DNA of 64,000 bases. Origin: a virus. Shown here in pieces: positions 1 to 64,000 of this stretch; the stretch's first letter is position 1; each line of letters opens with the position of its first letter. The translations under genes were made by a program, and so were the position numbers. The notes beneath the pieces were generated by a model. The model worked only from the letters and a program-made list of their open reading frames with translations. It did not search any database and was not told the DNA's origin. The stretch is from IMG/VR virus record IMGVR_UViG_3300030099_008323, positions 96,001 to 160,000 of that record. One strand, 5' to 3'.

Positions 1-3000
1 CTAACTGAAGAAGCGTTAACTTCTATTTCCGTCATTGAGCTTTTTGCTTCATCTATGGCCGTTTGAATTCCTTGTTTAACTGCTCTAAGTGCTTGCTCTA
101 CTGCTGCAATGGTCGCTTTTTGAATTGTATTTGCTATATCAATAATCGATTTTGCAATTATAATAGCCATGTCTGTGACTTCAACAAACCCTTTCAATAT
201 AAGCATTGGTGTTCTTAATATTATCTTCAAGATCTCTTTCTCTAAATCAGGATCTTGGCCGCGGGTATCACCCATATCACCTGCTAAAGCTGGATGTCCG
301 CCCGGGCCTAGAGGGTCAGGCTGATACTCAAATCTATCAGAATTAATCAGTGCTTCAAATATCTGCCTTAGCGCTGACTTTGACTGCTCTAAGATTTTTG
401 TATTGTCTGTTATAAATCTAGACAAACTATCACCAGCATATAAAAATGAAAGAGTCATGTATCGGCGAAGTGGTAACAAGTGCTCAAAAACTAATTTAAA
501 TTCAGCAGAATTCTGAAGTTCAATTAATAAATCAGAAGCAAGATCTCTATAAAACAGTTGAGAAAAATTATTAGAAAAGTGAGCTATTAATCCGTTAATA
601 CTATCTTTTTTGTCAAAATCAGTGCTCATTTCTCTCAACACTGTATCCAAGCCAAGAATTTTGTAATCAGCCACAACATTATTCTTGTCAAACTTTGAGT
701 AGAATCCTAATTGTGAGTATGGTCGAATAGGACTCTCATCAGAATCAGTATTGTATCTAAAGCCTTTTCTATCAAAAATTAATTTTCTAGACACCTCAAC
801 AATTGGTATGTGTATTTCATTCGATGGAGTTCCCGCGGCGTCTTCACCTATGTATATTTTAGATTTGTTTGTAGTATAGTCATATACTTCTCGTCGACGA
901 AGACGCTGAGATATTAAAGTTTTGCACTCGTTCAGGCCTCTCCTATTCATATGCTTACCCATGAAAGATGCAAAGTTTTTTATTCCTTCATCATTCACGG
1001 CACTGGGAGATTCTACAACGTGACTGCATGCATATGTCATACGAATCCCAATTTCTAAATTTTTAAAAAACGGTTTTAAGCCAAATCTATCAAAATATTT
1101 TTTTAATATTTCGTTATTTTCTATTTCTTTTAAAAATTTATTGTGGTAGAAGTCTGTCCATATATTTAAAGGAACATAGCCATACAAATGTGTATGCCAA
1201 GGATTAGCTCCGTAAATATTTTGTGCATCCTTAATATAATTACCTGAAGCATCAACCTCAGGTTTAACTACAGTGCCATCTGCCAAGCCCTCCCTGTAAT
1301 TTATTAATATTGGAAGATGCTCTTCTGGGTTATATTCAACAGGAGTGCCAATTGATACATCGCAAACTTGACCAGTATTTGGATCTACATACTCAACAAA
1401 CCTAAACTGATTCAAATCGTCCTGCTCAATAACTTTTACATAAGTTTGAAATATGATATTTCCTATTTGAGCATTTAAGTTATTAGACACAGTTAATTCA
1501 TGAATATTTTCTTTATCATATGGGAGTAAACCCTTGAACATGTCTGAAAAAACAACATCTCGGGCTGGCTCGCCTTCATTTTTTCCTTCGTCATAGTTTG
1601 CCCAATTTTCACTATTTATAAACTGGTCTGCTTTTATAACATACGTGCCGTCTTTTGCGGAACCCTCGGATAAAGAATTATAATCTGTTGTAGATAAATC
1701 CCCCAAAGCTTTATCATAAAATTGTCTAGTTGGCAATGAGTGGAAATAATCTTTTTGTCTATTTCTTTTCATATCTCGTCTTAAGGATGATCCTACAATG
1801 TCATCATTTATACCGAAGTTTTGATTTATGTCCGTAACCGTGTTAATATTTTTAAAGCTAAAGTTTGAATTTTTAAACGGGTGCCCATGATTAAAGCTAT
1901 AAATATTGTTGTTTAATTTAGCATCAACAATTATCTCATATCCAAAATTAAGATAAAAAGATCTTAATATTTCAGCTTCCAGTGTAATGTCTTCGTCATT
2001 AACAGATTCATATCTCGATCGGTATCTATCAACAAAATCTTCATCTGCATTAGATAACTTTGTAATATTTAGTTTTGTTGTAATTCTCTCTCCATTAATA
2101 AACATATCATCAATTATAGAAGATATTTCTCTAGACTCATTTTTAATTAAGATATCTAAAGGACTCGATTCGACCAACCTACTCCAATTGTCCTTGTAAT
2201 TTAATTTCGTTTGGTTGGTGACTATTTCTCTAGCATGCCTAGATATGAAGCTTATGTCACCAAAATCATTAATTATATTTTGTAATATTACTTTAGTCAT
2301 CAATTCATCTGAAAAAATATCTTGCATATCCATAACGTCCCACGCTATGACGCTAGCGATGCACATCTCCAAAGAATATATTTTAATAATTAATAAAACT
2401 ATACCTTGCAGTAAGGAATTTTTTACAGAATTTTCGCCCTCAGGGGAACTTTCATACACATCTCTACAAATTGATTTTTCATAATATTCCATAATATGAC
2501 TTTTAATCGCACCAATATTAAAAAAGTCAGTATCAGCTTCTTTTAGATCTTTTGACGATGTAATACCAAGGTTATTAAATATTTGCTGGCAAGCCTCATC
2601 TGCTTTTGATGTCTCTCCTCTAGCCTGCGGCGTCTTTAATATCTTATCCCATAGCTTTCTTAAGAACTTTCTTTTATTGAGTCTAGAAGTACGAAGGCGA
2701 GCAAACATCTGATTAGTATATGCAAATTGAAGAGCTGAATATCCATATGTAGCCATGTTAAATTCAATTGAAGACATAAATTCAGCCACTTGCTCAGTTG
2801 ATGGTGGTACATATTTTTGTTCAGTCTCAACACCTAGACCGAGGGCGTTTAAAACTGCGCTAGCTTGGGCTACTTGGGCTGTGTTTGTAGCACCGAGGAC
2901 TCCTTGGTGGCCACCATATTCTTTATAGTATTTCTCAAATTTGTTCCGGAGCAATCTTCCAAATACTTTTGCCTTGTAGTTCATTGTTTCTAAGCCGCGA

Positions 3001-6000
3001 AACCTTTCCTCTTGTAGGGCTTTAGTTTGTTGGTCTGATGGCGCCTGAGCTAGTAACCCTTCGGTATCTGGCGAGTTAATAATAACATCTTGTACTTTAT
3101 TAAACTCTTCGTCTATAACACTATGCATAATATCATTTATAGAGTTGTTTTCTGCGGCGGTAGGATAAAGTTCTTTTAATAAACCCTCTACATCGCTATC
3201 TATATTTTTAATAAACGAAAAATTGTAATCGATATCTGCTACATGATTATGAAATCTTGAATCAATGCTGTTAAACATTCTTGGTGGATCGTTTGAGATA
3301 AACTTTGCTTTTGCAAAATGATAATCATCTTTAAAACTATTATATATTACACTTGCGGCGCCGTTTTGATACCATATTTCTTTATTACTATCAAATGTTG
3401 ATATAGAATCACTAATCCCCTGTATCTGTCCTTCGTCTCCTAGGACAGTTAAATCACTAAATATTTCACCAATTTGTTTATTTAATTCGCTCTGATTAAC
3501 GCCGTAAACTATTTTGTTATCAATCGGCAGTGGATACCTCAAAGTATTAGGATTAAAGTTATTATAAAATGATGGCACTCTTGGCTCATATTCAGAATCT
3601 CTTTGATAATTTGATGTGTTATTGGTAGGATCCTCTTTTTTAAAATTACCATCTGGTGTAAAACCTAAATACTGAGGGAATAAATCATTGTCACCTAAGG
3701 TTTCATAAAATTTCTTGTTAACTAAATTTTCTCCCATCTCCCACGAGCCAGGGTCGTCAAACATATCTGGCTTGCGAAAATACTTAAAGAAAGTTACCGC
3801 TAAGGGAATAATTTGAGGGTGGCTATTTACATGTAGCCTAATCTTTGCATGTGTATTCGTTCTGAAACCATCAAAGTCACTATTTTTAAAAGGTGGATAA
3901 TAATCTTCGAAGATTGGTACATGTAATTCTTCTAAGGCTGAATTTAAAATGTTCTGCAGACTTTCATAATCTATGACTCCGGGAGATTCTAATATTTCTA
4001 TCATAGCGTCAATTTGTTTCTTTACACTCTTAAGTCGCTTATTCAGCTGCTTACGAACTTTGTCGCGATCGTCTTGATATGATTCGTCAGAATCGTAATC
4101 TGATCTGGGTGGAGTGTAAAAATCAATAATATCTTCAGAAATTGAAAACTGTGCGTCCTCATGGGCTCTTATCTCAGATTTTTTATCATCAAGCTCTCTT
4201 CGTTTTTTATCTTTTGCTTCATGTTCATATGAAGGTATGTCTCTAAGTTGTTGAAATAATATATGTTTTTCTTGTTCGAGTTCTTGTAGATGGTCGTTAT
4301 AATCTAAGGTTTGCTGTAGTAAATTTACACCCCCAATTGATAATTGTGTTCCAATGTCTTCAATTGCGCTTATAGAAGTCGCGCTATCTATATGCCCTAT
4401 GTCACTATTGTCCACTAGACGGCCGGTGTTTAAACATGCCGAAGAAAAAGAAGTGCCCAATAAGACATGTTCAATACTTAAGTTTTGTTCTAAATTTGGA
4501 TATATAGCTTTAATTCTTTCTTGTGTTAGCCCGGAGGCCTCAGCTAGTGTCATGTGCATAAATGCCCACGCTAGATTACCAATATAAAGAGTTGTTGTCC
4601 TAGCCATTGTCACTTCTTGATCGTAATCGCTCAGGCCGGCCTGGGCTAATTTTCTATCTATCTCTTCATCACTATAATCCTCATCTTCCCATTGATCAAT
4701 GAGATTTTCAGCTGTTTCAACTCTATCTGGATCAATTCCAAAATGAGAGCCAACCTGCACAGTATGAGGGTATGCACTTCCATCGCCAATATAATGTGGA
4801 CTTTCTGTTAGTTTTACTACTCCTGGAGATGTAGCCCTCCACACATAATCTTTATCATTTATATCATGCTTATCATCACTGTTGGGGTCATATATAGTTT
4901 GCCAAGTGATCTTTGCGCCTGTGTAATATTGTAACATCCCGTTCCAATAATTTGGGTTAGGGTTAATATCTATCAACCTATCAGTTAGCTTATATTTTTT
5001 CTTCCATATAAATTTTCTGTTTTTATTAGTGAAATCTACTGCAGTTTGCTTTGTCTCCTGATGGTTTTCCATAAAAGCTGCAAATTCTGCTTTTTTATCA
5101 GGCTTGTGGTAGTTGCTGTGGCCAGGTGAAGTTGAAAGCCCAAAAGAACCTCCAGTTTTCAAATTGTTTATTTGCCCGGAATATTGTCCGTCGTTTCTGC
5201 GGCGGCGTGGGGCGCTATCATAGGACTTTTCGTCCAGCAACATATCAACAGAATAAACAATGTTATCCAAACCGGGAGGTTTAATACTTTTTTCAAATTG
5301 CTCATAAATAACTTTATCAATATTTTCTTTTGTTTCAGTATTAGAAATTGTAGTATATTCAGAATTTTTAGAAAGAGATTCAATATAATTTTCAATAAAT
5401 GGTGCCAGACTATCATATCTGTTTTTATAAGTATTAAAAAATTCAATTGAATTTTCTGTTAGCACTCTGCTGTTTTCAAAAGGAAGATCGGAGTTGTCTA
5501 AAAGATCAGAAAGATCTATTGGTGATAACAACTCTCCAGCTAGAGGATTTGATGACTTACTAGACCAATATTTCGTACCCTCGGGAAGCTCATTAAAAAA
5601 CTCTGTCATAAGAACTGGCAACATCTGCTCTCTTCCAAATAAATTTTTTCCGCCATTTCTTATGAAATGGCCTATATTGCTATTGCCGACTTCATCTGGC
5701 CATGGAAGCTGCATATTTATTATTTTTCTGGCTAATGACACATAAGTCAAACTAGCTCCATAGCCAGCAAGCTCAGGGGCGTTAGAAATAGGATCGGCAA
5801 CTCCTAAAATAGGTACTCGCGGGGCAGATACATCATCCATTGAGTGGAAAATTAACTTTTGTACAGGGTTTTCCAATAACGCATTCTCTGGCGCTTTGAA
5901 TTGCGCTGAATTATAATGTATAAATTCATTGTAAGTCAAGCAATAGTTGGTATTTCTATATCTATTTTCTGTATCGGTTGAAGTATTTATAAAGTTAGGG

Positions 6001-9000
6001 CCAACAAAAGCGAAGCACTCAACTTTATAAGGATCTCTAGTAGCCTCTAAAAATTCTGTTTGCGCAAGCGCCATCTCATTTGGATCCGATATGGCCATTA
6101 AAGCTCTTGAGGGCAGGGAGAAGAATTTTAATGTCGACAAATCTCGAAGAAGAGTGCCTTCAACATTCATCAATATATTATCAGTAACCCTGTTCATTGT
6201 GTCTTTAATCCCCGCCGGCAAGGAAAAGGCGCCTTGAGGGCCACAAATTTCAGGTAACTTATTAGCAATTGGGTTACCTGTTGGGTATAAAAGATCTGCA
6301 ATGTCTTTTATTGTTCCACTTAAATCTTCTAACTCACGAGCAAATTGTCTCCTGGCTTGTTCATCAGACATTCCTGTATCCACAAGTTGTGTAATTCTAG
6401 CTGCGCTATTATAATCACTCTTTTGGCACAGTCCTTGTGAGGCTATTATGCGCGCGCCTTGAATAGTATCACATATGTCAATATCAATATCTTCTGATAT
6501 TCTTGTAAATATTGATTGGATAACTGCTCCGGAATCAATGCCGGCTCTATAAATACCATTGTGATTTGTAATTGTAAACTCAACACACTGGTTCAAAAGA
6601 TTAGTAGACGCCTGTGTTTTTAACAAAGCACATAGTTGATCTGTAGAGAGAGTCTCAACTATTTCAGTAAGCCACTTCAACAAATCGTTAGACCTGACTT
6701 CAGCGGGACCAACAGACTGACCTCCTCTAAAACCAGCTAGCTTACCAATGTCAGGTATCAATTGCGACGGATTGTTTCTTCCTAAAGATGAGCCTCTATC
6801 CTGTTCATCATCCTGCTCAAAGCATGTATTAAGATAGTGGGTAAGAACTGAATTTAAAATCTGACCAAGCATGGTGCCTACCGTACCCAAAAAAGTATCT
6901 AAAAGCATGTCTCCATAATCGCCCATAAAATTATTTGTGTTTAAATTATCTGAAAGATCAAGCTTTGGAGTGGGAAACCTAAACATTTTTTGTAAGTTCT
7001 CCCAATAATTTTCATAATATGAGGAATTAAACCCTTCGCCTCTTAGCAAATCTCTAGGCATATTCAATAGAGGACCTATGATAGCTTCACATATCTGCCC
7101 CAAATCTACAACTCTTTTTGCATAGGCAACCCACGCTTTAGCATCCTCAGCAAAAGCCTTAGTCGCATTAGACGTTTCAGCTGTAGCATAAACAGCTGCA
7201 TTGTTAGAATAATTAAAAGCGTCGCCTATGTCCCCTAAAGCATCAAAAGTACTGTTGATTAAAGAATCATACTGTTCTTTTTTAGGAACCAAAAAACCAT
7301 TTTGGACCATTATAGCATTTGCTTCAGCCACTGAATATCCTAATTCTTTTAGTCTCTGTCTCTCCTCTTGTATACTGCGTAAGTTATATCTTTCTAGATT
7401 TCCTTGTGCATCATATACCGGTGGCCTGATTACTCCAGGATTTAATTCAATCGCTACACCGCCTTTTTCTAAATTTTTAATGACATTAATTGCATAAGGG
7501 TCGACAACGCCAAATAATAAAGCTGCTGTCGCGAATGGTGCTCCGTCGTATGTCTCATCTAAATTTAATCCATCCTGTGAACTAAATTGAACTTCACCTG
7601 TGATAGGATCAGGTACGCCCTCAGAACGCTCTTCGCCTAAAATTTTGTCTAGATTATTGTCAATTCTATCTCTTAGACCATCTGCTGGATTAATTCCTAA
7701 AGCCATGGCTAGCGTTGGATTATAGTCGATCAATGCTTGTTTGAAGCCCATAGGATCGCTTTCAATAATTTTGACGATCACTGCCTCACATATTGCTTCA
7801 GCAGTTAGTGGCATACCAAACTTAGATTGCAAACAAGACATTAGAAGAGATAAAATACTTTGTGGATCTAAGTTGTTAAGAAACCCTCGATATAAAATCA
7901 TTAATTTTTCAAAAGCTACACTACTTGACTCCTCAAGTTCTTTTTGCCTCTCCTCAATGCTCTCTCTAGAGGACTGAGGACCAACTGCTGGAGTTGGCTT
8001 TTTAAATTGATCAAAGTAACTAGCTTGGCACTCTGGGCGACTATAAAACTGTTCTAAAATTTTTCGATCAGCTGTTGTAAGATCTGTCGACATTTCGTTA
8101 ATTTGCTTTAGTAACTCTTGACAGCTTATCATCTCTGGACTTGAGCTTTTTTTCTTAGATATATATACTCTCAATGGCGGAACAGAGTGTGTCATTAACA
8201 TCTCTATCCATGGGTCATTAATATCTTCAGTCATTGACGTCGGCGAGCTGGGGGTTTCCTCATATTTTACTAAGTGCCTAGCGTTCATTAAATAATGTAA
8301 AGTGCGTGTACCAATAACAGAAGATGTCTTAAGAATGCTTGGTGGCGAATCTCCAGATGATTCATCTGCTTCACTTTCTGATACAGCAATATCAGCTATC
8401 TCGTTTCGTAAATAACTTAAGCCTTTTCTTAAAATAACAGCTGAGCGATTTTCTCTTAAAAAACTTTCTGTTGGGCGGTCTGGAAAATAAGGGTCAAAAT
8501 CAAATAAATCAAGCTGATCATCTTCTAAGTCCCTTAGAGAATTGGGGTCTGGAGAAAATAAAACGTGTGAAACTGTTAGCCTTACATCTTCACCAACTTT
8601 GCCATTGTCTCTTAAACCAACTTGAATTATATGATCGAACTCGTCACTATCAGAGAAAGATTTAGATATTAATTCGTTTAAGCGATCTTGCTCCGTAGTA
8701 TAAGGTGACCACTGCCTCTGTAAAAAGCCTTCAAATTTTGTTCGAAGACCTTTAAAAGCCTTTATCTGCTCTTCAACTTTATACTCTAAATCATATGGAT
8801 CTGTTATTTTGTTACCGGCATCTTCAAAAGTCTGTATTTGACTTTTAAATTTTTCAAAAACTTCTATCAAATTATCTACTTGTTTTTTGAAACCATTATT
8901 TTTTGTTGTGAAATTAAAAACAAAATTGTTGCCGCTATAGAATTCAGAATTTGTCGAAAATGTATTGAAATATGGTTTTGTCGACATTGGTAGTGAGTCA

Positions 9001-10685
9001 ACATATGACGCAGGTATAGCAAAAAGAACCTGCTGCTTTCCTGTGTTGAGTCCACTAGTTTGCATCCTTGTTGAAACAGGTGCAAAATATTCGTCTCTTA
9101 GCATCTGCAAAAGATTTACTGGCACTGTAGTATTGCTAAATGGGTCTTTTCCTAGATATCTTAAAAGATCATTAAAGGTTTTATTAAGTATGGCTGGTGG
9201 TACCTCTAAGCTAGTTGCTAAGCCAATGCCTTCTGACTGTCCTTCACCAACAATAAAATAGTAATAACCCTCAGAAAATTTATGAGTTTTTTTAAATCGA
9301 CCAGCAATATATCCTTGGGGCGTCAATTTTATTTTCTTATTAAAAACTTTTTCAGACTCTAACTCATTATATTTATTAAAATTAAAGTACCCCAGCCTCA
9401 CGTCCATGGGCTTCATTTCATTTGTCCAAGTATAAGTGATTTTATCATCTGCCAAGACTTTTGAAAACTTATCACTAGTTTTTGATGCGGGGCCCTTAGT
9501 TAAATTGTTTGCCCCATAGCTTGTAATATTTGTTGTTAAATTTAATTTAATCAGAGGGTCTGGCAAGGAATTAACAGAAGCCTCGCGCTTTCTTAAATAT
9601 TCAGGCCTAGTATAAAGAATCTTTTGATAATTGTTGGTAACTTTATTAACTAGCTTACCTATTTCTGAGTCTTCGCCACTTTCTGTACCTTGGCCGGAAA
9701 AAACAGGTACAAAGCCAACCCATATACCAGTTGCACTAGAAACTATCTCAGTAACAAAGACTGTCATTCCTAAAGGAAATTCAACTCCAGATGAATAGTC
9801 AGTGTAAAGACCCGATACAGCTATCGGCTCTGCTTTGCTGTTAATTAGCTGAAAGTCAGGATCATCCCAACCACGTGGAAGTGGACTAGAGCCTTTTTGT
9901 GGGGAATAACGTACAGGAATAAAATCTTTATCTGTTTGGCCTTTGGCTTCTTGGAGTTGTGAGAATGTCTTTTTTAAAATCATTCCTATGTAATAATCAC
10001 CAACAGTTATGCCTCGTCCTAGTAAGCTAGCTTCCAGCTCAGCATCGCTCTTAATGATTGCAGTACCAGCCTCAGCAGTATTAGGTACTGATCTAATATC
10101 ACCCAATAAATTAACTTGTATGCCTAAAGTGTCAAGAAAGACAGACGCTGCACCACCTGCTATCAGCAACCCATCCAACTTATCAAATAAATCTTGCTTG
10201 GGAACTGGATCAAAATAATTTGCTATTGATCCAGTTCCATCAAAATTGTTCCAGAATGGATTTTCTTTAGCAACTAATATATCCTCCAGCAGTGTCTCTA
10301 CAAGAGGGCCTATGATGTTTTTATAGAACGAGTATTCATCAGTGCCTGGTGGATGACCAAGAGCTACAGTCTGCACAATATTTGTTATAGATCCCCTGAC
10401 AATGCTCATAACTTCCATAAAAGGATTAATTTGTGCTTTATTCGCGTCGGGAATTTGTGTATCGTCTGCATTATCTGCTAAAGACCAAACATCTGTTTTA
10501 GGGCCCCACTGTTGAGCAACTGGGCTGTCTGGATCAATATCTACCTCAACTTGCTCGCCGGCTAAAAATACCGGGATGCCCATAAAAGTTACGGATCCGG
10601 TTGAACTTACACTTAATACTTGATTAAGCTCATCAATTAATTTAGCTAATTCATCTTTAGATTTTTTTGCTTGCGCAATTGACAT
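1..10685 (-). CDS. Giant hypothetical protein, probably virion-associated (>3,560 aa, 3' end outside window)
   Basis: ATG at 10685 with GAGG RBS (MSIAQAKKSKDELAKL...). Frame was open at every point checked (about 8000, 5400, 4000, 2500, 1000, 3). The ORF track lists no ORF in this frame, consistent with no stop before the edge. No recognisable catalytic motif. Confidence 0.85.
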   Translation of the reverse strand, partial: MSIAQAKKSKDELAKLIDELNQVLSVSSTGSVTFMGIPVFLAGEQVEVDIDPDSPVAQQWGPKTDVWSLADNADDTQIPDANKAQINPFMEVMSIVRGSITNIVQTVALGHPPGTDEYSFYKNIIGPLVETLLEDILVAKENPFWNNFDGTGSIANYFDPVPKQDLFDKLDGLLIAGGAASVFLDTLGIQVNLLGDIRSVPNTAEAGTAIIKSDAELEASLLGRGITVGDYYIGMILKKTFSQLQEAKGQTDKDFIPVRYSPQKGSSPLPRGWDDPDFQLINSKAEPIAVSGLYTDYSSGVEFPLGMTVFVTEIVSSATGIWVGFVPVFSGQGTESGEDSEIGKLVNKVTNNYQKILYTRPEYLRKREASVNSLPDPLIKLNLTTNITSYGANNLTKGPASKTSDKFSKVLADDKITYTWTNEMKPMDVRLGYFNFNKYNELESEKVFNKKIKLTPQGYIAGRFKKTHKFSEGYYYFIVGEGQSEGIGLATSLEVPPAILNKTFNDLLRYLGKDPFSNTTVPVNLLQMLRDEYFAPVSTRMQTSGLNTGKQQVLFAIPASYVDSLPMSTKPYFNTFSTNSEFYSGNNFVFNFTTKNNGFKKQVDNLIEVFEKFKSQIQTFEDAGNKITDPYDLEYKVEEQIKAFKGLRTKFEGFLQRQWSPYTTEQDRLNELISKSFSDSDEFDHIIQVGLRDNGKVGEDVRLTVSHVLFSPDPNSLRDLEDDQLDLFDFDPYFPDRPTESFLRENRSAVILRKGLSYLRNEIADIAVSESEADESSGDSPPSILKTSSVIGTRTLHYLMNARHLVKYEETPSSPTSMTEDINDPWIEMLMTHSVPPLRVYISKKKSSSPEMISCQELLKQINEMSTDLTTADRKILEQFYSRPECQASYFDQFKKPTPAVGPQSSRESIEERQKELEESSSVAFEKLMILYRGFLNNLDPQSILSLLMSCLQSKFGMPLTAEAICEAVIVKIIESDPMGFKQALIDYNPTLAMALGINPADGLRDRIDNNLDKILGEERSEGVPDPITGEVQFSSQDGLNLDETYDGAPFATAALLFGVVDPYAINVIKNLEKGGVAIELNPGVIRPPVYDAQGNLERYNLRSIQEERQRLKELGYSVAEANAIMVQNGFLVPKKEQYDSLINSTFDALGDIGDAFNYSNNAAVYATAETSNATKAFAEDAKAWVAYAKRVVDLGQICEAIIGPLLNMPRDLLRGEGFNSSYYENYWENLQKMFRFPTPKLDLSDNLNTNNFMGDYGDMLLDTFLGTVGTMLGQILNSVLTHYLNTCFEQDDEQDRGSSLGRNNPSQLIPDIGKLAGFRGGQSVGPAEVRSNDLLKWLTEIVETLSTDQLCALLKTQASTNLLNQCVEFTITNHNGIYRAGIDSGAVIQSIFTRISEDIDIDICDTIQGARIIASQGLCQKSDYNSAARITQLVDTGMSDEQARRQFARELEDLSGTIKDIADLLYPTGNPIANKLPEICGPQGAFSLPAGIKDTMNRVTDNILMNVEGTLLRDLSTLKFFSLPSRALMAISDPNEMALAQTEFLEATRDPYKVECFAFVGPNFINTSTDTENRYRNTNYCLTYNEFIHYNSAQFKAPENALLENPVQKLIFHSMDDVSAPRVPILGVADPISNAPELAGYGASLTYVSLARKIINMQLPWPDEVGNSNIGHFIRNGGKNLFGREQMLPVLMTEFFNELPEGTKYWSSKSSNPLAGELLSPIDLSDLLDNSDLPFENSRVLTENSIEFFNTYKNRYDSLAPFIENYIESLSKNSEYTTISNTETKENIDKVIYEQFEKSIKPPGLDNIVYSVDMLLDEKSYDSAPRRRRNDGQYSGQINNLKTGGSFGLSTSPGHSNYHKPDKKAEFAAFMENHQETKQTAVDFTNKNRKFIWKKKYKLTDRLIDINPNPNYWNGMLQYYTGAKITWQTIYDPNSDDKHDINDKDYVWRATSPGVVKLTESPHYIGDGSAYPHTVQVGSHFGIDPDRVETAENLIDQWEDEDYSDEEIDRKLAQAGLSDYDQEVTMARTTTLYIGNLAWAFMHMTLAEASGLTQERIKAIYPNLEQNLSIEHVLLGTSFSSACLNTGRLVDNSDIGHIDSATSISAIEDIGTQLSIGGVNLLQQTLDYNDHLQELEQEKHILFQQLRDIPSYEHEAKDKKRRELDDKKSEIRAHEDAQFSISEDIIDFYTPPRSDYDSDESYQDDRDKVRKQLNKRLKSVKKQIDAMIEILESPGVIDYESLQNILNSALEELHVPIFEDYYPPFKNSDFDGFRTNTHAKIRLHVNSHPQIIPLAVTFFKYFRKPDMFDDPGSWEMGENLVNKKFYETLGDNDLFPQYLGFTPDGNFKKEDPTNNTSNYQRDSEYEPRVPSFYNNFNPNTLRYPLPIDNKIVYGVNQSELNKQIGEIFSDLTVLGDEGQIQGISDSISTFDSNKEIWYQNGAASVIYNSFKDDYHFAKAKFISNDPPRMFNSIDSRFHNHVADIDYNFSFIKNIDSDVEGLLKELYPTAAENNSINDIMHSVIDEEFNKVQDVIINSPDTEGLLAQAPSDQQTKALQEERFRGLETMNYKAKVFGRLLRNKFEKYYKEYGGHQGVLGATNTAQVAQASAVLNALGLGVETEQKYVPPSTEQVAEFMSSIEFNMATYGYSALQFAYTNQMFARLRTSRLNKRKFLRKLWDKILKTPQARGETSKADEACQQIFNNLGITSSKDLKEADTDFFNIGAIKSHIMEYYEKSICRDVYESSPEGENSVKNSLLQGIVLLIIKIYSLEMCIASVIAWDVMDMQDIFSDELMTKVILQNIINDFGDISFISRHAREIVTNQTKLNYKDNWSRLVESSPLDILIKNESREISSIIDDMFINGERITTKLNITKLSNADEDFVDRYRSRYESVNDEDITLEAEILRSFYLNFGYEIIVDAKLNNNIYSFNHGHPFKNSNFSFKNINTVTDINQNFGINDDIVGSSLRRDMKRNRQKDYFHSLPTRQFYDKALGDLSTTDYNSLSEGSAKDGTYVIKADQFINSENWANYDEGKNEGEPARDVVFSDMFKGLLPYDKENIHELTVSNNLNAQIGNIIFQTYVKVIEQDDLNQFRFVEYVDPNTGQVCDVSIGTPVEYNPEEHLPILINYREGLADGTVVKPEVDASGNYIKDAQNIYGANPWHTHLYGYVPLNIWTDFYHNKFLKEIENNEILKKYFDRFGLKPFFKNLEIGIRMTYACSHVVESPSAVNDEGIKNFASFMGKHMNRRGLNECKTLISQRLRRREVYDYTTNKSKIYIGEDAAGTPSNEIHIPIVEVSRKLIFDRKGFRYNTDSDESPIRPYSQLGFYSKFDKNNVVADYKILGLDTVLREMSTDFDKKDSINGLIAHFSNNFSQLFYRDLASDLLIELQNSAEFKLVFEHLLPLRRYMTLSFLYAGDSLSRFITDNTKILEQSKSALRQIFEALINSDRFEYQPDPLGPGGHPALAGDMGDTRGQDPDLEKEILKIILRTPMLILKGFVEVTDMAIIIAKSIIDIANTIQKATIAAVEQALRAVKQGIQTAIDEAKSSMTEIEVNASSV

Positions 10686-10717
10686 TTATTACCTCGTCAT
10701 ATTATATATTATCATAT

Positions 10718-12133
10718 TTAATTTGTTTTGTTATTTGGGCTGCCTATATACTTACTGCCACTGTCATAAAAATATTTACTTTTTACTGCAGCGAGATTAT
10801 GAGAGTGTTTAAGCATGTCAACCTCAACTTTTGAGGCAACGTCAACGTCTAGAGTAAGGCCCTTCATGAACACATCTAAATTAAGCAAGCTGTTGAGCGC
10901 AAAAAATGGCGAAACATGATCATGATTTGCAATGGCTTGATTAAATTTTTGTTGATATTTTATGTATGAATGCATGCTTTGAGCAATTTTTTCTACATGA
11001 AACATCACTCTTTTCATGCCCTCAGCCAGATTATCTCCTAGTACTAATGGTTGTAGTGTAGTGTGGTCATTGTTGGCGATAAGCTCAATTCCAGCATTTT
11101 CTCCAGATATATCACCATTTTGTGAGTTCTTTTTGTCAGTTCCAGTAACTAATCTCAAGCTCTCCCTAGCAATCAATCTTACATTATCAGCCTTGAGTGC
11201 TACGGCAGATTTAGCATTAAAAGGACTAGCTGCATCTCTTATGTTTGATTTACCTTTCATCTCAGCTATTCCAAAATTTTTGTCAACGTCCGTTTTTTGA
11301 CTAATATAAATTCTTGCGGCGTCAACAAAAAAATTAGGATTTATTTTAATTGGCACTTGTATATTTCCACGTGGCGTGGTACCATCTATTGTTGTATCTG
11401 TAGCAGCAATGTCGGCAGGCTCTTCTACATATTCTCTAGGATGAGGGCCTGCCATACCTACAACAATATCAATTGAGTCTGTTTGTGTATGGCCTTTACC
11501 TCCATAGCCTGTGTGAGGAAAACTAACTCTGTCATTCCCAAGAACTATAAAAGCATTATTGTCTAACCCTCTTATAACTTTCTCACATGCCGTATTTTGC
11601 CTGTCAATCATTGGCTGCAATCTTTTTGCGCCGAAGACTCCAGAAACGCCTAGGGCACCTCGCTGTTGCTCGCTCAATTTTCTATAATCTTGCAGTCGAG
11701 TAGAGCGTACGCCGGCGATGTATCTTGTATCTTTTGTTTGGCTCGGGGGCCTAACTGGTATTCTTCCAGAATCTGGCTGTCCTGGATTACGATCTGGTGG
11801 TTTATATGGGCTTTCTTCTAACTGTTCAGAACTAGTTGTTTCAGACAATTTATCTAAATTATTTGGACTCGGGCTAATTATTGGCCCTGCGGGGTCAGCA
11901 GGCTGAATATCGATTGTATCTGCCAATGGATTATCTTGGCCACCATTTATAGTAGCATTGGGATTCTGTTTTTTTACTTCATTTATAAATCTTTTAGCTT
12001 CTACTGCGTTAGTTGTGTTTAATGATTTTCTTGGTACTCCGTTTTGATCAACAACGTCTATACTATAGTATTGATTAATACCAGCGGCACCTGATTGGTT
12101 AACGGTCCTAAATAATATATCTTCTTGCGCCAT
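10718..12133 (-). CDS. Putative baseplate spike/hub-like protein
   Basis: ATG at 12133 after GGGAG (track starts at TTG 12142). Beta-rich repeats ARIYISQKTDVD, ALKADNVRLIARESLRLVTG and a QPLVLGDNL motif resemble gp5/gpV C-terminal regions; function is inference. Confidence 0.45.
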   Translation of the reverse strand: MAQEDILFRTVNQSGAAGINQYYSIDVVDQNGVPRKSLNTTNAVEAKRFINEVKKQNPNATINGGQDNPLADTIDIQPADPAGPIISPSPNNLDKLSETTSSEQLEESPYKPPDRNPGQPDSGRIPVRPPSQTKDTRYIAGVRSTRLQDYRKLSEQQRGALGVSGVFGAKRLQPMIDRQNTACEKVIRGLDNNAFIVLGNDRVSFPHTGYGGKGHTQTDSIDIVVGMAGPHPREYVEEPADIAATDTTIDGTTPRGNIQVPIKINPNFFVDAARIYISQKTDVDKNFGIAEMKGKSNIRDAASPFNAKSAVALKADNVRLIARESLRLVTGTDKKNSQNGDISGENAGIELIANNDHTTLQPLVLGDNLAEGMKRVMFHVEKIAQSMHSYIKYQQKFNQAIANHDHVSPFFALNSLLNLDVFMKGLTLDVDVASKVEVDMLKHSHNLAAVKSKYFYDSGSKYIGSPNNKTN

Positions 12134-12134
12134 T

Positions 12135-15100
12135 TTATGCAACTCCCTGTGGATTGTAATCGCCGCGCGGGTCTACATTCATCATTTTGACCTCTAATTG
12201 TAAGGCTTCATCTTCGAGCTGATCCCATGGAATAGAATTAACTGGATCGGTTGGTAGAGGATTCCAAAACTGAAAATATGAATGATTATCAACTTTAGTT
12301 GTGACACCCGGCCATGATATAGCTATAATCTTGTCAACAACATTCTTAATGCCATACAGTCTATCTAAGCGTGCTTTTTCCCGGAGGCTCCACTTATACT
12401 GACCCGTAATAGCATTTCGCCAACGACCAGATTTGAATCTTCTCTTCATGAAAAAGCTATTACCCCACTTCATACCTGAAGCTTCACAGAAGGCTATAAT
12501 CCACCTAGTTGGGTTTGATAGAGGGTAACCTGATAAAGGCACGATCGGGGTATCAGTAGCCTCAACTAAAACTTTTTCTACTTCGGCTGTATGTAAATCA
12601 CTATCATGTAAAGCAGCTTTTTCGATATCGTTTGTTACTAATTGAACTCTGCTATTATAATCGCCGTCCCTCCAACAATTCTCTCTAAAAGACTCATAAT
12701 GATTATTAAAAACGCCTAAGTCATATAGCTCTTTTGCAAAAGCAGGATGCCCACCCAGGCCTGGCGACCAAGCACCTGTCCATACGCTCATTGAGCCATG
12801 GCCGGGATTATTAGGGTTGCCGCACAAAAAGGCATCGATGTTCAAAGCCAAGCCGTAAGCGGCCGGCGACATTCCGGTATCATACGCAACAATACCATCT
12901 TTACCACCAGGCTTCCCTTTGTAAGAGCCAACTATACCAGAAGCTACATGAAAAGGATAGTAATTTGAAGCTGCGCATGCTTTTCTCCACGCCATTTCAA
13001 TTCTGGGTGCGAGGCAAGACCATACAGATACATCACTTTTTTTTCTTTTAACGGCGCCATTTCTAGCCCTTACCTGGTGAAAAAATTTGTCAGCCTCAAA
13101 TTTATATTGAGAATACGAAGGAATTTTTTCTTCAAGTTTGGAATCTTCACTAGAAATGTTTGTTGTTATTTGTTGGTCTGTACCTTCGAGAATAACTGAA
13201 CTAACAGTATGGAATGTGTAATCTGTTTTCTTTGGCGCAAACGGGATATGCTGTATAATTTCAGCAGCAGTGCGGAAAGCGCTCTTGAACTTTTTATCTC
13301 TGCAAATTGTTGTTGGTGCTGTAGACACCGCGTCAATACCTGGCGCTTGATAGGGAGATTCTGCCATTCTGACTGGGATTTGTTCACAGTCTCCTACGCG
13401 CTCGGGGGCGCCAATTCTTTTTAATTGTTCTAATTTTTGCTTCGCCTTTTGAGCTTCGATTTTCAAGGAATCCAATTCAGCTATTTTTTTTACCAATGGG
13501 GTTGTAATTGCGGCGTCGGATTGACCAGGAAAGACTAAAGGCTCGCCATAAATTTTGGTTACTTCTGCAAGATCTTGAAACTTTGTTGAAACAAAATAAG
13601 ATTTTAGCGCGCGGAAGGTATCTTTGTAGCTTAGCCCAGATTGACCAACTAAAACTCCAGACCCATCGTAAACGCTGTCAGCTTCATTTTCTGCTAAGGC
13701 CAGTTCTGTATCCTTTAGGTTTGCCTCTTGAGCTGCCTGCTGTTGAGTGCGGATTTGATCTTGTAGATATATTTCATAGTTTACAACTCTTTCGATTATT
13801 AATAATCTCTTTACGTTAGTCCACCACTCGGACATGTCCCTCATAAACTCACCGTCTTTTCCAAAGTATAGTAAATCTCTCTTACAATACCTTTTATATT
13901 CGTCTATTTTACAAACATTGCTAACATCACCAACCATTTGAAACAGAGCATTAGAGAAATACTCTATTTTAGGGAGCATCTCATCCCTCTCTCTAAGCAA
14001 TATGGTTGCGCTAGAAAGGCCAGTTTGGCTAGAGATTGCGCCGGCGTGATCTGGCATATCGGAAGTAGTAACAGAATTATAGGACTCTTTTCTTCTCATT
14101 GGCTCTTCACCAGTCTTGTAGACCATCGCGTAACCAACAGCTTCATCAGCGTCAATGTTTGGACCCGTAATATGAAGATTTACAGTTAAATTATTAATAG
14201 TTTTGGTAAACTTTAATTCGCCGGCTTGGACAGAGGGCGCTACAGCAGCTGCATTAATCTCATTGGGGCTAACCGCCATGTTAAATTGAGTATTGACTTC
14301 AGATCCGTGTGTAAAGAACTCTCGGCCGGCGCACTCAGAAGATTTAAATTCTTCTTCCGTTGCAATATAATTAAACTCTACTCTCCTAGATGGATTATTT
14401 TGAATTCTCCTCTGCAAATCATTTTGAAAAAATTCTATTGGTGGAAAATGTTGAAAATGAAAAAATTTAGATTTGTCAATACCTCTAGAAATAAAATCAA
14501 ACCTATCAATTGGCATCGACAAAAAAGATTTTCTTGCTTCATTTTGTGTTCTTCTTTGAAGAGATATTTTTGATAGACCAGCTAGTGTTACGGCTGCCAA
14601 TCCGTCAGCTATAACAGAAACATATTCCACACCTTCATAAGTTATACCTAGGTAATTTTGAATTACCTGCAGAACTTCTTCGTGCATTGCCGCAAAATTG
14701 CCACCTGTAACACTACCATCAAATGTACTTAATTCGCGCTGCTGTAATCTTGTGATTTGTGATAAATTTTCGTTTGTCTTTGAAGGTATTGAATTAAGAT
14801 AATTTGTTACCTCGGCGCGCATAGATGGAACAGTGAAATTAATTTTTGTCCTTATAGAAGGATTTGTAGTTGTACTGGCTTTGGAAGGTGTTGTTCGTGA
14901 TATTCCTAGCGCCATATCGCTTACTCTAGCGGCATCGCCATTTCTTGTACCAAATCCAAGTGAATAAAACATTTCCGGGATTACCAGTATAACATTTCTT
15001 TTATTTTTAATAAGGTCTTTAATAGACGGCGCTATTTTATTTTTAAAATCATTATTAGTACTAATATCTACTCCAACTGGCGTATTTGGGCCCGAAGACC

Positions 15101-16148
15101 AAGAATTTCCAAATCCTCCTATATCATGTAAATAATATTTTATCTCAACTGGCTGAGATGCATCTAACATTTTAGAGGCATATATGATAGTCTCTCTTCC
15201 TGGTGATATTGGTCTATCTAATAAATCTAAATATCCATTATTTTTTAAATGACCAACCCAAACAAAAGCATTCTCTCCATCAGGTGAAGGTCCTCCAATT
15301 TTTCCTACAGCAGATGGCAAAGGATGATTTTTAAGAATATTAACAAAATGTGATTTTGTTTGTGCTGTTCCATCTCCATATATACCGGTTTTATTTGTTG
15401 ATTTTATAAATTTAAAAGATGGTGATGGAAGATTTGCACTGGAAAACGTACTAACAACTAATTTTTTCGCTCCAGCATCATTATATTCTGGAGGTGGACA
15501 TTCTTTATCTATTTTTGCGCCGGCTAGCTCCACCACAGTCTGCATTCTTGCTATTACATTTTCGTGAAATGGTCCTAGGAGTAATCCTGCGGGATTTCCA
15601 GTCAAGCTAGCAGTTCTAGATTCTTTATTTGGTAACGAGACAAGAACTAACTGGCCGACCGCAAGACTGTTAAAAGACTCAGTATCACCTATTGCCCAGA
15701 ACTCACCATGCAGAGAGTCTAATAATTTATCCCATGGCTTTGGAAGTTGAAAATCTAAATCTAAATCTGTATCGTAAACCTTAGCTATGACTCTAATTGG
15801 ATTTTCTGATGCTGATCTTAGTTTTTCTTCATAAACTGCATCTGATAGCATAAGCTCTTGTTGCAATCTTTGCTTACCGCGTAAATTTAAACACTTAGTC
15901 TCACCATATCCAACAGTATTTGGTCCTTTTAAAATTCTTAATATTCTTGCAGGATGAGGGCCTGAACTATCAGGAAGCATCTGATATTTAAATTCATTAT
16001 CTAATATGCCCCTAATGTGCTCGAATACATCAACGCCCGGGTTCTTGCGCGCTCTTAATATATTGCCATGAAGACTGGTAAGCCTAGAGAATTGCTCTGA
16101 ATAGAGCGCTTGAGTTTTTAAATTTTGGGTGTTTGGTTCTTCTGCCAC
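12135..16148 (-). CDS. Large multidomain virion/baseplate protein with degenerate M15-peptidase-like C-terminal domain
   Basis: GTG start after GGAGGAG; 1337 aa. C-terminus has SPAAYGLALNID...GMKWGNSF...DNHSYFQF, spaced like M15 SxHxxGxAxD...WGG...DxxHF(E/Q). Confidence 0.5.
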   Translation of the reverse strand: MAEEPNTQNLKTQALYSEQFSRLTSLHGNILRARKNPGVDVFEHIRGILDNEFKYQMLPDSSGPHPARILRILKGPNTVGYGETKCLNLRGKQRLQQELMLSDAVYEEKLRSASENPIRVIAKVYDTDLDLDFQLPKPWDKLLDSLHGEFWAIGDTESFNSLAVGQLVLVSLPNKESRTASLTGNPAGLLLGPFHENVIARMQTVVELAGAKIDKECPPPEYNDAGAKKLVVSTFSSANLPSPSFKFIKSTNKTGIYGDGTAQTKSHFVNILKNHPLPSAVGKIGGPSPDGENAFVWVGHLKNNGYLDLLDRPISPGRETIIYASKMLDASQPVEIKYYLHDIGGFGNSWSSGPNTPVGVDISTNNDFKNKIAPSIKDLIKNKRNVILVIPEMFYSLGFGTRNGDAARVSDMALGISRTTPSKASTTTNPSIRTKINFTVPSMRAEVTNYLNSIPSKTNENLSQITRLQQRELSTFDGSVTGGNFAAMHEEVLQVIQNYLGITYEGVEYVSVIADGLAAVTLAGLSKISLQRRTQNEARKSFLSMPIDRFDFISRGIDKSKFFHFQHFPPIEFFQNDLQRRIQNNPSRRVEFNYIATEEEFKSSECAGREFFTHGSEVNTQFNMAVSPNEINAAAVAPSVQAGELKFTKTINNLTVNLHITGPNIDADEAVGYAMVYKTGEEPMRRKESYNSVTTSDMPDHAGAISSQTGLSSATILLRERDEMLPKIEYFSNALFQMVGDVSNVCKIDEYKRYCKRDLLYFGKDGEFMRDMSEWWTNVKRLLIIERVVNYEIYLQDQIRTQQQAAQEANLKDTELALAENEADSVYDGSGVLVGQSGLSYKDTFRALKSYFVSTKFQDLAEVTKIYGEPLVFPGQSDAAITTPLVKKIAELDSLKIEAQKAKQKLEQLKRIGAPERVGDCEQIPVRMAESPYQAPGIDAVSTAPTTICRDKKFKSAFRTAAEIIQHIPFAPKKTDYTFHTVSSVILEGTDQQITTNISSEDSKLEEKIPSYSQYKFEADKFFHQVRARNGAVKRKKSDVSVWSCLAPRIEMAWRKACAASNYYPFHVASGIVGSYKGKPGGKDGIVAYDTGMSPAAYGLALNIDAFLCGNPNNPGHGSMSVWTGAWSPGLGGHPAFAKELYDLGVFNNHYESFRENCWRDGDYNSRVQLVTNDIEKAALHDSDLHTAEVEKVLVEATDTPIVPLSGYPLSNPTRWIIAFCEASGMKWGNSFFMKRRFKSGRWRNAITGQYKWSLREKARLDRLYGIKNVVDKIIAISWPGVTTKVDNHSYFQFWNPLPTDPVNSIPWDQLEDEALQLEVKMMNVDPRGDYNPQGVA

Positions 16149-16160
16149 CTTTCTCCTCCA

Positions 16161-16457
16161 CTATTCATCTTTAATCAGATCATATATTTCATCTTTTTCA
16201 AGAGAAGAAAGGTTAGAAACAGTAGTTTCTTTTTTTGATATAAGAGTAGCTAACTTAACCATTTGTTCATTAGAGCGTTGCAGTGTTTCAAGATACTTTG
16301 CTGCAACAGGGCCAGAGTATTGATGTTTCGTTGTATCTTCTTTTAGCATCTTCATGAGATCCAGCAGTAATGTTGAGGCTAGCGCTCTATCTTCTCTAAG
16401 GTTGTTTATAGCCTCTGTTGCCAACTCTTTTGAATCTAAATGTTTCCCTTTTCCCAT
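16161..16457 (-). CDS. Hypothetical helical protein
   Basis: 98-aa ORF with GGAG RBS, coupled to the sigma-like gene. Confidence 0.7.
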   Translation of the reverse strand: MGKGKHLDSKELATEAINNLREDRALASTLLLDLMKMLKEDTTKHQYSGPVAAKYLETLQRSNEQMVKLATLISKKETTVSNLSSLEKDEIYDLIKDE

Positions 16458-17137
16458 TCTATTTTAAAGCTCCTATATCTACTTCTTATACGGTTTAAAT
16501 TATTAACAATCTGCTTAGTATTCAAACCGGTTATCTCTCTCATGTATAGGTAAATAGCTTTTTTATTAAAAATTTCAATTTGTTCTATGCTATCAAAAAG
16601 TATATTTATTGCATCAAGTACTTTTTTTTCATTATCTTTTAATTTAAGTTTTTCCCACTGTTTCATCTCTTTGAATAAATGCTGCCAAAACTCTATCTGC
16701 TCTCTATCAGTTTCATACGTATTCTCTGTAACAAGTTCTTTTAACTCAGTGTCACTTGTCAGGTCTTCATATTTAAGATCTCTTTTTAACTTTTTAGAGT
16801 TTTGTTTTACTTTGTGAATAAACCAATTTTTAGTTATAACGCTAAAATATGAAAATGCTTTAGATTTTTTGCTAGGGTCGTATTTATCAAGAATTGTCAT
16901 TAGCCATATTTTACAATCGTCTTTTAAATAATCAATATTTGGTAAGTTGTTGAACTTATAAGTATATACAATTTTATCCACCATTTCATTAAAGGCTGGT
17001 TCTATAAAATCTATGTACAACTCTGTCCTTACCATTCGATCATCATTCAAGGCATATTTAATAATTGCCTCTTCATGTACTTTAGTAAAGTAGTTATTCT
17101 TTTTTCTAGTCCTTGTTTTCTTCTTCTTCATCGTCAT
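16436..17137 (-). CDS. Phage RNA polymerase sigma-factor-like protein (late-sigma type)
   Basis: Region-2-like segment LMTILDKYDPSKKSKAFSYFSVITKNWFIHKV and C-terminal HTH-like YLYMREITGLNTKQIVNNLNRIR. Likely ATG at 17137 or 17131. Confidence 0.65.
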   Translation of the reverse strand: MTMKKKKTRTRKKNNYFTKVHEEAIIKYALNDDRMVRTELYIDFIEPAFNEMVDKIVYTYKFNNLPNIDYLKDDCKIWLMTILDKYDPSKKSKAFSYFSVITKNWFIHKVKQNSKKLKRDLKYEDLTSDTELKELVTENTYETDREQIEFWQHLFKEMKQWEKLKLKDNEKKVLDAINILFDSIEQIEIFNKKAIYLYMREITGLNTKQIVNNLNRIRSRYRSFKIEWEKGNI

Positions 17138-17486
17138 ATGTTTCAACTTCTACTTGTATATCTTCATCGTATTCTACTTGAAGATCTATGATATCATTCA
17201 CTAAACGTCGTGAATGTTGAATTAAACTTTGTAACTTTTCATCGCCGTAAAAAGCTTCTAGTTGGTGTATGCTCTCCAAATGATCCAAAAAAGATTCAAT
17301 AGAAGTAAAAATTGACGTGATGTCATCTCTTAAGTTTTGTTGCTGTCTAAGCAGTTGGATAGTGTACCAAGCTAATACAATATTAGCCACTACACTAACA
17401 AACAATAAAAATGAAAGTGGACCTATCACATACATTATTAATACTGAATTAATAACTGCTGACAATATTAATAAATAATTAATCAC
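17106..17486 (-). CDS. Membrane protein with coiled-coil and acidic tail
   Basis: Two N-terminal hydrophobic segments followed by a helical region; GTG start. Confidence 0.65.
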   Translation of the reverse strand: MINYLLILSAVINSVLIMYVIGPLSFLLFVSVVANIVLAWYTIQLLRQQQNLRDDITSIFTSIESFLDHLESIHQLEAFYGDEKLQSLIQHSRRLVNDIIDLQVEYDEDIQVEVETYDDEEEENKD

Positions 17487-17739
17487 TTTTTTCCCACATT
17501 ATATTACTCATCTTTTCTTTCTCCTCATTCAATTCTTCACTAAATTCGTCAATTGATCTTTTTACAATATCACCTATTTTTTCTTTTTTATTAATTTTTT
17601 GTAAAGAAAATTTTGACGGCAGCTTCTCTAATGTGTTGTTATTACCACACGTATCACAATCTTTTTTAATATCGCTAACAGAGTGGTAAAAAAAATTTTC
17701 AACATCACAAGAACTACATCGGTAAAGATATTTTGGCAT
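17479..17739 (-). CDS. FmdB-family zinc-ribbon protein
   Basis: MPKYLYRCSSC...CDTCG (MPxYxYxCxxC...CxxCG). Confidence 0.8.
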   Translation of the reverse strand: MPKYLYRCSSCDVENFFYHSVSDIKKDCDTCGNNNTLEKLPSKFSLQKINKKEKIGDIVKRSIDEFSEELNEEKEKMSNIMWEKSD

Positions 17740-17951
17740 TATTCACTGCCATTGCTGTGAGGATATTCATCATGCTCCTCATATTCTTCTTTAAATTTAA
17801 CCAATGGTGGATTCATGACAAACAATTCTTTATTTTCGCTCACCTTAAAATTAAAATTTTTAAGAACTGGAACAATATCACTTTGTTCTAATAAAGATTT
17901 CTGCAGAGCCATCATAACAGCTCCTAGTGCCTCATCTGATAATTTATACAT
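17739..17951 (-). CDS. Hypothetical protein
   Basis: 70-aa ORF overlapping both neighbours in operon fashion. Confidence 0.7.
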   Translation of the reverse strand: MYKLSDEALGAVMMALQKSLLEQSDIVPVLKNFNFKVSENKELFVMNPPLVKFKEEYEEHDEYPHSNGSE

Positions 17952-18810
17952 TACTTCTCCTTTTTATATTATTTATATAATCTTCTAAATTATGCTTTGT
18001 TTTCCATTTTAATTCTTCCTCACATCTTCTGAAAGGTATAACTGGATCTTTTCTATTACCTTTTTGTTGCTGTATATATTCAATATTATTAGAAAACATA
18101 CGAGCTACTTCTTCAATAGAATGTAAAGAATTACTATCACACAAGCAATATCCATCACCAGAACCATGAATACCTATTTTTTCCAAGCCGCTAACAACGT
18201 CTTGTATATGTGTAAAAAATCTTTTTTGTGTGCCAGGTCTAACAACTTTTAAAGCCTTGCCAGCTTTATATAATTCTTCGAATATACCAATTACAGTAGC
18301 ATACTTGCCATTTGATATTTGTCCGGGACCATATACATTAAAAAAGTATGCAATTGCATATTCTAGTCCAAACCACTCAGAATAGTTCTTAATTAACTCT
18401 ACGTTTTTTGCCTTAACCCAGGAGTACGGAGTTAAATTTTCATCCCTACCGGAATTTCCAAACTTGCTACTTGATCCGCCATATATTAATTTTGAATTGT
18501 TTTTCAAACAATATTTCAATACTTGATATGTCCCATCAACATTGTACTTCCATACTTTATCAATATCTTCAAAACTAGTTGATATTCTAGCATATTCACC
18601 AAGATGATATACAATATCTGCTTTTATACTAACTAAATCTAAAATATTGTTAGTGCTACCGGGAATATGGTTTACCCGTGTGTCAAAGAATAATTGACGT
18701 CCAGTAAAGTAATTATCCAGACAATATATATTATTAGATCTATCAAGTAGAAGTTTTTCAATTAAGGCTGATCCTATAAATCCGGCCCCACCTGTAACTA
18801 ATATATTCAT
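17944..18810 (-). CDS. NAD-dependent epimerase/dehydratase (extended SDR, HldD-like position)
   Basis: TGGAGFIGS, YSWVK (YxxxK), NVYGP. Confidence 0.9.
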   Translation of the reverse strand: MNILVTGGAGFIGSALIEKLLLDRSNNIYCLDNYFTGRQLFFDTRVNHIPGSTNNILDLVSIKADIVYHLGEYARISTSFEDIDKVWKYNVDGTYQVLKYCLKNNSKLIYGGSSSKFGNSGRDENLTPYSWVKAKNVELIKNYSEWFGLEYAIAYFFNVYGPGQISNGKYATVIGIFEELYKAGKALKVVRPGTQKRFFTHIQDVVSGLEKIGIHGSGDGYCLCDSNSLHSIEEVARMFSNNIEYIQQQKGNRKDPVIPFRRCEEELKWKTKHNLEDYINNIKRRSNV

Positions 18811-19193
18811 TAGTCTCCCTTAATTAGTCTATAACTGTCTTCATCGAAATGTTGAGTTGAAAATTCAAATAGCTCTGTATCCTCTAGCGCAATCATTTGA
18901 TGTCTTAGTCCAGTTGGGACGTGAAAATTATCTCCTGGAACTAATATTATTTCTTTAGCGCAATCCAAATCATCATATTTAGAATACTTTACTTTTATTT
19001 TACCAGACTGAACATAAAAAACCTCGTCTTTGATTTTATGATAGTGCCAAGAACATCTCCTATCTTTGACAAAATAAAGTAATTTTCCGCAATATTGTTC
19101 TTTGTTAACAATCCACTTTTCAAAACCCCAGCCTTTAGGCACAAAATGAATCGGTAAAAAACTTCTCATCATTAACCCCCTTATCATCAACAT
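18810..19193 (-). CDS. Cupin-fold sugar isomerase-like protein
   Basis: PKGWGFEKW...CSWHYHKIKDEVFYVQSG...HQM cupin metal motif; true start uncertain. Confidence 0.8.
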   Translation of the reverse strand: MLMIRGLMMRSFLPIHFVPKGWGFEKWIVNKEQYCGKLLYFVKDRRCSWHYHKIKDEVFYVQSGKIKVKYSKYDDLDCAKEIILVPGDNFHVPTGLRHQMIALEDTELFEFSTQHFDEDSYRLIKGD

Positions 19194-19479
19194 AATAATC
19201 TGCAGCTGGTTTTCCTAAAAACAACTGATGATATTTGCATCCCCACTCACCAAGCTGCTTTGCAGTTAAAACATAAAAATCTTGTATTGCTTTTTGAGCA
19301 TTGTTATCATGCCTGCCCATACCGCGAGCTGTCATATAGATAATTTTATGGCCATCATCATACAAAGAATTAATAAAACTAATTCTATCTCTCATAGGCT
19401 CCGACAATAAATAATTGCCACCACTCAGCTCACACTGTTTAGTACAAATAGTGCCATCAATATCAAATACATATGTCAT
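19135..19479 (-). CDS. Small HAD phosphatase (capsule-biosynthesis EcbF/BcbF-like)
   Basis: FDIDGT motif I, TAR motif II, GKP...YVDDK motifs III/IV. Confidence 0.85.
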   Translation of the reverse strand: MTYVFDIDGTICTKQCELSGGNYLLSEPMRDRISFINSLYDDGHKIIYMTARGMGRHDNNAQKAIQDFYVLTAKQLGEWGCKYHQLFLGKPAADYYVDDKGVNDEKFFTDSFCA

Positions 19480-19856
19480 TTTTTCTCCAATGCCTTAGTT
19501 GTTGAATACCCATCAATATACCCAAAGATCTTAACCCTAGCAATATCTTTTCCAACAACTTCTTCTGGTTTGTAATCTCCACCTTTTACAATTATATCAG
19601 GCTTTAGCTTTTTAATTAAGTTATAAGGTGTATCTTCTTCAAAAATTACAACCCCATCAACATATTTACAAGACTCAAGCATAAATTTTCTATCCTCTGC
19701 AGAAAAAATTGGCCTTGAGGATCCTTTGAGATTTTTGACACTCTCATCGCTGTTGATACCAACTATTACGTCCCCCAAGCTTTTACAATATCTTAAAAGC
19801 TCAAAATGTCCTCTGTGTAACACGTCGAAACAACCATTAGTAAAAACAACACTCAT
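19476..19856 (-). CDS. hldC: Heptose-1-phosphate nucleotidyltransferase (RfaE domain II-like)
   Basis: VFTNGCFDVLHRGH, GINSDESV..LKG..RPI, KGGDY, GYSTT. Confidence 0.9.
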   Translation of the reverse strand: MSVVFTNGCFDVLHRGHFELLRYCKSLGDVIVGINSDESVKNLKGSSRPIFSAEDRKFMLESCKYVDGVVIFEEDTPYNLIKKLKPDIIVKGGDYKPEEVVGKDIARVKIFGYIDGYSTTKALEKK

Positions 19857-20584
19857 ACCGTACTAACTCCTCTTTTCTGCACAACAGCTGTGGCGCATTG
19901 ATTAGCAAAGTTAATTGATTGCTCTATGTTCGATGTCTCTACAAATTTAACCACCAAGGCAGATATAAATGTATCGCCTGCTCCAGATGAATCTTTAATC
20001 TCAACCTCTGGCACTGGATATAAAACATTAAGATGCTTACATCCATCTCTACTCATTGTCACAATTAGTTTGTCTTTTATATCATTAGATATAGTGTGCT
20101 TTGTCTTTTCATATTCAGTGTTGTTAATTTTTATATATTTAACATGCTCACACCAATCACCTAATATTTTTTTTGTGTCCAGGAACACACAATCATGTTT
20201 TAAAGAGATGTTTTTTATATCGTCTTCAGATAAAAATCCTTTGTTATAATCAGAAATTATAACAGCATCATAGTTGTCAAAAGATATATTATTAATGTTA
20301 GATCTTCCATATTGTTTGTCATTTTCATCAACTCTCATAAACATATGGTTCATATTAAAATCTATATATCTAGTCTTTGTAATCCCCTTCCAATTTTCAT
20401 TGGTAAGCAAATTAGCTTTAGCTCCTAATGAAGAAACATTTCTGTATACATTTCTTGCCATACCACCATTATCAACTGATTTTACAGGATTAAAAACAGG
20501 CACTGGAGCTTCAGGGCATAATCGATTACATTCGCCATAAATAAAAACGTCCCTACAGCTCTCTCCGATAACTAATATCTTCAC
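19853..20584 (-). CDS. hldA: PfkB-family heptose-7-phosphate kinase (RfaE domain I-like)
   Basis: ILVIGE..RD, PEAPVPV, ISDYNKG, DSSGAGDTF; GTG start at 20584 after GAGG. Confidence 0.88.
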   Translation of the reverse strand: MKILVIGESCRDVFIYGECNRLCPEAPVPVFNPVKSVDNGGMARNVYRNVSSLGAKANLLTNENWKGITKTRYIDFNMNHMFMRVDENDKQYGRSNINNISFDNYDAVIISDYNKGFLSEDDIKNISLKHDCVFLDTKKILGDWCEHVKYIKINNTEYEKTKHTISNDIKDKLIVTMSRDGCKHLNVLYPVPEVEIKDSSGAGDTFISALVVKFVETSNIEQSINFANQCATAVVQKRGVSTV

Positions 20585-20585
20585 T

Positions 20586-21746
20586 CTAGCCTCTAACAAC
20601 ATCGCATATGTGTTTTATTTCTTCAAATGTCAACTCAGGATAATTTGGTAAGAAAAAACCGTTTGAGTGTATCTTATTACTCATTCGGTCATTAAACCTA
20701 CCGTACCTTTCATACCAAAAAGGATGCAAGCCTAGATTTCCTGCACTGAATATTCTAGTCTCTACACCATTTTCTACCAGTCTTTCTACTATCTGCTGCC
20801 TATGTTGATTACTCTCAGCCAAAGCACCAAAGGAGATTGACACAGGTTTGTTATTAAACCAATTTTGATACTGTACATATCCGTCCAAAAGGCGCGCATA
20901 TTCTAAATGATTCTCATATCTTCTTTGTGTTGCCCAGTCAGCTTTCTTAACTTGTCTAATTCCTAAAAATGCCTGTAAGTCAGTTGACCTTAAATTAAAA
21001 CCAGGCACAAAAAATGTAAAAGGCTTATGAAAATCATCAACCCTATATTTCTTAATTAAGCGACCATATTCTTTCTCATCTAGATCTTTTGCCCAACCAT
21101 GGCTGCGCAGCATAAGCAGCATATCGTATAGCTCTTTATCATCTGTATTCACCATACCGCCCTCAATAGTTGAAAGCTGGTGGCCAAAATAAAACGAAAA
21201 CGAAGACATATCGCCAATTGTACCAACCTTGCTGCCATCTTCATACTCTGCGCCTAAAGCAGCACATGCATCTTCCAATAAACAAAAGCCATATTTTTCT
21301 TTGAGTTGTAGCAATTTCTCCTTATAATGTGGCACTCCTAATACCTGCACATATATTACAGCGTCAGGCTTTTCAGTCTTGCAAATAAATTCTAACTGGT
21401 CTAGATCAATACCAAAGGTTTCTTCATCAGCACCAACCATAATTGGCTTAAGCCCAAGTTGAATCGCTGGTGATATTGTTGTGACCCAGCCAACCGAAGG
21501 CACAGCAATTTTTTTATTCTTTATTCTGCCAGACATTAAAGCGGCCGCAACCATCAAGAGATTTGCTGAAGATCCAGAATTATTAAAAACTGCATAATCA
21601 GTGCCAATAAATTCAGCCCAATCTTTTTCTACCTGCCAAGTCAGCTCACCCTTTGTAAGTCTAGGATAGCTTTTTAACCATGTACACAGTGCATCGATAT
21701 CTTCATCATTAATTGTTTCTTTAGCTAGGGGATATTTAATGTCCAT
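20586..21746 (-). CDS. PLP/PMP-dependent NDP-4-keto-6-deoxyhexose 3-dehydratase (ColD-like, DegT/DnrJ fold)
   Basis: EDACAALG; SFYFGHQLSTIEGG has His at the Schiff-base Lys position; LRSHGW lacks the CxC Fe-S motif of RfbH/E1. Confidence 0.8.
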   Translation of the reverse strand: MDIKYPLAKETINDEDIDALCTWLKSYPRLTKGELTWQVEKDWAEFIGTDYAVFNNSGSSANLLMVAAALMSGRIKNKKIAVPSVGWVTTISPAIQLGLKPIMVGADEETFGIDLDQLEFICKTEKPDAVIYVQVLGVPHYKEKLLQLKEKYGFCLLEDACAALGAEYEDGSKVGTIGDMSSFSFYFGHQLSTIEGGMVNTDDKELYDMLLMLRSHGWAKDLDEKEYGRLIKKYRVDDFHKPFTFFVPGFNLRSTDLQAFLGIRQVKKADWATQRRYENHLEYARLLDGYVQYQNWFNNKPVSISFGALAESNQHRQQIVERLVENGVETRIFSAGNLGLHPFWYERYGRFNDRMSNKIHSNGFFLPNYPELTFEEIKHICDVVRG

Positions 21747-21747
21747 A

Positions 21748-22425
21748 TTACACCTTTATATTATATTTTTTATGTTTTGCAAAGTTCTTGCAAAGATTTT
21801 CATAAACTATTTTATCATAAAAGTCATTTTTTTTAATACTTTCATGTGGTAAATTTGTAATTTTAAATTCTGTCTCTTCACAAACTTTTTTTCCTATTAA
21901 TGCACAGTATGTGCCAAGCCAATTATCACAATAATGGTGAATAAAAGATTCAGCGAAGATTACACCATCTAAATATTTATCTATTGTGTCTCTTAAAAAT
22001 AGAGGATATCTTATTATCTGTGGCGCATTTTTGCCTCTGCCACTAAGTCCAGCTGCGTATCGAGCCCAACGAGGTATAACAAAAGAGTGATTGTTTTCAT
22101 CACATGGAGATTTTATTATAAAATCAGTACCGTTATTATATTCTATTTCCATTTTCTTTATTAAATCATTAATATTGGCCGGCGGTAGTGTAACTCCTGT
22201 TAGACAAACAATAAATTTTCCTGTAGAGTTTTTATAAAGATTATTATAACAAGACACACTAGAGCCTGTGTCTTCAAATATTTTATATTCTATATTATTT
22301 TCACAAGAAATTTTTTTTGGACTGGCAATCAATATTTCATATGAGTAATCAATTTTTATTTTATTGAGAAAATTTATTTGCCTTAAGCAATCATCCAACG
22401 AGACAATTAGAAATGATATGTCCAT
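21748..22425 (-). CDS. Divergent GT-A/GT2-like protein
   Basis: DISFLIVS...YEILI...YNNLYKNSTGKFIVCL...HHYCDNWL pattern; no clear DxD. Confidence 0.5.
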   Translation of the reverse strand: MDISFLIVSLDDCLRQINFLNKIKIDYSYEILIASPKKISCENNIEYKIFEDTGSSVSCYNNLYKNSTGKFIVCLTGVTLPPANINDLIKKMEIEYNNGTDFIIKSPCDENNHSFVIPRWARYAAGLSGRGKNAPQIIRYPLFLRDTIDKYLDGVIFAESFIHHYCDNWLGTYCALIGKKVCEETEFKITNLPHESIKKNDFYDKIVYENLCKNFAKHKKYNIKV

Positions 22426-22440
22426 GATGCCTTCAAAAAT

Positions 22441-23400
22441 CTAATCCAAAAACTCTACTATTTTAATTGGTGCTCTTTCATAAAGCCTGGTATCTGCTAA
22501 TTTAGGATTTGCATACTTTATATTAGCTTGTTCTAGGGTCTCTTGTACAGAAATAAAAAGTGTATCTCCTAGTTTAGAGTATATCTCTTTATCTAAATAT
22601 TCATATCGATAATCTTCTAGATGAGCTTTCTTTCTAGTTTTTGCATCATAATACAGAGAATTAGGATTGTTAGTAATTACACCAAGGTCAAAAGATACCC
22701 TTATACCACCTTCGTTTAAACTTGTTCTGTGCAGACATGCATGGTCAAAAACGCTTATATAGCCCATTCTAGCATATCCTAGAAATTTTTTATCATTAAA
22801 TTTTTTTAATCCCTCATCATAATTTTCTAAGGGCAAAAAGAAATCTTTATTAACGTCACATGGTTCATAAAACTCTAGTTTTGTAGAAGGATCTCCTGTT
22901 AGAGACACGCCTAGTATTGCATCTCCAACATGAGATGCCCAAGAATCAGAATGTAGCTTTGTTGTAGCTAATGGCCTTGTGTGGTCTAAATCAGCTGTTT
23001 TGCCGGACATAACTCTTACAGTGCATGGCTGCACAGCCAAAAAATTATCTAATATATTAACTTCTCTAAGTGCGGTTACAATATGTTTTTGTAGATTGTT
23101 ATACTCTACAATATTTTCTTTTTTTGGATGAAACGCGCCATTGGGGGTTCGATTAGGTAATCTTAATATTTCTTTTTCATATTTTATTAAAAATTGTTCA
23201 TCAATAGCAATTTCTTTTTTTTGTACGACAGAAAGTGCTTTTGCAATGTATTTTAATACAAGATCTGTCAAAATACCATGTGTTTGTTCAGATAATTTAA
23301 TATCAAAATATATTCCGTGATCTCTATCCAAAATACAGTCAGGTCTTAAATAATCGTATAAACTGGATCTTTTTTCTAGTATCTCTTCTCTTTTTTTCAT
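22441..23400 (-). CDS. Putative Fe(II)/2-oxoglutarate oxygenase-like protein
   Basis: LHSDSW (HxD) ... FDHACLHRT...RVSFDL. ATG at 23400 overlaps the upstream TGA (ATGA). Confidence 0.5.
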   Translation of the reverse strand: MKKREEILEKRSSLYDYLRPDCILDRDHGIYFDIKLSEQTHGILTDLVLKYIAKALSVVQKKEIAIDEQFLIKYEKEILRLPNRTPNGAFHPKKENIVEYNNLQKHIVTALREVNILDNFLAVQPCTVRVMSGKTADLDHTRPLATTKLHSDSWASHVGDAILGVSLTGDPSTKLEFYEPCDVNKDFFLPLENYDEGLKKFNDKKFLGYARMGYISVFDHACLHRTSLNEGGIRVSFDLGVITNNPNSLYYDAKTRKKAHLEDYRYEYLDKEIYSKLGDTLFISVQETLEQANIKYANPKLADTRLYERAPIKIVEFLD

Positions 23401-23909
23401 ATGAATGAGGCCTCTTGATCTCTTATAGATAAAATAGGATTGTTTATTGGCCACTTTATATTAAGCGTGGGATCATTCCACTTAATAGATATTTGATTTT
23501 CTGGGCCATTATATCTCTCAGACCACTTATAAAAAAATAAACATTTTTTACTCACACATAAATGGCCATTCAAAAAACCTGCTGGTACATAAACCATTGT
23601 AGGTTTTTGATCAGACAGGTGAAAAGTCTTTGTCTTTAAGAAAGTATCTGAATCTTGCCTAAAATCAACAACGGCAAGAAATATCTCTCCATGTAAACAA
23701 CTTATTAATTTACCAGTAATATAGTCTCCATGTAAACCTCTTAAAACATTTTTGTAAGATATTGTAATCTTGTCTTCAATAAATTTAGGTAATATGTTGC
23801 AGTCCTCATATATCGACCAAATTTCACCACGGTTATCTACATGTTTATCTAATTTTATTTCTAACAAACCATCTAAATTATGATTAATTATTTCTCTTAC
23901 ATACTTCAT
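23397..23909 (-). CDS. rmlC: dTDP-4-dehydrorhamnose 3,5-epimerase family
   Basis: DNRG, VLRGLHGD, VDFR.DS.TF, YVPAGFLNGH, IKWNDP.LNIKWP, LSIRD. Confidence 0.92.
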   Translation of the reverse strand: MKYVREIINHNLDGLLEIKLDKHVDNRGEIWSIYEDCNILPKFIEDKITISYKNVLRGLHGDYITGKLISCLHGEIFLAVVDFRQDSDTFLKTKTFHLSDQKPTMVYVPAGFLNGHLCVSKKCLFFYKWSERYNGPENQISIKWNDPTLNIKWPINNPILSIRDQEASFI

Positions 23910-24856
23910 GGAATGAATTTACACTTAATTTTATCATAACACAACTCGTCCTCATTTAAGAAAAAATACTCGTTTACCTTTTCTAGTAGACGAGATGAAT
24001 TTTTTGCAAATCCATTTTCATCATAGGCATCTGGATTGTGTGGCATAATTTTATTGCACTCTTCGTATCCAACACCGCATTCATACGCCTCTTTATCATT
24101 TATAAATGCTAGAGCATCACGGCCATAAAGTAAATTATTCCATGTATTTGAATGCTTATGTGAGTGATGAGAAAAACCTGCAGAAGCGCCGTCGATGCTA
24201 GTATGATGTCTTATTTGACGATCTGCCATTATCACCCATCTTTGAGATGATGCCGCGGCAATATAATTAAATACAGATTCTGAACAATGCGCTGCAAATA
24301 CGTCAGGCTCAATTTTATTATTACAATTTTTAAATATTTCCTTGCTAAACAAGTGAGTATGTTGATTAATAGATTTACCTATGGGGATTATATAATCATC
24401 TCCTGTAATCTGCATTTTATCAGTTGTATGTTTAAATTTAGGATCTAAAATGTCTAAAGCCTCATCAGTGTCCACTTGCAGCGCAACAATTCCATTTGGG
24501 CCAGATTTTAGACACTCATAGGATTTTGCTAGTATATCATCATCTTCAAACCAACACCCAGAATCAACATACATATAAGACTCAAACTCTCCTAGATGTC
24601 TTACAGATTCTTGACATGCCTTATTAAAAGTTATATTTACAGTATGAAGCTCTGGAGTTAGACAGTAGGATATCTGATTGCCAAATGTTTCTAATATTTT
24701 TTTAATACATTCAGGGCTATTTTTGCAAGACGACAAAACAACCCTAAAGCCATCAAAATTTTGATTTAAGAATGTTCTAATGCATTTTATATAATGCTCA
24801 GTGTTGTCTCTTCTGATGCCACATGTGTTATAAACCAATAATACTTTGTTTTGCAT
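23906..24856 (-). CDS. Putative GT-A-fold protein, paralog 1
   Basis: VYNTCGI, VNITFNKA, YMYVDSG; closely similar to 24863-25840. Confidence 0.55.
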   Translation of the reverse strand: MQNKVLLVYNTCGIRRDNTEHYIKCIRTFLNQNFDGFRVVLSSCKNSPECIKKILETFGNQISYCLTPELHTVNITFNKACQESVRHLGEFESYMYVDSGCWFEDDDILAKSYECLKSGPNGIVALQVDTDEALDILDPKFKHTTDKMQITGDDYIIPIGKSINQHTHLFSKEIFKNCNNKIEPDVFAAHCSESVFNYIAAASSQRWVIMADRQIRHHTSIDGASAGFSHHSHKHSNTWNNLLYGRDALAFINDKEAYECGVGYEECNKIMPHNPDAYDENGFAKNSSRLLEKVNEYFFLNEDELCYDKIKCKFIP

Positions 24857-25021
24857 ATTTTCCTAAGGGATAAACTTACACTTTATTGTATCATAATTTA
24901 ATTCTTTATTTGACAAAAATAAATATTTTTTTATTACACTTTGTAAATTATCTATGTTCTTGCATAGGCCCTCTTCATCATAGGCATCTGGATTGTGTGG
25001 CATAATTTTATTGCACTCTTC
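24017..25021. repeat. 48-bp perfect direct repeat (24017-24064 and 24974-25021) within the tandem paralogs
   Basis: ttcatcataggcatctggattgtgtggcataattttattgcactcttc is identical in both copies; flanking bases differ. Confidence 0.9.
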
Positions 25022-25840
25022 ATACCCTAAACCTGCATCTGCAGCTAATTTATTATTAACAAAATCTACCGCGTCTCTTCCATATAGTAAATTATTCCAA
25101 GAGTTATTTTTAACTAATTCACCACTCTTATTTTTAGATTCTACTCTATGCGTAAATCCTGACGAGGGGCCATCAACAGCTTTCAAATGCCTAACCTGAT
25201 AGTCGGCCATTATAGCCCATCTTTTGCCAACTGATGCTGCAATGTAATTCAGCACAGACTCTGAACAAAAGGCAGCAAAAACATCAGGATAAAGCTTCTT
25301 ATATTTTTTAAATATTTGATTACTAAAAACAGCAGTGTGCTGATTAACAGATGTTCCAATTGGCACTACTAGATGCTCGCCAGTAACTTGGATATGCTTT
25401 GATTCGTATAAATATGGATAGCCTAAATTTTCTAAGCATTCATCTGTATCGGTCTGTACCACAACAATACCATAATTATTTTCAACTAAAGTTTTATGAG
25501 ATAGACTGAAAATATCATTTTGGTCATCGAAAGTACATCCAGAATCAACGTACATATACCCATCAAATTCACCAAACTTCTTTACAGATTCTTGAACTGC
25601 CTTGTTGAAAGTTATATTAACGGTATGTAATTCTGGTGTCAAAGAATAAGATATCTTATTACCAAATTCTTGATAAATTTTCTTAATGCAATCAGTACTA
25701 TTTTTACAAGAAGATAATACTACTCTACAGTTATCTAAATTTTGAGCTAGCATACTTTTTAGTGAGGATATATACCAATCCGTGTTATCGCCATTTATTC
25801 CACATGTGTTATACACTGCTAATATTTTATTATTATTCAT
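24863..25840 (-). CDS. Putative GT-A-fold protein, paralog 2
   Basis: Same motifs as 23906-24856. Confidence 0.55.
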   Translation of the reverse strand: MNNNKILAVYNTCGINGDNTDWYISSLKSMLAQNLDNCRVVLSSCKNSTDCIKKIYQEFGNKISYSLTPELHTVNITFNKAVQESVKKFGEFDGYMYVDSGCTFDDQNDIFSLSHKTLVENNYGIVVVQTDTDECLENLGYPYLYESKHIQVTGEHLVVPIGTSVNQHTAVFSNQIFKKYKKLYPDVFAAFCSESVLNYIAASVGKRWAIMADYQVRHLKAVDGPSSGFTHRVESKNKSGELVKNNSWNNLLYGRDAVDFVNNKLAADAGLGYEECNKIMPHNPDAYDEEGLCKNIDNLQSVIKKYLFLSNKELNYDTIKCKFIP

Positions 25841-27033
25841 ATAAATTCTGGATGTTTAATTTTTGAAACAATTTGTTTTTGCGCATCTAAAAGCTTTTGC
25901 TTATCTAAATTATCAATATCTTTATACAATGTCCACATCATTTTATTGCTCTCATGTGGCTTACAAAGCTGTGTACATTTAGAGAAACACTCAACATTAT
26001 CGATTAAATGCATAACTTTTTGTCTTTTATTAACATTTTGCCAAATATCTTTAAAACTACTGTCGTACAATCTACCATAGCTATATTGCTTATACCCTCG
26101 ATGATTTGTACAAACATAAACATGGCCGTCTGCGCCAACGCAGGGTTGGATTTGCGATCCTAAACATTTTTTATAGTTTCTTCCATATAGAGATGGATCA
26201 TTTTCTAAATCTTGCAGCTTGTACCCATTAATTTGATATTTATCCCCTAATATTTCTTTAGCCTGCTTGAGCAAGGGCTCTACCTCTGTATTCCAAAAAT
26301 CAATCTCTCTTTGTACACCCTCTTCTCTTTCACGATTCACAACCTCGGGTTTAAACTGGCAGTAGTCAACATCAAATTTACTAAAGTATTTAGCAAAATC
26401 TACAATCTCACTATAGGTGTCAGGAGTTATAACAAAACCAACACCTATAGTTATTTTTTTACCTTTATTATTATTAATTTGTACTAGTTTAGCTAAGTTA
26501 TCAGACATCTTTTGCCAGCCTTGATTTTTTCTAGCTCTTCTAACTGAATTATATGTTTCTGGGGTTCCAGCATCAATCGAAAAGCGCACCCAAGTCATAT
26601 TTTCAACAAATGTATCAAATAGATCCCACCTGTCAAGTAAAACACCGTTAGTGAAAATACCCATTTTAACAGAATTAGCTCCTAAAAATTGAATAGCCTC
26701 TTTCAAATGTCTATTAAGTGTTGGTTCTCCGCCGCCGGTCCAATTTACTGCCCTAACTTTCATGTCAACAAAGTCTCTGCAAAGATCCATTAGGACCTTG
26801 CGGGGCATAATTGATCGATCAAAAGTTTCTAAATTTTTTGATTCTGGAAGGTGTATATACGAGGATATACAAAAATAGCATCCGTGATTGCATGCATTGC
26901 TAGGATCAACCTCCACTAAAACAGGATTTGAATAGCCTGTTTCTAAATGTTCTAAAGCTCTGTCGACATTAGCGATTATCTTTGCTTGGGGGTTGAAAAT
27001 AAGAGAATCATTTAATAAATCTTCAATTTTCAT
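25837..27033 (-). CDS. Radical SAM enzyme with SPASM/twitch domain
   Basis: CNHGCYFC, TGGGEP, C-terminal CLGS...DGHVYVC...CFSKCTQLC. Confidence 0.9.
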   Translation of the reverse strand: MKIEDLLNDSLIFNPQAKIIANVDRALEHLETGYSNPVLVEVDPSNACNHGCYFCISSYIHLPESKNLETFDRSIMPRKVLMDLCRDFVDMKVRAVNWTGGGEPTLNRHLKEAIQFLGANSVKMGIFTNGVLLDRWDLFDTFVENMTWVRFSIDAGTPETYNSVRRARKNQGWQKMSDNLAKLVQINNNKGKKITIGVGFVITPDTYSEIVDFAKYFSKFDVDYCQFKPEVVNREREEGVQREIDFWNTEVEPLLKQAKEILGDKYQINGYKLQDLENDPSLYGRNYKKCLGSQIQPCVGADGHVYVCTNHRGYKQYSYGRLYDSSFKDIWQNVNKRQKVMHLIDNVECFSKCTQLCKPHESNKMMWTLYKDIDNLDKQKLLDAQKQIVSKIKHPEFI

Positions 27034-27937
27034 TTTTATTTTTTAGCCACTTTAAAAAATATTCGGTAGGATCTTTAAAATATTCACGTATCACGTCGTC
27101 AAAATATCTTTTAGCTTTTTCAGCTCTTTGTTCCAACAATTTGTGGGGTATATTATTTATCTCCTGAAGACATTCTTTAATATATTCTGGGCTATTATCC
27201 TCCTTACATATTCTATAAACAAAACTAGTATCGTAAGTATCTTCACCAACTAAAAAATAATCATAATCTGATATTAATATTGGTACCCTATTATAATAGC
27301 AGCTCTCTAGCAACCTTACACTATCAATTCCAGATCCCCTAGGACACAAAGATATGCTACTTTGCAACATAGTATCGATGTAATCTTTTTGTACCTTTGA
27401 TCCAATTTCAGATGGACCAGACCAAGTCCTATTGATATGAAGATTCTTATCTAAATCTGAATGATGAAGTGCATGGACCATCATTGCTCTAACAATATGA
27501 TTTAAATATCCACGAAAACCAAAACTTTTTTTCCTGGGAAACTCATACTGTTCATTTTGATTATCAATAATATCCAATAAAAGATGAGAAAAAGTTGGTC
27601 TGGCAAAAAGATATTTAATATCTGAGTAAATCTTAAGTGGACCCATAGTTGTGATGATACAATTGTGAAGCCAATTAGGTATTTGCATTCCACCTTCACC
27701 TTCTATATCACATATATGCTTATCTTCATTTCCGTCAAAATATTCAAAATCAGATTTTTTAAAATTTTGATATTGATCATTGGGGATCTGTCCCATATAA
27801 AAATAATCAGCTTCTTCCGGGCTGACTATTGTACAATGATCTCTAATTCCTTGCTCACTTAATGGCACCGTATTATAATAGATTTTAGTATCATCATGCA
27901 CATGTTTTTTTGCATTAGGATATACGTATAATTTCAT
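27023..27937 (-). CDS. Exostosin-like (GT47) glycosyltransferase
   Basis: SISLCPRGSGIDSVRLLESCYYNRVPILISD matches the exostosin FCLCPxG...R..E..x.GCIPV motif. Confidence 0.75.
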   Translation of the reverse strand: MKLYVYPNAKKHVHDDTKIYYNTVPLSEQGIRDHCTIVSPEEADYFYMGQIPNDQYQNFKKSDFEYFDGNEDKHICDIEGEGGMQIPNWLHNCIITTMGPLKIYSDIKYLFARPTFSHLLLDIIDNQNEQYEFPRKKSFGFRGYLNHIVRAMMVHALHHSDLDKNLHINRTWSGPSEIGSKVQKDYIDTMLQSSISLCPRGSGIDSVRLLESCYYNRVPILISDYDYFLVGEDTYDTSFVYRICKEDNSPEYIKECLQEINNIPHKLLEQRAEKAKRYFDDVIREYFKDPTEYFLKWLKNKNEN

Positions 27938-27939
27938 AT

Positions 27940-29808
27940 TTATTCCATCGATTCGCTAACATTAAAAATACTAGGCATTGGTGGATCCTCAGAAATAGGC
28001 AGAGGCTCTACAATCATATTTTCATAAAATTCTTCTCTAGGAAGATAAGGGTACATATCCTCTACTGGAGTACTCCAGCCAACTATTTTTGGCTCATATG
28101 TATGGTATTCATGGCAATTAACGTCACAAACCATTGGGCCATCAAACTCTAGAAATTGTCTTATCTTGTCTCTAACTTGTTCATATGTATCCTCTCCAGT
28201 TATAGTCATTGTAGGTACTCCATATGCGTCTGCAATTGCAATGAAGTTTGGCGGCGCATATCCTTTTGGGCCACATGCTTCACTTCTTCCTTCAAAGTTG
28301 ACTTCTTGAAATGCTTTCGTAATTCCGTATATATGATTATTTAAAATAACTGTTTTAAGCTTAATATTGTAATTTAAAAGAGTCTGAAGCTCTTGAATAT
28401 TCATATTAAACCCACCGTCTCCAATAACACAAACAACATTTTGATCTTCGCTAGCAGCGAATACGCCTCCCATTGCTCCAGCAAAAGAAAAGCCCATAGG
28501 TGAATTTCCGTTATTTGTATAATATCTTTGACCGGTCTTTGTTTTAAAAGCGTGGTTCAACACAACAATATTACCGCCACAGTCTCCTACCAACACATCA
28601 TTGGATTTCATTTCCTCTGACAATATTCTTGCAAAAGCATATGGATGAACAGAGTCACCCTCCTTAAACATATCTTCCGTGACAGGATCATACTTCTCCT
28701 TCCAATCTTTTACTTTAGTCATCCACTTAGAGAAGTCTGGCAAATAAGAGCCGGCAGTAGAGTTATTGCAATATGCTAGCCTTTCTCTTAAGAGCTTTAT
28801 AAAAAGCTTAGCATCTGAATGAATACACTCATCGAATGGAAGCTGCTGCCATTTTTTAACTAAATTAGCTTTGTCAATGTCAACCATATATTTTTTTGCT
28901 TCTCTAGCAAAAGTACTAGGCTCACCGCCAGTTATCCTACCAGATATTCTACTTCCAATAGCTAATATTAAATCAGAATTCTGTATACCAAAATTTCTTC
29001 CAGCGCCGCCGTATGTGCCGATTCTACCACCATAATATTCAAAATCAGAACAAACTATGTCAAGAGCGTTCCAAGTTGGAAAACAGGGTATCTGTAGTTC
29101 TCTAGCTAACTCCATAAAATCTTCATTTGCATCAGCAAGGCCCACGCCTGCTCCAATCATCAAGCAAGGCCTTTCAGAGTTTTTTAAATCTTCTATAAAC
29201 TTATCAATCTGAAAATTAATCTTGTCGACATTAAAAACTGGCTGGTTAATCTCTTTGTTGTAAGACCTAAGAGAATCAACCTCAACTTCCATTTTTGCCA
29301 CATCAATTGGTAAATCAATTAGTACAGGGCCCGGTCGTCCAGTAGTTGCAATGTGAATTGCCTTTTCCAGCTCATACCTGATGTCCTCTGGGTTTTCTAC
29401 TAGTTTAGCATATTTTGTAATTGGTTCTACAATACTGACTATATCAGTCTCTTGAAATCCTATTTGCCTAATTGACTCATCAGGTCGCATGTATTGCGTC
29501 TTGATTTGACCAGTGATAAATACACATGGAACTGTATCATAAAAACAATTGCCAATTGGTGTTACAAAGTTCATACCACCAGGACCACTGGTTGCAATAG
29601 ACACGCCATATTTTCCAGAAACCTTTGCATAGCCCTCTGCGGCAAAGCCACCAGCTTGCTCATGCATAACAGCAATATATCTGGTTTTATCATTTCTGGT
29701 GAACGCATCAATCAAATGACCATTAGCTGCTCCATAAACTACAAAAACTTCTTTTATACCATCTTCTGCTAAGTGATCAATAACATAATCAGCAACTTTT
29801 TTTTTCAT
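27940..29808 (-). CDS. Acetolactate-synthase-like ThDP-dependent enzyme (YerE-like context)
   Basis: HEQAGGFAAEGY, SGPG..N, GRPGPVLIDLP.D, ThDP motif GDGGFNMNIQEL...ILNN. Confidence 0.92.
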   Translation of the reverse strand: MKKKVADYVIDHLAEDGIKEVFVVYGAANGHLIDAFTRNDKTRYIAVMHEQAGGFAAEGYAKVSGKYGVSIATSGPGGMNFVTPIGNCFYDTVPCVFITGQIKTQYMRPDESIRQIGFQETDIVSIVEPITKYAKLVENPEDIRYELEKAIHIATTGRPGPVLIDLPIDVAKMEVEVDSLRSYNKEINQPVFNVDKINFQIDKFIEDLKNSERPCLMIGAGVGLADANEDFMELARELQIPCFPTWNALDIVCSDFEYYGGRIGTYGGAGRNFGIQNSDLILAIGSRISGRITGGEPSTFAREAKKYMVDIDKANLVKKWQQLPFDECIHSDAKLFIKLLRERLAYCNNSTAGSYLPDFSKWMTKVKDWKEKYDPVTEDMFKEGDSVHPYAFARILSEEMKSNDVLVGDCGGNIVVLNHAFKTKTGQRYYTNNGNSPMGFSFAGAMGGVFAASEDQNVVCVIGDGGFNMNIQELQTLLNYNIKLKTVILNNHIYGITKAFQEVNFEGRSEACGPKGYAPPNFIAIADAYGVPTMTITGEDTYEQVRDKIRQFLEFDGPMVCDVNCHEYHTYEPKIVGWSTPVEDMYPYLPREEFYENMIVEPLPISEDPPMPSIFNVSESME

Positions 29809-29887
29809 TTATTCCTCTATTGTATACCATGCATCATTATAAGCTCTTTTTTAAAATGCTTAAATTCTTCCGCGTCAAATTTTTTAT

Positions 29888-30826
29888 CTACTTTTTTTTT
29901 ACTGTAGTTGTTTCAGGGGTGGCGCTATGATTCGTTGGAAAGCCCTGATCAGTCTCATAAACAACCTCATCGTGCTTCCAATTACCACCACCTAAGAGCT
30001 TCTCTAGTTCTTCCTCTTTAATAGCATAAAAGTTCTCTTCTGAGGGAAACTCACCAGACCTAACCTCCTCTGCATACTTAGTTAAAGCAGATTGCATCAT
30101 CTGGCCGGCCTCACAATATCTTTTAACAAACTTTGATTTAAATTCCCAAAACAAACCCATTAGATCATGAAAGATTACTAATTGGCCATCAACTTTATCT
30201 CCTGCGCCAATACCATAAACAGGAATATTAAGCTCGCTAGCAATCATATCAGCTGACTCGCGGGGCATGCCCTCTAACAATAGAAAAGAGCAGCCGGCTT
30301 CTTGTAGTTCTAGAGCTTGCTGGAGGATAATTTCAGCTTGTTTAGCTGTTTTTCCCTGCACTCTATAGCCGCCTAGCTTTGCTCTGGTGTGAGGTGTAAG
30401 GCCTAAGTGGCTCATAACCATAATACCAGCATCTGCAATTGCTCTAATTCTCTCAGTCATTGCACCTTCGACTTTAACACAGTCCATACCAGCTCGAACA
30501 AAACGACCAGCATTATGAACTGCTTCTTCATTAGATATCTGATATGACATATAAGGCATATCACCAATTAAAAATGCGTTTTTAGCACCTTTCGAGACTG
30601 CCTCACACGAACTAATCATTTGGTCCATACTAACAGGAATAGTTGTCTTATAACCTAATGTAGTCATGCCCAAAGAGTCGCCTACCAAAATACAGTCTAC
30701 ACCTGCACCATCAGCGATTCTAGCTTGCGGGTAATCATAAGCTGTAGTAAGAACAGTTTTTGTATTTTCTCTCTTGTGTCTTCTCAATCTGAGAATAGTT
30801 ACTTTATTTTTATCATCTGCTGGCAT
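29888..30826 (-). CDS. panB: Ketopantoate hydroxymethyltransferase family
   Basis: TAYD, LVGDSLG, IGDMPY, VKVEG, HLGLTP, LLLEG, GIGAG..DGQ.VIFHDL.G. Confidence 0.93.
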   Translation of the reverse strand: MPADDKNKVTILRLRRHKRENTKTVLTTAYDYPQARIADGAGVDCILVGDSLGMTTLGYKTTIPVSMDQMISSCEAVSKGAKNAFLIGDMPYMSYQISNEEAVHNAGRFVRAGMDCVKVEGAMTERIRAIADAGIMVMSHLGLTPHTRAKLGGYRVQGKTAKQAEIILQQALELQEAGCSFLLLEGMPRESADMIASELNIPVYGIGAGDKVDGQLVIFHDLMGLFWEFKSKFVKRYCEAGQMMQSALTKYAEEVRSGEFPSEENFYAIKEEELEKLLGGGNWKHDEVVYETDQGFPTNHSATPETTTVKKK

Positions 30827-30827
30827 T

Positions 30828-32351
30828 TTAATCTCCTAAAATTTTTCTTTTGAGACTTATTTTAGCAGTCTCAATAACGTTTTGTTCAGCTCTTTTTCCA
30901 AATTTTTCTCTTAAAAGCTGTAAGTATTTTGGATTAGTATGGTATTTTGTCCAGGCTTCATCTCGAAACTTTAAAATTTGTGCAGCCGTAAGACTATCTG
31001 TTGGTAAATTTTGTGTATCGTAAGAATGCTGACTGTAACCAGTATAACTATCCGGCAATTTCATGCCCTTACTTTTTGCTTGTATATATAAAGGACTACC
31101 TGGGTATGCCATAGCTGTATAAAAATTAACCATTTCTGTATTTGACTCCATGGCGAAGTTTAGCGTATATTCTAAAGACTCCATAGTGTCCATAGGTAAT
31201 CCAAAAATATAATTTGCCGCTATGTTTATTCCAGATGATCTCATGTTGTCCATTATATCACCAATCTTAACATCTTTAAAGTTATCTTTATGAACTTCTT
31301 TACGTAAGATTTGGTCTGGATTTTCTATGCCTAGGCCGAGCCAATTAACTCCTGCCTTTTTAAGAGTGTCCAGGTATTTTGGCTTGCAGGTATCAATCCT
31401 AGAATATGCCCAAATATTAAAATCATATTGTCTCTCTATAATCATTTGACATATTTTTTCAAAATGACGAGGGTTTAAAACAAAAAGTTCATCTGCGATC
31501 TTAACGTTTTTAACACCTAGGCTTGCAATATAATCAAATTGATTAATTATAAATTCAGGTGACCAATACCTCCATACGTTACTTTTATCGCTAGCTACTC
31601 CAATTGATGAGTCTGTTCTGTTGATGATGTTAATCATGCAGAAAGAGCATTTATATGGACAACCTAAACTGGTATACAAAGCAGCAAAAGGCTCTTTCTC
31701 TGTATTGTTGGACCATGAATGCCATCCTGCTGTTCTGTACTTTTTTATATCAGGGAGCAAATCCCATGCCATTCCTGGTAAATCTACTTCAAGTTTATTC
31801 TTGGGCACTATTGATTGTGGCTTGTTTAAAACGATGCCTTCTTCTGTCTTGTATCCCAGGCCATCTACTTTTTTTAGCTGCACTTCATCAGAAAAATTAG
31901 TTACTTGAAGAAAATTACTTATTGTATATACACCTTCATTTTGACATATATAGTCAACACAGCTCTCTGATAAGACTTCTCTTGGTAGCGCTGCGACGTG
32001 GCCGCCGACGAAGAGCACATTTGTATTGGGGCTAATTTTTTTTAATTCTTGAGCTGTAGCAATTGCACCCTCCATATTTTGAGTAGATGCACTAGGCTGC
32101 TGACCATACACAACAAAACAAACAACTCTCGAATTAATATCTTTAATTTGTTGTGCTGCTGACAAATAATCTAATCTTTCAGCTTCGCAGTCTAATATAG
32201 CTACACCAAAACCTTTTATACGACAATGGTTGGCTAACATCGCAGCCCAAATTGGAGGCTCAATAGCAGAGTGTTTGTTGCTCAGATCTTGATATATCGC
32301 CTTTGAGGCATTTGGGTGCACAAATAATATGTCTAAATTTCTCATATTCAT
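30828..32351 (-). CDS. Cobalamin-dependent (class B) radical SAM enzyme
   Basis: N-terminal B12-binding region (PPIWAAML...GGHVAALP) and GCPYKCSFC. Confidence 0.9.
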   Translation of the reverse strand: MNMRNLDILFVHPNASKAIYQDLSNKHSAIEPPIWAAMLANHCRIKGFGVAILDCEAERLDYLSAAQQIKDINSRVVCFVVYGQQPSASTQNMEGAIATAQELKKISPNTNVLFVGGHVAALPREVLSESCVDYICQNEGVYTISNFLQVTNFSDEVQLKKVDGLGYKTEEGIVLNKPQSIVPKNKLEVDLPGMAWDLLPDIKKYRTAGWHSWSNNTEKEPFAALYTSLGCPYKCSFCMINIINRTDSSIGVASDKSNVWRYWSPEFIINQFDYIASLGVKNVKIADELFVLNPRHFEKICQMIIERQYDFNIWAYSRIDTCKPKYLDTLKKAGVNWLGLGIENPDQILRKEVHKDNFKDVKIGDIMDNMRSSGINIAANYIFGLPMDTMESLEYTLNFAMESNTEMVNFYTAMAYPGSPLYIQAKSKGMKLPDSYTGYSQHSYDTQNLPTDSLTAAQILKFRDEAWTKYHTNPKYLQLLREKFGKRAEQNVIETAKISLKRKILGD

Positions 32352-32352
32352 C

Positions 32353-33279
32353 TTAATAGTTTGCATACCAAGGGCTTTCAATTAGTGAAAAAGCTTTTTT
32401 AAGTTGTACGATTCCGCCGTCTAAGTCAAACCTACAATTAAATCCTTTATCATAAAATTTCTGACTGCTAACAATATAATCTCTGGTATCCGGATCACTA
32501 TTGAACTCAGCCTTCATAATTTCTATAGGAATGTATTTTGAAACTTTTTCTGCTAACTGAAGTTTATTCATATTAATAGAATCGTTGCCAACATTATAAG
32601 TTTCGTTTTTACATTCTTCCCAATTGTCAACTACAAATTTAAATGCTGAACAAACATCATGAATGTGAACATAATTTCTCATGAACTCACACTCATATAA
32701 AACTAAAAGTCTATCTCTAAGAGCACGCAAAACAAAATTATTGACTAGTAGATCTGATCTCATTCTAGAACTAGGCCCAAAAACAGTTGCCAATCTAAAT
32801 GTCACATAATTTTCTACACCCATAAAGGCCTTTTCTGCATCGACTTTTGTCGTACCATAGAGAGTCAAAGGATTGAGTGGTGATTCCTCAGTACAAACTC
32901 CATCACTTTTTGATCCATATCCAGAATTTGTGCAAGGATAAACAACCATTTGATGTTTAGACTTATTCTCTGCCAACCAAACATTTGCATCTAAATTTAT
33001 TTCTTTTGCATCTCTTGGATTATCTCTGCACAAAGGAAACCCAACCAAAGCGGCCAAGGGTATTATTACATCTGCACGGGAAACTAACTTTTCTAAACGT
33101 TTATAGTCTCTAACATCCCCGCGCTCGAAAACAAAATTAGTATGGTTGGTATATCTCAATAGGGACGTAGCATCATACATTAAATTATCATATACTACAA
33201 CTCTGTGCCCGTCTTTTAAAAAATAATCAACTAGCTCGCTGCCAATATATCCTGCTCCACCAGTTATCAATATATTCAT
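32353..33279 (-). CDS. NAD-dependent epimerase/dehydratase/4-ketoreductase
   Basis: TGGAGYIGS, YGTTK, FRLATVFG; ATG at 33279 after GAGG. Confidence 0.9.
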   Translation of the reverse strand: MNILITGGAGYIGSELVDYFLKDGHRVVVYDNLMYDATSLLRYTNHTNFVFERGDVRDYKRLEKLVSRADVIIPLAALVGFPLCRDNPRDAKEINLDANVWLAENKSKHQMVVYPCTNSGYGSKSDGVCTEESPLNPLTLYGTTKVDAEKAFMGVENYVTFRLATVFGPSSRMRSDLLVNNFVLRALRDRLLVLYECEFMRNYVHIHDVCSAFKFVVDNWEECKNETYNVGNDSINMNKLQLAEKVSKYIPIEIMKAEFNSDPDTRDYIVSSQKFYDKGFNCRFDLDGGIVQLKKAFSLIESPWYANY

Positions 33280-33280
33280 C

Positions 33281-33853
33281 TTAAACCTCTTTTCTTGCAA
33301 CTACTCTTATTATTACTGGATCTTGATCTTTATATACAGCTAAATTTGTTGCTTCCTTATAATAACAAATTTCAAATTGATTTTGAAGTAGTTTTTTAAT
33401 AAAGTTAGACCCATTAATTGTTCTTCTATAATGGTCATCAATAAAAGAATTATCTTTGTCTGATCTAAATTCAAAAGCAATATAATTAGAAAATTGCAAT
33501 ATTTGATCTTCTATATCTTCAGTTACAGAGTGAATACCAAAGCGACAATATACAAGATCATAGTTACTAGGCTTTTTAAATTTTAAAAAATCATTTATAT
33601 CTGATTTTATAAAAGTTATGTTTTTACTTGAAGTTATTGTTGAGGCATAATCAACTGCAGTAATAGAGCTACAATGGTGTCCTAACACAAAAGTATCTCT
33701 ACCATCACCGCAACACAACTCAAGCACTCTCATGTTTGTTAAATCAATTGTATCACAGACAAACTTACAAAAGGAAGAAGACAACGTAAATGCTGCCGTC
33801 TCACTATAATATTTTTTCCAATATTTATTTGGGTTGTTGCCAATCTTTTCCAT
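33281..33853 (-). CDS. Class I SAM-dependent methyltransferase
   Basis: VLELCCGDGRD, TAVDY, YDLVYCRFGIHSV. Confidence 0.85.
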   Translation of the reverse strand: MEKIGNNPNKYWKKYYSETAAFTLSSSFCKFVCDTIDLTNMRVLELCCGDGRDTFVLGHHCSSITAVDYASTITSSKNITFIKSDINDFLKFKKPSNYDLVYCRFGIHSVTEDIEDQILQFSNYIAFEFRSDKDNSFIDDHYRRTINGSNFIKKLLQNQFEICYYKEATNLAVYKDQDPVIIRVVARKEV

Positions 33854-34463
33854 AATATCTCTCAAAAAATTTAATAGGTTTATTAATACATTTAAAGTTT
33901 TTTTGTTTGAAATTAATTGTTTTCATAGGGAACATTTCATCTTTTTTAAGATTATAAAAACTTCTGTGTCCCTGTTGTAAAAAATCACTTTCTGGTAAAT
34001 TCTCATACTCATAAAGATCAATAAAAACATCTTCTTTAACAACAGAATATAAATTTGAAAACTCATTTCTTATTAGTTTATAGCCATTAGTGTTGTGTAA
34101 GTAATCTAATTTTTGTATTACTTTATGTTCATCTTTTTTAAAATAACCAAAATCAACATCCTCATCATGCTTAATCAAATCATCATCTCTTATCATTCCT
34201 AATAAAGTACCAAACATTGGCCAAATATCAATATCTTTCGAAAAATAATCGTAAAACTCAAACATAATTTCTAACGCATGTTCGCGAAAACCATCATTGC
34301 TAAAGTTTTTAAAATTTCTTCTATCTAGATGTATTTTATAAATGGTACCAACTGATTTTAGCTTTCCCTGTAGATCGCACCCCTCATAAAGCATATGTCG
34401 ACATATTGATTTTGTGCGCCATGTATGTGCTGGGTCTCTACCAGATATCTCTTCATCACTCAT
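33825..34463 (-). CDS. licD: LicD/fukutin-family nucleotidyltransferase
   Basis: FGTLLGMIR..DLIKHDEDVDFG...FIDLYEY...YYGKDWQQP. Confidence 0.85.
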   Translation of the reverse strand: MSDEEISGRDPAHTWRTKSICRHMLYEGCDLQGKLKSVGTIYKIHLDRRNFKNFSNDGFREHALEIMFEFYDYFSKDIDIWPMFGTLLGMIRDDDLIKHDEDVDFGYFKKDEHKVIQKLDYLHNTNGYKLIRNEFSNLYSVVKEDVFIDLYEYENLPESDFLQQGHRSFYNLKKDEMFPMKTINFKQKNFKCINKPIKFFERYYGKDWQQPK

Positions 34464-34750
34464 CTAATAATCCTTCCCAATATCCAATCTCTAAACATCA
34501 ACATATCGCTTAATTTAGCCATAATAGGACTAGAAAATGCGGCCGGCTTATTCTTCTCAAAGAAATAATGTCCCGTCCAAGCAAAAGGATAAACAACAAA
34601 TGGTATCAAAGGAAATAGATACCACATCCAATTATATAGAACATATAGTGTGAAAATTATAGTAGTTAATTGACCAGCGACATGCAGACGTCGATTCCAC
34701 ACATTTGTGTGCAAAGTTAAATAATATTTGTAATATTCTGTCAATTTCAC
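34460..34750 (-). CDS. DUF962/Mpo1-like membrane protein
   Basis: YLTLHTNVWNRRLHVAG...FAWTGHYFFEKNKPA.F. Confidence 0.8.
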   Translation of the reverse strand: MKLTEYYKYYLTLHTNVWNRRLHVAGQLTTIIFTLYVLYNWMWYLFPLIPFVVYPFAWTGHYFFEKNKPAAFSSPIMAKLSDMLMFRDWILGRIIR

Positions 34751-35148
34751 CAGCTAATCTCCCAGTCCTCAAACTCAGCTGCTAAACAATCAATTTTATA
34801 ATCTTTTCTGCCGCCGGCTACTTCTTGAATTTTATTTTTTGCTGTATTCCTAATACCGTTCAAGCCATGAGTTAATTCTAAATTATTACCATCTTTAATT
34901 CCTTTTCTATAATTTGATTCATTATGCCAGATATGTAAATTCATTTGCGATAATACGACAATAGCTCTTACAAACTCACCATCAACACCATCTGATTTCG
35001 GCAATAATGTATTGATGTCATGAACTATATCTTTAATTTCCTGTGCATATTCATCTTTATGTTCAGGAATAAAAACTTCCTTTAATTGCACGATTGATAA
35101 TCTATCAATCAACTCAGATAAAGTAGGCAAATATTTTCTACTACTCAT
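34747..35148 (-). CDS. Conserved helical hypothetical protein
   Basis: 133-aa coupled ORF (LSELIDRLSIVQLKE...NLHIWHNE). Confidence 0.7.
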   Translation of the reverse strand: MSSRKYLPTLSELIDRLSIVQLKEVFIPEHKDEYAQEIKDIVHDINTLLPKSDGVDGEFVRAIVVLSQMNLHIWHNESNYRKGIKDGNNLELTHGLNGIRNTAKNKIQEVAGGRKDYKIDCLAAEFEDWEISW

Positions 35149-35156
35149 TTTTTCTC

Positions 35157-36776
35157 CTAGGTGAATTGTCTAAAATATGGATCGTATACTTTAAAATTAT
35201 TTCCAAATAAATGTTTATACTTATAAAATATTCTTGATTCTTCTTTTAATTGTTCAATATTATTTTCTTTTTGAGATCTGCCGCCTGTTAGATAAAGACC
35301 AACGATCTTATTCAATTTTTTAAATTCAAAGCCACTGTCAACTGCCCTGAGCCACATATCCCAATCATCTGCAAAATTACAGTCCTCTTCATCAAAAAAA
35401 CCACATTCATCATGAATTTGCATTTTCCATAGTGGCATTGGCCCTGGTAGACATTTTACCATATTTTGTTTAGAAAATTCATATGTAGAGTGGTCAAAAA
35501 GCACTTTTTTATTCTTAGCTTCATCAAAAGTTTCATTTTCGTTAATAGTTTGTGCAACATCGCCATATACCAAATCCACTTTACTACTTTGTAATTCATT
35601 ATAAAGATTTTCAATACAATCTTTACTTTTTCTATCATCAATAAATCCAAAAGTGACGTACTCAGTATTAACTTTCTGTAATGCCATGTTAAAACAAGGA
35701 GTTGGTGGAAGCTTTTCATCAATGCGATAATACCTTATATTATCATTTTTTTCTGTAAATTCTTTAACTATTTCTTGCTCTCTACCAGGAGAGTTCGAAT
35801 CGATTATAATAAGCTCACACTGATCAAAAATGGTCTGCTCAGTTATATTCTCTAAAAATCCACGAAGAAATTTTTCGCCTTCATAGTATGTTGTGACAAT
35901 GGATATTTTCTTTTTTTGTTTTTCTTTTTTAGCCTCAATTAGTTTGATAACAGTATCAAATATTTCTTTTCTTTTATTAATCATATAATCAATCAAAGCA
36001 GGTCCTTTAAGAGAAAACCATGGCTCATGAGAAGCACCAACTAATGAATTAGTAATCACATTAATTCCCAGCATTCGAGCCTCGACAACTAACCTAGATA
36101 AAGTTTCTGGCGTTCTTGGTATAAAAACTAGCTTATTATTCTTACTTAATTTTTTTAGAAAATCATTATAATTCTCACTTTGTATCATTTCATATTCTAT
36201 GTTGTTTTTTTGACAATATTGTGAAGCTCCATAAGTATTTTTATGAATAATGTTTGATTTCATCACAGAACATATATTTTTCTTTTTATTAACTGTCAGC
36301 GCGTTAATAAGAGATAAAGTCTCCATAGACCATAAATTACCAGATAAATTTACAACATTATCAATGTCTAAATTATCCTTAACAATACCTGCATGAAAAG
36401 ACGATTGAGTTAAAACTTTGATAGCATTCTTGTAAAAAGAGTGATTTCTAATATGCTTCTTGGGTACCTTAAAGTTTTTGAAAGACGCAGGGTTTCTAGT
36501 ATCTACATACTTATGATCATGTTCATATATGATATATCTAGCATTCTCTTGGAGCCATTGTTTGCACTCTCTTTTCAGATTGCAAAAATTTGATATGATG
36601 AAAAAAGAATCTTTATTTTCTTGCAGTAACTCAAGATTAACTAAATGAGATTGACACTTTATTATATCATGACCATCTTCATCTAGCATCTTAATTAACT
36701 CTTCATCATTAAGTTCTCCGCCACCAACAATATGCATTAAGAAGAAATCAGAAATGTAAAATACATTTTTATTCAT
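35157..36776 (-). CDS. Bifunctional glycosyltransferase (GT-B-like N-terminus fused to GT2 C-terminus)
   Basis: ETLSRLVVEARMLG (E-x7-E) followed by ISIVTTYY...ELIIIDSNS...FIDD...DDWDMWLR. Confidence 0.8.
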   Translation of the reverse strand: MNKNVFYISDFFLMHIVGGGELNDEELIKMLDEDGHDIIKCQSHLVNLELLQENKDSFFIISNFCNLKRECKQWLQENARYIIYEHDHKYVDTRNPASFKNFKVPKKHIRNHSFYKNAIKVLTQSSFHAGIVKDNLDIDNVVNLSGNLWSMETLSLINALTVNKKKNICSVMKSNIIHKNTYGASQYCQKNNIEYEMIQSENYNDFLKKLSKNNKLVFIPRTPETLSRLVVEARMLGINVITNSLVGASHEPWFSLKGPALIDYMINKRKEIFDTVIKLIEAKKEKQKKKISIVTTYYEGEKFLRGFLENITEQTIFDQCELIIIDSNSPGREQEIVKEFTEKNDNIRYYRIDEKLPPTPCFNMALQKVNTEYVTFGFIDDRKSKDCIENLYNELQSSKVDLVYGDVAQTINENETFDEAKNKKVLFDHSTYEFSKQNMVKCLPGPMPLWKMQIHDECGFFDEEDCNFADDWDMWLRAVDSGFEFKKLNKIVGLYLTGGRSQKENNIEQLKEESRIFYKYKHLFGNNFKVYDPYFRQFT

Positions 36777-38043
36777 ATTCCTTCACTATACTACTAATTT
36801 CATCCATCCAATCATCTTCAGACTTAATTGGTAAGACCTCTAGAATTGAGTCAACATATTTTTTATATTGGTTTTCTTGACTAAACTCAGTGCATATCCA
36901 CTTCTGTAACTCTTTAGCTCTTTTTTTGAATCTGCCATAATCTTTGTAAATTTCTTCTAAGTTCATTTTTATCGAACCGTCTTCTGGATAAGCCCACATA
37001 GAATCTTTTTGAAGTACTCCATCCCACACAGCCTCTGGCTGAATTGGTGCTAGATTATAACTAATTCTTGAAAACATATGTTTGTTCTTTGTCTTTCCAT
37101 TTTTTTGCTTAGTAGTTTTATATAGAAAATCCAAATGCCCACTCCAATCTGTCGCGGCTACTGGCAAGCCATAGTAAGCAGATTCGAATATAGGTAGCCC
37201 AAATCCTTCTCCATGTGTTGTCGAAACAAATGCTTTAACCTTGGGGTTTTTATAAATTGCTGACATCTCGTGATCGTTTAAACGACCATGCAGCAAATAT
37301 ATCTTGCACTTTCGATCACCTAAAGAATTTATCATATTTCTTAAATTATTCAGTGTGTGCGTTCTATCAATAATAGAATTTTTAGCAATATTTGTTTTTA
37401 ATATTAAGCCAACATCTTCATTTTCTCTAAAACAATCAATAAAGTTTTTAATAAGCGCTGTTAAATTTTTACGTGGGCTTATTTGTGCAACAGAAAGAAA
37501 GTTAAAGCTAGTCTTTAAATCAAGCTTAACACTCTCATCCGCTTCATACTCATAAACAGGATAAGAAACATAATCAACAGGCACTTGTGTGCGAAAATCA
37601 ATCTCTTCATTTGTTTTATTATTAGTGGCTCTATAAACTGTATTGACATAAGAATCTTTTGAGTGTTTGCTAATAGTAATAATCTTATCCATTAAATAAG
37701 ATTTCTCAATCCACTTTGGTGAAACTTTAGTGGTCTCAATGCCTGCGGTGACACCTATGTTAACAGGTGCTATTTTTTCCCATTCATTAGGGATAGATAT
37801 CTGTAAAGATGCATCAAAAATACCGCCGGAAGCTGCATATTCAACAGTCTTAGTTATGGCAGCATCTATCCAAAGTCTCTCTTCATCAGTATCCGCCAAC
37901 CAACTAGTCTGTCCCCAGTTAATTGGTTGTATGTAAATATCAAACAAATCTTCCCTAGATCTTAAAGCGCGTAGGACTGTTCTGCTGTGATGGCCATAGC
38001 CAGATTGAGTTAAAATTGGTGCTTTTAATAATACTTTTTTCAT
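36769..38043 (-). CDS. GT4-like glycosyltransferase
   Basis: QSGYGHHSR, RKNL, HGEGFGLPIFESAYYGLPV.ATDWSGH. Confidence 0.88.
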   Translation of the reverse strand: MKKVLLKAPILTQSGYGHHSRTVLRALRSREDLFDIYIQPINWGQTSWLADTDEERLWIDAAITKTVEYAASGGIFDASLQISIPNEWEKIAPVNIGVTAGIETTKVSPKWIEKSYLMDKIITISKHSKDSYVNTVYRATNNKTNEEIDFRTQVPVDYVSYPVYEYEADESVKLDLKTSFNFLSVAQISPRKNLTALIKNFIDCFRENEDVGLILKTNIAKNSIIDRTHTLNNLRNMINSLGDRKCKIYLLHGRLNDHEMSAIYKNPKVKAFVSTTHGEGFGLPIFESAYYGLPVAATDWSGHLDFLYKTTKQKNGKTKNKHMFSRISYNLAPIQPEAVWDGVLQKDSMWAYPEDGSIKMNLEEIYKDYGRFKKRAKELQKWICTEFSQENQYKKYVDSILEVLPIKSEDDWMDEISSIVKEYE

Positions 38044-38044
38044 C

Positions 38045-39295
38045 TTATACCTCTAACAGTTGCCAGCGTTTATTATTTTTTCTCTGGCCCCATTTACCAT
38101 ATTTTACATGTATTTCTTTCAATTTTTTATCCCATGTTTTCCAATATTTCTCAAAATTAAAGTTTTTATCTACATACTCTTTACCTTTAGCTCCCATTTC
38201 TTGTCTTTCTTCTTTAGACATTTTATAGATCTTGGTAAGAGCATTAATAAAATCATCTTTATTAAGTCGATCTTCATAGATATAAGGAATATCTTGTGAG
38301 CCAATAATGCATTTTGAGGCCGGCTCAATACCAACGCCAAACCATTGCTCGCCATCAGTCACTTGATCTTGTAGCCCGCCAGTCATATTAACGATGATTG
38401 GGGTACCACAAGATAGCGATTCTAGTGTAGCTAGTCCAAAACCTTCTGCATCAGAAATATTGACAGTTACATCAGAAACGTTATACATCATAGCCATATG
38501 TTCAAAATCAACTTTTTGAGTTGAGAATTGCACCTCTCCATCTCGTAGGCCTAGCTTATCAATGATTGCAAACAAGTTAGGCCCATTTGGATCATTAGGA
38601 TCAGTATGCATGATTAGTCTAGCCTTATCATGTCCAACATTATCTAAAAATTCTTTAAACCAGAATATCAAAGTACCAGGGTGTTTTCTTCTTGCATTTC
38701 TATTGTTCCAATAAACTAAAAACTTATCTTGCTCAATATTAAATTTATCTCTTAGAGACGATATTTCCTCTTGAGGCAACGGTTTAAATACATCAGAATT
38801 TACAGCATGAGGTAAATAAAAAGACTCTACCTCAGGAGAGACAGTTTGCACAATGTCATGAGTTACCTTAGATATGCACCCCACTACATCAGTTGAGTCA
38901 TACCAAACCTTATTATATTGTGGATATGGATAATTATCCCACACATGATAATAAACCATAGGCACTAAAGATCTTATTTCATCTTCAATTTCCCATAGCC
39001 ACCCAAAAAATCTAGGATCCGTCATAAACCACAATAGATCTGGCTTTTCCGACATAAGAACTGATCTTACAGATTCTTGTGACCCGTACCCATCAACAGG
39101 ATAGATAACTAAATCATCTCCCCATTTATCAGTTCTTTGTGGCTTATAATCTTCATGCTTCACAGCTCCACCAAAACAAACAAAAGAATAATCTCCTGTT
39201 TCTAAAAGATTTTCTATCATATATCGAGTCTGTATACCAACTCCGGATGGAGAAAAAGGGTGATCAGACAAGACAAAAACTTTAATTTTTTTCAT
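38045..39295 (-). CDS. GT4-like glycosyltransferase
   Basis: NRNARRKH, EGFGLATLESLSCGTPII..TGG. Confidence 0.88.
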   Translation of the reverse strand: MKKIKVFVLSDHPFSPSGVGIQTRYMIENLLETGDYSFVCFGGAVKHEDYKPQRTDKWGDDLVIYPVDGYGSQESVRSVLMSEKPDLLWFMTDPRFFGWLWEIEDEIRSLVPMVYYHVWDNYPYPQYNKVWYDSTDVVGCISKVTHDIVQTVSPEVESFYLPHAVNSDVFKPLPQEEISSLRDKFNIEQDKFLVYWNNRNARRKHPGTLIFWFKEFLDNVGHDKARLIMHTDPNDPNGPNLFAIIDKLGLRDGEVQFSTQKVDFEHMAMMYNVSDVTVNISDAEGFGLATLESLSCGTPIIVNMTGGLQDQVTDGEQWFGVGIEPASKCIIGSQDIPYIYEDRLNKDDFINALTKIYKMSKEERQEMGAKGKEYVDKNFNFEKYWKTWDKKLKEIHVKYGKWGQRKNNKRWQLLEV

Positions 39296-39298
39296 TTT

Positions 39299-40078
39299 TT
39301 ACCTGCAATGCTCTGTTTTATAAAATTCACAACCAAAACCACTAGTACAAGACAAACGGTTTTTAATATATTTTCTGTTGTTTATATTATAAAGCGCTTG
39401 GTTCAATAATTTAATAGCATTTTGTGTTTTTTTTGGTCCGCTTGTTACGCGAAATATCTCAACGTTATTTGTCTTTGCAGTTCTCTTAAGTAAAGCAAAA
39501 TGTGTATCAACATTTGATGCATCAACATTATGCTTCTTTGCAAAGAAGTGTTTGTATAAAGTAAGCTGATAGCTAGTCATTCTATCATTTTTTCTTCTAG
39601 AGTCCCATCCCCAAGAGCATGTTTTCCAATCTATGACATGATACATACCATCTGAAGTTTGAATTACTAAGTCAACAAATCCTTTAAATTTTTGATCATT
39701 ATTTTCAATTGCCTCAAATAATTTTTCTTCAATTGATATTAAATCAAAGTTTTTAAACTGTTTTTTTACAGCAGGAAGTATAAAAGATATTATATTTTTA
39801 CTTTGAATTCGCATATCTTGCACAAGTTTAGAGTTAATCTCTACATTAGATTTTTTCAAAAACTTAAGTTCATTTAAAAATTTTTTTTCAAACACTTCAT
39901 GAAGATTTGTTGCAAAATTGTCCTTCATTAGTACTTCACAGACATAATGCATCGCAGTGCCAAAAGCAGTGTGCTCACTACCTAAAAATTTTTTTACCTC
40001 GTCAATATAGACTAACTTGTGTTTAAAAGCACACTCATTCCATATTTTCAACTCAGAAAATGATATGTGTTTTCTCAC
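39299..40078 (-). CDS. PD-(D/E)XK exonuclease (RecB/Cas4-like)
   Basis: GTAMH, KGFVDL, IDWKT, QLTLY; one N-terminal and three C-terminal Cys (possible Fe-S staple). Confidence 0.85.
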   Translation of the reverse strand: MRKHISFSELKIWNECAFKHKLVYIDEVKKFLGSEHTAFGTAMHYVCEVLMKDNFATNLHEVFEKKFLNELKFLKKSNVEINSKLVQDMRIQSKNIISFILPAVKKQFKNFDLISIEEKLFEAIENNDQKFKGFVDLVIQTSDGMYHVIDWKTCSWGWDSRRKNDRMTSYQLTLYKHFFAKKHNVDASNVDTHFALLKRTAKTNNVEIFRVTSGPKKTQNAIKLLNQALYNINNRKYIKNRLSCTSGFGCEFYKTEHCR

Positions 40079-40419
40079 TTTTTCCTCGGTGCGCGAGTTG
40101 ATTTTGTTTTTTTCGATCGTTTTGTTGTTTTTTTAGGTTTATTTTTTTTTATTTCTAAAACTTCTGCCGGAGATTCTTCAATACTTTTTAATTCAAATAC
40201 CCAAGTACCACGAGAGCGTTCTAGAAAATAATTATCTAAACCTAAAGTTGGTGAAAGACATTTGCCAAGACGAGTATTTTCGGGCAATTTAATCTTCTTA
40301 ACTTCGTTCATTAAAGATGGCATGCCAAATCTAACTCTAGATGTAGGATCAAAACTCATGGGCTCTAATACTACCTCAAAAATTAATTTATTGTCTTTAA
40401 TATAAAAATTTGTTTTCAT
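40075..40419 (-). CDS. Hypothetical protein with basic tail
   Basis: 114-aa ORF in operon context. Confidence 0.6.
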   Translation of the reverse strand: MKTNFYIKDNKLIFEVVLEPMSFDPTSRVRFGMPSLMNEVKKIKLPENTRLGKCLSPTLGLDNYFLERSRGTWVFELKSIEESPAEVLEIKKNKPKKTTKRSKKTKSTRAPRKK

Positions 40420-40420
40420 G

Positions 40421-41104
40421 TTATGTTACCTCTTCTTCTAAAGAAACTAATTTATCATAAATATAAGGACATAATTTATGTAAATAAACTCTATTTCCTA
40501 AATAATATTCTTCAAATGCGCGCGCAAAATATTCGTCTAGACTTGTAATTGAATACGGCGCTAAAAATAGTCCTATGGTCATATTATTTAATTTTTCATA
40601 GCCAATACCCCTGTAAAGAAACTTATCAAAAGCATGATTATATTCTGTATTTAAAAAATCATATTGACTTATATCATGATCATGATATTTTAATATTTTT
40701 TCTAGTTTTGACCTCTTAGATAAAAAACTATTTTTTATTTTTTCATCTGCATAGATGTATTCTTCATATCTTTCTAATACTGCATGAGATATCTCATGCA
40801 CAATATCATCTAGAAGATCATTAAAATTATCTTGTTTTGGCGAAACATATATTGCACCGTTCATATATGAAGCATTGATGTTTCTTTTTTCAAAAAAATC
40901 AAAATTTCCAACATATATAACATCTATTAAGGATAGAAAATCATATGGTAAGAGACGGTTAACCTTATTTACTATCTCCTTAAAAGAAATATCATTTTCA
41001 AATCTGTCATGAAAAAAAACATTAAAAGATCCGATTTTTTGCTCTGATAAAGAACTCACACTATTCTTTACATAACTTACAAGATTTTGTTTTTTTTGTT
41101 TCAT
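40421..41104 (-). CDS. HEXXH metallopeptidase-like protein
   Basis: IVHEISH...EYFARAFE; likely ATG 41104 (track extends to 41173). Confidence 0.6.
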   Translation of the reverse strand: MKQKKQNLVSYVKNSVSSLSEQKIGSFNVFFHDRFENDISFKEIVNKVNRLLPYDFLSLIDVIYVGNFDFFEKRNINASYMNGAIYVSPKQDNFNDLLDDIVHEISHAVLERYEEYIYADEKIKNSFLSKRSKLEKILKYHDHDISQYDFLNTEYNHAFDKFLYRGIGYEKLNNMTIGLFLAPYSITSLDEYFARAFEEYYLGNRVYLHKLCPYIYDKLVSLEEEVT

Positions 41105-41384
41105 TTTCAATAATTTGCAACTTTTCATTAATTTGTTGTATCTTGTCTTGATGAATAGCTGCACCATCATCACAAGCCTGTTGGTAGCCTCTAACCCAAT
41201 TTTCCTCTGCTATAGCTAGAAGAAATTCTGGAAATTGTGTTGCCATAACCTCTACTATCATCTCTACAGTAACATTAGAATCTTCTGGATTTAATTCTTT
41301 GCCAACATATTCAACTAGCATATTTTTTAAATCATTCTCTGGTTCAACTAATTCTTTTAAACTTAAATTTTCATTTATTTGCAT
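41061..41384 (-). CDS. Hypothetical protein
   Basis: 107-aa ORF coupled to phoH (TAATG-type overlap). Confidence 0.7.
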   Translation of the reverse strand: MQINENLSLKELVEPENDLKNMLVEYVGKELNPEDSNVTVEMIVEVMATQFPEFLLAIAEENWVRGYQQACDDGAAIHQDKIQQINEKLQIIENETKKTKSCKLCKE

Positions 41385-42691
41385 TACAATACCTTTGAAG
41401 CCAATGTCGCAACTTTTGACCTCTCTCCTTTAATTAATGTTATATGAGCAGAAAGCTCATGCGATTTGAATTTTTCAACAGCGTATGAAAGACCATTTGA
41501 CGTTGAATCTAAATACACGCTATCAATTTGTTCTACATCTCCTGTTAGAATAATCTTGGTGTTCTCACCAACTCTTGTAATTATAGTTTTTAATTCATGA
41601 GTTGTTAAGTTTTGTGCCTCGTCAATAATAATAAACGCGTTTGATATTGTTCTACCTCTAATATATGTAAGTGCTTCAATTTGTATTGTACCATCCTCAA
41701 AAAGATAGCTCATGTGGTCTTTTTTTCCGTTCAACAAGAAATCAATGTTGTCTTGTATTGGCATCAACCATGGCTTCATTTTTTCTTCCATTGTGCCAGG
41801 CAAATAACCTATATCTTTACCAAGTGGTTGTACTGGACGAGACACAACTAGTTTTTTATAATTGTTGTCTTCTAGCACCTGTTCTAAGCCTGCAGCTATG
41901 GCTAATAAAGTTTTTCCACAACCAGCCTTACCAACTAAAGTAACAATTGGTATTGTTTCGTCCATCAATACATCTAATGCAAACATTTGCTCTTTGTTTC
42001 TAGGTCTTAGCCCCCATATTCCACTCTTAAACTCTCTTACTTTTTGCAGTGGCGTGTTATAATTTTTAAATTTGACTAATGCTGTTTTTTTCTCATTTGC
42101 ATTAGATACCATCATTATAAATTGATTTGATTTAAAATTAGCCTCATCAACATCAATAATCACTTCTTTACCTTCATATATACGATCAATGACTTGATCA
42201 TCGACTAAATGATTTGTTAAACCAGTAAATAATTCACTGCAATCGGTTATAACCTTGTTGGTGACGTAGTCCTCTGTTAATATTCCTAAAGAGTCACATT
42301 TTACACGCATATTAATATCACGGGTAACAACAATAACTTTTCTTTTAGGATTGTTTTTTTGTTCTGTGATTGCAGTGGTAATTATTTCGTTATCAGCACT
42401 CTTAAGATCGCAGGATTCCGGCATGTCTTCAATATTAAAACCTCGTACAGACAAAATGCCTTTGCCTTTTTGCACTCGGACTCCTTTGTGTAAATTACCC
42501 TTTGATCTAAAACCATCTAATATTCTTATGGTCGACCTAGCATTTAATCCGACGCCATCCTGTCTTTTTTTATGCTTATCTATCTCATCTAAAACTTTTA
42601 AAGGTATCACTATGTCATTGTTACTAAACTCAAAAATAGAATTCGAGTTTGTTAAAAATACATTAGTATCTAATACGTAAATTTTTTTCAT
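41384..42691 (-). CDS. phoH: PIN-PhoH fusion (PhoH2/PhoL type)
   Basis: YVLDTNV...LDEID...DNEII...TRDINMRVK (PIN); GKAGCGKT, RGRT, IIDEAQN, GD.EQID (PhoH). Confidence 0.93.
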   Translation of the reverse strand: MKKIYVLDTNVFLTNSNSIFEFSNNDIVIPLKVLDEIDKHKKRQDGVGLNARSTIRILDGFRSKGNLHKGVRVQKGKGILSVRGFNIEDMPESCDLKSADNEIITTAITEQKNNPKRKVIVVTRDINMRVKCDSLGILTEDYVTNKVITDCSELFTGLTNHLVDDQVIDRIYEGKEVIIDVDEANFKSNQFIMMVSNANEKKTALVKFKNYNTPLQKVREFKSGIWGLRPRNKEQMFALDVLMDETIPIVTLVGKAGCGKTLLAIAAGLEQVLEDNNYKKLVVSRPVQPLGKDIGYLPGTMEEKMKPWLMPIQDNIDFLLNGKKDHMSYLFEDGTIQIEALTYIRGRTISNAFIIIDEAQNLTTHELKTIITRVGENTKIILTGDVEQIDSVYLDSTSNGLSYAVEKFKSHELSAHITLIKGERSKVATLASKVL

Positions 42692-42727
42692 GCTTTACTC
42701 TTACCTGAAAAACTAGTTAATCATACA

Positions 42728-43480
42728 ATGCTCAGGATTTTAAATTATTTAGTTATTATTTTGTCATGTCTCACTTTAAATAGTTGCGCCATGCAAACAA
42801 ACATAGTTAAGTCTCTAGAGGATGCAAAAAAATCAGTTTTAAAGATAGAAACATGGGCAAGGCTAGGGCAGTGTAATGAAAAAACTATGACCTGCGGAGA
42901 TTATGAAATGCTGTCTATGGGCTCTGGCGCCATAATACTTTATAAAAATTCAAAAAAAGTATTAACAGCAGCGCATGTGTGTAAACAAGATGATTTTGAG
43001 CAATTCATTCGAATCAATAATGGTGATTTTTATTTAAAAGCAATTGACAGAGAGGGCAAAGAATATATTCTAGAGAGAATTAAACACAATAAAAAACAAG
43101 ATATATGTCTCCTTCAAAGTGTATCTGGGCCTCTTGGAGATGGACAATATTTAAAGTTATCTGTTAAAAAACCCGAATATGGTGAGCAAGTTTATAACTT
43201 GGCCGGCCCGTTAGGTATAATTGAAGGAGAGATGGTGCCGCTAATGCATGGACAATATTTTGGAGAACAAGATGGTAGCGCTTTCTATAGTATTCCTGCA
43301 ATTGGAGGATCATCCGGATCACCAGTAGTTAATTCTAGAGGAGAATTAATTGGTATGATTCACTCTGTGCACTTTCGTTTTCATCATATTTCTCTGTCTG
43401 CAACACACTCGCAGCTTTGGAATTTTTTAGCGCACGTACATAATCATACATTACGATTCCAGAACTCGTCCCAACATTAA
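42728..43480 (+). CDS. Trypsin-like (S1) serine protease, probable lipoprotein
   Basis: LTAAHVC, QDICLL, GGSSGSPV triad; signal peptide with LNSC lipobox-like site. Confidence 0.88.
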   Translation: MLRILNYLVIILSCLTLNSCAMQTNIVKSLEDAKKSVLKIETWARLGQCNEKTMTCGDYEMLSMGSGAIILYKNSKKVLTAAHVCKQDDFEQFIRINNGDFYLKAIDREGKEYILERIKHNKKQDICLLQSVSGPLGDGQYLKLSVKKPEYGEQVYNLAGPLGIIEGEMVPLMHGQYFGEQDGSAFYSIPAIGGSSGSPVVNSRGELIGMIHSVHFRFHHISLSATHSQLWNFLAHVHNHTLRFQNSSQH

Positions 43481-43985
43481 GACTTCTTACAGACCCATAT
43501 TGTGGAATTTCAATACAATAATCAGATAAATTTATAGCTTCCTCGGTTAAACCTACTCCCTCTTCTCCAAACATCATTAAAGGTGGTTTTTTTAAAGATA
43601 GCCAATTAAATTTATCTAATGTATGGACTTTAAGATTAGATACGTTGTTCTCGATCGCAATTATAGTATAATTATTTTTCAGCTCTAAAAGTTGAGATAA
43701 ATTACGTTCAAGATGTGTAAGGCAAATATAATGGTGTGTGCCCACTGTGCCGCGTCGGTCATAACGCTTCTTGCCCACATAAAACACCTCTCTAGCGCCA
43801 AAAGCATTTGCATTGCGAATGAGAGTACTAATATTAAAATCTCCTTGCCAATGTTCCATACATACTGCGAAGGGTTTAGAGTTTTTTTGAAGGTCTTTTT
43901 TAATCGATTCCGTAGGCCAGTCTTTATATTTATCAACAACATTTCTAGTCCACATGCTCCAATAGTCAGACATTATCAGCGCCAA
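43335..43985 (-). CDS. SpoU/TrmH-family (SPOUT) RNA 2'-O-methyltransferase
   Basis: FNISTLIRNANAFG, FGEEGVGL, IEIPQYGSVRSLNV; start uncertain. Confidence 0.9.
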   Translation of the reverse strand: MALIMSDYWSMWTRNVVDKYKDWPTESIKKDLQKNSKPFAVCMEHWQGDFNISTLIRNANAFGAREVFYVGKKRYDRRGTVGTHHYICLTHLERNLSQLLELKNNYTIIAIENNVSNLKVHTLDKFNWLSLKKPPLMMFGEEGVGLTEEAINLSDYCIEIPQYGSVRSLNVGTSSGIVMYDYVRALKNSKAASVLQTEKYDENESAQSESYQLILL

Positions 43986-44289
43986 TAATTATTATATCAT
44001 CAGTATTTAAATTTGCAAATAAATTATGTTGTTTATTTTCTATAGCGACAATCGCGTCTTCAATACTATTGTGTTGACCGCAACTTTCATTTGGGTATGA
44101 TATAGCATTATATTTTATCGATAATTTATTTTCAGCAATCATATATAAATTTTTACAATTGTTTTTTTTTATGTCACTGCATGTTTTATTTCCCTTGACT
44201 TCAATAAAAATATGTCCTAAACATATACCGTCTCTCCAGACATATTTTTTTGATGAGAGAAAATTATCTTTTTTTAAAAAATATTTCAT
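43966..44289 (-). CDS. Hypothetical protein
   Basis: 107-aa ORF coupled to neighbours. Confidence 0.55.
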   Translation of the reverse strand: MKYFLKKDNFLSSKKYVWRDGICLGHIFIEVKGNKTCSDIKKNNCKNLYMIAENKLSIKYNAISYPNESCGQHNSIEDAIVAIENKQHNLFANLNTDDIIIIGADNV

Positions 44290-44492
44290 TAGTAATTTTC
44301 TTGAATTTCAGTTATTTTTGGGTAACTAGTTTTATATTTGATGGTAATAAAACCTTTAATTTTTGAAGGCTTGGTCGCCTCAATGTGAATTATCTGCAGG
44401 TTTCTACAAAGACAACAATCGCATGCATTATGGCTACCATAATTGCTAGCAATTAACTTTGTATTGCACTCCTCACATTCAATTATAGTCAA
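44289..44492 (-). CDS. Small Cys-rich (zinc-ribbon-like) protein
   Basis: CEEC...CDCCLC; GGAG RBS; TTG start. Confidence 0.6.
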   Translation of the reverse strand: MTIIECEECNTKLIASNYGSHNACDCCLCRNLQIIHIEATKPSKIKGFITIKYKTSYPKITEIQENY

Positions 44493-44534
44493 TTACTTAC
44501 TCCATCATAATTAACTAGCTACAATTATAATATT

Positions 44535-44611
44535 TGGTTGGCCCAACGGGACTTGAACCCGTGACACCCACTTTATAAGAATGGCGCTCTAACCTACTGA
44601 GCTATGGGCCA
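44535..44611 (-). tRNA. trnI: tRNA-Ile, anticodon UAU, encoded CCA
   Basis: TGGCCCA TA GCTC AGTAGGTTA GAGC G CCATT CTTATAA AGTGG GTGTC ACGGG TTCAAGT CCCGT TGGGCCA A CCA; all four stems pair, A73, 77 nt. Confidence 0.95.
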
Positions 44612-44615
44612 GTAA

Positions 44616-44786
44616 TCAATCTAGTAGTAGCTGTAATTGCTTATCTTTTTTTTCAGTAAGATTCTGCTCTTCTTGCACTTCCATATACTGAAGGCTAGCT
44701 AAATGAGGATACTTCTCAAACACTTGCGGAAGGGTCAAATTTTCCGTCATTTGAATTTTTTTTATTTCTTCGCTTACCTTTCCCAT
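44616..44786 (-). CDS. Small hypothetical protein
   Basis: ATG 44786 (MGKVSEEIKK) 8 nt after GGAG. Confidence 0.6.
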   Translation of the reverse strand: MGKVSEEIKKIQMTENLTLPQVFEKYPHLASLQYMEVQEEQNLTEKKDKQLQLLLD

Positions 44787-44997
44787 TCTTTTTATTCTCC
44801 TTTTTAATATCAAAATCAGGGTGCAATCTAGTTTTTACTACAAACATATCTTTGGAAGCTAAAAATTTAACTTTAACTTGCATGCCCTTATGTGAATCAT
44901 TACCTTCCCAAATACTTAATAACTTTTTTCTTTTTGTATCAGCCAAATCAAATGATTTATGAAAGCTTTCATTTTTCCATGGTTTATTTACACTCAA
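44716..44997 (-). CDS. Hypothetical basic protein
   Basis: 93-aa ORF, GGAG RBS, TTG start. Confidence 0.65.
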   Translation of the reverse strand: MSVNKPWKNESFHKSFDLADTKRKKLLSIWEGNDSHKGMQVKVKFLASKDMFVVKTRLHPDFDIKKENKKNGKGKRRNKKNSNDGKFDPSASV

Positions 44998-45073
44998 AAT
45001 ATTCTCCTTGTAATAGTGTTTGCAAACTACAAAGATATTATAATAACAAATATTATATAATTTAAACTAATAT

Positions 45074-45586
45074 TTAATTATTTGAATTATTATATTCTAC
45101 TCTAGTGCCTAGCGCTCTATCGACCCAATCAGTGGTTACTCCCCAGTTAGCATCTTGGTTCTTGCCCATGTGATGATCATAGTGCCATGGTAAGTGCTGT
45201 TTGCACCAAGCTGGATCTAAATGAGCTTTTTTATGTATTATATAATATTTTATTGCACAATATATTAAAGTAATGTAAAATAAAGGAGTAACTAGTATTA
45301 AAGGTAAGTGAAAAATACCTAATACTATCAAACCTATTATTTCTCCTCTAGCAGCTGGATCAAATAAACCTTTACTATAATCTGGATCGTAGTTATTGTT
45401 TTTACGAGAGCTTCGATGATGACCATGCCAATGTGAAGCCCATCTACTTTTTTTATTTTTTCCTAAACCATGTAATACATACTTATGCAAAACCCACTCT
45501 AATATATTGGAATATATAATTCCAAGCGGGATGCATAAAAGATGCAATGCTGCTAGCAAGGTCACCCCATAGATTGGTACCTCCAA
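45074..45586 (-). CDS. Fatty acid hydroxylase/sterol desaturase superfamily membrane protein
   Basis: His boxes HKYVLH, HWHGHH, HKKAH, HYDHH with intervening TM segments. Confidence 0.85.
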   Translation of the reverse strand: MEVPIYGVTLLAALHLLCIPLGIIYSNILEWVLHKYVLHGLGKNKKSRWASHWHGHHRSSRKNNNYDPDYSKGLFDPAARGEIIGLIVLGIFHLPLILVTPLFYITLIYCAIKYYIIHKKAHLDPAWCKQHLPWHYDHHMGKNQDANWGVTTDWVDRALGTRVEYNNSNN

Positions 45587-45625
45587 AGATAACTAGCAGT
45601 AAGTGTCATAAAAACAAATAAGTTA

Positions 45626-45916
45626 TTATTTTTTTAAACCTTTCTTGCCTCTTTCAGCATCACTTTCATTTTGCACACCATGTCTAGTATCTTCTTTCAT
45701 ATCATCATCGCGCTTAGGATCGCCGTGTTCTTTAACAACAGCTTCTTCGACATTCTCTCTTAGAAGTCCACGAACAATAGTATTACCAAATTTCATATCA
45801 TAAACACCAATTTCTCCGTTTTCATTTAATGAGTGCCACAAAACTTCTCCTACTGCATCTTCATCAGAAATGCCGTATCTCTCTTGAAGGTCTGAACTCA
45901 GACGCCCTTCCCTCAT
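45626..45916 (-). CDS. Hypothetical protein
   Basis: 96 aa (GEVLWHSLNENGEIGVYDM); in frame with and directly after the TGA of 45917-46063. Confidence 0.65.
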   Translation of the reverse strand: MREGRLSSDLQERYGISDEDAVGEVLWHSLNENGEIGVYDMKFGNTIVRGLLRENVEEAVVKEHGDPKRDDDMKEDTRHGVQNESDAERGKKGLKK

Positions 45917-46063
45917 TCATTTGTGTTGGATGGCTTTAAGCTCTTTCTTTTCCTTGCTTGTTAAACTCTTCTTTGCTTTAAGTTCTTTTTGCCTAGCTTT
46001 CTGAGTTTTTGTCAACTCACCTTCATTAACAAAATTTCTAAAGTTTTCAAATAATTTTTTCAT
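45917..46063 (-). CDS. 48-aa basic protein with type-A leader (not in ORF track)
   Basis: AAGGAG RBS, MKKLFENFRNFVNEGELTKTQKARQKELKAKKSLTSKEKKELKAIQHK*. Confidence 0.8.
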   Translation of the reverse strand: MKKLFENFRNFVNEGELTKTQKARQKELKAKKSLTSKEKKELKAIQHK

Positions 46064-46064
46064 T

Positions 46065-46559
46065 TTAGTTCTCCTTGAACCATTCTGGTTTTATTCCTTG
46101 TAAAATATGTTTCTCATACTCTTCTTTGGATTTCTTATCGTCAATCTCGCCTTTAACTAGCTTTTGCACAAAACCTAAAGTAATTGCATTAGCCACTATA
46201 TCTGCACACCTGGCAGTTACTTCGTTTTTAAGTTGGTCTACAATAATACTTTCACTAGCTTCTGCTATGGGCTGCATTTTATCCTCCGGAACATCGATGA
46301 TCATAGTTGAGTATACATAATCACGATGTGGCTTAGGACAGCAGTGCTCGATCGATTCATCTCTTACATATGTTTTTGTAAATTTAGATATCTTATCATT
46401 CCATAAAAGCATATTGCTAGTTACGTCATCAGGCTCGCCATATTTGCTGATTAATTCTTCAGAGTACTTTTTAGCATCGTCATGTTCCCAATTTTTTAAA
46501 ACATCAGATGCTTTTTCTTCATTTATAAATCTTCTAAAATTTTCAAATAGTTTTTTCAT
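46065..46559 (-). CDS. Type-A leader protein with globular cargo domain
   Basis: MKKLFENFRRFINEE followed by KYGEP...HCCPKPHRD...TARC...NAITL. Confidence 0.8.
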   Translation of the reverse strand: MKKLFENFRRFINEEKASDVLKNWEHDDAKKYSEELISKYGEPDDVTSNMLLWNDKISKFTKTYVRDESIEHCCPKPHRDYVYSTMIIDVPEDKMQPIAEASESIIVDQLKNEVTARCADIVANAITLGFVQKLVKGEIDDKKSKEEYEKHILQGIKPEWFKEN

Positions 46560-47032
46560 TAGCAGTTACAATTCCATTTTCTTAAAGCTTTATTAATTCT
46601 ACTATTAGGATCTCTTTTTCCTTTTGCTCCAGTTCTTTTCTTTTTCATTCCGCACATTCTAGAACAAAAAGATTTTCTTCTTTTTGCAGCTTTACCGCCC
46701 TTTTTAAGCTTGCTAGGTTTTTTAGTAACTGCAGTTTTTAATTTTGATCCTGGGTTAGCTTTTCTATAACGTTTAACTCCTTTAGCGGTTAAACCACCAG
46801 ATTTTGATTTGTCGCCACTTTTAACAGAAAATTTCTTAGGCATTTTACCTTTACGTTTTTTCTTTTTTTCCTCTAGCTCAACTTCTTCTTTTTGCAAAAA
46901 CTCGCTACACCCAACCTTTTCACGAGGATCTTCTAGAAGCTCTTGCAACAAATCTTCATCTAATTGTTCTTCTAGAACATTTTGTATTTCTTCTTCAATA
47001 ATTTGTTTTAGTTTTGATTTTATAATATTCAT
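46559..47032 (-). CDS. Type-B leader protein: acidic spacer plus highly basic Cys-containing module
   Basis: MNIIKSKLKQIIEEE...ELEE then KKKKRK...GGLTAKGV...RRKSFCSRM...ALRKWNC. Confidence 0.8.
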   Translation of the reverse strand: MNIIKSKLKQIIEEEIQNVLEEQLDEDLLQELLEDPREKVGCSEFLQKEEVELEEKKKKRKGKMPKKFSVKSGDKSKSGGLTAKGVKRYRKANPGSKLKTAVTKKPSKLKKGGKAAKRRKSFCSRMCGMKKKRTGAKGKRDPNSRINKALRKWNCNC

Positions 47033-47247
47033 TTCTTTTTTGATAAATCCTGAGTTTTTGCTTTAAGAATATTTGATTTAACAATAAATCTTAATATTTT
47101 TTTTAATTTCTTATCTTTAAGATCTGGGTCTTTAATAGATTTTTTTAAATAATTCAAATCTTTTTTTGAAAGACCATGGCCTTCACTTAAGACGTTAGCT
47201 AGCTCTTCTTGAATAATTGATTTTAAATCTAATTTGTTAATTTTCAT
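47029..47247 (-). CDS. Type-B leader small basic protein
   Basis: MKINKLDLKSIIQEELANVLSE. Confidence 0.8.
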   Translation of the reverse strand: MKINKLDLKSIIQEELANVLSEGHGLSKKDLNYLKKSIKDPDLKDKKLKKILRFIVKSNILKAKTQDLSKKK

Positions 47248-47251
47248 TAGC

Positions 47252-47548
47252 TTATCCCTTTGTTAAGCCTACTTGTAATTCATGAGCCATTTCAGATGCT
47301 ATAGATTTAAGATCAAAAGTAAGATAGCTATGCGCGCTGGTTGGCTGCATTTGCGGCATTACACCGGCCTCTTTTAAATCTTCAATCATTTGACCAAGAT
47401 ATTTGTTAACAACACTTACATATATTTGGCTACTATCAGGCCTCTTCGCGTCCATGGCCTTATTGACATCACCAATATCAATCTCTTGAACAACACTTTC
47501 CAGCTCTTCTTTAACAATTTGTCTTAATTGTGATTTTGTAATTTTCAT
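47252..47548 (-). CDS. Type-B leader small protein
   Basis: MKITKSQLRQIVKEELESVVQE; AAGGAG RBS. Confidence 0.8.
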   Translation of the reverse strand: MKITKSQLRQIVKEELESVVQEIDIGDVNKAMDAKRPDSSQIYVSVVNKYLGQMIEDLKEAGVMPQMQPTSAHSYLTFDLKSIASEMAHELQVGLTKG

Positions 47549-47573
47549 TATAATTATTCTCCTTTTATTTCTA

Positions 47574-47819
47574 TCAACGCAGTCTATTAATTTGAATATT
47601 TAAATTTTGCAAAGCTTCAACAGCAGCTGCAAGACTAGGTCGTAATGGTGTCATTGGATCACTTGGATTTTGGTCTAACATGTCAAGCATGTTGCCTAAA
47701 TAATCTGACATGCCACTAATTTTTTGAACCTCCTCAGGACTAAAAGGCCCGCCTTGATTAACGACTTCCGCCAGCTCTTCTTTGATAATTTGTTTTAATT
47801 GTGATTTTGTAATTTTCAT
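47574..47819 (-). CDS. Type-B leader small protein
   Basis: MKITKSQLKQIIKEELAEVVNQ. Confidence 0.8.
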   Translation of the reverse strand: MKITKSQLKQIIKEELAEVVNQGGPFSPEEVQKISGMSDYLGNMLDMLDQNPSDPMTPLRPSLAAAVEALQNLNIQINRLR

Positions 47820-47822
47820 TAA

Positions 47823-48182
47823 TCAGTCTCCATATTTTTGACGATCACGTTGCAATTGAGCATCCATTTCTTCTCTATCTCTCATATTATCAGCAAATTT
47901 AAGATCTGCAATATTTTCAGCTGCATCCTCTAAATCTGAATCTACTAATAAGTAGTCTCTCATCTTATTAAGATTGTTTGCCGCAACAGCCATTTTGTTT
48001 GTCCACCAGGTTGGAAGATGGCCATCCATTTGCTCTAAAGCTTGGAGCATTTGGCCGGCATCTTCAATGATAGTTTTCATTGCACGACGAGCTGAAGATG
48101 CGTCTTCGTGACCGTCTTCATTGAGAGATGCCTCTAATTCTTCTTTAATAATTTGTTTTAATTGTGATTTTGTAATTTTCAT
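47823..48182 (-). CDS. Type-B leader small helical protein
   Basis: MKITKSQLKQIIKEELEASLNE then LPTWWTNKMAVAANNL..MRDYL. Confidence 0.8.
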   Translation of the reverse strand: MKITKSQLKQIIKEELEASLNEDGHEDASSARRAMKTIIEDAGQMLQALEQMDGHLPTWWTNKMAVAANNLNKMRDYLLVDSDLEDAAENIADLKFADNMRDREEMDAQLQRDRQKYGD

Positions 48183-48781
48183 TATTTATCGATCCTACCA
48201 ACCGCTCTATTATACTTGCGGTCAAAAGACGTCTGACGCGCTACCACGACTCGTGCTTCTTTAGCGTCCTTTTCACCACGGTGACCGACCCCACCTAGAA
48301 TTGTATAAGACTTATCTATCGCATCGTCTAGCCACTTGCCGTGGCTGAGCCCGAGGAGGCCTCCTGTTCCTCCTGGTTGGGCTTTACTATAGATAACGGC
48401 ATAGATACTATTAAGAAGCTCGTTTTTTGATGCTTGTACAAATTTATATCTATGGCCTAGGCTGCTTTGCATATTATCCCAAGGTTTATAAAATGTATCT
48501 ACAAGCTGTTCGGCGCTTTGCTCCAGGCCCTGCGGTGTGACTCTACGGCTTGATAATTCACCCGCAAGCTTCTTCCATTCACGATTAAAATACGGTATTA
48601 ACGCGCGCTGTTTATAGTCAGCCAGCTTCGCATTACTAATTATTTTTTGTTCTTCAGCTTTTCTATCCGGTGCTGCAGAAGCGTCAGCTGCCCTGGCGGC
48701 CGCCAACGCTGAATTTTCATTCAAAACACTTTCCAGTTCTTCTTTAATAATTTGTTTTAATTTTGATTTTGTGATTTTCAT
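48182..48781 (-). CDS. Type-B leader protein
   Basis: MKITKSKLKQIIKEELESVLNE. Confidence 0.8.
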   Translation of the reverse strand: MKITKSKLKQIIKEELESVLNENSALAAARAADASAAPDRKAEEQKIISNAKLADYKQRALIPYFNREWKKLAGELSSRRVTPQGLEQSAEQLVDTFYKPWDNMQSSLGHRYKFVQASKNELLNSIYAVIYSKAQPGGTGGLLGLSHGKWLDDAIDKSYTILGGVGHRGEKDAKEARVVVARQTSFDRKYNRAVGRIDK

Positions 48782-49893
48782 GCTGTCTTCCTCTTTTTTT
48801 TCTTTTTTCTAGGAGAATCAGTCGCAACATATGTAGGCTTAGCAGCACCAGATTTTTGCTGTTGATTCTTATCTTTTCTTCTTTTTCTCGCTGCTGAAGC
48901 ACGTCTTTCTGCAGGTGTCATACTAGCTCTTTTTGCAGAGGATACACACTTTGGTACACCTTCTCCTTCTTTATCACTAGCACAAGAATCGCCTGTAACA
49001 ACATTTACCCATCCTGGTTTTCCATCTTTTGATTTTGAACCCTTGAACCAGTGATATAGGCTAGATTTTTTCTTTTTGGATTTTTTTTTCTTTTTAGGTT
49101 TTTTCTTTTCTTCAAGTTCAGCTTCTTCAAGACCTTGAATATCTACTTCGAGTATTTCATCCTCTAGTACTTCTTTTTCTTCAGCTTTAACACAATTTCT
49201 GTACGTCTTACCGTACATTTTTTTAGTTTTTCTTTTGCTATCTGTTTTGTATCCTTTTTGACACCTGCCACCTTTTTCATTTAAAAAAGACTCGATTTTT
49301 TCCATTACAATATCTTCTTTAGATAAAGACTCGTTTTTCTTTTTCTTGCCGCCCGTGCCCCAGTTTTTAGCGCCTTTTTTGCGACACTTCACAAGAGCGC
49401 CAGATGCATATGCAGAAGGCCAAACTCTATATCTAGCTTTAACTTTGTAATAACAAGCATCTCTTTTGCCTTTCTTTTTCTTTTTAGCTCTTTTCTTTTT
49501 TGTTCTTTTTTTAGACCTTTTTCTTTTTTCATCAAGCATCTCTTCTTGTGCTTCAAAAAATATTTCAAGGCCTTCAGCAATATCTTCTTTTGTAATGTTT
49601 ATTTCTTCATCATCGCCTGCAATAATATCTTTGTCTCTATGGACACCAATATCTTCGCTGCCCTCAATAAATTCATCGATGAAAGCATCTAAATCAAAAT
49701 CATCTGGAAGCTCAACACCTCTCTCATCTAAAAAAGGTTTAAGTTCATCAGGAGTTTTTAACATTTTGCGACCAATAGCGCCGCCTTCTTTGCCGATTAA
49801 ATCTCTGGCTGCAGCTTCAACATCTTTTTCTGTTGCTTGTTTCTTCTCTTCTTCATTAACAAATTTTCGAAAATTTTCAAATAGTTTTTTCAT
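48778..49893 (-). CDS. Type-A leader modular protein with three basic Cys-containing modules
   Basis: MKKLFENFRKFVNEE; modules DACYYKV...WPSAYASGALVKCRK, CQKGY...RNCVK, LYHWF...PKCV...RKRRKD. Confidence 0.82.
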   Translation of the reverse strand: MKKLFENFRKFVNEEEKKQATEKDVEAAARDLIGKEGGAIGRKMLKTPDELKPFLDERGVELPDDFDLDAFIDEFIEGSEDIGVHRDKDIIAGDDEEINITKEDIAEGLEIFFEAQEEMLDEKRKRSKKRTKKKRAKKKKKGKRDACYYKVKARYRVWPSAYASGALVKCRKKGAKNWGTGGKKKKNESLSKEDIVMEKIESFLNEKGGRCQKGYKTDSKRKTKKMYGKTYRNCVKAEEKEVLEDEILEVDIQGLEEAELEEKKKPKKKKKSKKKKSSLYHWFKGSKSKDGKPGWVNVVTGDSCASDKEGEGVPKCVSSAKRASMTPAERRASAARKRRKDKNQQQKSGAAKPTYVATDSPRKKKKKRKTA

Positions 49894-50477
49894 AAGCTTA
49901 AAAGTTTTAATTGTTCAATTGTTTGGGCTGTGTTTTTATGATGAATTATTAGACCACCTTTTTTAGCCCACGGCCTAATCTTACTATAAGTATCATCAAT
50001 AAGTAGTTTATTATCGCCAGAATATATAAATTTATCCTCTTCTATTATAATATTTATATCAGGCCCTAATTTTTTTTCAATCCAAGCCTTTTTTCCTGTT
50101 ATACACCCTTTTCCTGGCATTGGGGCAGTAAGTATAATTATTTGTGGCGTCGCGTTTTTTATGTATCTCCATAATTTTTGGCCGTCATTTGTCCATTTTA
50201 AGTCAGCCCAAAAATTATGATCGTCACTAACTCTTTTGTACATGTAGTTTCTAACTTCAATTATTTTTTTTTGTGGATCTCGCGTTAGATCAGCAATATC
50301 AATTTGTGCTCTTCTACCTAGGCTTAATAGTTTTTTACGTAATTTTTCTATATCAACTTTTAGGTTACTAGGCACCCTAGAATTATCTAGAAGATCAGAG
50401 TTTATATAATCAACAGCTCCTTTTTCAAAGTTAACTAAAACGCCGTCCATGTCGCAAAATATTTGTATTTTATTCAT
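49890..50477 (-). CDS. HAD 5'(3')-deoxyribonucleotidase-like protein
   Basis: FCDMDGVL, ILTAP, GKKAW, LLIDD. Confidence 0.85.
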   Translation of the reverse strand: MNKIQIFCDMDGVLVNFEKGAVDYINSDLLDNSRVPSNLKVDIEKLRKKLLSLGRRAQIDIADLTRDPQKKIIEVRNYMYKRVSDDHNFWADLKWTNDGQKLWRYIKNATPQIIILTAPMPGKGCITGKKAWIEKKLGPDINIIIEEDKFIYSGDNKLLIDDTYSKIRPWAKKGGLIIHHKNTAQTIEQLKLLSL

Positions 50478-50500
50478 TTTTTTGTCCTTTTAGAAAAAAT

Positions 50501-50509
50501 ATTATAACA
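50501..50509 (-). promoter_or_regulatory. Sigma70 extended -10 promoter (TGTTATAAT)
   Basis: TGnTATAAT 24 nt upstream of the 50477 start, in a divergent intergenic region. Confidence 0.55.
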
Positions 50510-50594
50510 CAAATATAATCATTTGCCATACTAAGACTGAATTTTTATTTAAAAAATATCTAATTATAGTAGTTCATGTTTAGGAGAAAAAATC

Positions 50595-51980
50595 ATGTCT
50601 ACTGGCCACTTAGCCTTCCTCGGTGCCGCAAGATTTCAAGGTTACTGGGACGCGACGTCAAATAAAGCATCTGGCTCTGGCGTCTCAAATGCGCCATCTG
50701 GACAAATAATTTCTTTATTTAGAACTGGCTCATCGGCTGGAGGCGGATACCACCCGTCTTCTAATCTTACGGCATCTGTTGGAAATTATTGGCAAGTTAC
50801 AGGCTCTGGAGTGCTTAACGTTGATGGAACCGCAACATGGAAAACAAATGATTGGATTATATATTCAGGGTCCTCTTGGACAAAACTAGCATTTGAAGAT
50901 ACAATTGCATCTGTGGTTTTTGGAGATTTATCCACCAGCGCCTTTCATATGGGCCAAGATAATGATCAACAGATTATCTTCGCATCTGGATCTGTGCATA
51001 GTGGCTCAACTAATCTTAAATTTAATTACAATACAAATACTATTGCACTTCCGTCTGCCTCGTTTGTTGGCGATCTTAAAATGGCTGATGATAAAAAAAT
51101 AATATTTGGTGATAATAATGAAACGTTTATAAAATATAATGAAGCAGTTGATGATTTTCTTACAATTTCTGGATCTGCAAAAGGCATAGTATTGTCAGGT
51201 TCAACAATACAAATAGCTGGAACTTTAGAGGGCGCTTCACCATTAAGAATTGGTGGTGAAGTTCAGTTTACATCAACTGGCAGAGAGGCAGCTTTTAATT
51301 TTGGCCCGAATCAAAATTCAAAAATATTTTATGAGGGAGGCGCCACAGGAATATTAGTAATATCTGGCTCTACAGCTAAGGGCACTGTTATATCCGGGTC
51401 AAACCTTGTCGTTGATAAATTTATGGGTGTTGGAACAACAATCGATGAAATATCACATGCTATTACGCTGCCCAACAATGATGATACTACTGGTGCTATA
51501 AAAGCTAATTCTTACATATCCTACTCTTCACGTGTACACAAACAAAATATAAAACCACTAATAAATTCAATAGATATATTAAATAAATTAGACGGAGTTT
51601 CGTTTGAGTGGAAAAAAACAGGCCGAGAGGATTTTGGATTTATCGCAGAGGATGTGGGTAAAATATTACCAAGTATTGTATCTTGGGATAAAGAAAGAAA
51701 AGAAGCACAAGGCATCCAATACATGAAATTAATATCATTTATTGTTGAAGCAGTTAAAGACCAAAATTATAGTTTTATAGAATTAAAAGATGATATAGAG
51801 CTTCAAAACCAAGTACAAGATAGAAAAATAATAGAATTAAATAATAATTTAAGTGAAGAAAACAAAAAACAATATATATCGTTAAAACAAGAACTTACAA
51901 ACATAACGAACTCTTTTAATAAAAAATTGTTAGCACTAGCTTGCAGTACAACGCTTTTTTTAATACTTTTGGCTCTCTGA
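50595..51980 (+). CDS. Tail fibre/spike-like protein with S74 intramolecular chaperone and C-terminal hydrophobic anchor
   Basis: Trp/Gly-rich N-terminus, beta-rich body, YSSRVHKQNI...GFIAEDV...Y.KL; ends in a coiled coil and LLALACSTTLFLILLAL*. Confidence 0.8.
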   Translation: MSTGHLAFLGAARFQGYWDATSNKASGSGVSNAPSGQIISLFRTGSSAGGGYHPSSNLTASVGNYWQVTGSGVLNVDGTATWKTNDWIIYSGSSWTKLAFEDTIASVVFGDLSTSAFHMGQDNDQQIIFASGSVHSGSTNLKFNYNTNTIALPSASFVGDLKMADDKKIIFGDNNETFIKYNEAVDDFLTISGSAKGIVLSGSTIQIAGTLEGASPLRIGGEVQFTSTGREAAFNFGPNQNSKIFYEGGATGILVISGSTAKGTVISGSNLVVDKFMGVGTTIDEISHAITLPNNDDTTGAIKANSYISYSSRVHKQNIKPLINSIDILNKLDGVSFEWKKTGREDFGFIAEDVGKILPSIVSWDKERKEAQGIQYMKLISFIVEAVKDQNYSFIELKDDIELQNQVQDRKIIELNNNLSEENKKQYISLKQELTNITNSFNKKLLALACSTTLFLILLAL

Positions 51981-52062
51981 AAAAGTATTTATAGTGGACT
52001 GGTGTAGGCGCTCCACGCGCTGACCAGTATTGCTATATAATAAATTTAAGGAGGAAATATTT

Positions 52063-54222
52063 ATGGCTACTTCAGACTTTTCCCAGTTAAGGACTTACCT
52101 TGACTTACAAGACATGTCGGGCTCAGCTGGTGAGGCTTTACCAACTAGCGTCAACGGTGTTATTTACTACAGCTCAGGATCCATGCACATGCGTGATGAT
52201 CTTGCTGTCAATGGTGCCCTCAGCGTAGCAGGCGCCATTACCAACGTTACTGACCCAACAAACAACCAAGATGCAGCAACAAAAAAATATGTTGATGATC
52301 AATTAACAGCTTTTGACTTGGATGCCACTACAGACAGTGGAACTATTGACGTATTGCTTGGTAGCGAGACGTTAACTGTTGCCGGTGGCACAGGCTTGGA
52401 TACCTCAGCGACAGGAACTACAATTACAGTTAATATTACTGCTGGTGGTGTCGACACAACCCAATTAGCTAATGACGCAGTTGAAGGTACCAAAATTGCA
52501 GACAATGCAGTTAACTCTGAGCACATTGCCCTTGGTGCACTAGACCAAGAGCATTACAGCACTGGCTCAATTGATAGTAACCACTTAGCCGGCTCAATCG
52601 CTAATGCTAAATTAGCTAACAGTGCAATTACTATTGCTGGAAGCTCTACGTCTCTTGGTGGCTCAATTTCTGCTGCTACAATTGCTGCCGCGGTCGATGG
52701 TGAAGACATGGCTATCACTGCCTTGACTGATCTAGACTTCAAGACAGCAGGCAACAAGACTATTTTTGATACTGTCGGTGCTAATACACTTACTGTCGGA
52801 GCTAGCAATACAACCGTGGCTATTGCTGGTAATCTTTCAGTTGCCGGTACAACCACAACTGTTGACTCAACACAAGTTCAAATTGGTGATCGTATTGTCG
52901 AACTTAACACTGCTGGTGCGTCAGGCGACGCTGGTCTTTACGTACAGGACGCTTCAACCAACCAGACTGGCTCACTCTTGTGGGATTCAAGCGAAGATGC
53001 TTGGATGGGTGGCTTGAAAGATGCGGAAGTTCACTTTGCCGATCTTAGTTCAACTCAGACCCTCACCAACAAGACTTTGACTTCACCTGATATCAACACG
53101 CCTGATATTGACGGTGGTACTATTGACGGAGCAACCATTGCTACTTCTAATATTACTGTTGGGGCTGGCAAAACTCTTGATGTTTCTGCAGGTACTTTAA
53201 CTCTTGCAGCCGGTCAGATTGCGCATGCGGCTCTTGCTAACGATGCTGTTGATGGTGACAATATTGCTGACAACGCAGTTAACTCTGAGCACATTGCCCT
53301 CGGTGCGTTAGATCAGGAGCACTACAGCAGTGGGTCGATCGACAGCAACCACTTGGCTGGAAACATTGCTAATGCTAAATTGGCCAATAGTGCAATTACT
53401 ATTGCTGGAAGTTCTACATCTCTTGGCGGTTCAATTTCTGCTGCTACAATTGCTGCAGCGGTTGACGGTGAAGACATGGCTATTACTGCCTTGACTGATC
53501 TAGACTTTAAAACAGCAGGTAACAAGACTATTTTTGATACAGTAGGTGCCAACACACTTACTATCGGTGGATCTTCTACTACTTCGTCTTTCCCCGGCGC
53601 CGCATCTATTGTTGGAGGCTTTCACGTTGGTCACGCTAGCGGATACGGTGGTGACGGTGCATCGTTTGACGATGCTGGCTCACTTTCAATGAAAGGAGCT
53701 TTAAGTGTCGGCACAAACAACAGTGGCGGGGCACAAGTCGGAAATAAAGACTTTGTTGTGTTTGGGCAATCTCAGGGTAAGAATGTATTCTTTGATGCTT
53801 CAGCTGACACATTAACTGTTAATGGTGCATTTGCAGTTAATGGTGATTCAAGTATTGTTGGTGATATTGGCATGAATGGCGATTTGACTTTACAATCTGA
53901 TCATGATGTTAAAGCACGTGCATTTATCACATATTCTGATCGTGAGTTGAAGACTAACATTCAGCCAATGAATAATCCTCTAGAGAAAGTTATGAAGCTC
54001 GAAGCAGTTTCATATGATCTTAAGACTGGCAAGAAGAACGAGATTGGATTTATCGCTCAGGATGTTGCTAAAATTGCTCCTGAAATCTGTGCTGTTGACA
54101 AGAATGGTATCGGTCGTGGTATCGATTACTCAAGAATGTCAACTCTTCTCGTTGGTGCCCTTAAGGCTCAGCAGACTCAGATTGAGGATCTTAAGAAAGT
54201 AATTGCAAAATTACAGAAATAA
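52063..54222 (+). CDS. Tail fibre protein with S74 intramolecular chaperone
   Basis: AAGGAGG RBS; DPTNNQDAATKKYVD fibre motif; TYSDRELKTNI...GFIAQDV...IDYSRM; A/T/S/G/D-rich. Confidence 0.9.
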   Translation: MATSDFSQLRTYLDLQDMSGSAGEALPTSVNGVIYYSSGSMHMRDDLAVNGALSVAGAITNVTDPTNNQDAATKKYVDDQLTAFDLDATTDSGTIDVLLGSETLTVAGGTGLDTSATGTTITVNITAGGVDTTQLANDAVEGTKIADNAVNSEHIALGALDQEHYSTGSIDSNHLAGSIANAKLANSAITIAGSSTSLGGSISAATIAAAVDGEDMAITALTDLDFKTAGNKTIFDTVGANTLTVGASNTTVAIAGNLSVAGTTTTVDSTQVQIGDRIVELNTAGASGDAGLYVQDASTNQTGSLLWDSSEDAWMGGLKDAEVHFADLSSTQTLTNKTLTSPDINTPDIDGGTIDGATIATSNITVGAGKTLDVSAGTLTLAAGQIAHAALANDAVDGDNIADNAVNSEHIALGALDQEHYSSGSIDSNHLAGNIANAKLANSAITIAGSSTSLGGSISAATIAAAVDGEDMAITALTDLDFKTAGNKTIFDTVGANTLTIGGSSTTSSFPGAASIVGGFHVGHASGYGGDGASFDDAGSLSMKGALSVGTNNSGGAQVGNKDFVVFGQSQGKNVFFDASADTLTVNGAFAVNGDSSIVGDIGMNGDLTLQSDHDVKARAFITYSDRELKTNIQPMNNPLEKVMKLEAVSYDLKTGKKNEIGFIAQDVAKIAPEICAVDKNGIGRGIDYSRMSTLLVGALKAQQTQIEDLKKVIAKLQK
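52465..53568 (+). repeat. Internal 336-bp (112-aa) duplication in the tail fibre (52465-52800 and 53233-53568)
   Basis: LANDAV...GANTLT(V/I)G is nearly identical in protein, with many synonymous DNA differences. Confidence 0.92.
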
Positions 54223-54246
54223 TTTAGTTATTGTTTAGATAATAAC

Positions 54247-54279
54247 AAACCCTCGGCTGATTCAGCCGAGGGTTTTTTT
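54247..54279. terminator. Bidirectional intrinsic terminator
   Basis: aaaccctcggctga-t-tcagccgagggttt inverted repeat plus T-run, between convergent genes ending at 54222 and 54300. Confidence 0.88.
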
Positions 54280-54299
54280 ATATAAATTATCTATTGTAG

Positions 54300-55127
54300 T
54301 TACAGACGATGATCATTTTTAAAAATTTTAAACTGTAATAATAATTTTTTAGCTTCTTGCGAACCACTAGTTTTTATTGTCTTTTGCAACAAATTTATTG
54401 CAGAATTTATATATATGCGCGCAGCGTCATAATATCCCTCTTCAAATGATCGATCTGCATTTTTTTTCGCTTCGATTGCTTTTTTAATTAAAACATTAGC
54501 AGTCTCTTCTTGAATTATTTCTTCTAATTTTGATTCTGCAATATTTATATTTTTACTAACCATATCATTTACAATCAAGTTTTTCTCACTTAATAAAGTC
54601 TCAATCTCTTCAAAAAATATTTTTTCTAAATTATAAACTAATGATTCGTTTTTCTTTTTTTTCATTCTTTGCGTTTTCTTTTTTGATGCCGCAACTCTTT
54701 TTTTTGCGTAATCACATGCTCCTCTAAGGTTCTTCTTTTTTTGAGGATCTTTTGCTCTACCCGCAGCTACACATGCTCTTTGTTTAATTAGTTGCTTAAC
54801 CTGTGATTGTCTTTTGTGAGGTTTTGATTTTAAAGACTTCTTTGCAAGAGTTTTTTTAACATCGGATGCAGTCTTAAAGCTTACACCCACAGTATCACTT
54901 GGATTTTCATCGGTGTATAAACGACGACCAGATCCTTTTGGTTTTTTACCTGTTCCTTTTTTTGGATCTTTGCCTTCATTTGTCTCGTCTTCGTTAGCAT
55001 AAAGAGCAGCTAAATATTTTTTAACAGCTTCTTTGTTTGGATCCGTACATCCAACTTTTTCTCCACGCTCGCCGTCTTTGTTTTTTTTATAAACACATCC
55101 TGTTTTGTAATCTGGAACATATGGCAT
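54300..55127 (-). CDS. Modular basic protein with internal leader-like segments
   Basis: GTGKKPKGSGRRLYTDENP module; internal LEKIFFEEIETLLSE and ESKLEEIIQEE. Confidence 0.75.
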   Translation of the reverse strand: MPYVPDYKTGCVYKKNKDGERGEKVGCTDPNKEAVKKYLAALYANEDETNEGKDPKKGTGKKPKGSGRRLYTDENPSDTVGVSFKTASDVKKTLAKKSLKSKPHKRQSQVKQLIKQRACVAAGRAKDPQKKKNLRGACDYAKKRVAASKKKTQRMKKKKNESLVYNLEKIFFEEIETLLSEKNLIVNDMVSKNINIAESKLEEIIQEETANVLIKKAIEAKKNADRSFEEGYYDAARIYINSAINLLQKTIKTSGSQEAKKLLLQFKIFKNDHRL

Positions 55128-55501
55128 TAATCTGACTCCCTCACAAAATAATTAGTAACATTATATTTCTTAAGAAGTTTTTTGAAAGAAGATAAATCTA
55201 GACCTAAAAATGCTGCTCCTTCACCTTTTGTTCTAGCTGCAGAATAAGTGTATTTTAAAACTGCATGCCGAACAATATCAGGCAAAGAGGACCATATGTT
55301 AATTCCGTATAATTTATAGTTAACAGACTTAGCAGCCAATTCTAATCTTAGAGCAATTATTTCTTCTAAAGTTAAACAAGAAAGCATTATTTCAAAACGC
55401 TCATTTATTTTATTTTCGGACTTAAGCTTATTAGCAATGCTGTAGTAATCTTGATCTTTCTTTTTGAATCTGCTTCTTTTACTTTCCCACATTATATTCA
55501 C
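55127..55501 (-). CDS. Fis-like HTH DNA-binding protein
   Basis: C-terminal AVLKY...TKGEGAAFLGLDLSSFKKLLKKY. Confidence 0.55.
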   Translation of the reverse strand: MNIMWESKRSRFKKKDQDYYSIANKLKSENKINERFEIMLSCLTLEEIIALRLELAAKSVNYKLYGINIWSSLPDIVRHAVLKYTYSAARTKGEGAAFLGLDLSSFKKLLKKYNVTNYFVRESD

Positions 55502-55504
55502 ACT

Positions 55505-58500
55505 TTATACAAACATATCATACATTTGTTTGGCAGTATCATCTACAGAAAGATCTATGGTGGTTGTGTCTTCATCATCTTGCTCTTCTGCCGGTTCGTT
55601 ATTATCCACGTCAACATCTTCTTCACCTATCAAGTTATCATCTCTTTTGGCTGACATAGGTACTTCAGAAGCAAATTTTTCTGCAGATCCAGCTACTTGT
55701 GCACCGCTAGGCTTTTCAGTGCTAACTCCTGTAAATGCTGGTTGTTGCCCTAGTGTTCTAGCTAAATCCTCTTCAAAAGATGCTAGCCATAAATCAATAT
55801 TGTATAGAGTGTAGTTTTTAAATTGTTCAACATACTCTGAATTTTGTGCTAATGCTTTTCTTTTATCTGCTAACACAGACTCAATGTTTGAATCATTTAT
55901 TGTCTCAAATGCAACTCTTGCTCCAGTAGGATCCAAGCCCTCTTCTTTAAAATCTTCAAAATCACTTTCAAGTTGATCCTCTGGGGACATTTCTGCTTTT
56001 TTAAAGCGCGCATCTTCTTTACCATCAGATGGCATAACTCTGTCAGGATCATCTAACTCAATACTGATTTTATTATCGCTTTCCTGCTCAGTAAGATCAC
56101 CTTCGCCTAGAGCACCCAGCGCCCTTGCATCTAATGATTCAAAGCCACCAAAAGTTGATTTCATTTTTGATAATACATGCGCGCGATATGATTGACGCTC
56201 TTCAGGCTTTGAAAGTTTTCTTAAGCCAGATTTAATAATTGGTAAAATTTGGCTTAAAGCATCTGCTAACATGTTAATTGGAGTTGAAGAATAGGGAGCT
56301 GGCTTGGTGTCGGCATCAATATCTGCTTCTGTAATAATATGTCTAACAACTTTTCTCAATTTGTTTTCTTGAAGTTTTGTATCTATTAGGTTTTGTTTTT
56401 TATTTATCTCCCTAATTCTGATAGCTTGTCTGATTATTTTTCTCAACTGCTTTTCTTGTAGTGTGTCTTCCATTTTATTACTCCCAGGCGAAAATGCCAT
56501 TGAACCTCCAGCAACAGATGATTGCTCAGATACAGCCATTGCCCTGTCTTTAATTTCTTCATCAGATTTTTGGTACTGATTAATTAACACCTTTAATTTT
56601 TTTTGTATGTCTAGTGATAGCCGACTAATCATACTTTCTAAATCATTATCAGAGATATTCGCCCCAACAATTTTTGGATCTAATACTATATCAACTGCTT
56701 TACTTTTAATTATATCCTCAGGATTAGTAAACTCTTCTTTTTCAGCCTGCTCAACCAAAGAAAATAGGTAGTTCATCGTAAAAAAACCCTCTGCAACAAC
56801 CTCCTGTGAGTTGGTTTGTTTGTTTAACACCTGGATGACATCATCATAAAAGTTATCATCAGGCATAAGTTTTTTAAAAGTCTTCCAGTCTCCTTTAACA
56901 AAAGCTTGCCTCATTCTTGTAGCACTTGCTGCTTCACCGTCAACTTCTAAAGCTTTTGCGGGTGGGTAATCTACAACTTCAGCATTTGCCGTAGATGGTT
57001 TATTTTGAAAATGATTGTAAAAACCTTTAATTCTTTCTTTATCGCCTCCTTTATCGCTAGCGCCTAAAGCAAAAACAACTCCTGGAAACTGAGAAACAAA
57101 TTTTTGATCATTCATAAATTCATAACAAGTTGTCATTGGCGTAGGCCACTTGCCCTGATCTTTAAACTCTACTTTATCGCTAAATCCACCATATATGTCA
57201 AATATCGCTTTACTTTGTTGATAAGTTACAGTTAAGCCAGGCTCTTTTCTAGGTTTAAACCCAGTAACAACAATAACTTTTAAAACATCAGGTCTTTTTT
57301 CATATTGTTTAATCATTGAATAATGACCATTAGTGGGTGGCTTAAATCCACCAGGGATAAGAACAACTACTTTTCTTTGCTGTTCTGCAACAGGTGCAGC
57401 TTCTATAGCGTAACTTTCCAATAACTCACCATATTTAAATTTATTTTCATGCATCGCTTCTGCTGAATCAGAAGGTATATCTTCGCCTTTTGGTGTAACA
57501 CCAAAGCCGCCGCCTCTATTATCTACAATAAACTCTCCAGTAAATTTAAATGCAATACCATCACATATGTCTGTTGATTGTATGACAATACCTTCATGCT
57601 TCTCATCTCCGCCCTCAACACCTAAATCTACATCGGTCATAATAGATTTTTTCAAGGCGTTACCAATATGACGCACGGCATGCCAAAGAATGACTGCACT
57701 GTTGATCGCCTCTGCATCACGAGGGCTAGCACCTATATCAAACGGACCAATTCCAGTTTCGTGGCCCTTCACCATAACGTCTTCATACATTTTAAGGGCA
57801 AATGCGCTTTGCTTCGGGTCTTTTATATAATCATCTTTAGTACGAATTTTACCTTTTACCGATTCACCATCTGCAGTAAAGCCTGGAGTATCTGGATAGT
57901 AAGCAATATGCGCAGGATTTTCTTTTACTGATAAAAGAAGTTCTTTTAGTGTTCTACCTTCAAGCTCACCTGTTTGTTCATTAATCCTGACAGGGCCAAC
58001 ACTCATTTGCTCATTAACTTTTTTATAATTGTAAGAAACTCTCATATTGAGAGCTTCCTCAATTCTCCTCAACACCATCTCTCTTGTAAGACCTTCTTTA
58101 AACCTAACACCAATTTTTGTATATACATTAAATGGCATGTCTAGTTCAGTTGCATGTCTTTGTATGGCTTTTGCAAGGTTATCAAGCACCTCTTGATGTT
58201 CTTGTTTCTTTGCCTTTAACTCGTTATTTTTTGCAGCAATAAGCTGGTCAATCTGTACAGTGTCTTGGCGTTGGGCCAGTAATTCATCTTTTTTCTTAAG
58301 GAGATCATTAATTTCTGCAACTGTTTCCCAATAGAAACCTCTTGTAAGGCGCCTCGACTTTGTTTTTCCTGTTTTAGTTTCTTTTGTTTCGGTATAAAAC
58401 TCTGAAAGTCTATGAATAGCGATATAATTTTGCTTATAATTAACATTATTTTTTACTGGCTTATAACCTCTTTCTGCGTTCGGGCCTTTTGGATCGTCTG

Positions 58501-58957
58501 CATTTGCATAATATTCAGCATCAAAAAAGACTCCTTCGGGCCCCATGCGCTCAAAAAGACCCAAAGCCTCAACATATGGTCTTAGTTCCATTAAATTATG
58601 ATTTAATATCTTCGACATGTGGTTGACAACCTGAACCATTCCATGTCCTTCGTTGCCTCCAAATCTTTGCACCACATTATCTGGAGTCACACCTTCAAAA
58701 TCATATTTTGTTTTTGTACCACGCGTTTTTCCGCCTCTATCTATTACAAACATGAATCCTGCAGGATTATTTGCTTTCTGAAGACGAAAAGATGTATTAA
58801 CACCGTCTAATTTTACAGAAACAGAGCTTCCTTTTGATTCTTCTTCGTAAAGAGGTATAGCATTTACCGCTTTTACGTAAAAATTAATTAAATCACGGCC
58901 ATTTCTTACCTCACGGCAATCAAATGGATGTGCCATATGTCCAGCAGCACCGCCCAT
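55505..58957 (-). CDS. Fusion: ligase-fold nucleotidyltransferase + HxGH (cytidylyl/adenylyl)transferase + acidic C-terminal region
   Basis: GGAAGHMAHPFD; VKLDG, FDAEY, EGIVI, FKFTG (ligase motifs I, III, IV, V); GGFKPPTNGH...SATRMR. Confidence 0.72.
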   Translation of the reverse strand: MGGAAGHMAHPFDCREVRNGRDLINFYVKAVNAIPLYEEESKGSSVSVKLDGVNTSFRLQKANNPAGFMFVIDRGGKTRGTKTKYDFEGVTPDNVVQRFGGNEGHGMVQVVNHMSKILNHNLMELRPYVEALGLFERMGPEGVFFDAEYYANADDPKGPNAERGYKPVKNNVNYKQNYIAIHRLSEFYTETKETKTGKTKSRRLTRGFYWETVAEINDLLKKKDELLAQRQDTVQIDQLIAAKNNELKAKKQEHQEVLDNLAKAIQRHATELDMPFNVYTKIGVRFKEGLTREMVLRRIEEALNMRVSYNYKKVNEQMSVGPVRINEQTGELEGRTLKELLLSVKENPAHIAYYPDTPGFTADGESVKGKIRTKDDYIKDPKQSAFALKMYEDVMVKGHETGIGPFDIGASPRDAEAINSAVILWHAVRHIGNALKKSIMTDVDLGVEGGDEKHEGIVIQSTDICDGIAFKFTGEFIVDNRGGGFGVTPKGEDIPSDSAEAMHENKFKYGELLESYAIEAAPVAEQQRKVVVLIPGGFKPPTNGHYSMIKQYEKRPDVLKVIVVTGFKPRKEPGLTVTYQQSKAIFDIYGGFSDKVEFKDQGKWPTPMTTCYEFMNDQKFVSQFPGVVFALGASDKGGDKERIKGFYNHFQNKPSTANAEVVDYPPAKALEVDGEAASATRMRQAFVKGDWKTFKKLMPDDNFYDDVIQVLNKQTNSQEVVAEGFFTMNYLFSLVEQAEKEEFTNPEDIIKSKAVDIVLDPKIVGANISDNDLESMISRLSLDIQKKLKVLINQYQKSDEEIKDRAMAVSEQSSVAGGSMAFSPGSNKMEDTLQEKQLRKIIRQAIRIREINKKQNLIDTKLQENKLRKVVRHIITEADIDADTKPAPYSSTPINMLADALSQILPIIKSGLRKLSKPEERQSYRAHVLSKMKSTFGGFESLDARALGALGEGDLTEQESDNKISIELDDPDRVMPSDGKEDARFKKAEMSPEDQLESDFEDFKEEGLDPTGARVAFETINDSNIESVLADKRKALAQNSEYVEQFKNYTLYNIDLWLASFEEDLARTLGQQPAFTGVSTEKPSGAQVAGSAEKFASEVPMSAKRDDNLIGEEDVDVDNNEPAEEQDDEDTTTIDLSVDDTAKQMYDMFV

Positions 58958-58968
58958 ATAATTTCCCC

Positions 58969-59970
58969 TTATTTAGTCCATTTTTTAACTAATCTTTCGA
59001 AAAGTAACTGATCTTTCTTCGAAGTAAAAGATTCATTAAGATTTTCATTAGTTTTTTTAATTTTTTTAGTTTTTTTAATTTTTTTAGTTTTTGTCAGCCC
59101 ATCGATGGCTCTTTTGAGAGCGGCTTTTGCTGAATCGACTCTATCCTTAAGATCTTTATTATCTGGATCTTTTTTAAGCTTTTCTTCAGCTCTTTTTAGC
59201 CTTTTTTCAGCTTCTTCAACTGCAGTCGGCTTCTTTTTAGGCTCAAGATCTTTTGCAGTGCCTTTAAATCTATCAAGCTTGGTAGGATCACCTTCTTCAA
59301 GTTTTTCATCGTGTCTTTTGCCGGCTGAATAATGCCCCTCTTCCATTTCTGCTTCGTCAGTAGTTTCGCCACCAGCTTTGCTAATAATTGCTTGTTGCAA
59401 ACTATCTGGAAGCGTATCTTGATCTCCTATAAGGGCTGGATTCTCATCATACTTTGGTGTCGACAATTGTTTTTCTTGTAGCATCTTGAAAGCTATATCT
59501 GTTAGCTTATCAAGGGCCTCCTCTTGTAAAAGTGACTTAATCATAGTGTTGTTCTCCTTGAGTTGGTCTTCGTAATCTCTAAAAATAAGGCCATTACCTA
59601 ATAAATAGGCTTCAGCCTCCATATTTCGCATATGAGGGTCTTTTTGTGCATATCCAGGGCCAGTTGATACCTCTGAATCAAATTCACCCCTACAATTTTG
59701 TGTGTGGTGCACTAATTCATGTGACAAAGACCGTAAAATATCTTTGACATGACGTTTATCAACATAAATTGTTATTTCTAAGATATTTGGGTCGTAATAA
59801 GCTGTTTTTCCAAAAGGATTTTCAGCATTTTTAACATCTGATACAAAATTAACACCAACTGGCTTGTTAAATCCTAATTTTTTTTGTGCGTATGGCAAAA
59901 AATCAGAGGCATGCCTTACAATATCACCGCACTTGCCAGTTGTATCGTTTATTTTGAACATTTTATTCAT
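58969..59970 (-). CDS. HEXXH zinc metallopeptidase-like protein with charged tail
   Basis: DILRSLSHELVHHTQ...MEAEAY. Confidence 0.7.
   Translation of the reverse strand: MNKMFKINDTTGKCGDIVRHASDFLPYAQKKLGFNKPVGVNFVSDVKNAENPFGKTAYYDPNILEITIYVDKRHVKDILRSLSHELVHHTQNCRGEFDSEVSTGPGYAQKDPHMRNMEAEAYLLGNGLIFRDYEDQLKENNTMIKSLLQEEALDKLTDIAFKMLQEKQLSTPKYDENPALIGDQDTLPDSLQQAIISKAGGETTDEAEMEEGHYSAGKRHDEKLEEGDPTKLDRFKGTAKDLEPKKKPTAVEEAEKRLKRAEEKLKKDPDNKDLKDRVDSAKAALKRAIDGLTKTKKIKKTKKIKKTNENLNESFTSKKDQLLFERLVKKWTK
59050..59088. repeat. 18-bp tandem duplication encoding TKKIKK-TKKIKK-T
   Basis: agtttttttaattttttt x2 + agt. Confidence 0.8.
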
Positions 59971-60920
59971 TAAGCGCCTCCAAAACCAGCAGGTGCCGAT
60001 TTACCACGTTTATAATTAGGTTTTTTTGTATATGGGGGCGTATTTTTTTGCATGCCATGTTTTAAAAGTCTTTTTTTCATTCTAGAATGCCTAGCAAGGT
60101 ACTTTTTTTGGATTGGTTCTATCTCATTAAGGGTGTAAAATCCAGTTTTCTCCTCATTTACGTCTTGATTTAAGAATATTTTGAATTTTCTATGGTATTT
60201 ACCGTCTAATGACATCATTCTATCATAAGAATCTGTCTTTAGTTTATGTAAGAGGTCAATATATTTGTTGTTTCTTAGAAATTTAAAGGCTAGATTCTCG
60301 TTTGAATACTCACCTTTGTCTTCAAGTCCAGATTGACGAAATTTTTTAATCTTTTTTGTTAATTTAGAAGCAATTTCATGTGTTTGTTTGAATTTTTTGA
60401 CGTCAAACATATCCTCAACACGCTCTATCATATCAACAAATGACATTGCCTTTCTTTTTACCATGTCCATATCAAATTTATAGTATTCCGGTGCTAACTT
60501 AACCGGCTCTGCAATCCAACTATCTTTTAGAATTGAATAAACACCTGTTGAGTGGTGCTCTTCTTCGTTATGTTGGACGTAAATTTCAACTTCAAAGCCA
60601 AAAATTTTAATATTATGCTTATTGTTCCACAATGTTGTCTTTGCACTAAAAAAATCTCTAACTAAATCATAGTTATCATTGATATCTGAGAAGTCGACTA
60701 TTAAATGCAAGTCTATGTCTGAATACTTTGTGTAATTGTAGTTAGCTATCGAGCCTGTGAATGTAATATCTTCAATGATTCCATTCTTGAGGTCTAAACT
60801 ATTAAAAAAATCTTCAGCAATTTCAATAAGCTTTTTGCGTATTTTTGGATTTAAAGATTTATTTTGCCAAATTTTTGATTGTAAATCATCATTAACAACA
60901 CCGACTTGATCAAAATTCAT
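59970..60920 (-). CDS. Pol-beta superfamily nucleotidyltransferase
   Basis: TGSIANYNYTKYSDIDLH (GS-x10-DxD) and a third acid in EIYVQ. Confidence 0.85.
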   Translation of the reverse strand: MNFDQVGVVNDDLQSKIWQNKSLNPKIRKKLIEIAEDFFNSLDLKNGIIEDITFTGSIANYNYTKYSDIDLHLIVDFSDINDNYDLVRDFFSAKTTLWNNKHNIKIFGFEVEIYVQHNEEEHHSTGVYSILKDSWIAEPVKLAPEYYKFDMDMVKRKAMSFVDMIERVEDMFDVKKFKQTHEIASKLTKKIKKFRQSGLEDKGEYSNENLAFKFLRNNKYIDLLHKLKTDSYDRMMSLDGKYHRKFKIFLNQDVNEEKTGFYTLNEIEPIQKKYLARHSRMKKRLLKHGMQKNTPPYTKKPNYKRGKSAPAGFGGA

Positions 60921-60995
60921 ATTTTACCTCAAAGTAAATAGTTTTAAAATTTTTACTATGAATATTTTGTTAGTATATTGTAAATGGAGGAAAAA

Positions 60996-61172
60996 ATGAA
61001 ATATTTTTATAATACTGCTAGCATATTTCTGCTTTTGGCAATTTTATTTTTTATCTTGAAAGCACTTTTCAAGATCACCATCAACACTATTGCATCCGTG
61101 TGTAAAATATTTTATTGCACATGCATCGGAGTGCATGGACTTGTTTTTAATTGGAACTCTAGATGGCTATAA
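60996..61172 (+). CDS. Small membrane protein
   Basis: GGAGG RBS, ATG 60996, hydrophobic IFLLLAILFFIL. Confidence 0.5.
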   Translation: MKYFYNTASIFLLLAILFFILKALFKITINTIASVCKIFYCTCIGVHGLVFNWNSRWL

Positions 61173-61400
61173 TTTTTCTAATTTGCCTTCAAGGCGCCCA
61201 ACAATTCTTAGAATCTCACTATTGTTTGTGCGAATAACCGAGATATCCTCTCTGAGGACCTCTATTTCACGCTCAATATCTTTAAATTTTGGTTCATTAA
61301 TTGTTTGTACCCAAAAAATCACGCCAGCAATTGTGGCAATTAGAGCCACAATCAAAGTAAACCAATCTTTAAATGCCTGAATATTTAAATTACTGTTCAT
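61167..61400 (-). CDS. Holin-like single-TM coiled-coil protein
   Basis: FTLIVALIATIAGVIFWV TM followed by a heptad coil; lies near the endolysin. Confidence 0.5.
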   Translation of the reverse strand: MNSNLNIQAFKDWFTLIVALIATIAGVIFWVQTINEPKFKDIEREIEVLREDISVIRTNNSEILRIVGRLEGKLEKL

Positions 61401-61626
61401 ATTTAGACCCCGATCGTTTTTTTATTTTCTTTTCAACTCTTTGTAGGCGTTTCATAATCTTTTTTTGTTGATTTTTTACATTTACAGAATCTTTTTTATG
61501 AACTACTTTTACAATCTTAGGCGTTGCGGCTACAACTATTAAAGAATTTATAAAAATACTAACAGCAAAAAATAAAAAAGAACAAAAAAGATATTTATTA
61601 AGAATTTTTTTGCTACACGTTAGCAC
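61390..61626 (-). CDS. Small TM protein with basic C-terminus
   Basis: GGAGG RBS, GTG start, YLFCSFLFFAVSIFINSLIVVA. Confidence 0.6.
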   Translation of the reverse strand: MLTCSKKILNKYLFCSFLFFAVSIFINSLIVVAATPKIVKVVHKKDSVNVKNQQKKIMKRLQRVEKKIKKRSGSKYEQ

Positions 61627-61672
61627 TTTACGATTCCTCCGACTTATTTAAATAGTCCCCAGAAATACAATT

Positions 61673-61876
61673 ATGCAAGATATAAACCCCGGCGATATAG
61701 TAACACTTAAAGGTCTCAGCAAACAAAAAGAAAAACCCCTTGGAATTGTTAAAAGAAAGCTAGATAGAAAAACTTTTGAAATATTTTGGATTAACGAGGG
61801 AATAGCAACAAGATTTGCTTTAGTTGATATGGCTAAATCTCATAGATTAGAAATTATTAGCCAAGCTGCTCAATAA
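61673..61876 (+). CDS. Small beta-barrel-like hypothetical protein
   Basis: INPGDIVTLKG...LGIV...FEIFW pattern. Confidence 0.55.
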   Translation: MQDINPGDIVTLKGLSKQKEKPLGIVKRKLDRKTFEIFWINEGIATRFALVDMAKSHRLEIISQAAQ

Positions 61877-62705
61877 TATCCTTCAAATCTAGACCGGCAC
61901 AATCAATTTTATTCCTTGTTAGATGATAGTGACAAACTACACCTTTGTATTTTCCCTTAGAGGCTTCTGGTACAACTCCATTGTTTGTCATGTTTTCATT
62001 AATCATTGGTGTTTGAAGGGGAATATTGTAGTGTCCACACAAAACTTCAATTAGTTTTTTGTAAGCTTCAATTTGTATCCTATAATACCCTAAGTGCGGT
62101 TTAAGCCTGATGCCGTGAACTTTACTGTCTTTGCAAATCGGTCTAGGCCCGAAACCTCTTTTTTGATACCAGTCTTGATATTTTGTATAATAAGCATTTG
62201 AAAAATCAACACCAATAGAGTATTTGTTAACTTTTCCTGCATGCCAGGCAACATGGTTTGTATCAACATATTGATGGATCACACCATCATTGTCAATACA
62301 AAAATGTGTAGATATTTTTCTCGCCTGTAAAACACGCTTACACCTTTCTGCAGACGTTGTTGCATCCCAGTGTGTAACAATCATATTTGGATTTCTCTCA
62401 CGTCTCCATTTTCTGTAACAATTAGAAGGCATTAAATCTTGCTTAACATCCCACTCAATATCAACTTGTTGTCCGTTGATTAGTAAATAATTATCTGATT
62501 CTTGTAAATCTCGCTCAGCCAACAATCTTCTAAATGTATTAGGACCAACTTTGCCATCTACACTTAAATCATGTAACATTTGAAAATGTTTGATACTTTG
62601 TATTAAATCAGAATTAATATCATGTATATTGGGGTTAAGCCAAGACGGATGCCACCCATATTTTTTCGATGATCTTTTATTGTAATTAATTAATAACCAT
62701 TCCAT
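61857..62705 (-). CDS. N-acetylmuramoyl-L-alanine amidase (Amidase_2) with N-terminal peptidoglycan-binding domain; endolysin
   Basis: IKHFQ..HDL.VDGKVGPNT; IVTHW, STHF.ID.DG.I.QYV, AWHAG, CH...KIDC Zn ligands. Confidence 0.9.
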   Translation of the reverse strand: MEWLLINYNKRSSKKYGWHPSWLNPNIHDINSDLIQSIKHFQMLHDLSVDGKVGPNTFRRLLAERDLQESDNYLLINGQQVDIEWDVKQDLMPSNCYRKWRRERNPNMIVTHWDATTSAERCKRVLQARKISTHFCIDNDGVIHQYVDTNHVAWHAGKVNKYSIGVDFSNAYYTKYQDWYQKRGFGPRPICKDSKVHGIRLKPHLGYYRIQIEAYKKLIEVLCGHYNIPLQTPMINENMTNNGVVPEASKGKYKGVVCHYHLTRNKIDCAGLDLKDIIEQLG

Positions 62706-62709
62706 TACA

Positions 62710-63261
62710 TCAACCTCTCAATCTTATATATATTTTTTTATTTTCATCGCTTTCAGTACCAAGAGTCATTTGAATTGATTTTAAATATGGCTTAGATAAG
62801 CTGCCTTTAGAATTAAAATCATTTATTTGTTGCATTGAAAAAAAACCATATTCTGTGTGTTCATCGCTAAGCTTTACCTCGCCACCACCAAATGCAGCCT
62901 GAAAAAATACTTTGTTGCCGTGGTTGTAATGAAGCGCTTTTGGTTCAAACACATTAAGTCCTGTTTCTTCGAACACCTCTCTTTCCAAAGCAGACAAAAT
63001 ATTCTCGTCGCTTTTCATATGTCCACCAGGCAAATCCCAGCCCATATCATTTTTTAATAAAAGTACTTTTCCATTTCTGTGCATAACAACTTTAACTGAT
63101 TTTGATAGATCCTCTCCGGTTGCTTGTTGTTTGTCTGCTGGATATATATTTTTAACATATCCTAAATTATTTCCAATTGTTCCAGCTAGGCTCGGGCGAT
63201 CTCCACCAAAATATGTGAGTTCATTAATATAGCCCCTCCAACTTTCAAATAATTTTTTCAT
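62710..63261 (-). CDS. NUDIX hydrolase with type-A leader
   Basis: MKKLFESWRGYINE; WDLPGGHMKSDENILSALEREVFEETGL Nudix box. Confidence 0.9.
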   Translation of the reverse strand: MKKLFESWRGYINELTYFGGDRPSLAGTIGNNLGYVKNIYPADKQQATGEDLSKSVKVVMHRNGKVLLLKNDMGWDLPGGHMKSDENILSALEREVFEETGLNVFEPKALHYNHGNKVFFQAAFGGGEVKLSDEHTEYGFFSMQQINDFNSKGSLSKPYLKSIQMTLGTESDENKKIYIRLRG

Positions 63262-63264
63262 ATG

Positions 63265-64000
63265 CTATTTTATCTCTTCAGGTGGCCCGGTGAAGGTGTA
63301 GGATGAATTCTCAAGTTTTCTAATAGCCGGTATTACTTCATCGTATAGCTCTTTTACTCTTTTTCTAGCATTCTTATATCCTATTTTTGCAGATTCATAG
63401 TTTTTTTCCCAGTTTTTCTTCTCATTTTTATCAGTGCTAGGGTCATCGACATCAGGCTTAGCAATATTTTTTTTGTCACTAATGTATTTTTTTACATTTT
63501 CATCAATGCCATATAATCTTACATGGAAGTGGTGAAAATGATTTTTTTCATGCCTAACTTTTGTCCCAAATATTTTTCTACTCAGCCACCTTTTTGATCT
63601 TTTTCCTGCTTTGATATCCTGCTTAAGCTTTTGTTTAATAGCAGCAATAATTTTTTCATCTATAAATATATACTCAACTATAAATTCTGTGCCTGCGCCC
63701 GGACCATACAAGCAATGCGCTATGAAATTTATACATGCATCAATATCAATTTTTGATACGTCCCTACCTAGATTATCAAAATTCCAAGACTCTTTAGAGC
63801 CTCTTCTTTTATCTGAAACACTCATTTTTACTTTTCTTGTCGGTACGTATCCCTTTAAAGGCACATCACCTGTTATTTCTTTTCCTTTGAATTCTTGTTC
63901 CGATAAAGTTGGTACTGACATATCAACGTCTAGACCCCATCTATGACTGCCATGGCCGTAGATCTTTGTACCTAGCTTATATCTACCGATATCTAGTTTG
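63265..64000 (-). CDS. MepA-like (M74/LAS) murein endopeptidase, 5' end outside window
   Basis: Frame stays open upstream of the track start (63921) to the edge: ...GHGSHRWGLDVDM (HxSHxxGxDxD) and HFHHFHVR (HxH). Confidence 0.78.
   Translation of the reverse strand, partial: KLDIGRYKLGTKIYGHGSHRWGLDVDMSVPTLSEQEFKGKEITGDVPLKGYVPTRKVKMSVSDKRRGSKESWNFDNLGRDVSKIDIDACINFIAHCLYGPGAGTEFIVEYIFIDEKIIAAIKQKLKQDIKAGKRSKRWLSRKIFGTKVRHEKNHFHHFHVRLYGIDENVKKYISDKKNIAKPDVDDPSTDKNEKKNWEKNYESAKIGYKNARKRVKELYDEVIPAIRKLENSSYTFTGPPEEIK

Follow-up and report, generated by a model that had tools for sequence, protein, structure and literature searches.

Which product do a predicted NDP-4-keto-sugar 3-dehydratase, a ThDP-dependent carboligase, a PanB protein and two radical SAM enzymes make when encoded side by side in one viral operon? 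The question is raised by a window of 64,000 nucleotides (positions 96,001 to 160,000 of the IMG/VR virus record IMGVR_UViG_3300030099_008323), originating from an uncultured ocean phage. An earlier note on this DNA had described the cluster as virus-borne, which is borne out by the tail fibres, endolysin and PhoH of the replicon and by the IMG/VR record itself (186,103 bp, estimated complete). All seven genes named there were found at their places; they belong to a single dense run on the minus strand, with genes overlapping or ≤79 nt apart. The end given there, 33279, corresponds to an internal ATG of an extended SDR. The glycan cluster is, however, wider than was described, extending over 17944-39295 (~21 kb) with 24 genes, including six glycosyltransferases (Table 1). 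Promoter and terminator scans of the cluster remained at chance level, and the operon call is based on the gene packing and on the gene order conserved in relatives. We agree that this gene set has no match in any described pathway. Judging by the predicted enzymes, it is reasonably probable that the cluster represents a phage pathway to a deoxy sugar that is nucleotide-activated and carries an acyl branch at C4, and that it includes the soluble glycosyltransferases installing this sugar.

Table 1. Predicted genes of the glycan cluster (window positions)
Feature	Coordinates	Strand	Remarks
SDR_A, extended SDR, 288 aa; candidate HldD-like 6-epimerase or YerF-like/C4 ketoreductase	17944..18810	-	
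Small cupin, 127 aa, heptose module	18810..19193	-	Cupin_2
Small HAD phosphatase, 114 aa, presumed GmhB-like role	19135..19479	-	weak match, TIGR01689 capsule phosphatase
HldC-like heptose-1-phosphate adenylyltransferase (HldE domain II)	19476..19856	-	TIGR02199 152 bits, cut-off 181.5; CTP_transf_like
HldA-like PfkB sugar-phosphate kinase (HldE domain I), shortened	19853..20602	-	TIGR02198 120 bits, cut-off 345; PfkB
ColD-type PLP/PMP NDP-4-keto-sugar 3-dehydratase (predicted)	20586..21746	-	DegT fold; His189 replaces Schiff-base Lys
Unknown protein, 225 aa	21748..22425	-	weak homologues in loci L001 and L002
Putative Fe(II)/2-oxoglutarate oxygenase	22441..23454	-	true start probably residue 19
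RmlC-like NDP-4-keto-sugar 3,5-epimerase (predicted)	23397..23909	-	PF00908 133 bits; TIGR01221 114 bits, under cut-off
GT-A fold glycosyltransferase u316	23906..24856	-	model pLDDT 87
GT-A glycosyltransferase, tandem paralogue of u316	24863..25840	-	58% identical to u316
Radical SAM enzyme with SPASM domain	25837..27033	-	CNHGCYFC
GT47/RXYLT1-like glycosyltransferase	27023..27937	-	PF24785 35 bits
YerE-like ThDP carboligase, proposed sugar C4-branching enzyme	27940..29808	-	three domains, GDGG...NN
PanB (ketopantoate hydroxymethyltransferase), proposed 2-oxo-acid donor supplier	29888..30826	-	above both NCBIfam cut-offs
Cobalamin-binding (class B) radical SAM enzyme	30828..32381	-	B12-binding and Radical_SAM domains; CPYKCSFC
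SDR_B, extended SDR, candidate NDP-heptose C4-dehydrogenase (Cj1427-like)	32353..33300	-	PDB 6vo6/6vo8
SAM-dependent methyltransferase	33281..33865	-	specific to window; absent from all related loci
Weak LicD-like phospho-substituent transferase	33825..34463	-	specific to window
Mpo1-like (DUF962) protein	34460..34750	-	PF06127 88 bits
Conserved 133-aa protein	34747..35148	-	seen in viruses only
GT2 glycosyltransferase	35157..36776	-	
GT4 glycosyltransferase	36769..38043	-	
GT4 glycosyltransferase	38045..39295	-	

Dehydratase, carboligase and radical SAM enzymes

The best solved-structure match of the DegT-fold protein is ColD (2gms, 188 bits), and its length (386 aa) is near that of ColD (390), unlike that of E1 (437); its five Cys in all are scattered. 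His189 (FGHQ) aligns with ColD His188, the column being fixed by the H188N and H188K mutant chains, and the DegT-family genes of viral loci invariably encode His at this position (61/61 and 15/15), as do 41/48 of those in cellular loci. Among the neighboring products, the 225-aa protein gave zero matches in Pfam and NCBIfam searches. The putative oxygenase possesses invariant H168-x-D170, H242 and R252-x-S254 (alignment A2), while its assignment to Fe(II)/2-oxoglutarate oxygenases is a lead only (Atlas lead to PhyH; structure model pLDDT 43). A Foldseek search with the model of u316 matched SpsA, TarP and PcManGT (E about 1e-8, probability 1.0).

By its sequence, the ThDP enzyme is YerE-like and not an acetolactate synthase. 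Its best solved matches are JanthE (8rph, 304 bits) and 5ahk (272 bits), the latter being presumably PpYerE, with plant AHAS at 240, and it scores under every AHAS equivalog cut-off. The phylogeny against IlvB and YerE that the earlier note had called for, run with FastTree, placed the enzyme in a 131-row clade (support 100, stem 0.69) apart from AHAS, with six true AHAS outside it, including Salmonella IlvB/G/I, Staphylococcus IlvB and Acinetobacter IlvI; for a Duganella member of the clade, JanthE was the best match. JanthE, from Janthinobacterium sp. HH01, is a characterised YerE-like enzyme that accepts ketones; its ThDP motif, CDG, is unusual (PMC12188165), in contrast to the canonical GDGG of the phage enzyme. 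JanthE and 5ahk, both characterised as carboligases of this ketone-accepting type, share the three-domain architecture with the phage protein, being its distant relatives by bit score. The C-branched deoxysugar logic proposed for the locus, a ColD-type 3-dehydratase acting with a YerE-like carboligase, is supported.

In a 41%-identical relative on a cellular contig, the gene order is GT2-MT-GT2-ThDP-SDR-DegT-SDR. Fusions to GNAT, HAD or methyltransferase domains are seen in other relatives, and cupin-ThDP fusions occur as well. The GNAT, HAD and methyltransferase fusions, as well as the promiscuity of carboligases such as JanthE, would suit a scheme in which the ThDP enzyme, PanB and the radical SAM proteins make a small hydroxy acid or acyloin, O-/N-linked to the glycan or released, rather than a ring C-branch. 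We regard it as improbable, considering the near-universal co-occurrence with His-type 3-dehydratases, the source of the 3-deoxy-4-keto acceptor in the yersiniose scheme, and the absence of an acyl-activating or acyltransferase gene from the cluster.

The participation of the two radical SAM enzymes in a branched-sugar pathway appears plausible, because both recur with the ThDP clade and one relative (P0148) is a ThDP-rSAM/SPASM fusion, whose rSAM half is homologous to the phage SPASM protein (26% identity, E 3e-38). In relatives, the B12 radical SAM gene lies immediately upstream of PanB or ThDP. The C-methylase role assigned to its product in the earlier note is, however, unproven: HpnJ (137 bits, far under cut-off) is its best named family, with BchE also among the best, and we take neither of these to be a methylase.

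PanB and its pairing with the ThDP gene

PanB passes the TIGR00222 and NF001452 equivalog cut-offs and matches the housekeeping enzymes of E. coli (1m3u, 195 bits) and M. tuberculosis (1oy0, 189 bits) over the full length. Like these, it retains every signature motif intact (GDS, DMP, VKVEG, HLGLTP, LLE, GIGAG), presumably the keto-acid carboxylate and metal ligands. Unlike them, the phage copies possess a conserved C-terminal tail of ~45 aa (FYEIK-EELEKLL-WKYE), lack accompanying panC, panD and panE, and in viral contigs are always paired with a ThDP gene. Indeed, neighborhood analysis, also suggested previously, revealed recurring clusters with an adjacent same-strand ThDP gene at 80/80 sampled viral PanB loci, near which all DegT-family genes encode His-type 3-dehydratases. 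The ThDP partners form two lineages, mutually only ~33% identical, in the second of which PanB is flanked by the ThDP gene on one side and an RmlD-type SDR on the other. Conversely, 16/23 viral ThDP loci have PanB directly upstream of the ThDP gene; the relatives examined did not include any PanB-ThDP fusion.

Viral panB has been interpreted as a vitamin-B5 AMG (PMC8940887), the JGI annotation of ThDP relatives is acetolactate synthase, and family models cannot separate the phage PanB from the housekeeping one, all of which would agree with ordinary auxiliary metabolic genes boosting host valine, pantothenate and CoA. Such a function is very improbable and largely refuted by the context, as the ThDP enzyme falls outside the AHAS clade and both genes reside inside a glycan operon. 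Moreover, a search of the complete phage genome revealed no AHAS small subunit, IlvC, IlvD, PanC or PanE, and the lack of these and of GmhA argues against a vitamin or valine module. Genes tallied in ocean viromes under 'pantothenate' or 'acetolactate synthase' thus probably belong to glycan synthesis.

In the earlier note, the ThDP enzyme was thought to add a pyruvate-derived acetyl to an NDP-4-keto-3,6-dideoxyhexose, the branch being then hydroxymethylated by PanB and/or C-methylated by the B12 radical SAM enzyme. The gene set is identical under this order, and an alpha-hydroxy ketone might in principle chelate the PanB metal. Furthermore, in phage loci L012-L015 and L017 the same ThDP clade occurs with PanB absent, and PanB is therefore dispensable for the ThDP step; this asymmetry is expected of optional late tailoring and also fits PanB acting after branching. 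Nevertheless, we know of no PanB active on a non-acid substrate, and both the retained keto-acid motifs and the equivalog scores speak against this order, as does the fact that the phage lacks both a 4,6-dehydratase and a hexose-1-P nucleotidyltransferase. The only system tested has the partner acting ahead of the ThDP step: the ErwI aldolase makes a 4-hydroxy-2-oxo acid, which ErwE couples to a ketone, refusing pyruvate (PMC9306805). Considering this precedent, PanB more probably makes the 2-oxo-acid donor, as ErwI does for ErwE, than modifies the branch later, and the order of the earlier note seems rather unlikely.

Heptose module and sugar scaffold

Of nucleotide-sugar routes, the phage encodes only one, for a heptose (split HldE, HAD phosphatase, cupin), and the cupin, HAD, HldC and HldA genes showed all-or-none co-occurrence in 18 loci. 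GmhA was not found in the phage genome; the small cupin, which marginally matches a lyxose/mannose isomerase as well as the cupin part of cupin-ThDP fusions, is possibly an aldose-ketose isomerase standing in for it. Since HldA and HldC miss their equivalog cut-offs, the activated sugar and its nucleotide are uncertain. Only two SDRs are encoded in the entire genome. SDR_A (Pfam Epimerase, 115 bits) has YSWVK without the TDE dehydratase motif, its best NCBIfam match being heptose 6-epimerase (77 bits, under cut-off), while SDR_B matches 6vo6/6vo8 over its full length (297 bits). We take 6vo6 to be the GDP-heptose C4-dehydrogenase Cj1427.

As the heptose route alone is encoded, a 4,6-dehydratase was not found and SDR_B matches 6vo6, a 3-deoxy-heptose fits better as the predicted scaffold than a 3,6-dideoxyhexose. 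The latter had been derived from GDP-Man, CDP-Glc or dTDP-Glc, and this part of the earlier proposal is not upheld, the whole genome containing neither an NTP_transferase (RmlA/ManC-type nucleotidyltransferase) nor a recognisable 4,6-dehydratase. Against the heptose scaffold counts the fact that Cj1427 acts on GDP-alpha-heptose, whereas the HldE route yields ADP-beta-heptose; other NDP-sugars, or a 4,6-dehydratase, could also come from the host. GDP-3-deoxy-4-keto-heptose was made in vitro by Cj1427 and a ColD-type C3-dehydratase (PMC10680097).

Proposed pathway and known systems

All steps of the pathway are inferred from gene identity, family placement and linkage. Host sedoheptulose-7-P would be isomerised by host GmhA or the phage cupin, phosphorylated by the HldA-like kinase, relieved of its C7 phosphate by the HAD protein and nucleotidylated by the HldC-like enzyme to NDP-heptose. 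SDR_B would then oxidise C4, as in Cj1427, and the ColD-type enzyme would strip the 3-OH, giving NDP-3-deoxy-4-keto-heptose, which the RmlC-like enzyme could epimerise beside the ketone. PanB would hydroxymethylate a host 2-oxo acid with methylene-THF (in the simplest case 2-oxoisovalerate to ketopantoate), and the YerE-like enzyme would decarboxylate this product and attack the C4 ketone with the resulting acyl anion, so that C4 becomes an acyl-branched tertiary alcohol. The branch carbonyl may be reduced by an SDR, as by YerF, with tailoring by the B12 and SPASM radical SAM enzymes, the putative 2OG oxygenase and the methyltransferase. Finally, six soluble glycosyltransferases would assemble the glycan, with virion proteins as possible soluble acceptors; soluble assembly is suggested because none of the cluster proteins has a predicted transmembrane segment.

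In the yersiniose A pathway of Yersinia pseudotuberculosis (DdhA-D, YerE, YerF), as proposed for the phage, a His-type PMP 3-dehydratase leads to a 4-keto-3-deoxy NDP-sugar, which a ThDP enzyme acylates at C4 before an SDR reduces the product. The yersiniose dehydratase is E1, whereas that of the phage is ColD-like, without an Fe-S cluster or E3 partner; the phage also lacks the CDP-glucose pathway, and its donor is probably not pyruvate. To our knowledge, the yersiniose cluster contains neither PanB nor radical SAM enzymes.

The capsular heptose enzymes of Campylobacter jejuni (Cj1427, HS:5 C3-dehydratase, C3/C5 epimerases, C4-reductases; PMC10680097) convert an NDP-heptose to 4-keto, 3-deoxy and epimerised forms, as is proposed for the phage, which similarly combines a ColD-type PLP 3-dehydratase with an RmlC-type epimerase and the 6vo6-matching SDR_B. 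Activation in C. jejuni follows the GDP-alpha-heptose route (GHMP kinase and HddC), in contrast to the HldA/HldC type of the phage, and C4 is reduced there with no carbon branch made, whereas a C4 branch is proposed here.

The closest logic is found in the erwiniose, caryophyllose and gastriose clusters, covered by a 'unifying scheme' for acyl-branched sugars (Steitz et al., 2022; PMC9306805). In erwiniose-type clusters (ErwI/ErwJ-ErwE-ErwF of Pectobacterium atrosepticum; MyGE), as in the phage, a YerE-like ThDP gene stands beside that of a maker of a functionalised 2-oxo acid and adjoins genes for an SDR reductase and a 3-deoxy-4-keto NDP-sugar. What the partner makes serves the ThDP enzyme as donor, as it would in the phage scheme. 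In the phage, the donor maker would be PanB, a methylene-THF hydroxymethyltransferase, instead of a pyruvate aldolase, and the scaffold is probably a heptose oxidised by a C4-dehydrogenase instead of CDP-4-keto-3,6-dideoxyglucose. Two radical SAM enzymes are added, and the carrier is a phage.

Gene cluster and the affinity of the ThDP enzyme

The virus record that holds the window is complete (186,103 bp), and the window itself carries phage traits: tail-fibre genes, an endolysin, giant ORFs and a PIN-PhoH protein, for which no close cultured relative was found (identity to anything in the phage set did not exceed 40%). The glycan genes form a run of 24 genes, in which neighbours overlap or lie at most 79 nt apart; scans for promoters and terminators along it gave signal at chance level. 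The earlier note had proposed a candidate pathway in which a ColD-like enzyme, a ThDP enzyme, PanB and a B12 radical SAM enzyme produce a branched 3,6-dideoxyhexose. Every gene it named was recovered in the window by domain or family matches, and the cluster turned out to be about 8 kb longer than the interval proposed there, extending both ways. A methyltransferase gene and a weak LicD-like gene, inserted between SDR_B (one of the two SDR genes of the cluster) and an Mpo1-like gene, occur only in this phage and are absent from all related loci.

Features of the window considered in the analysis
Feature	Position	Strand	Remark
Large ORF	3-10685	minus	at least 3561 aa; no Pfam or PHROG match
Large ORF	10718-12142	minus	474 aa; no Pfam or PHROG match
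Large ORF	12135-16148	minus	1337 aa; no Pfam or PHROG match
Glycan gene cluster	17944-39295	minus	24 genes
SDR_A	17944-18810	minus	
ColD-like gene (DegT fold)	20586-21746	minus	
u337	22441-23454	minus	
u316	23906-24856	minus	
u325	24863-25840	minus	
SPASM radical SAM	25837-27033	minus	
ThDP gene	27940-29808	minus	
PanB	29888-30826	minus	
B12 radical SAM	30828-32381	minus	
SDR_B	32353-33300	minus	
Methyltransferase and weak LicD-like gene	33281-34463		
u133	34747-35148	minus	
tRNA-Ile	44535-44611	minus	anticodon TAT
Two tail-fibre-like genes	50595-54222	plus	opposite strand to the cluster; local GC island, 0.45 vs ~0.33

The ThDP enzyme possesses the Pfam N, M and C domains, the invariant E50 and the motif GDGGFNMNIQEL...NN at residue 463 (canonical GDGG...NN); since the domains, the catalytic Glu and the GDG...NN motif are common to AHAS, they do not discriminate by themselves between an AHAS and a sugar-branching carboligase. 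The protein scored below every AHAS equivalog cut-off, and its best matches among solved structures were JanthE (8rph, 304 bits) and 5ahk (272 bits), the latter of which we take to be PpYerE, vs 240 bits or less for plant, yeast and bacterial AHAS. JanthE is a YerE-like, ketone-accepting carboligase (PMC12188165), and more than 150 clusters (50% identity) outscored it in an exhaustive search. The phylogeny that the earlier note had suggested was computed with FastTree on 143 sequences. Six of these were true AHAS, taken from records of Salmonella, Staphylococcus and Acinetobacter; the others came from the window, 22 viral loci and named genome loci or were representatives, and the YerE, ErwE and MyGE sequences were left out. 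In this FastTree analysis the phage enzyme appeared within a 131-row clade on a long stem with a support of 100; all six AHAS fell outside. JanthE was the best match of a Duganella member of the same clade. The genomic context includes the 3-dehydratase and NDP-sugar genes, without ilvN, ilvC or ilvD. A relative with 41% identity, located on a cellular contig, is arranged as GT2-MT-GT2-ThDP-SDR-DegT-SDR-acetyltransferase-C-methyltransferase, and the nearest cellular copy (62% identity, a 473-kb Nitrospiraceae contig) as SDR_B-like ... ColD-like ... B12-rSAM-ThDP. Judging from these sequence data, the window enzyme is assigned as a predicted YerE-like carboligase, separate from AHAS.

No cultured phage in the GenBank phage set carries this enzyme; the matches there (at most 30% identity) are AHAS of bacterial origin, from records that are mislabelled or contaminated. 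Natural fusions of YerE-like enzymes (P0148, P0175, P0232, P0177, P0191 and P0266) have radical SAM/SPASM, cupin, GNAT, HAD hydrolase and methyltransferase partners and could serve as Rosetta-stone clues to the tailoring steps.

PanB and the order of steps

PanB exceeded the curated cut-offs (TIGR00222, 282 bits vs 207.6; NF001452, 320 bits vs 272) and matched the M. tuberculosis and E. coli enzymes over the full length (195 and 189 bits) with all signature motifs kept. In the PanB alignment, A5, the catalytic and metal-ligand motifs are invariant; presumably, their residues are the keto-acid carboxylate and metal ligands, the roles being assigned after the E. coli PanB structure. A pantothenate-synthesis context (panC/panE) was not found in the complete phage genome, where searches for the AHAS small subunit, KARI, IlvD, PanC and PanE (ApbA) were all negative.

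The neighbourhood analysis that had been proposed revealed a recurring PanB-ThDP pair: among 23 viral ThDP loci, 16 have PanB as the immediate upstream neighbour of the ThDP gene, amid variable sugar genes, and reciprocally a ThDP gene is directly adjacent, on the same strand, in 80/80 viral PanB loci (the best 80 IMG/VR panB). Eighteen of these best 80 loci have the order PanB-ThDP with the ThDP type of the window, and 62 have the order ThDP-PanB with a second YerE-like lineage, 27-37% identical to the window enzyme. In the second-lineage loci an RmlD/epimerase-type SDR comes after PanB, and panB thus sits between the yerE-like gene and the gene in the yerF position. PanB adjacency was seen in one of 80 cellular relatives, a marine Bacteriovoracales single-cell genome; no PanB-ThDP fusion was detected among the long ThDP relatives, the N-terminal extensions of which are cupins or have no match. 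The sole 'phage' PanB match, that of Microcystis phage MaAM05, was set aside for its panB-panC-suf housekeeping context; this locus (MW495066.1, 254-273 kb), with panB, panC, sufBCDS and iscU, looks like bacterial housekeeping DNA. The phage PanB copies (window and related loci L001-L023) share a conserved C-terminal extension of ~45 aa (FYEIK-EELEKLL-WKYE), absent from the E. coli, M. tuberculosis and Bacteriovoracales proteins, which may be a docking element.

The PanB and ThDP steps could follow each other in either order. In the earlier note PanB was thought to hydroxymethylate the finished acyloin branch; alternatively, it would supply the donor, as happens in the erwiniose cluster, where the aldolase ErwI gives 4-hydroxy-2-oxopentanoate and ErwE couples this product to a ketone, refusing pyruvate (PMC9306805). 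The asymmetry of the pair (PanB always with ThDP in the best 80 viral PanB loci, ThDP sometimes without PanB) is compatible with both orders. Because of the ErwI/ErwE precedent, because ketopantoate, the PanB product, is a 2-oxo acid, and because the presumed carboxylate and metal ligands are kept, donor supply would be the probable function of PanB, given that the two steps are coupled, and hydroxymethylation of the finished branch is less favoured.

The sugar scaffold

The DegT-fold protein matched ColD best (2gms, 188 bits, vs 130 bits for E1), and its His189 (FGHQ) aligns with ColD His188, in the column altered in the H188N and H188K mutant chains. With this His, five scattered Cys and a ColD-like length (386 aa), it belongs to the ColD subtype, which bears out the 3-dehydratase with His for Lys and no Fe-S motif claimed previously; no E3-type reductase was found among the Pfam matches of the cluster. 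As to the 3-DEHYDRATASES link, His occupies the His189-aligned position in 15/15 and 61/61 viral DegT-family genes near ThDP or PanB, and in 41 of 48 cellular ones. This pairing follows the logic of the yersiniose pathway, in which a 3-deoxy-4-keto acceptor is combined with a ThDP branching enzyme.

The sugar had been proposed to be a 3,6-dideoxyhexose derived from GDP-Man, CDP-Glc or dTDP-Glc. No RmlA/ManC-type nucleotidyltransferase was found in the complete phage genome, the only SDRs of which are the two in the cluster; neither has a 4,6-dehydratase as its best match, and SDR_A lacks the TDE motif. The ColD-like gene is followed directly, on its downstream side, by genes of an HldA-like kinase, an HldC-like adenylyltransferase, a small HAD phosphatase and a cupin; HldC (152 bits vs a cut-off of 181.5) and HldA (120 bits vs 345) are the best-scoring families of the respective domains, at sub-cut-off scores. 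All four genes of this heptose module occur within 2 kb in 18 loci, and none of them in 56 loci. The phage genome gave no match to GmhA (SIS_2); the cupin, which has the motif PKGWGFE and marginally matches a lyxose/mannose isomerase, may stand in for GmhA. Alternatively, the pathway may draw on the GmhA of the host.

SDR_B matched 6vo6/6vo8 over the full length (residues 9-315, 297 bits); 6vo6 is presumably Cj1427, the GDP-heptose C4-dehydrogenase, with which the molecule name given by the depositor agrees. Cj1427 and a ColD-type C3-dehydratase were reported to yield GDP-3-deoxy-4-keto-heptose in vitro (PMC10680097). Considering this precedent, the SDR_B match, the four-gene Hld-like module and the lack of a nucleotidyltransferase or 4,6-dehydratase, the most economical reading of the acceptor is a 3-deoxy-4-keto-heptose, which we regard as moderately probable, given that neither HldA nor HldC reaches its cut-off. 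The evidence thus points to a heptose, and the hexose route from GDP-Man, CDP-Glc or dTDP-Glc is disfavoured.

Tailoring, transfer and relation to known branched sugars

The B12 radical SAM protein displays class B features (PF02310, 54 bits; PF04055, 62 bits; CPYKCSFC at residue 241), its best named families being HpnJ and BchE, with no named subfamily cut-off reached; to our knowledge, neither of the two is a methylase. In many relatives, cellular ones included, its gene is the direct upstream neighbour of PanB or ThDP, and in loci L013-L015 it takes the position of PanB; in addition, one relative is a ThDP-rSAM/SPASM fusion, the rSAM half of which is homologous to the SPASM radical SAM of the window. 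This positional and fusion evidence suggests that both radical SAM enzymes belong to the pathway. In a Nanoarchaeota MAG and a Nitrospinaceae single-cell genome, relatives of the ThDP gene stand amid a SPASM radical SAM gene and B12 radical SAM genes, of which there are as many as four.

Six transferases are encoded in the cluster: the tandem GT-A glycosyltransferases u316 and u325, a GT47-like, a GT2 and two GT4 enzymes. For u337, the AlphaFold model was unusable (pLDDT 43), and its designation as a putative oxygenase therefore relies on the conserved HxD...H...RxS pattern and an Atlas lead to PhyH; sequence-profile searches against solved structures gave no match for the u316 family, u337 or u133. 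Since no transmembrane segment was predicted in any of the 24 cluster proteins, nor any match among them to flippase, polymerase (Wzx/Wzy) or initiating phosphoglycosyl transferase families, assembly likely takes place on a soluble acceptor. The three large ORFs are directly downstream of the cluster; it is our speculation that these giant proteins are candidate virion or fibre proteins and glycan acceptors.

DNA hypermodification was also considered as the target, owing to a 58-kb viral contig (L025, JGI 3300025087, 6907-16809) in which a 945-aa ThDP enzyme with an unassigned C-terminal extension is encoded among the replication genes of a smaller phage. The presence of six GT-A/GT-B transferases together with a full nucleotide-sugar pathway speaks for a glycan, and hypermodification was therefore rejected for the window. 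Near the L025 gene there are also two radical SAM genes (one of them of the B12 type), a class I/II aminotransferase and a GT2-like gene; the setting is unlike that of the window and could relate to another target.

Viral panB has been reported to rank first in abundance among the vitamin-class auxiliary metabolic genes, which was read as evidence for a viral boost to pantothenate and CoA (PMC8940887). This interpretation of viromes is affected by the link of panB to a predicted sugar-branching enzyme in all of the best 80 viral loci sampled. The ThDP family has thousands of members among ocean metagenome proteins (at least ~68% identity), and the glycan of so abundant a family would therefore be common in the ocean and may play a part in the recognition between phage and host. 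Biocatalysts for tertiary alcohols are being sought among YerE-like enzymes, and a ThDP clade whose natural donor is bulky would be of use there.

In its fullest form, which we consider unlikely, the proposal is that the phage makes a 3-deoxy-heptose so far unknown in nature, with a ketopantoate-derived five-carbon branch at C4 (3-hydroxy-2,2-dimethylpropanoyl, later reduced), remodelled by two radical SAM enzymes and put on the phage's own virion proteins by a fully soluble, membrane-independent glycosylation. On this fullest reading, the abundant 'panB' and 'ilvB' of ocean viromes would stand for branched glycans made by viruses and not for the metabolism of vitamins or amino acids. We found no paper on viral YerE-like enzymes or viral PanB-ThDP pairs. 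The proposed pathway would bring viruses and a heptose scaffold into acyl-branched sugar biosynthesis, as represented by yersiniose, erwiniose and caryophyllose, along with a new way to the side chain, for which PanB takes the place of the aldolase; compared with the published 'unifying scheme' for such sugars, the donor-forming enzyme, the probable heptose scaffold, the radical SAM steps and the viral carrier are new.
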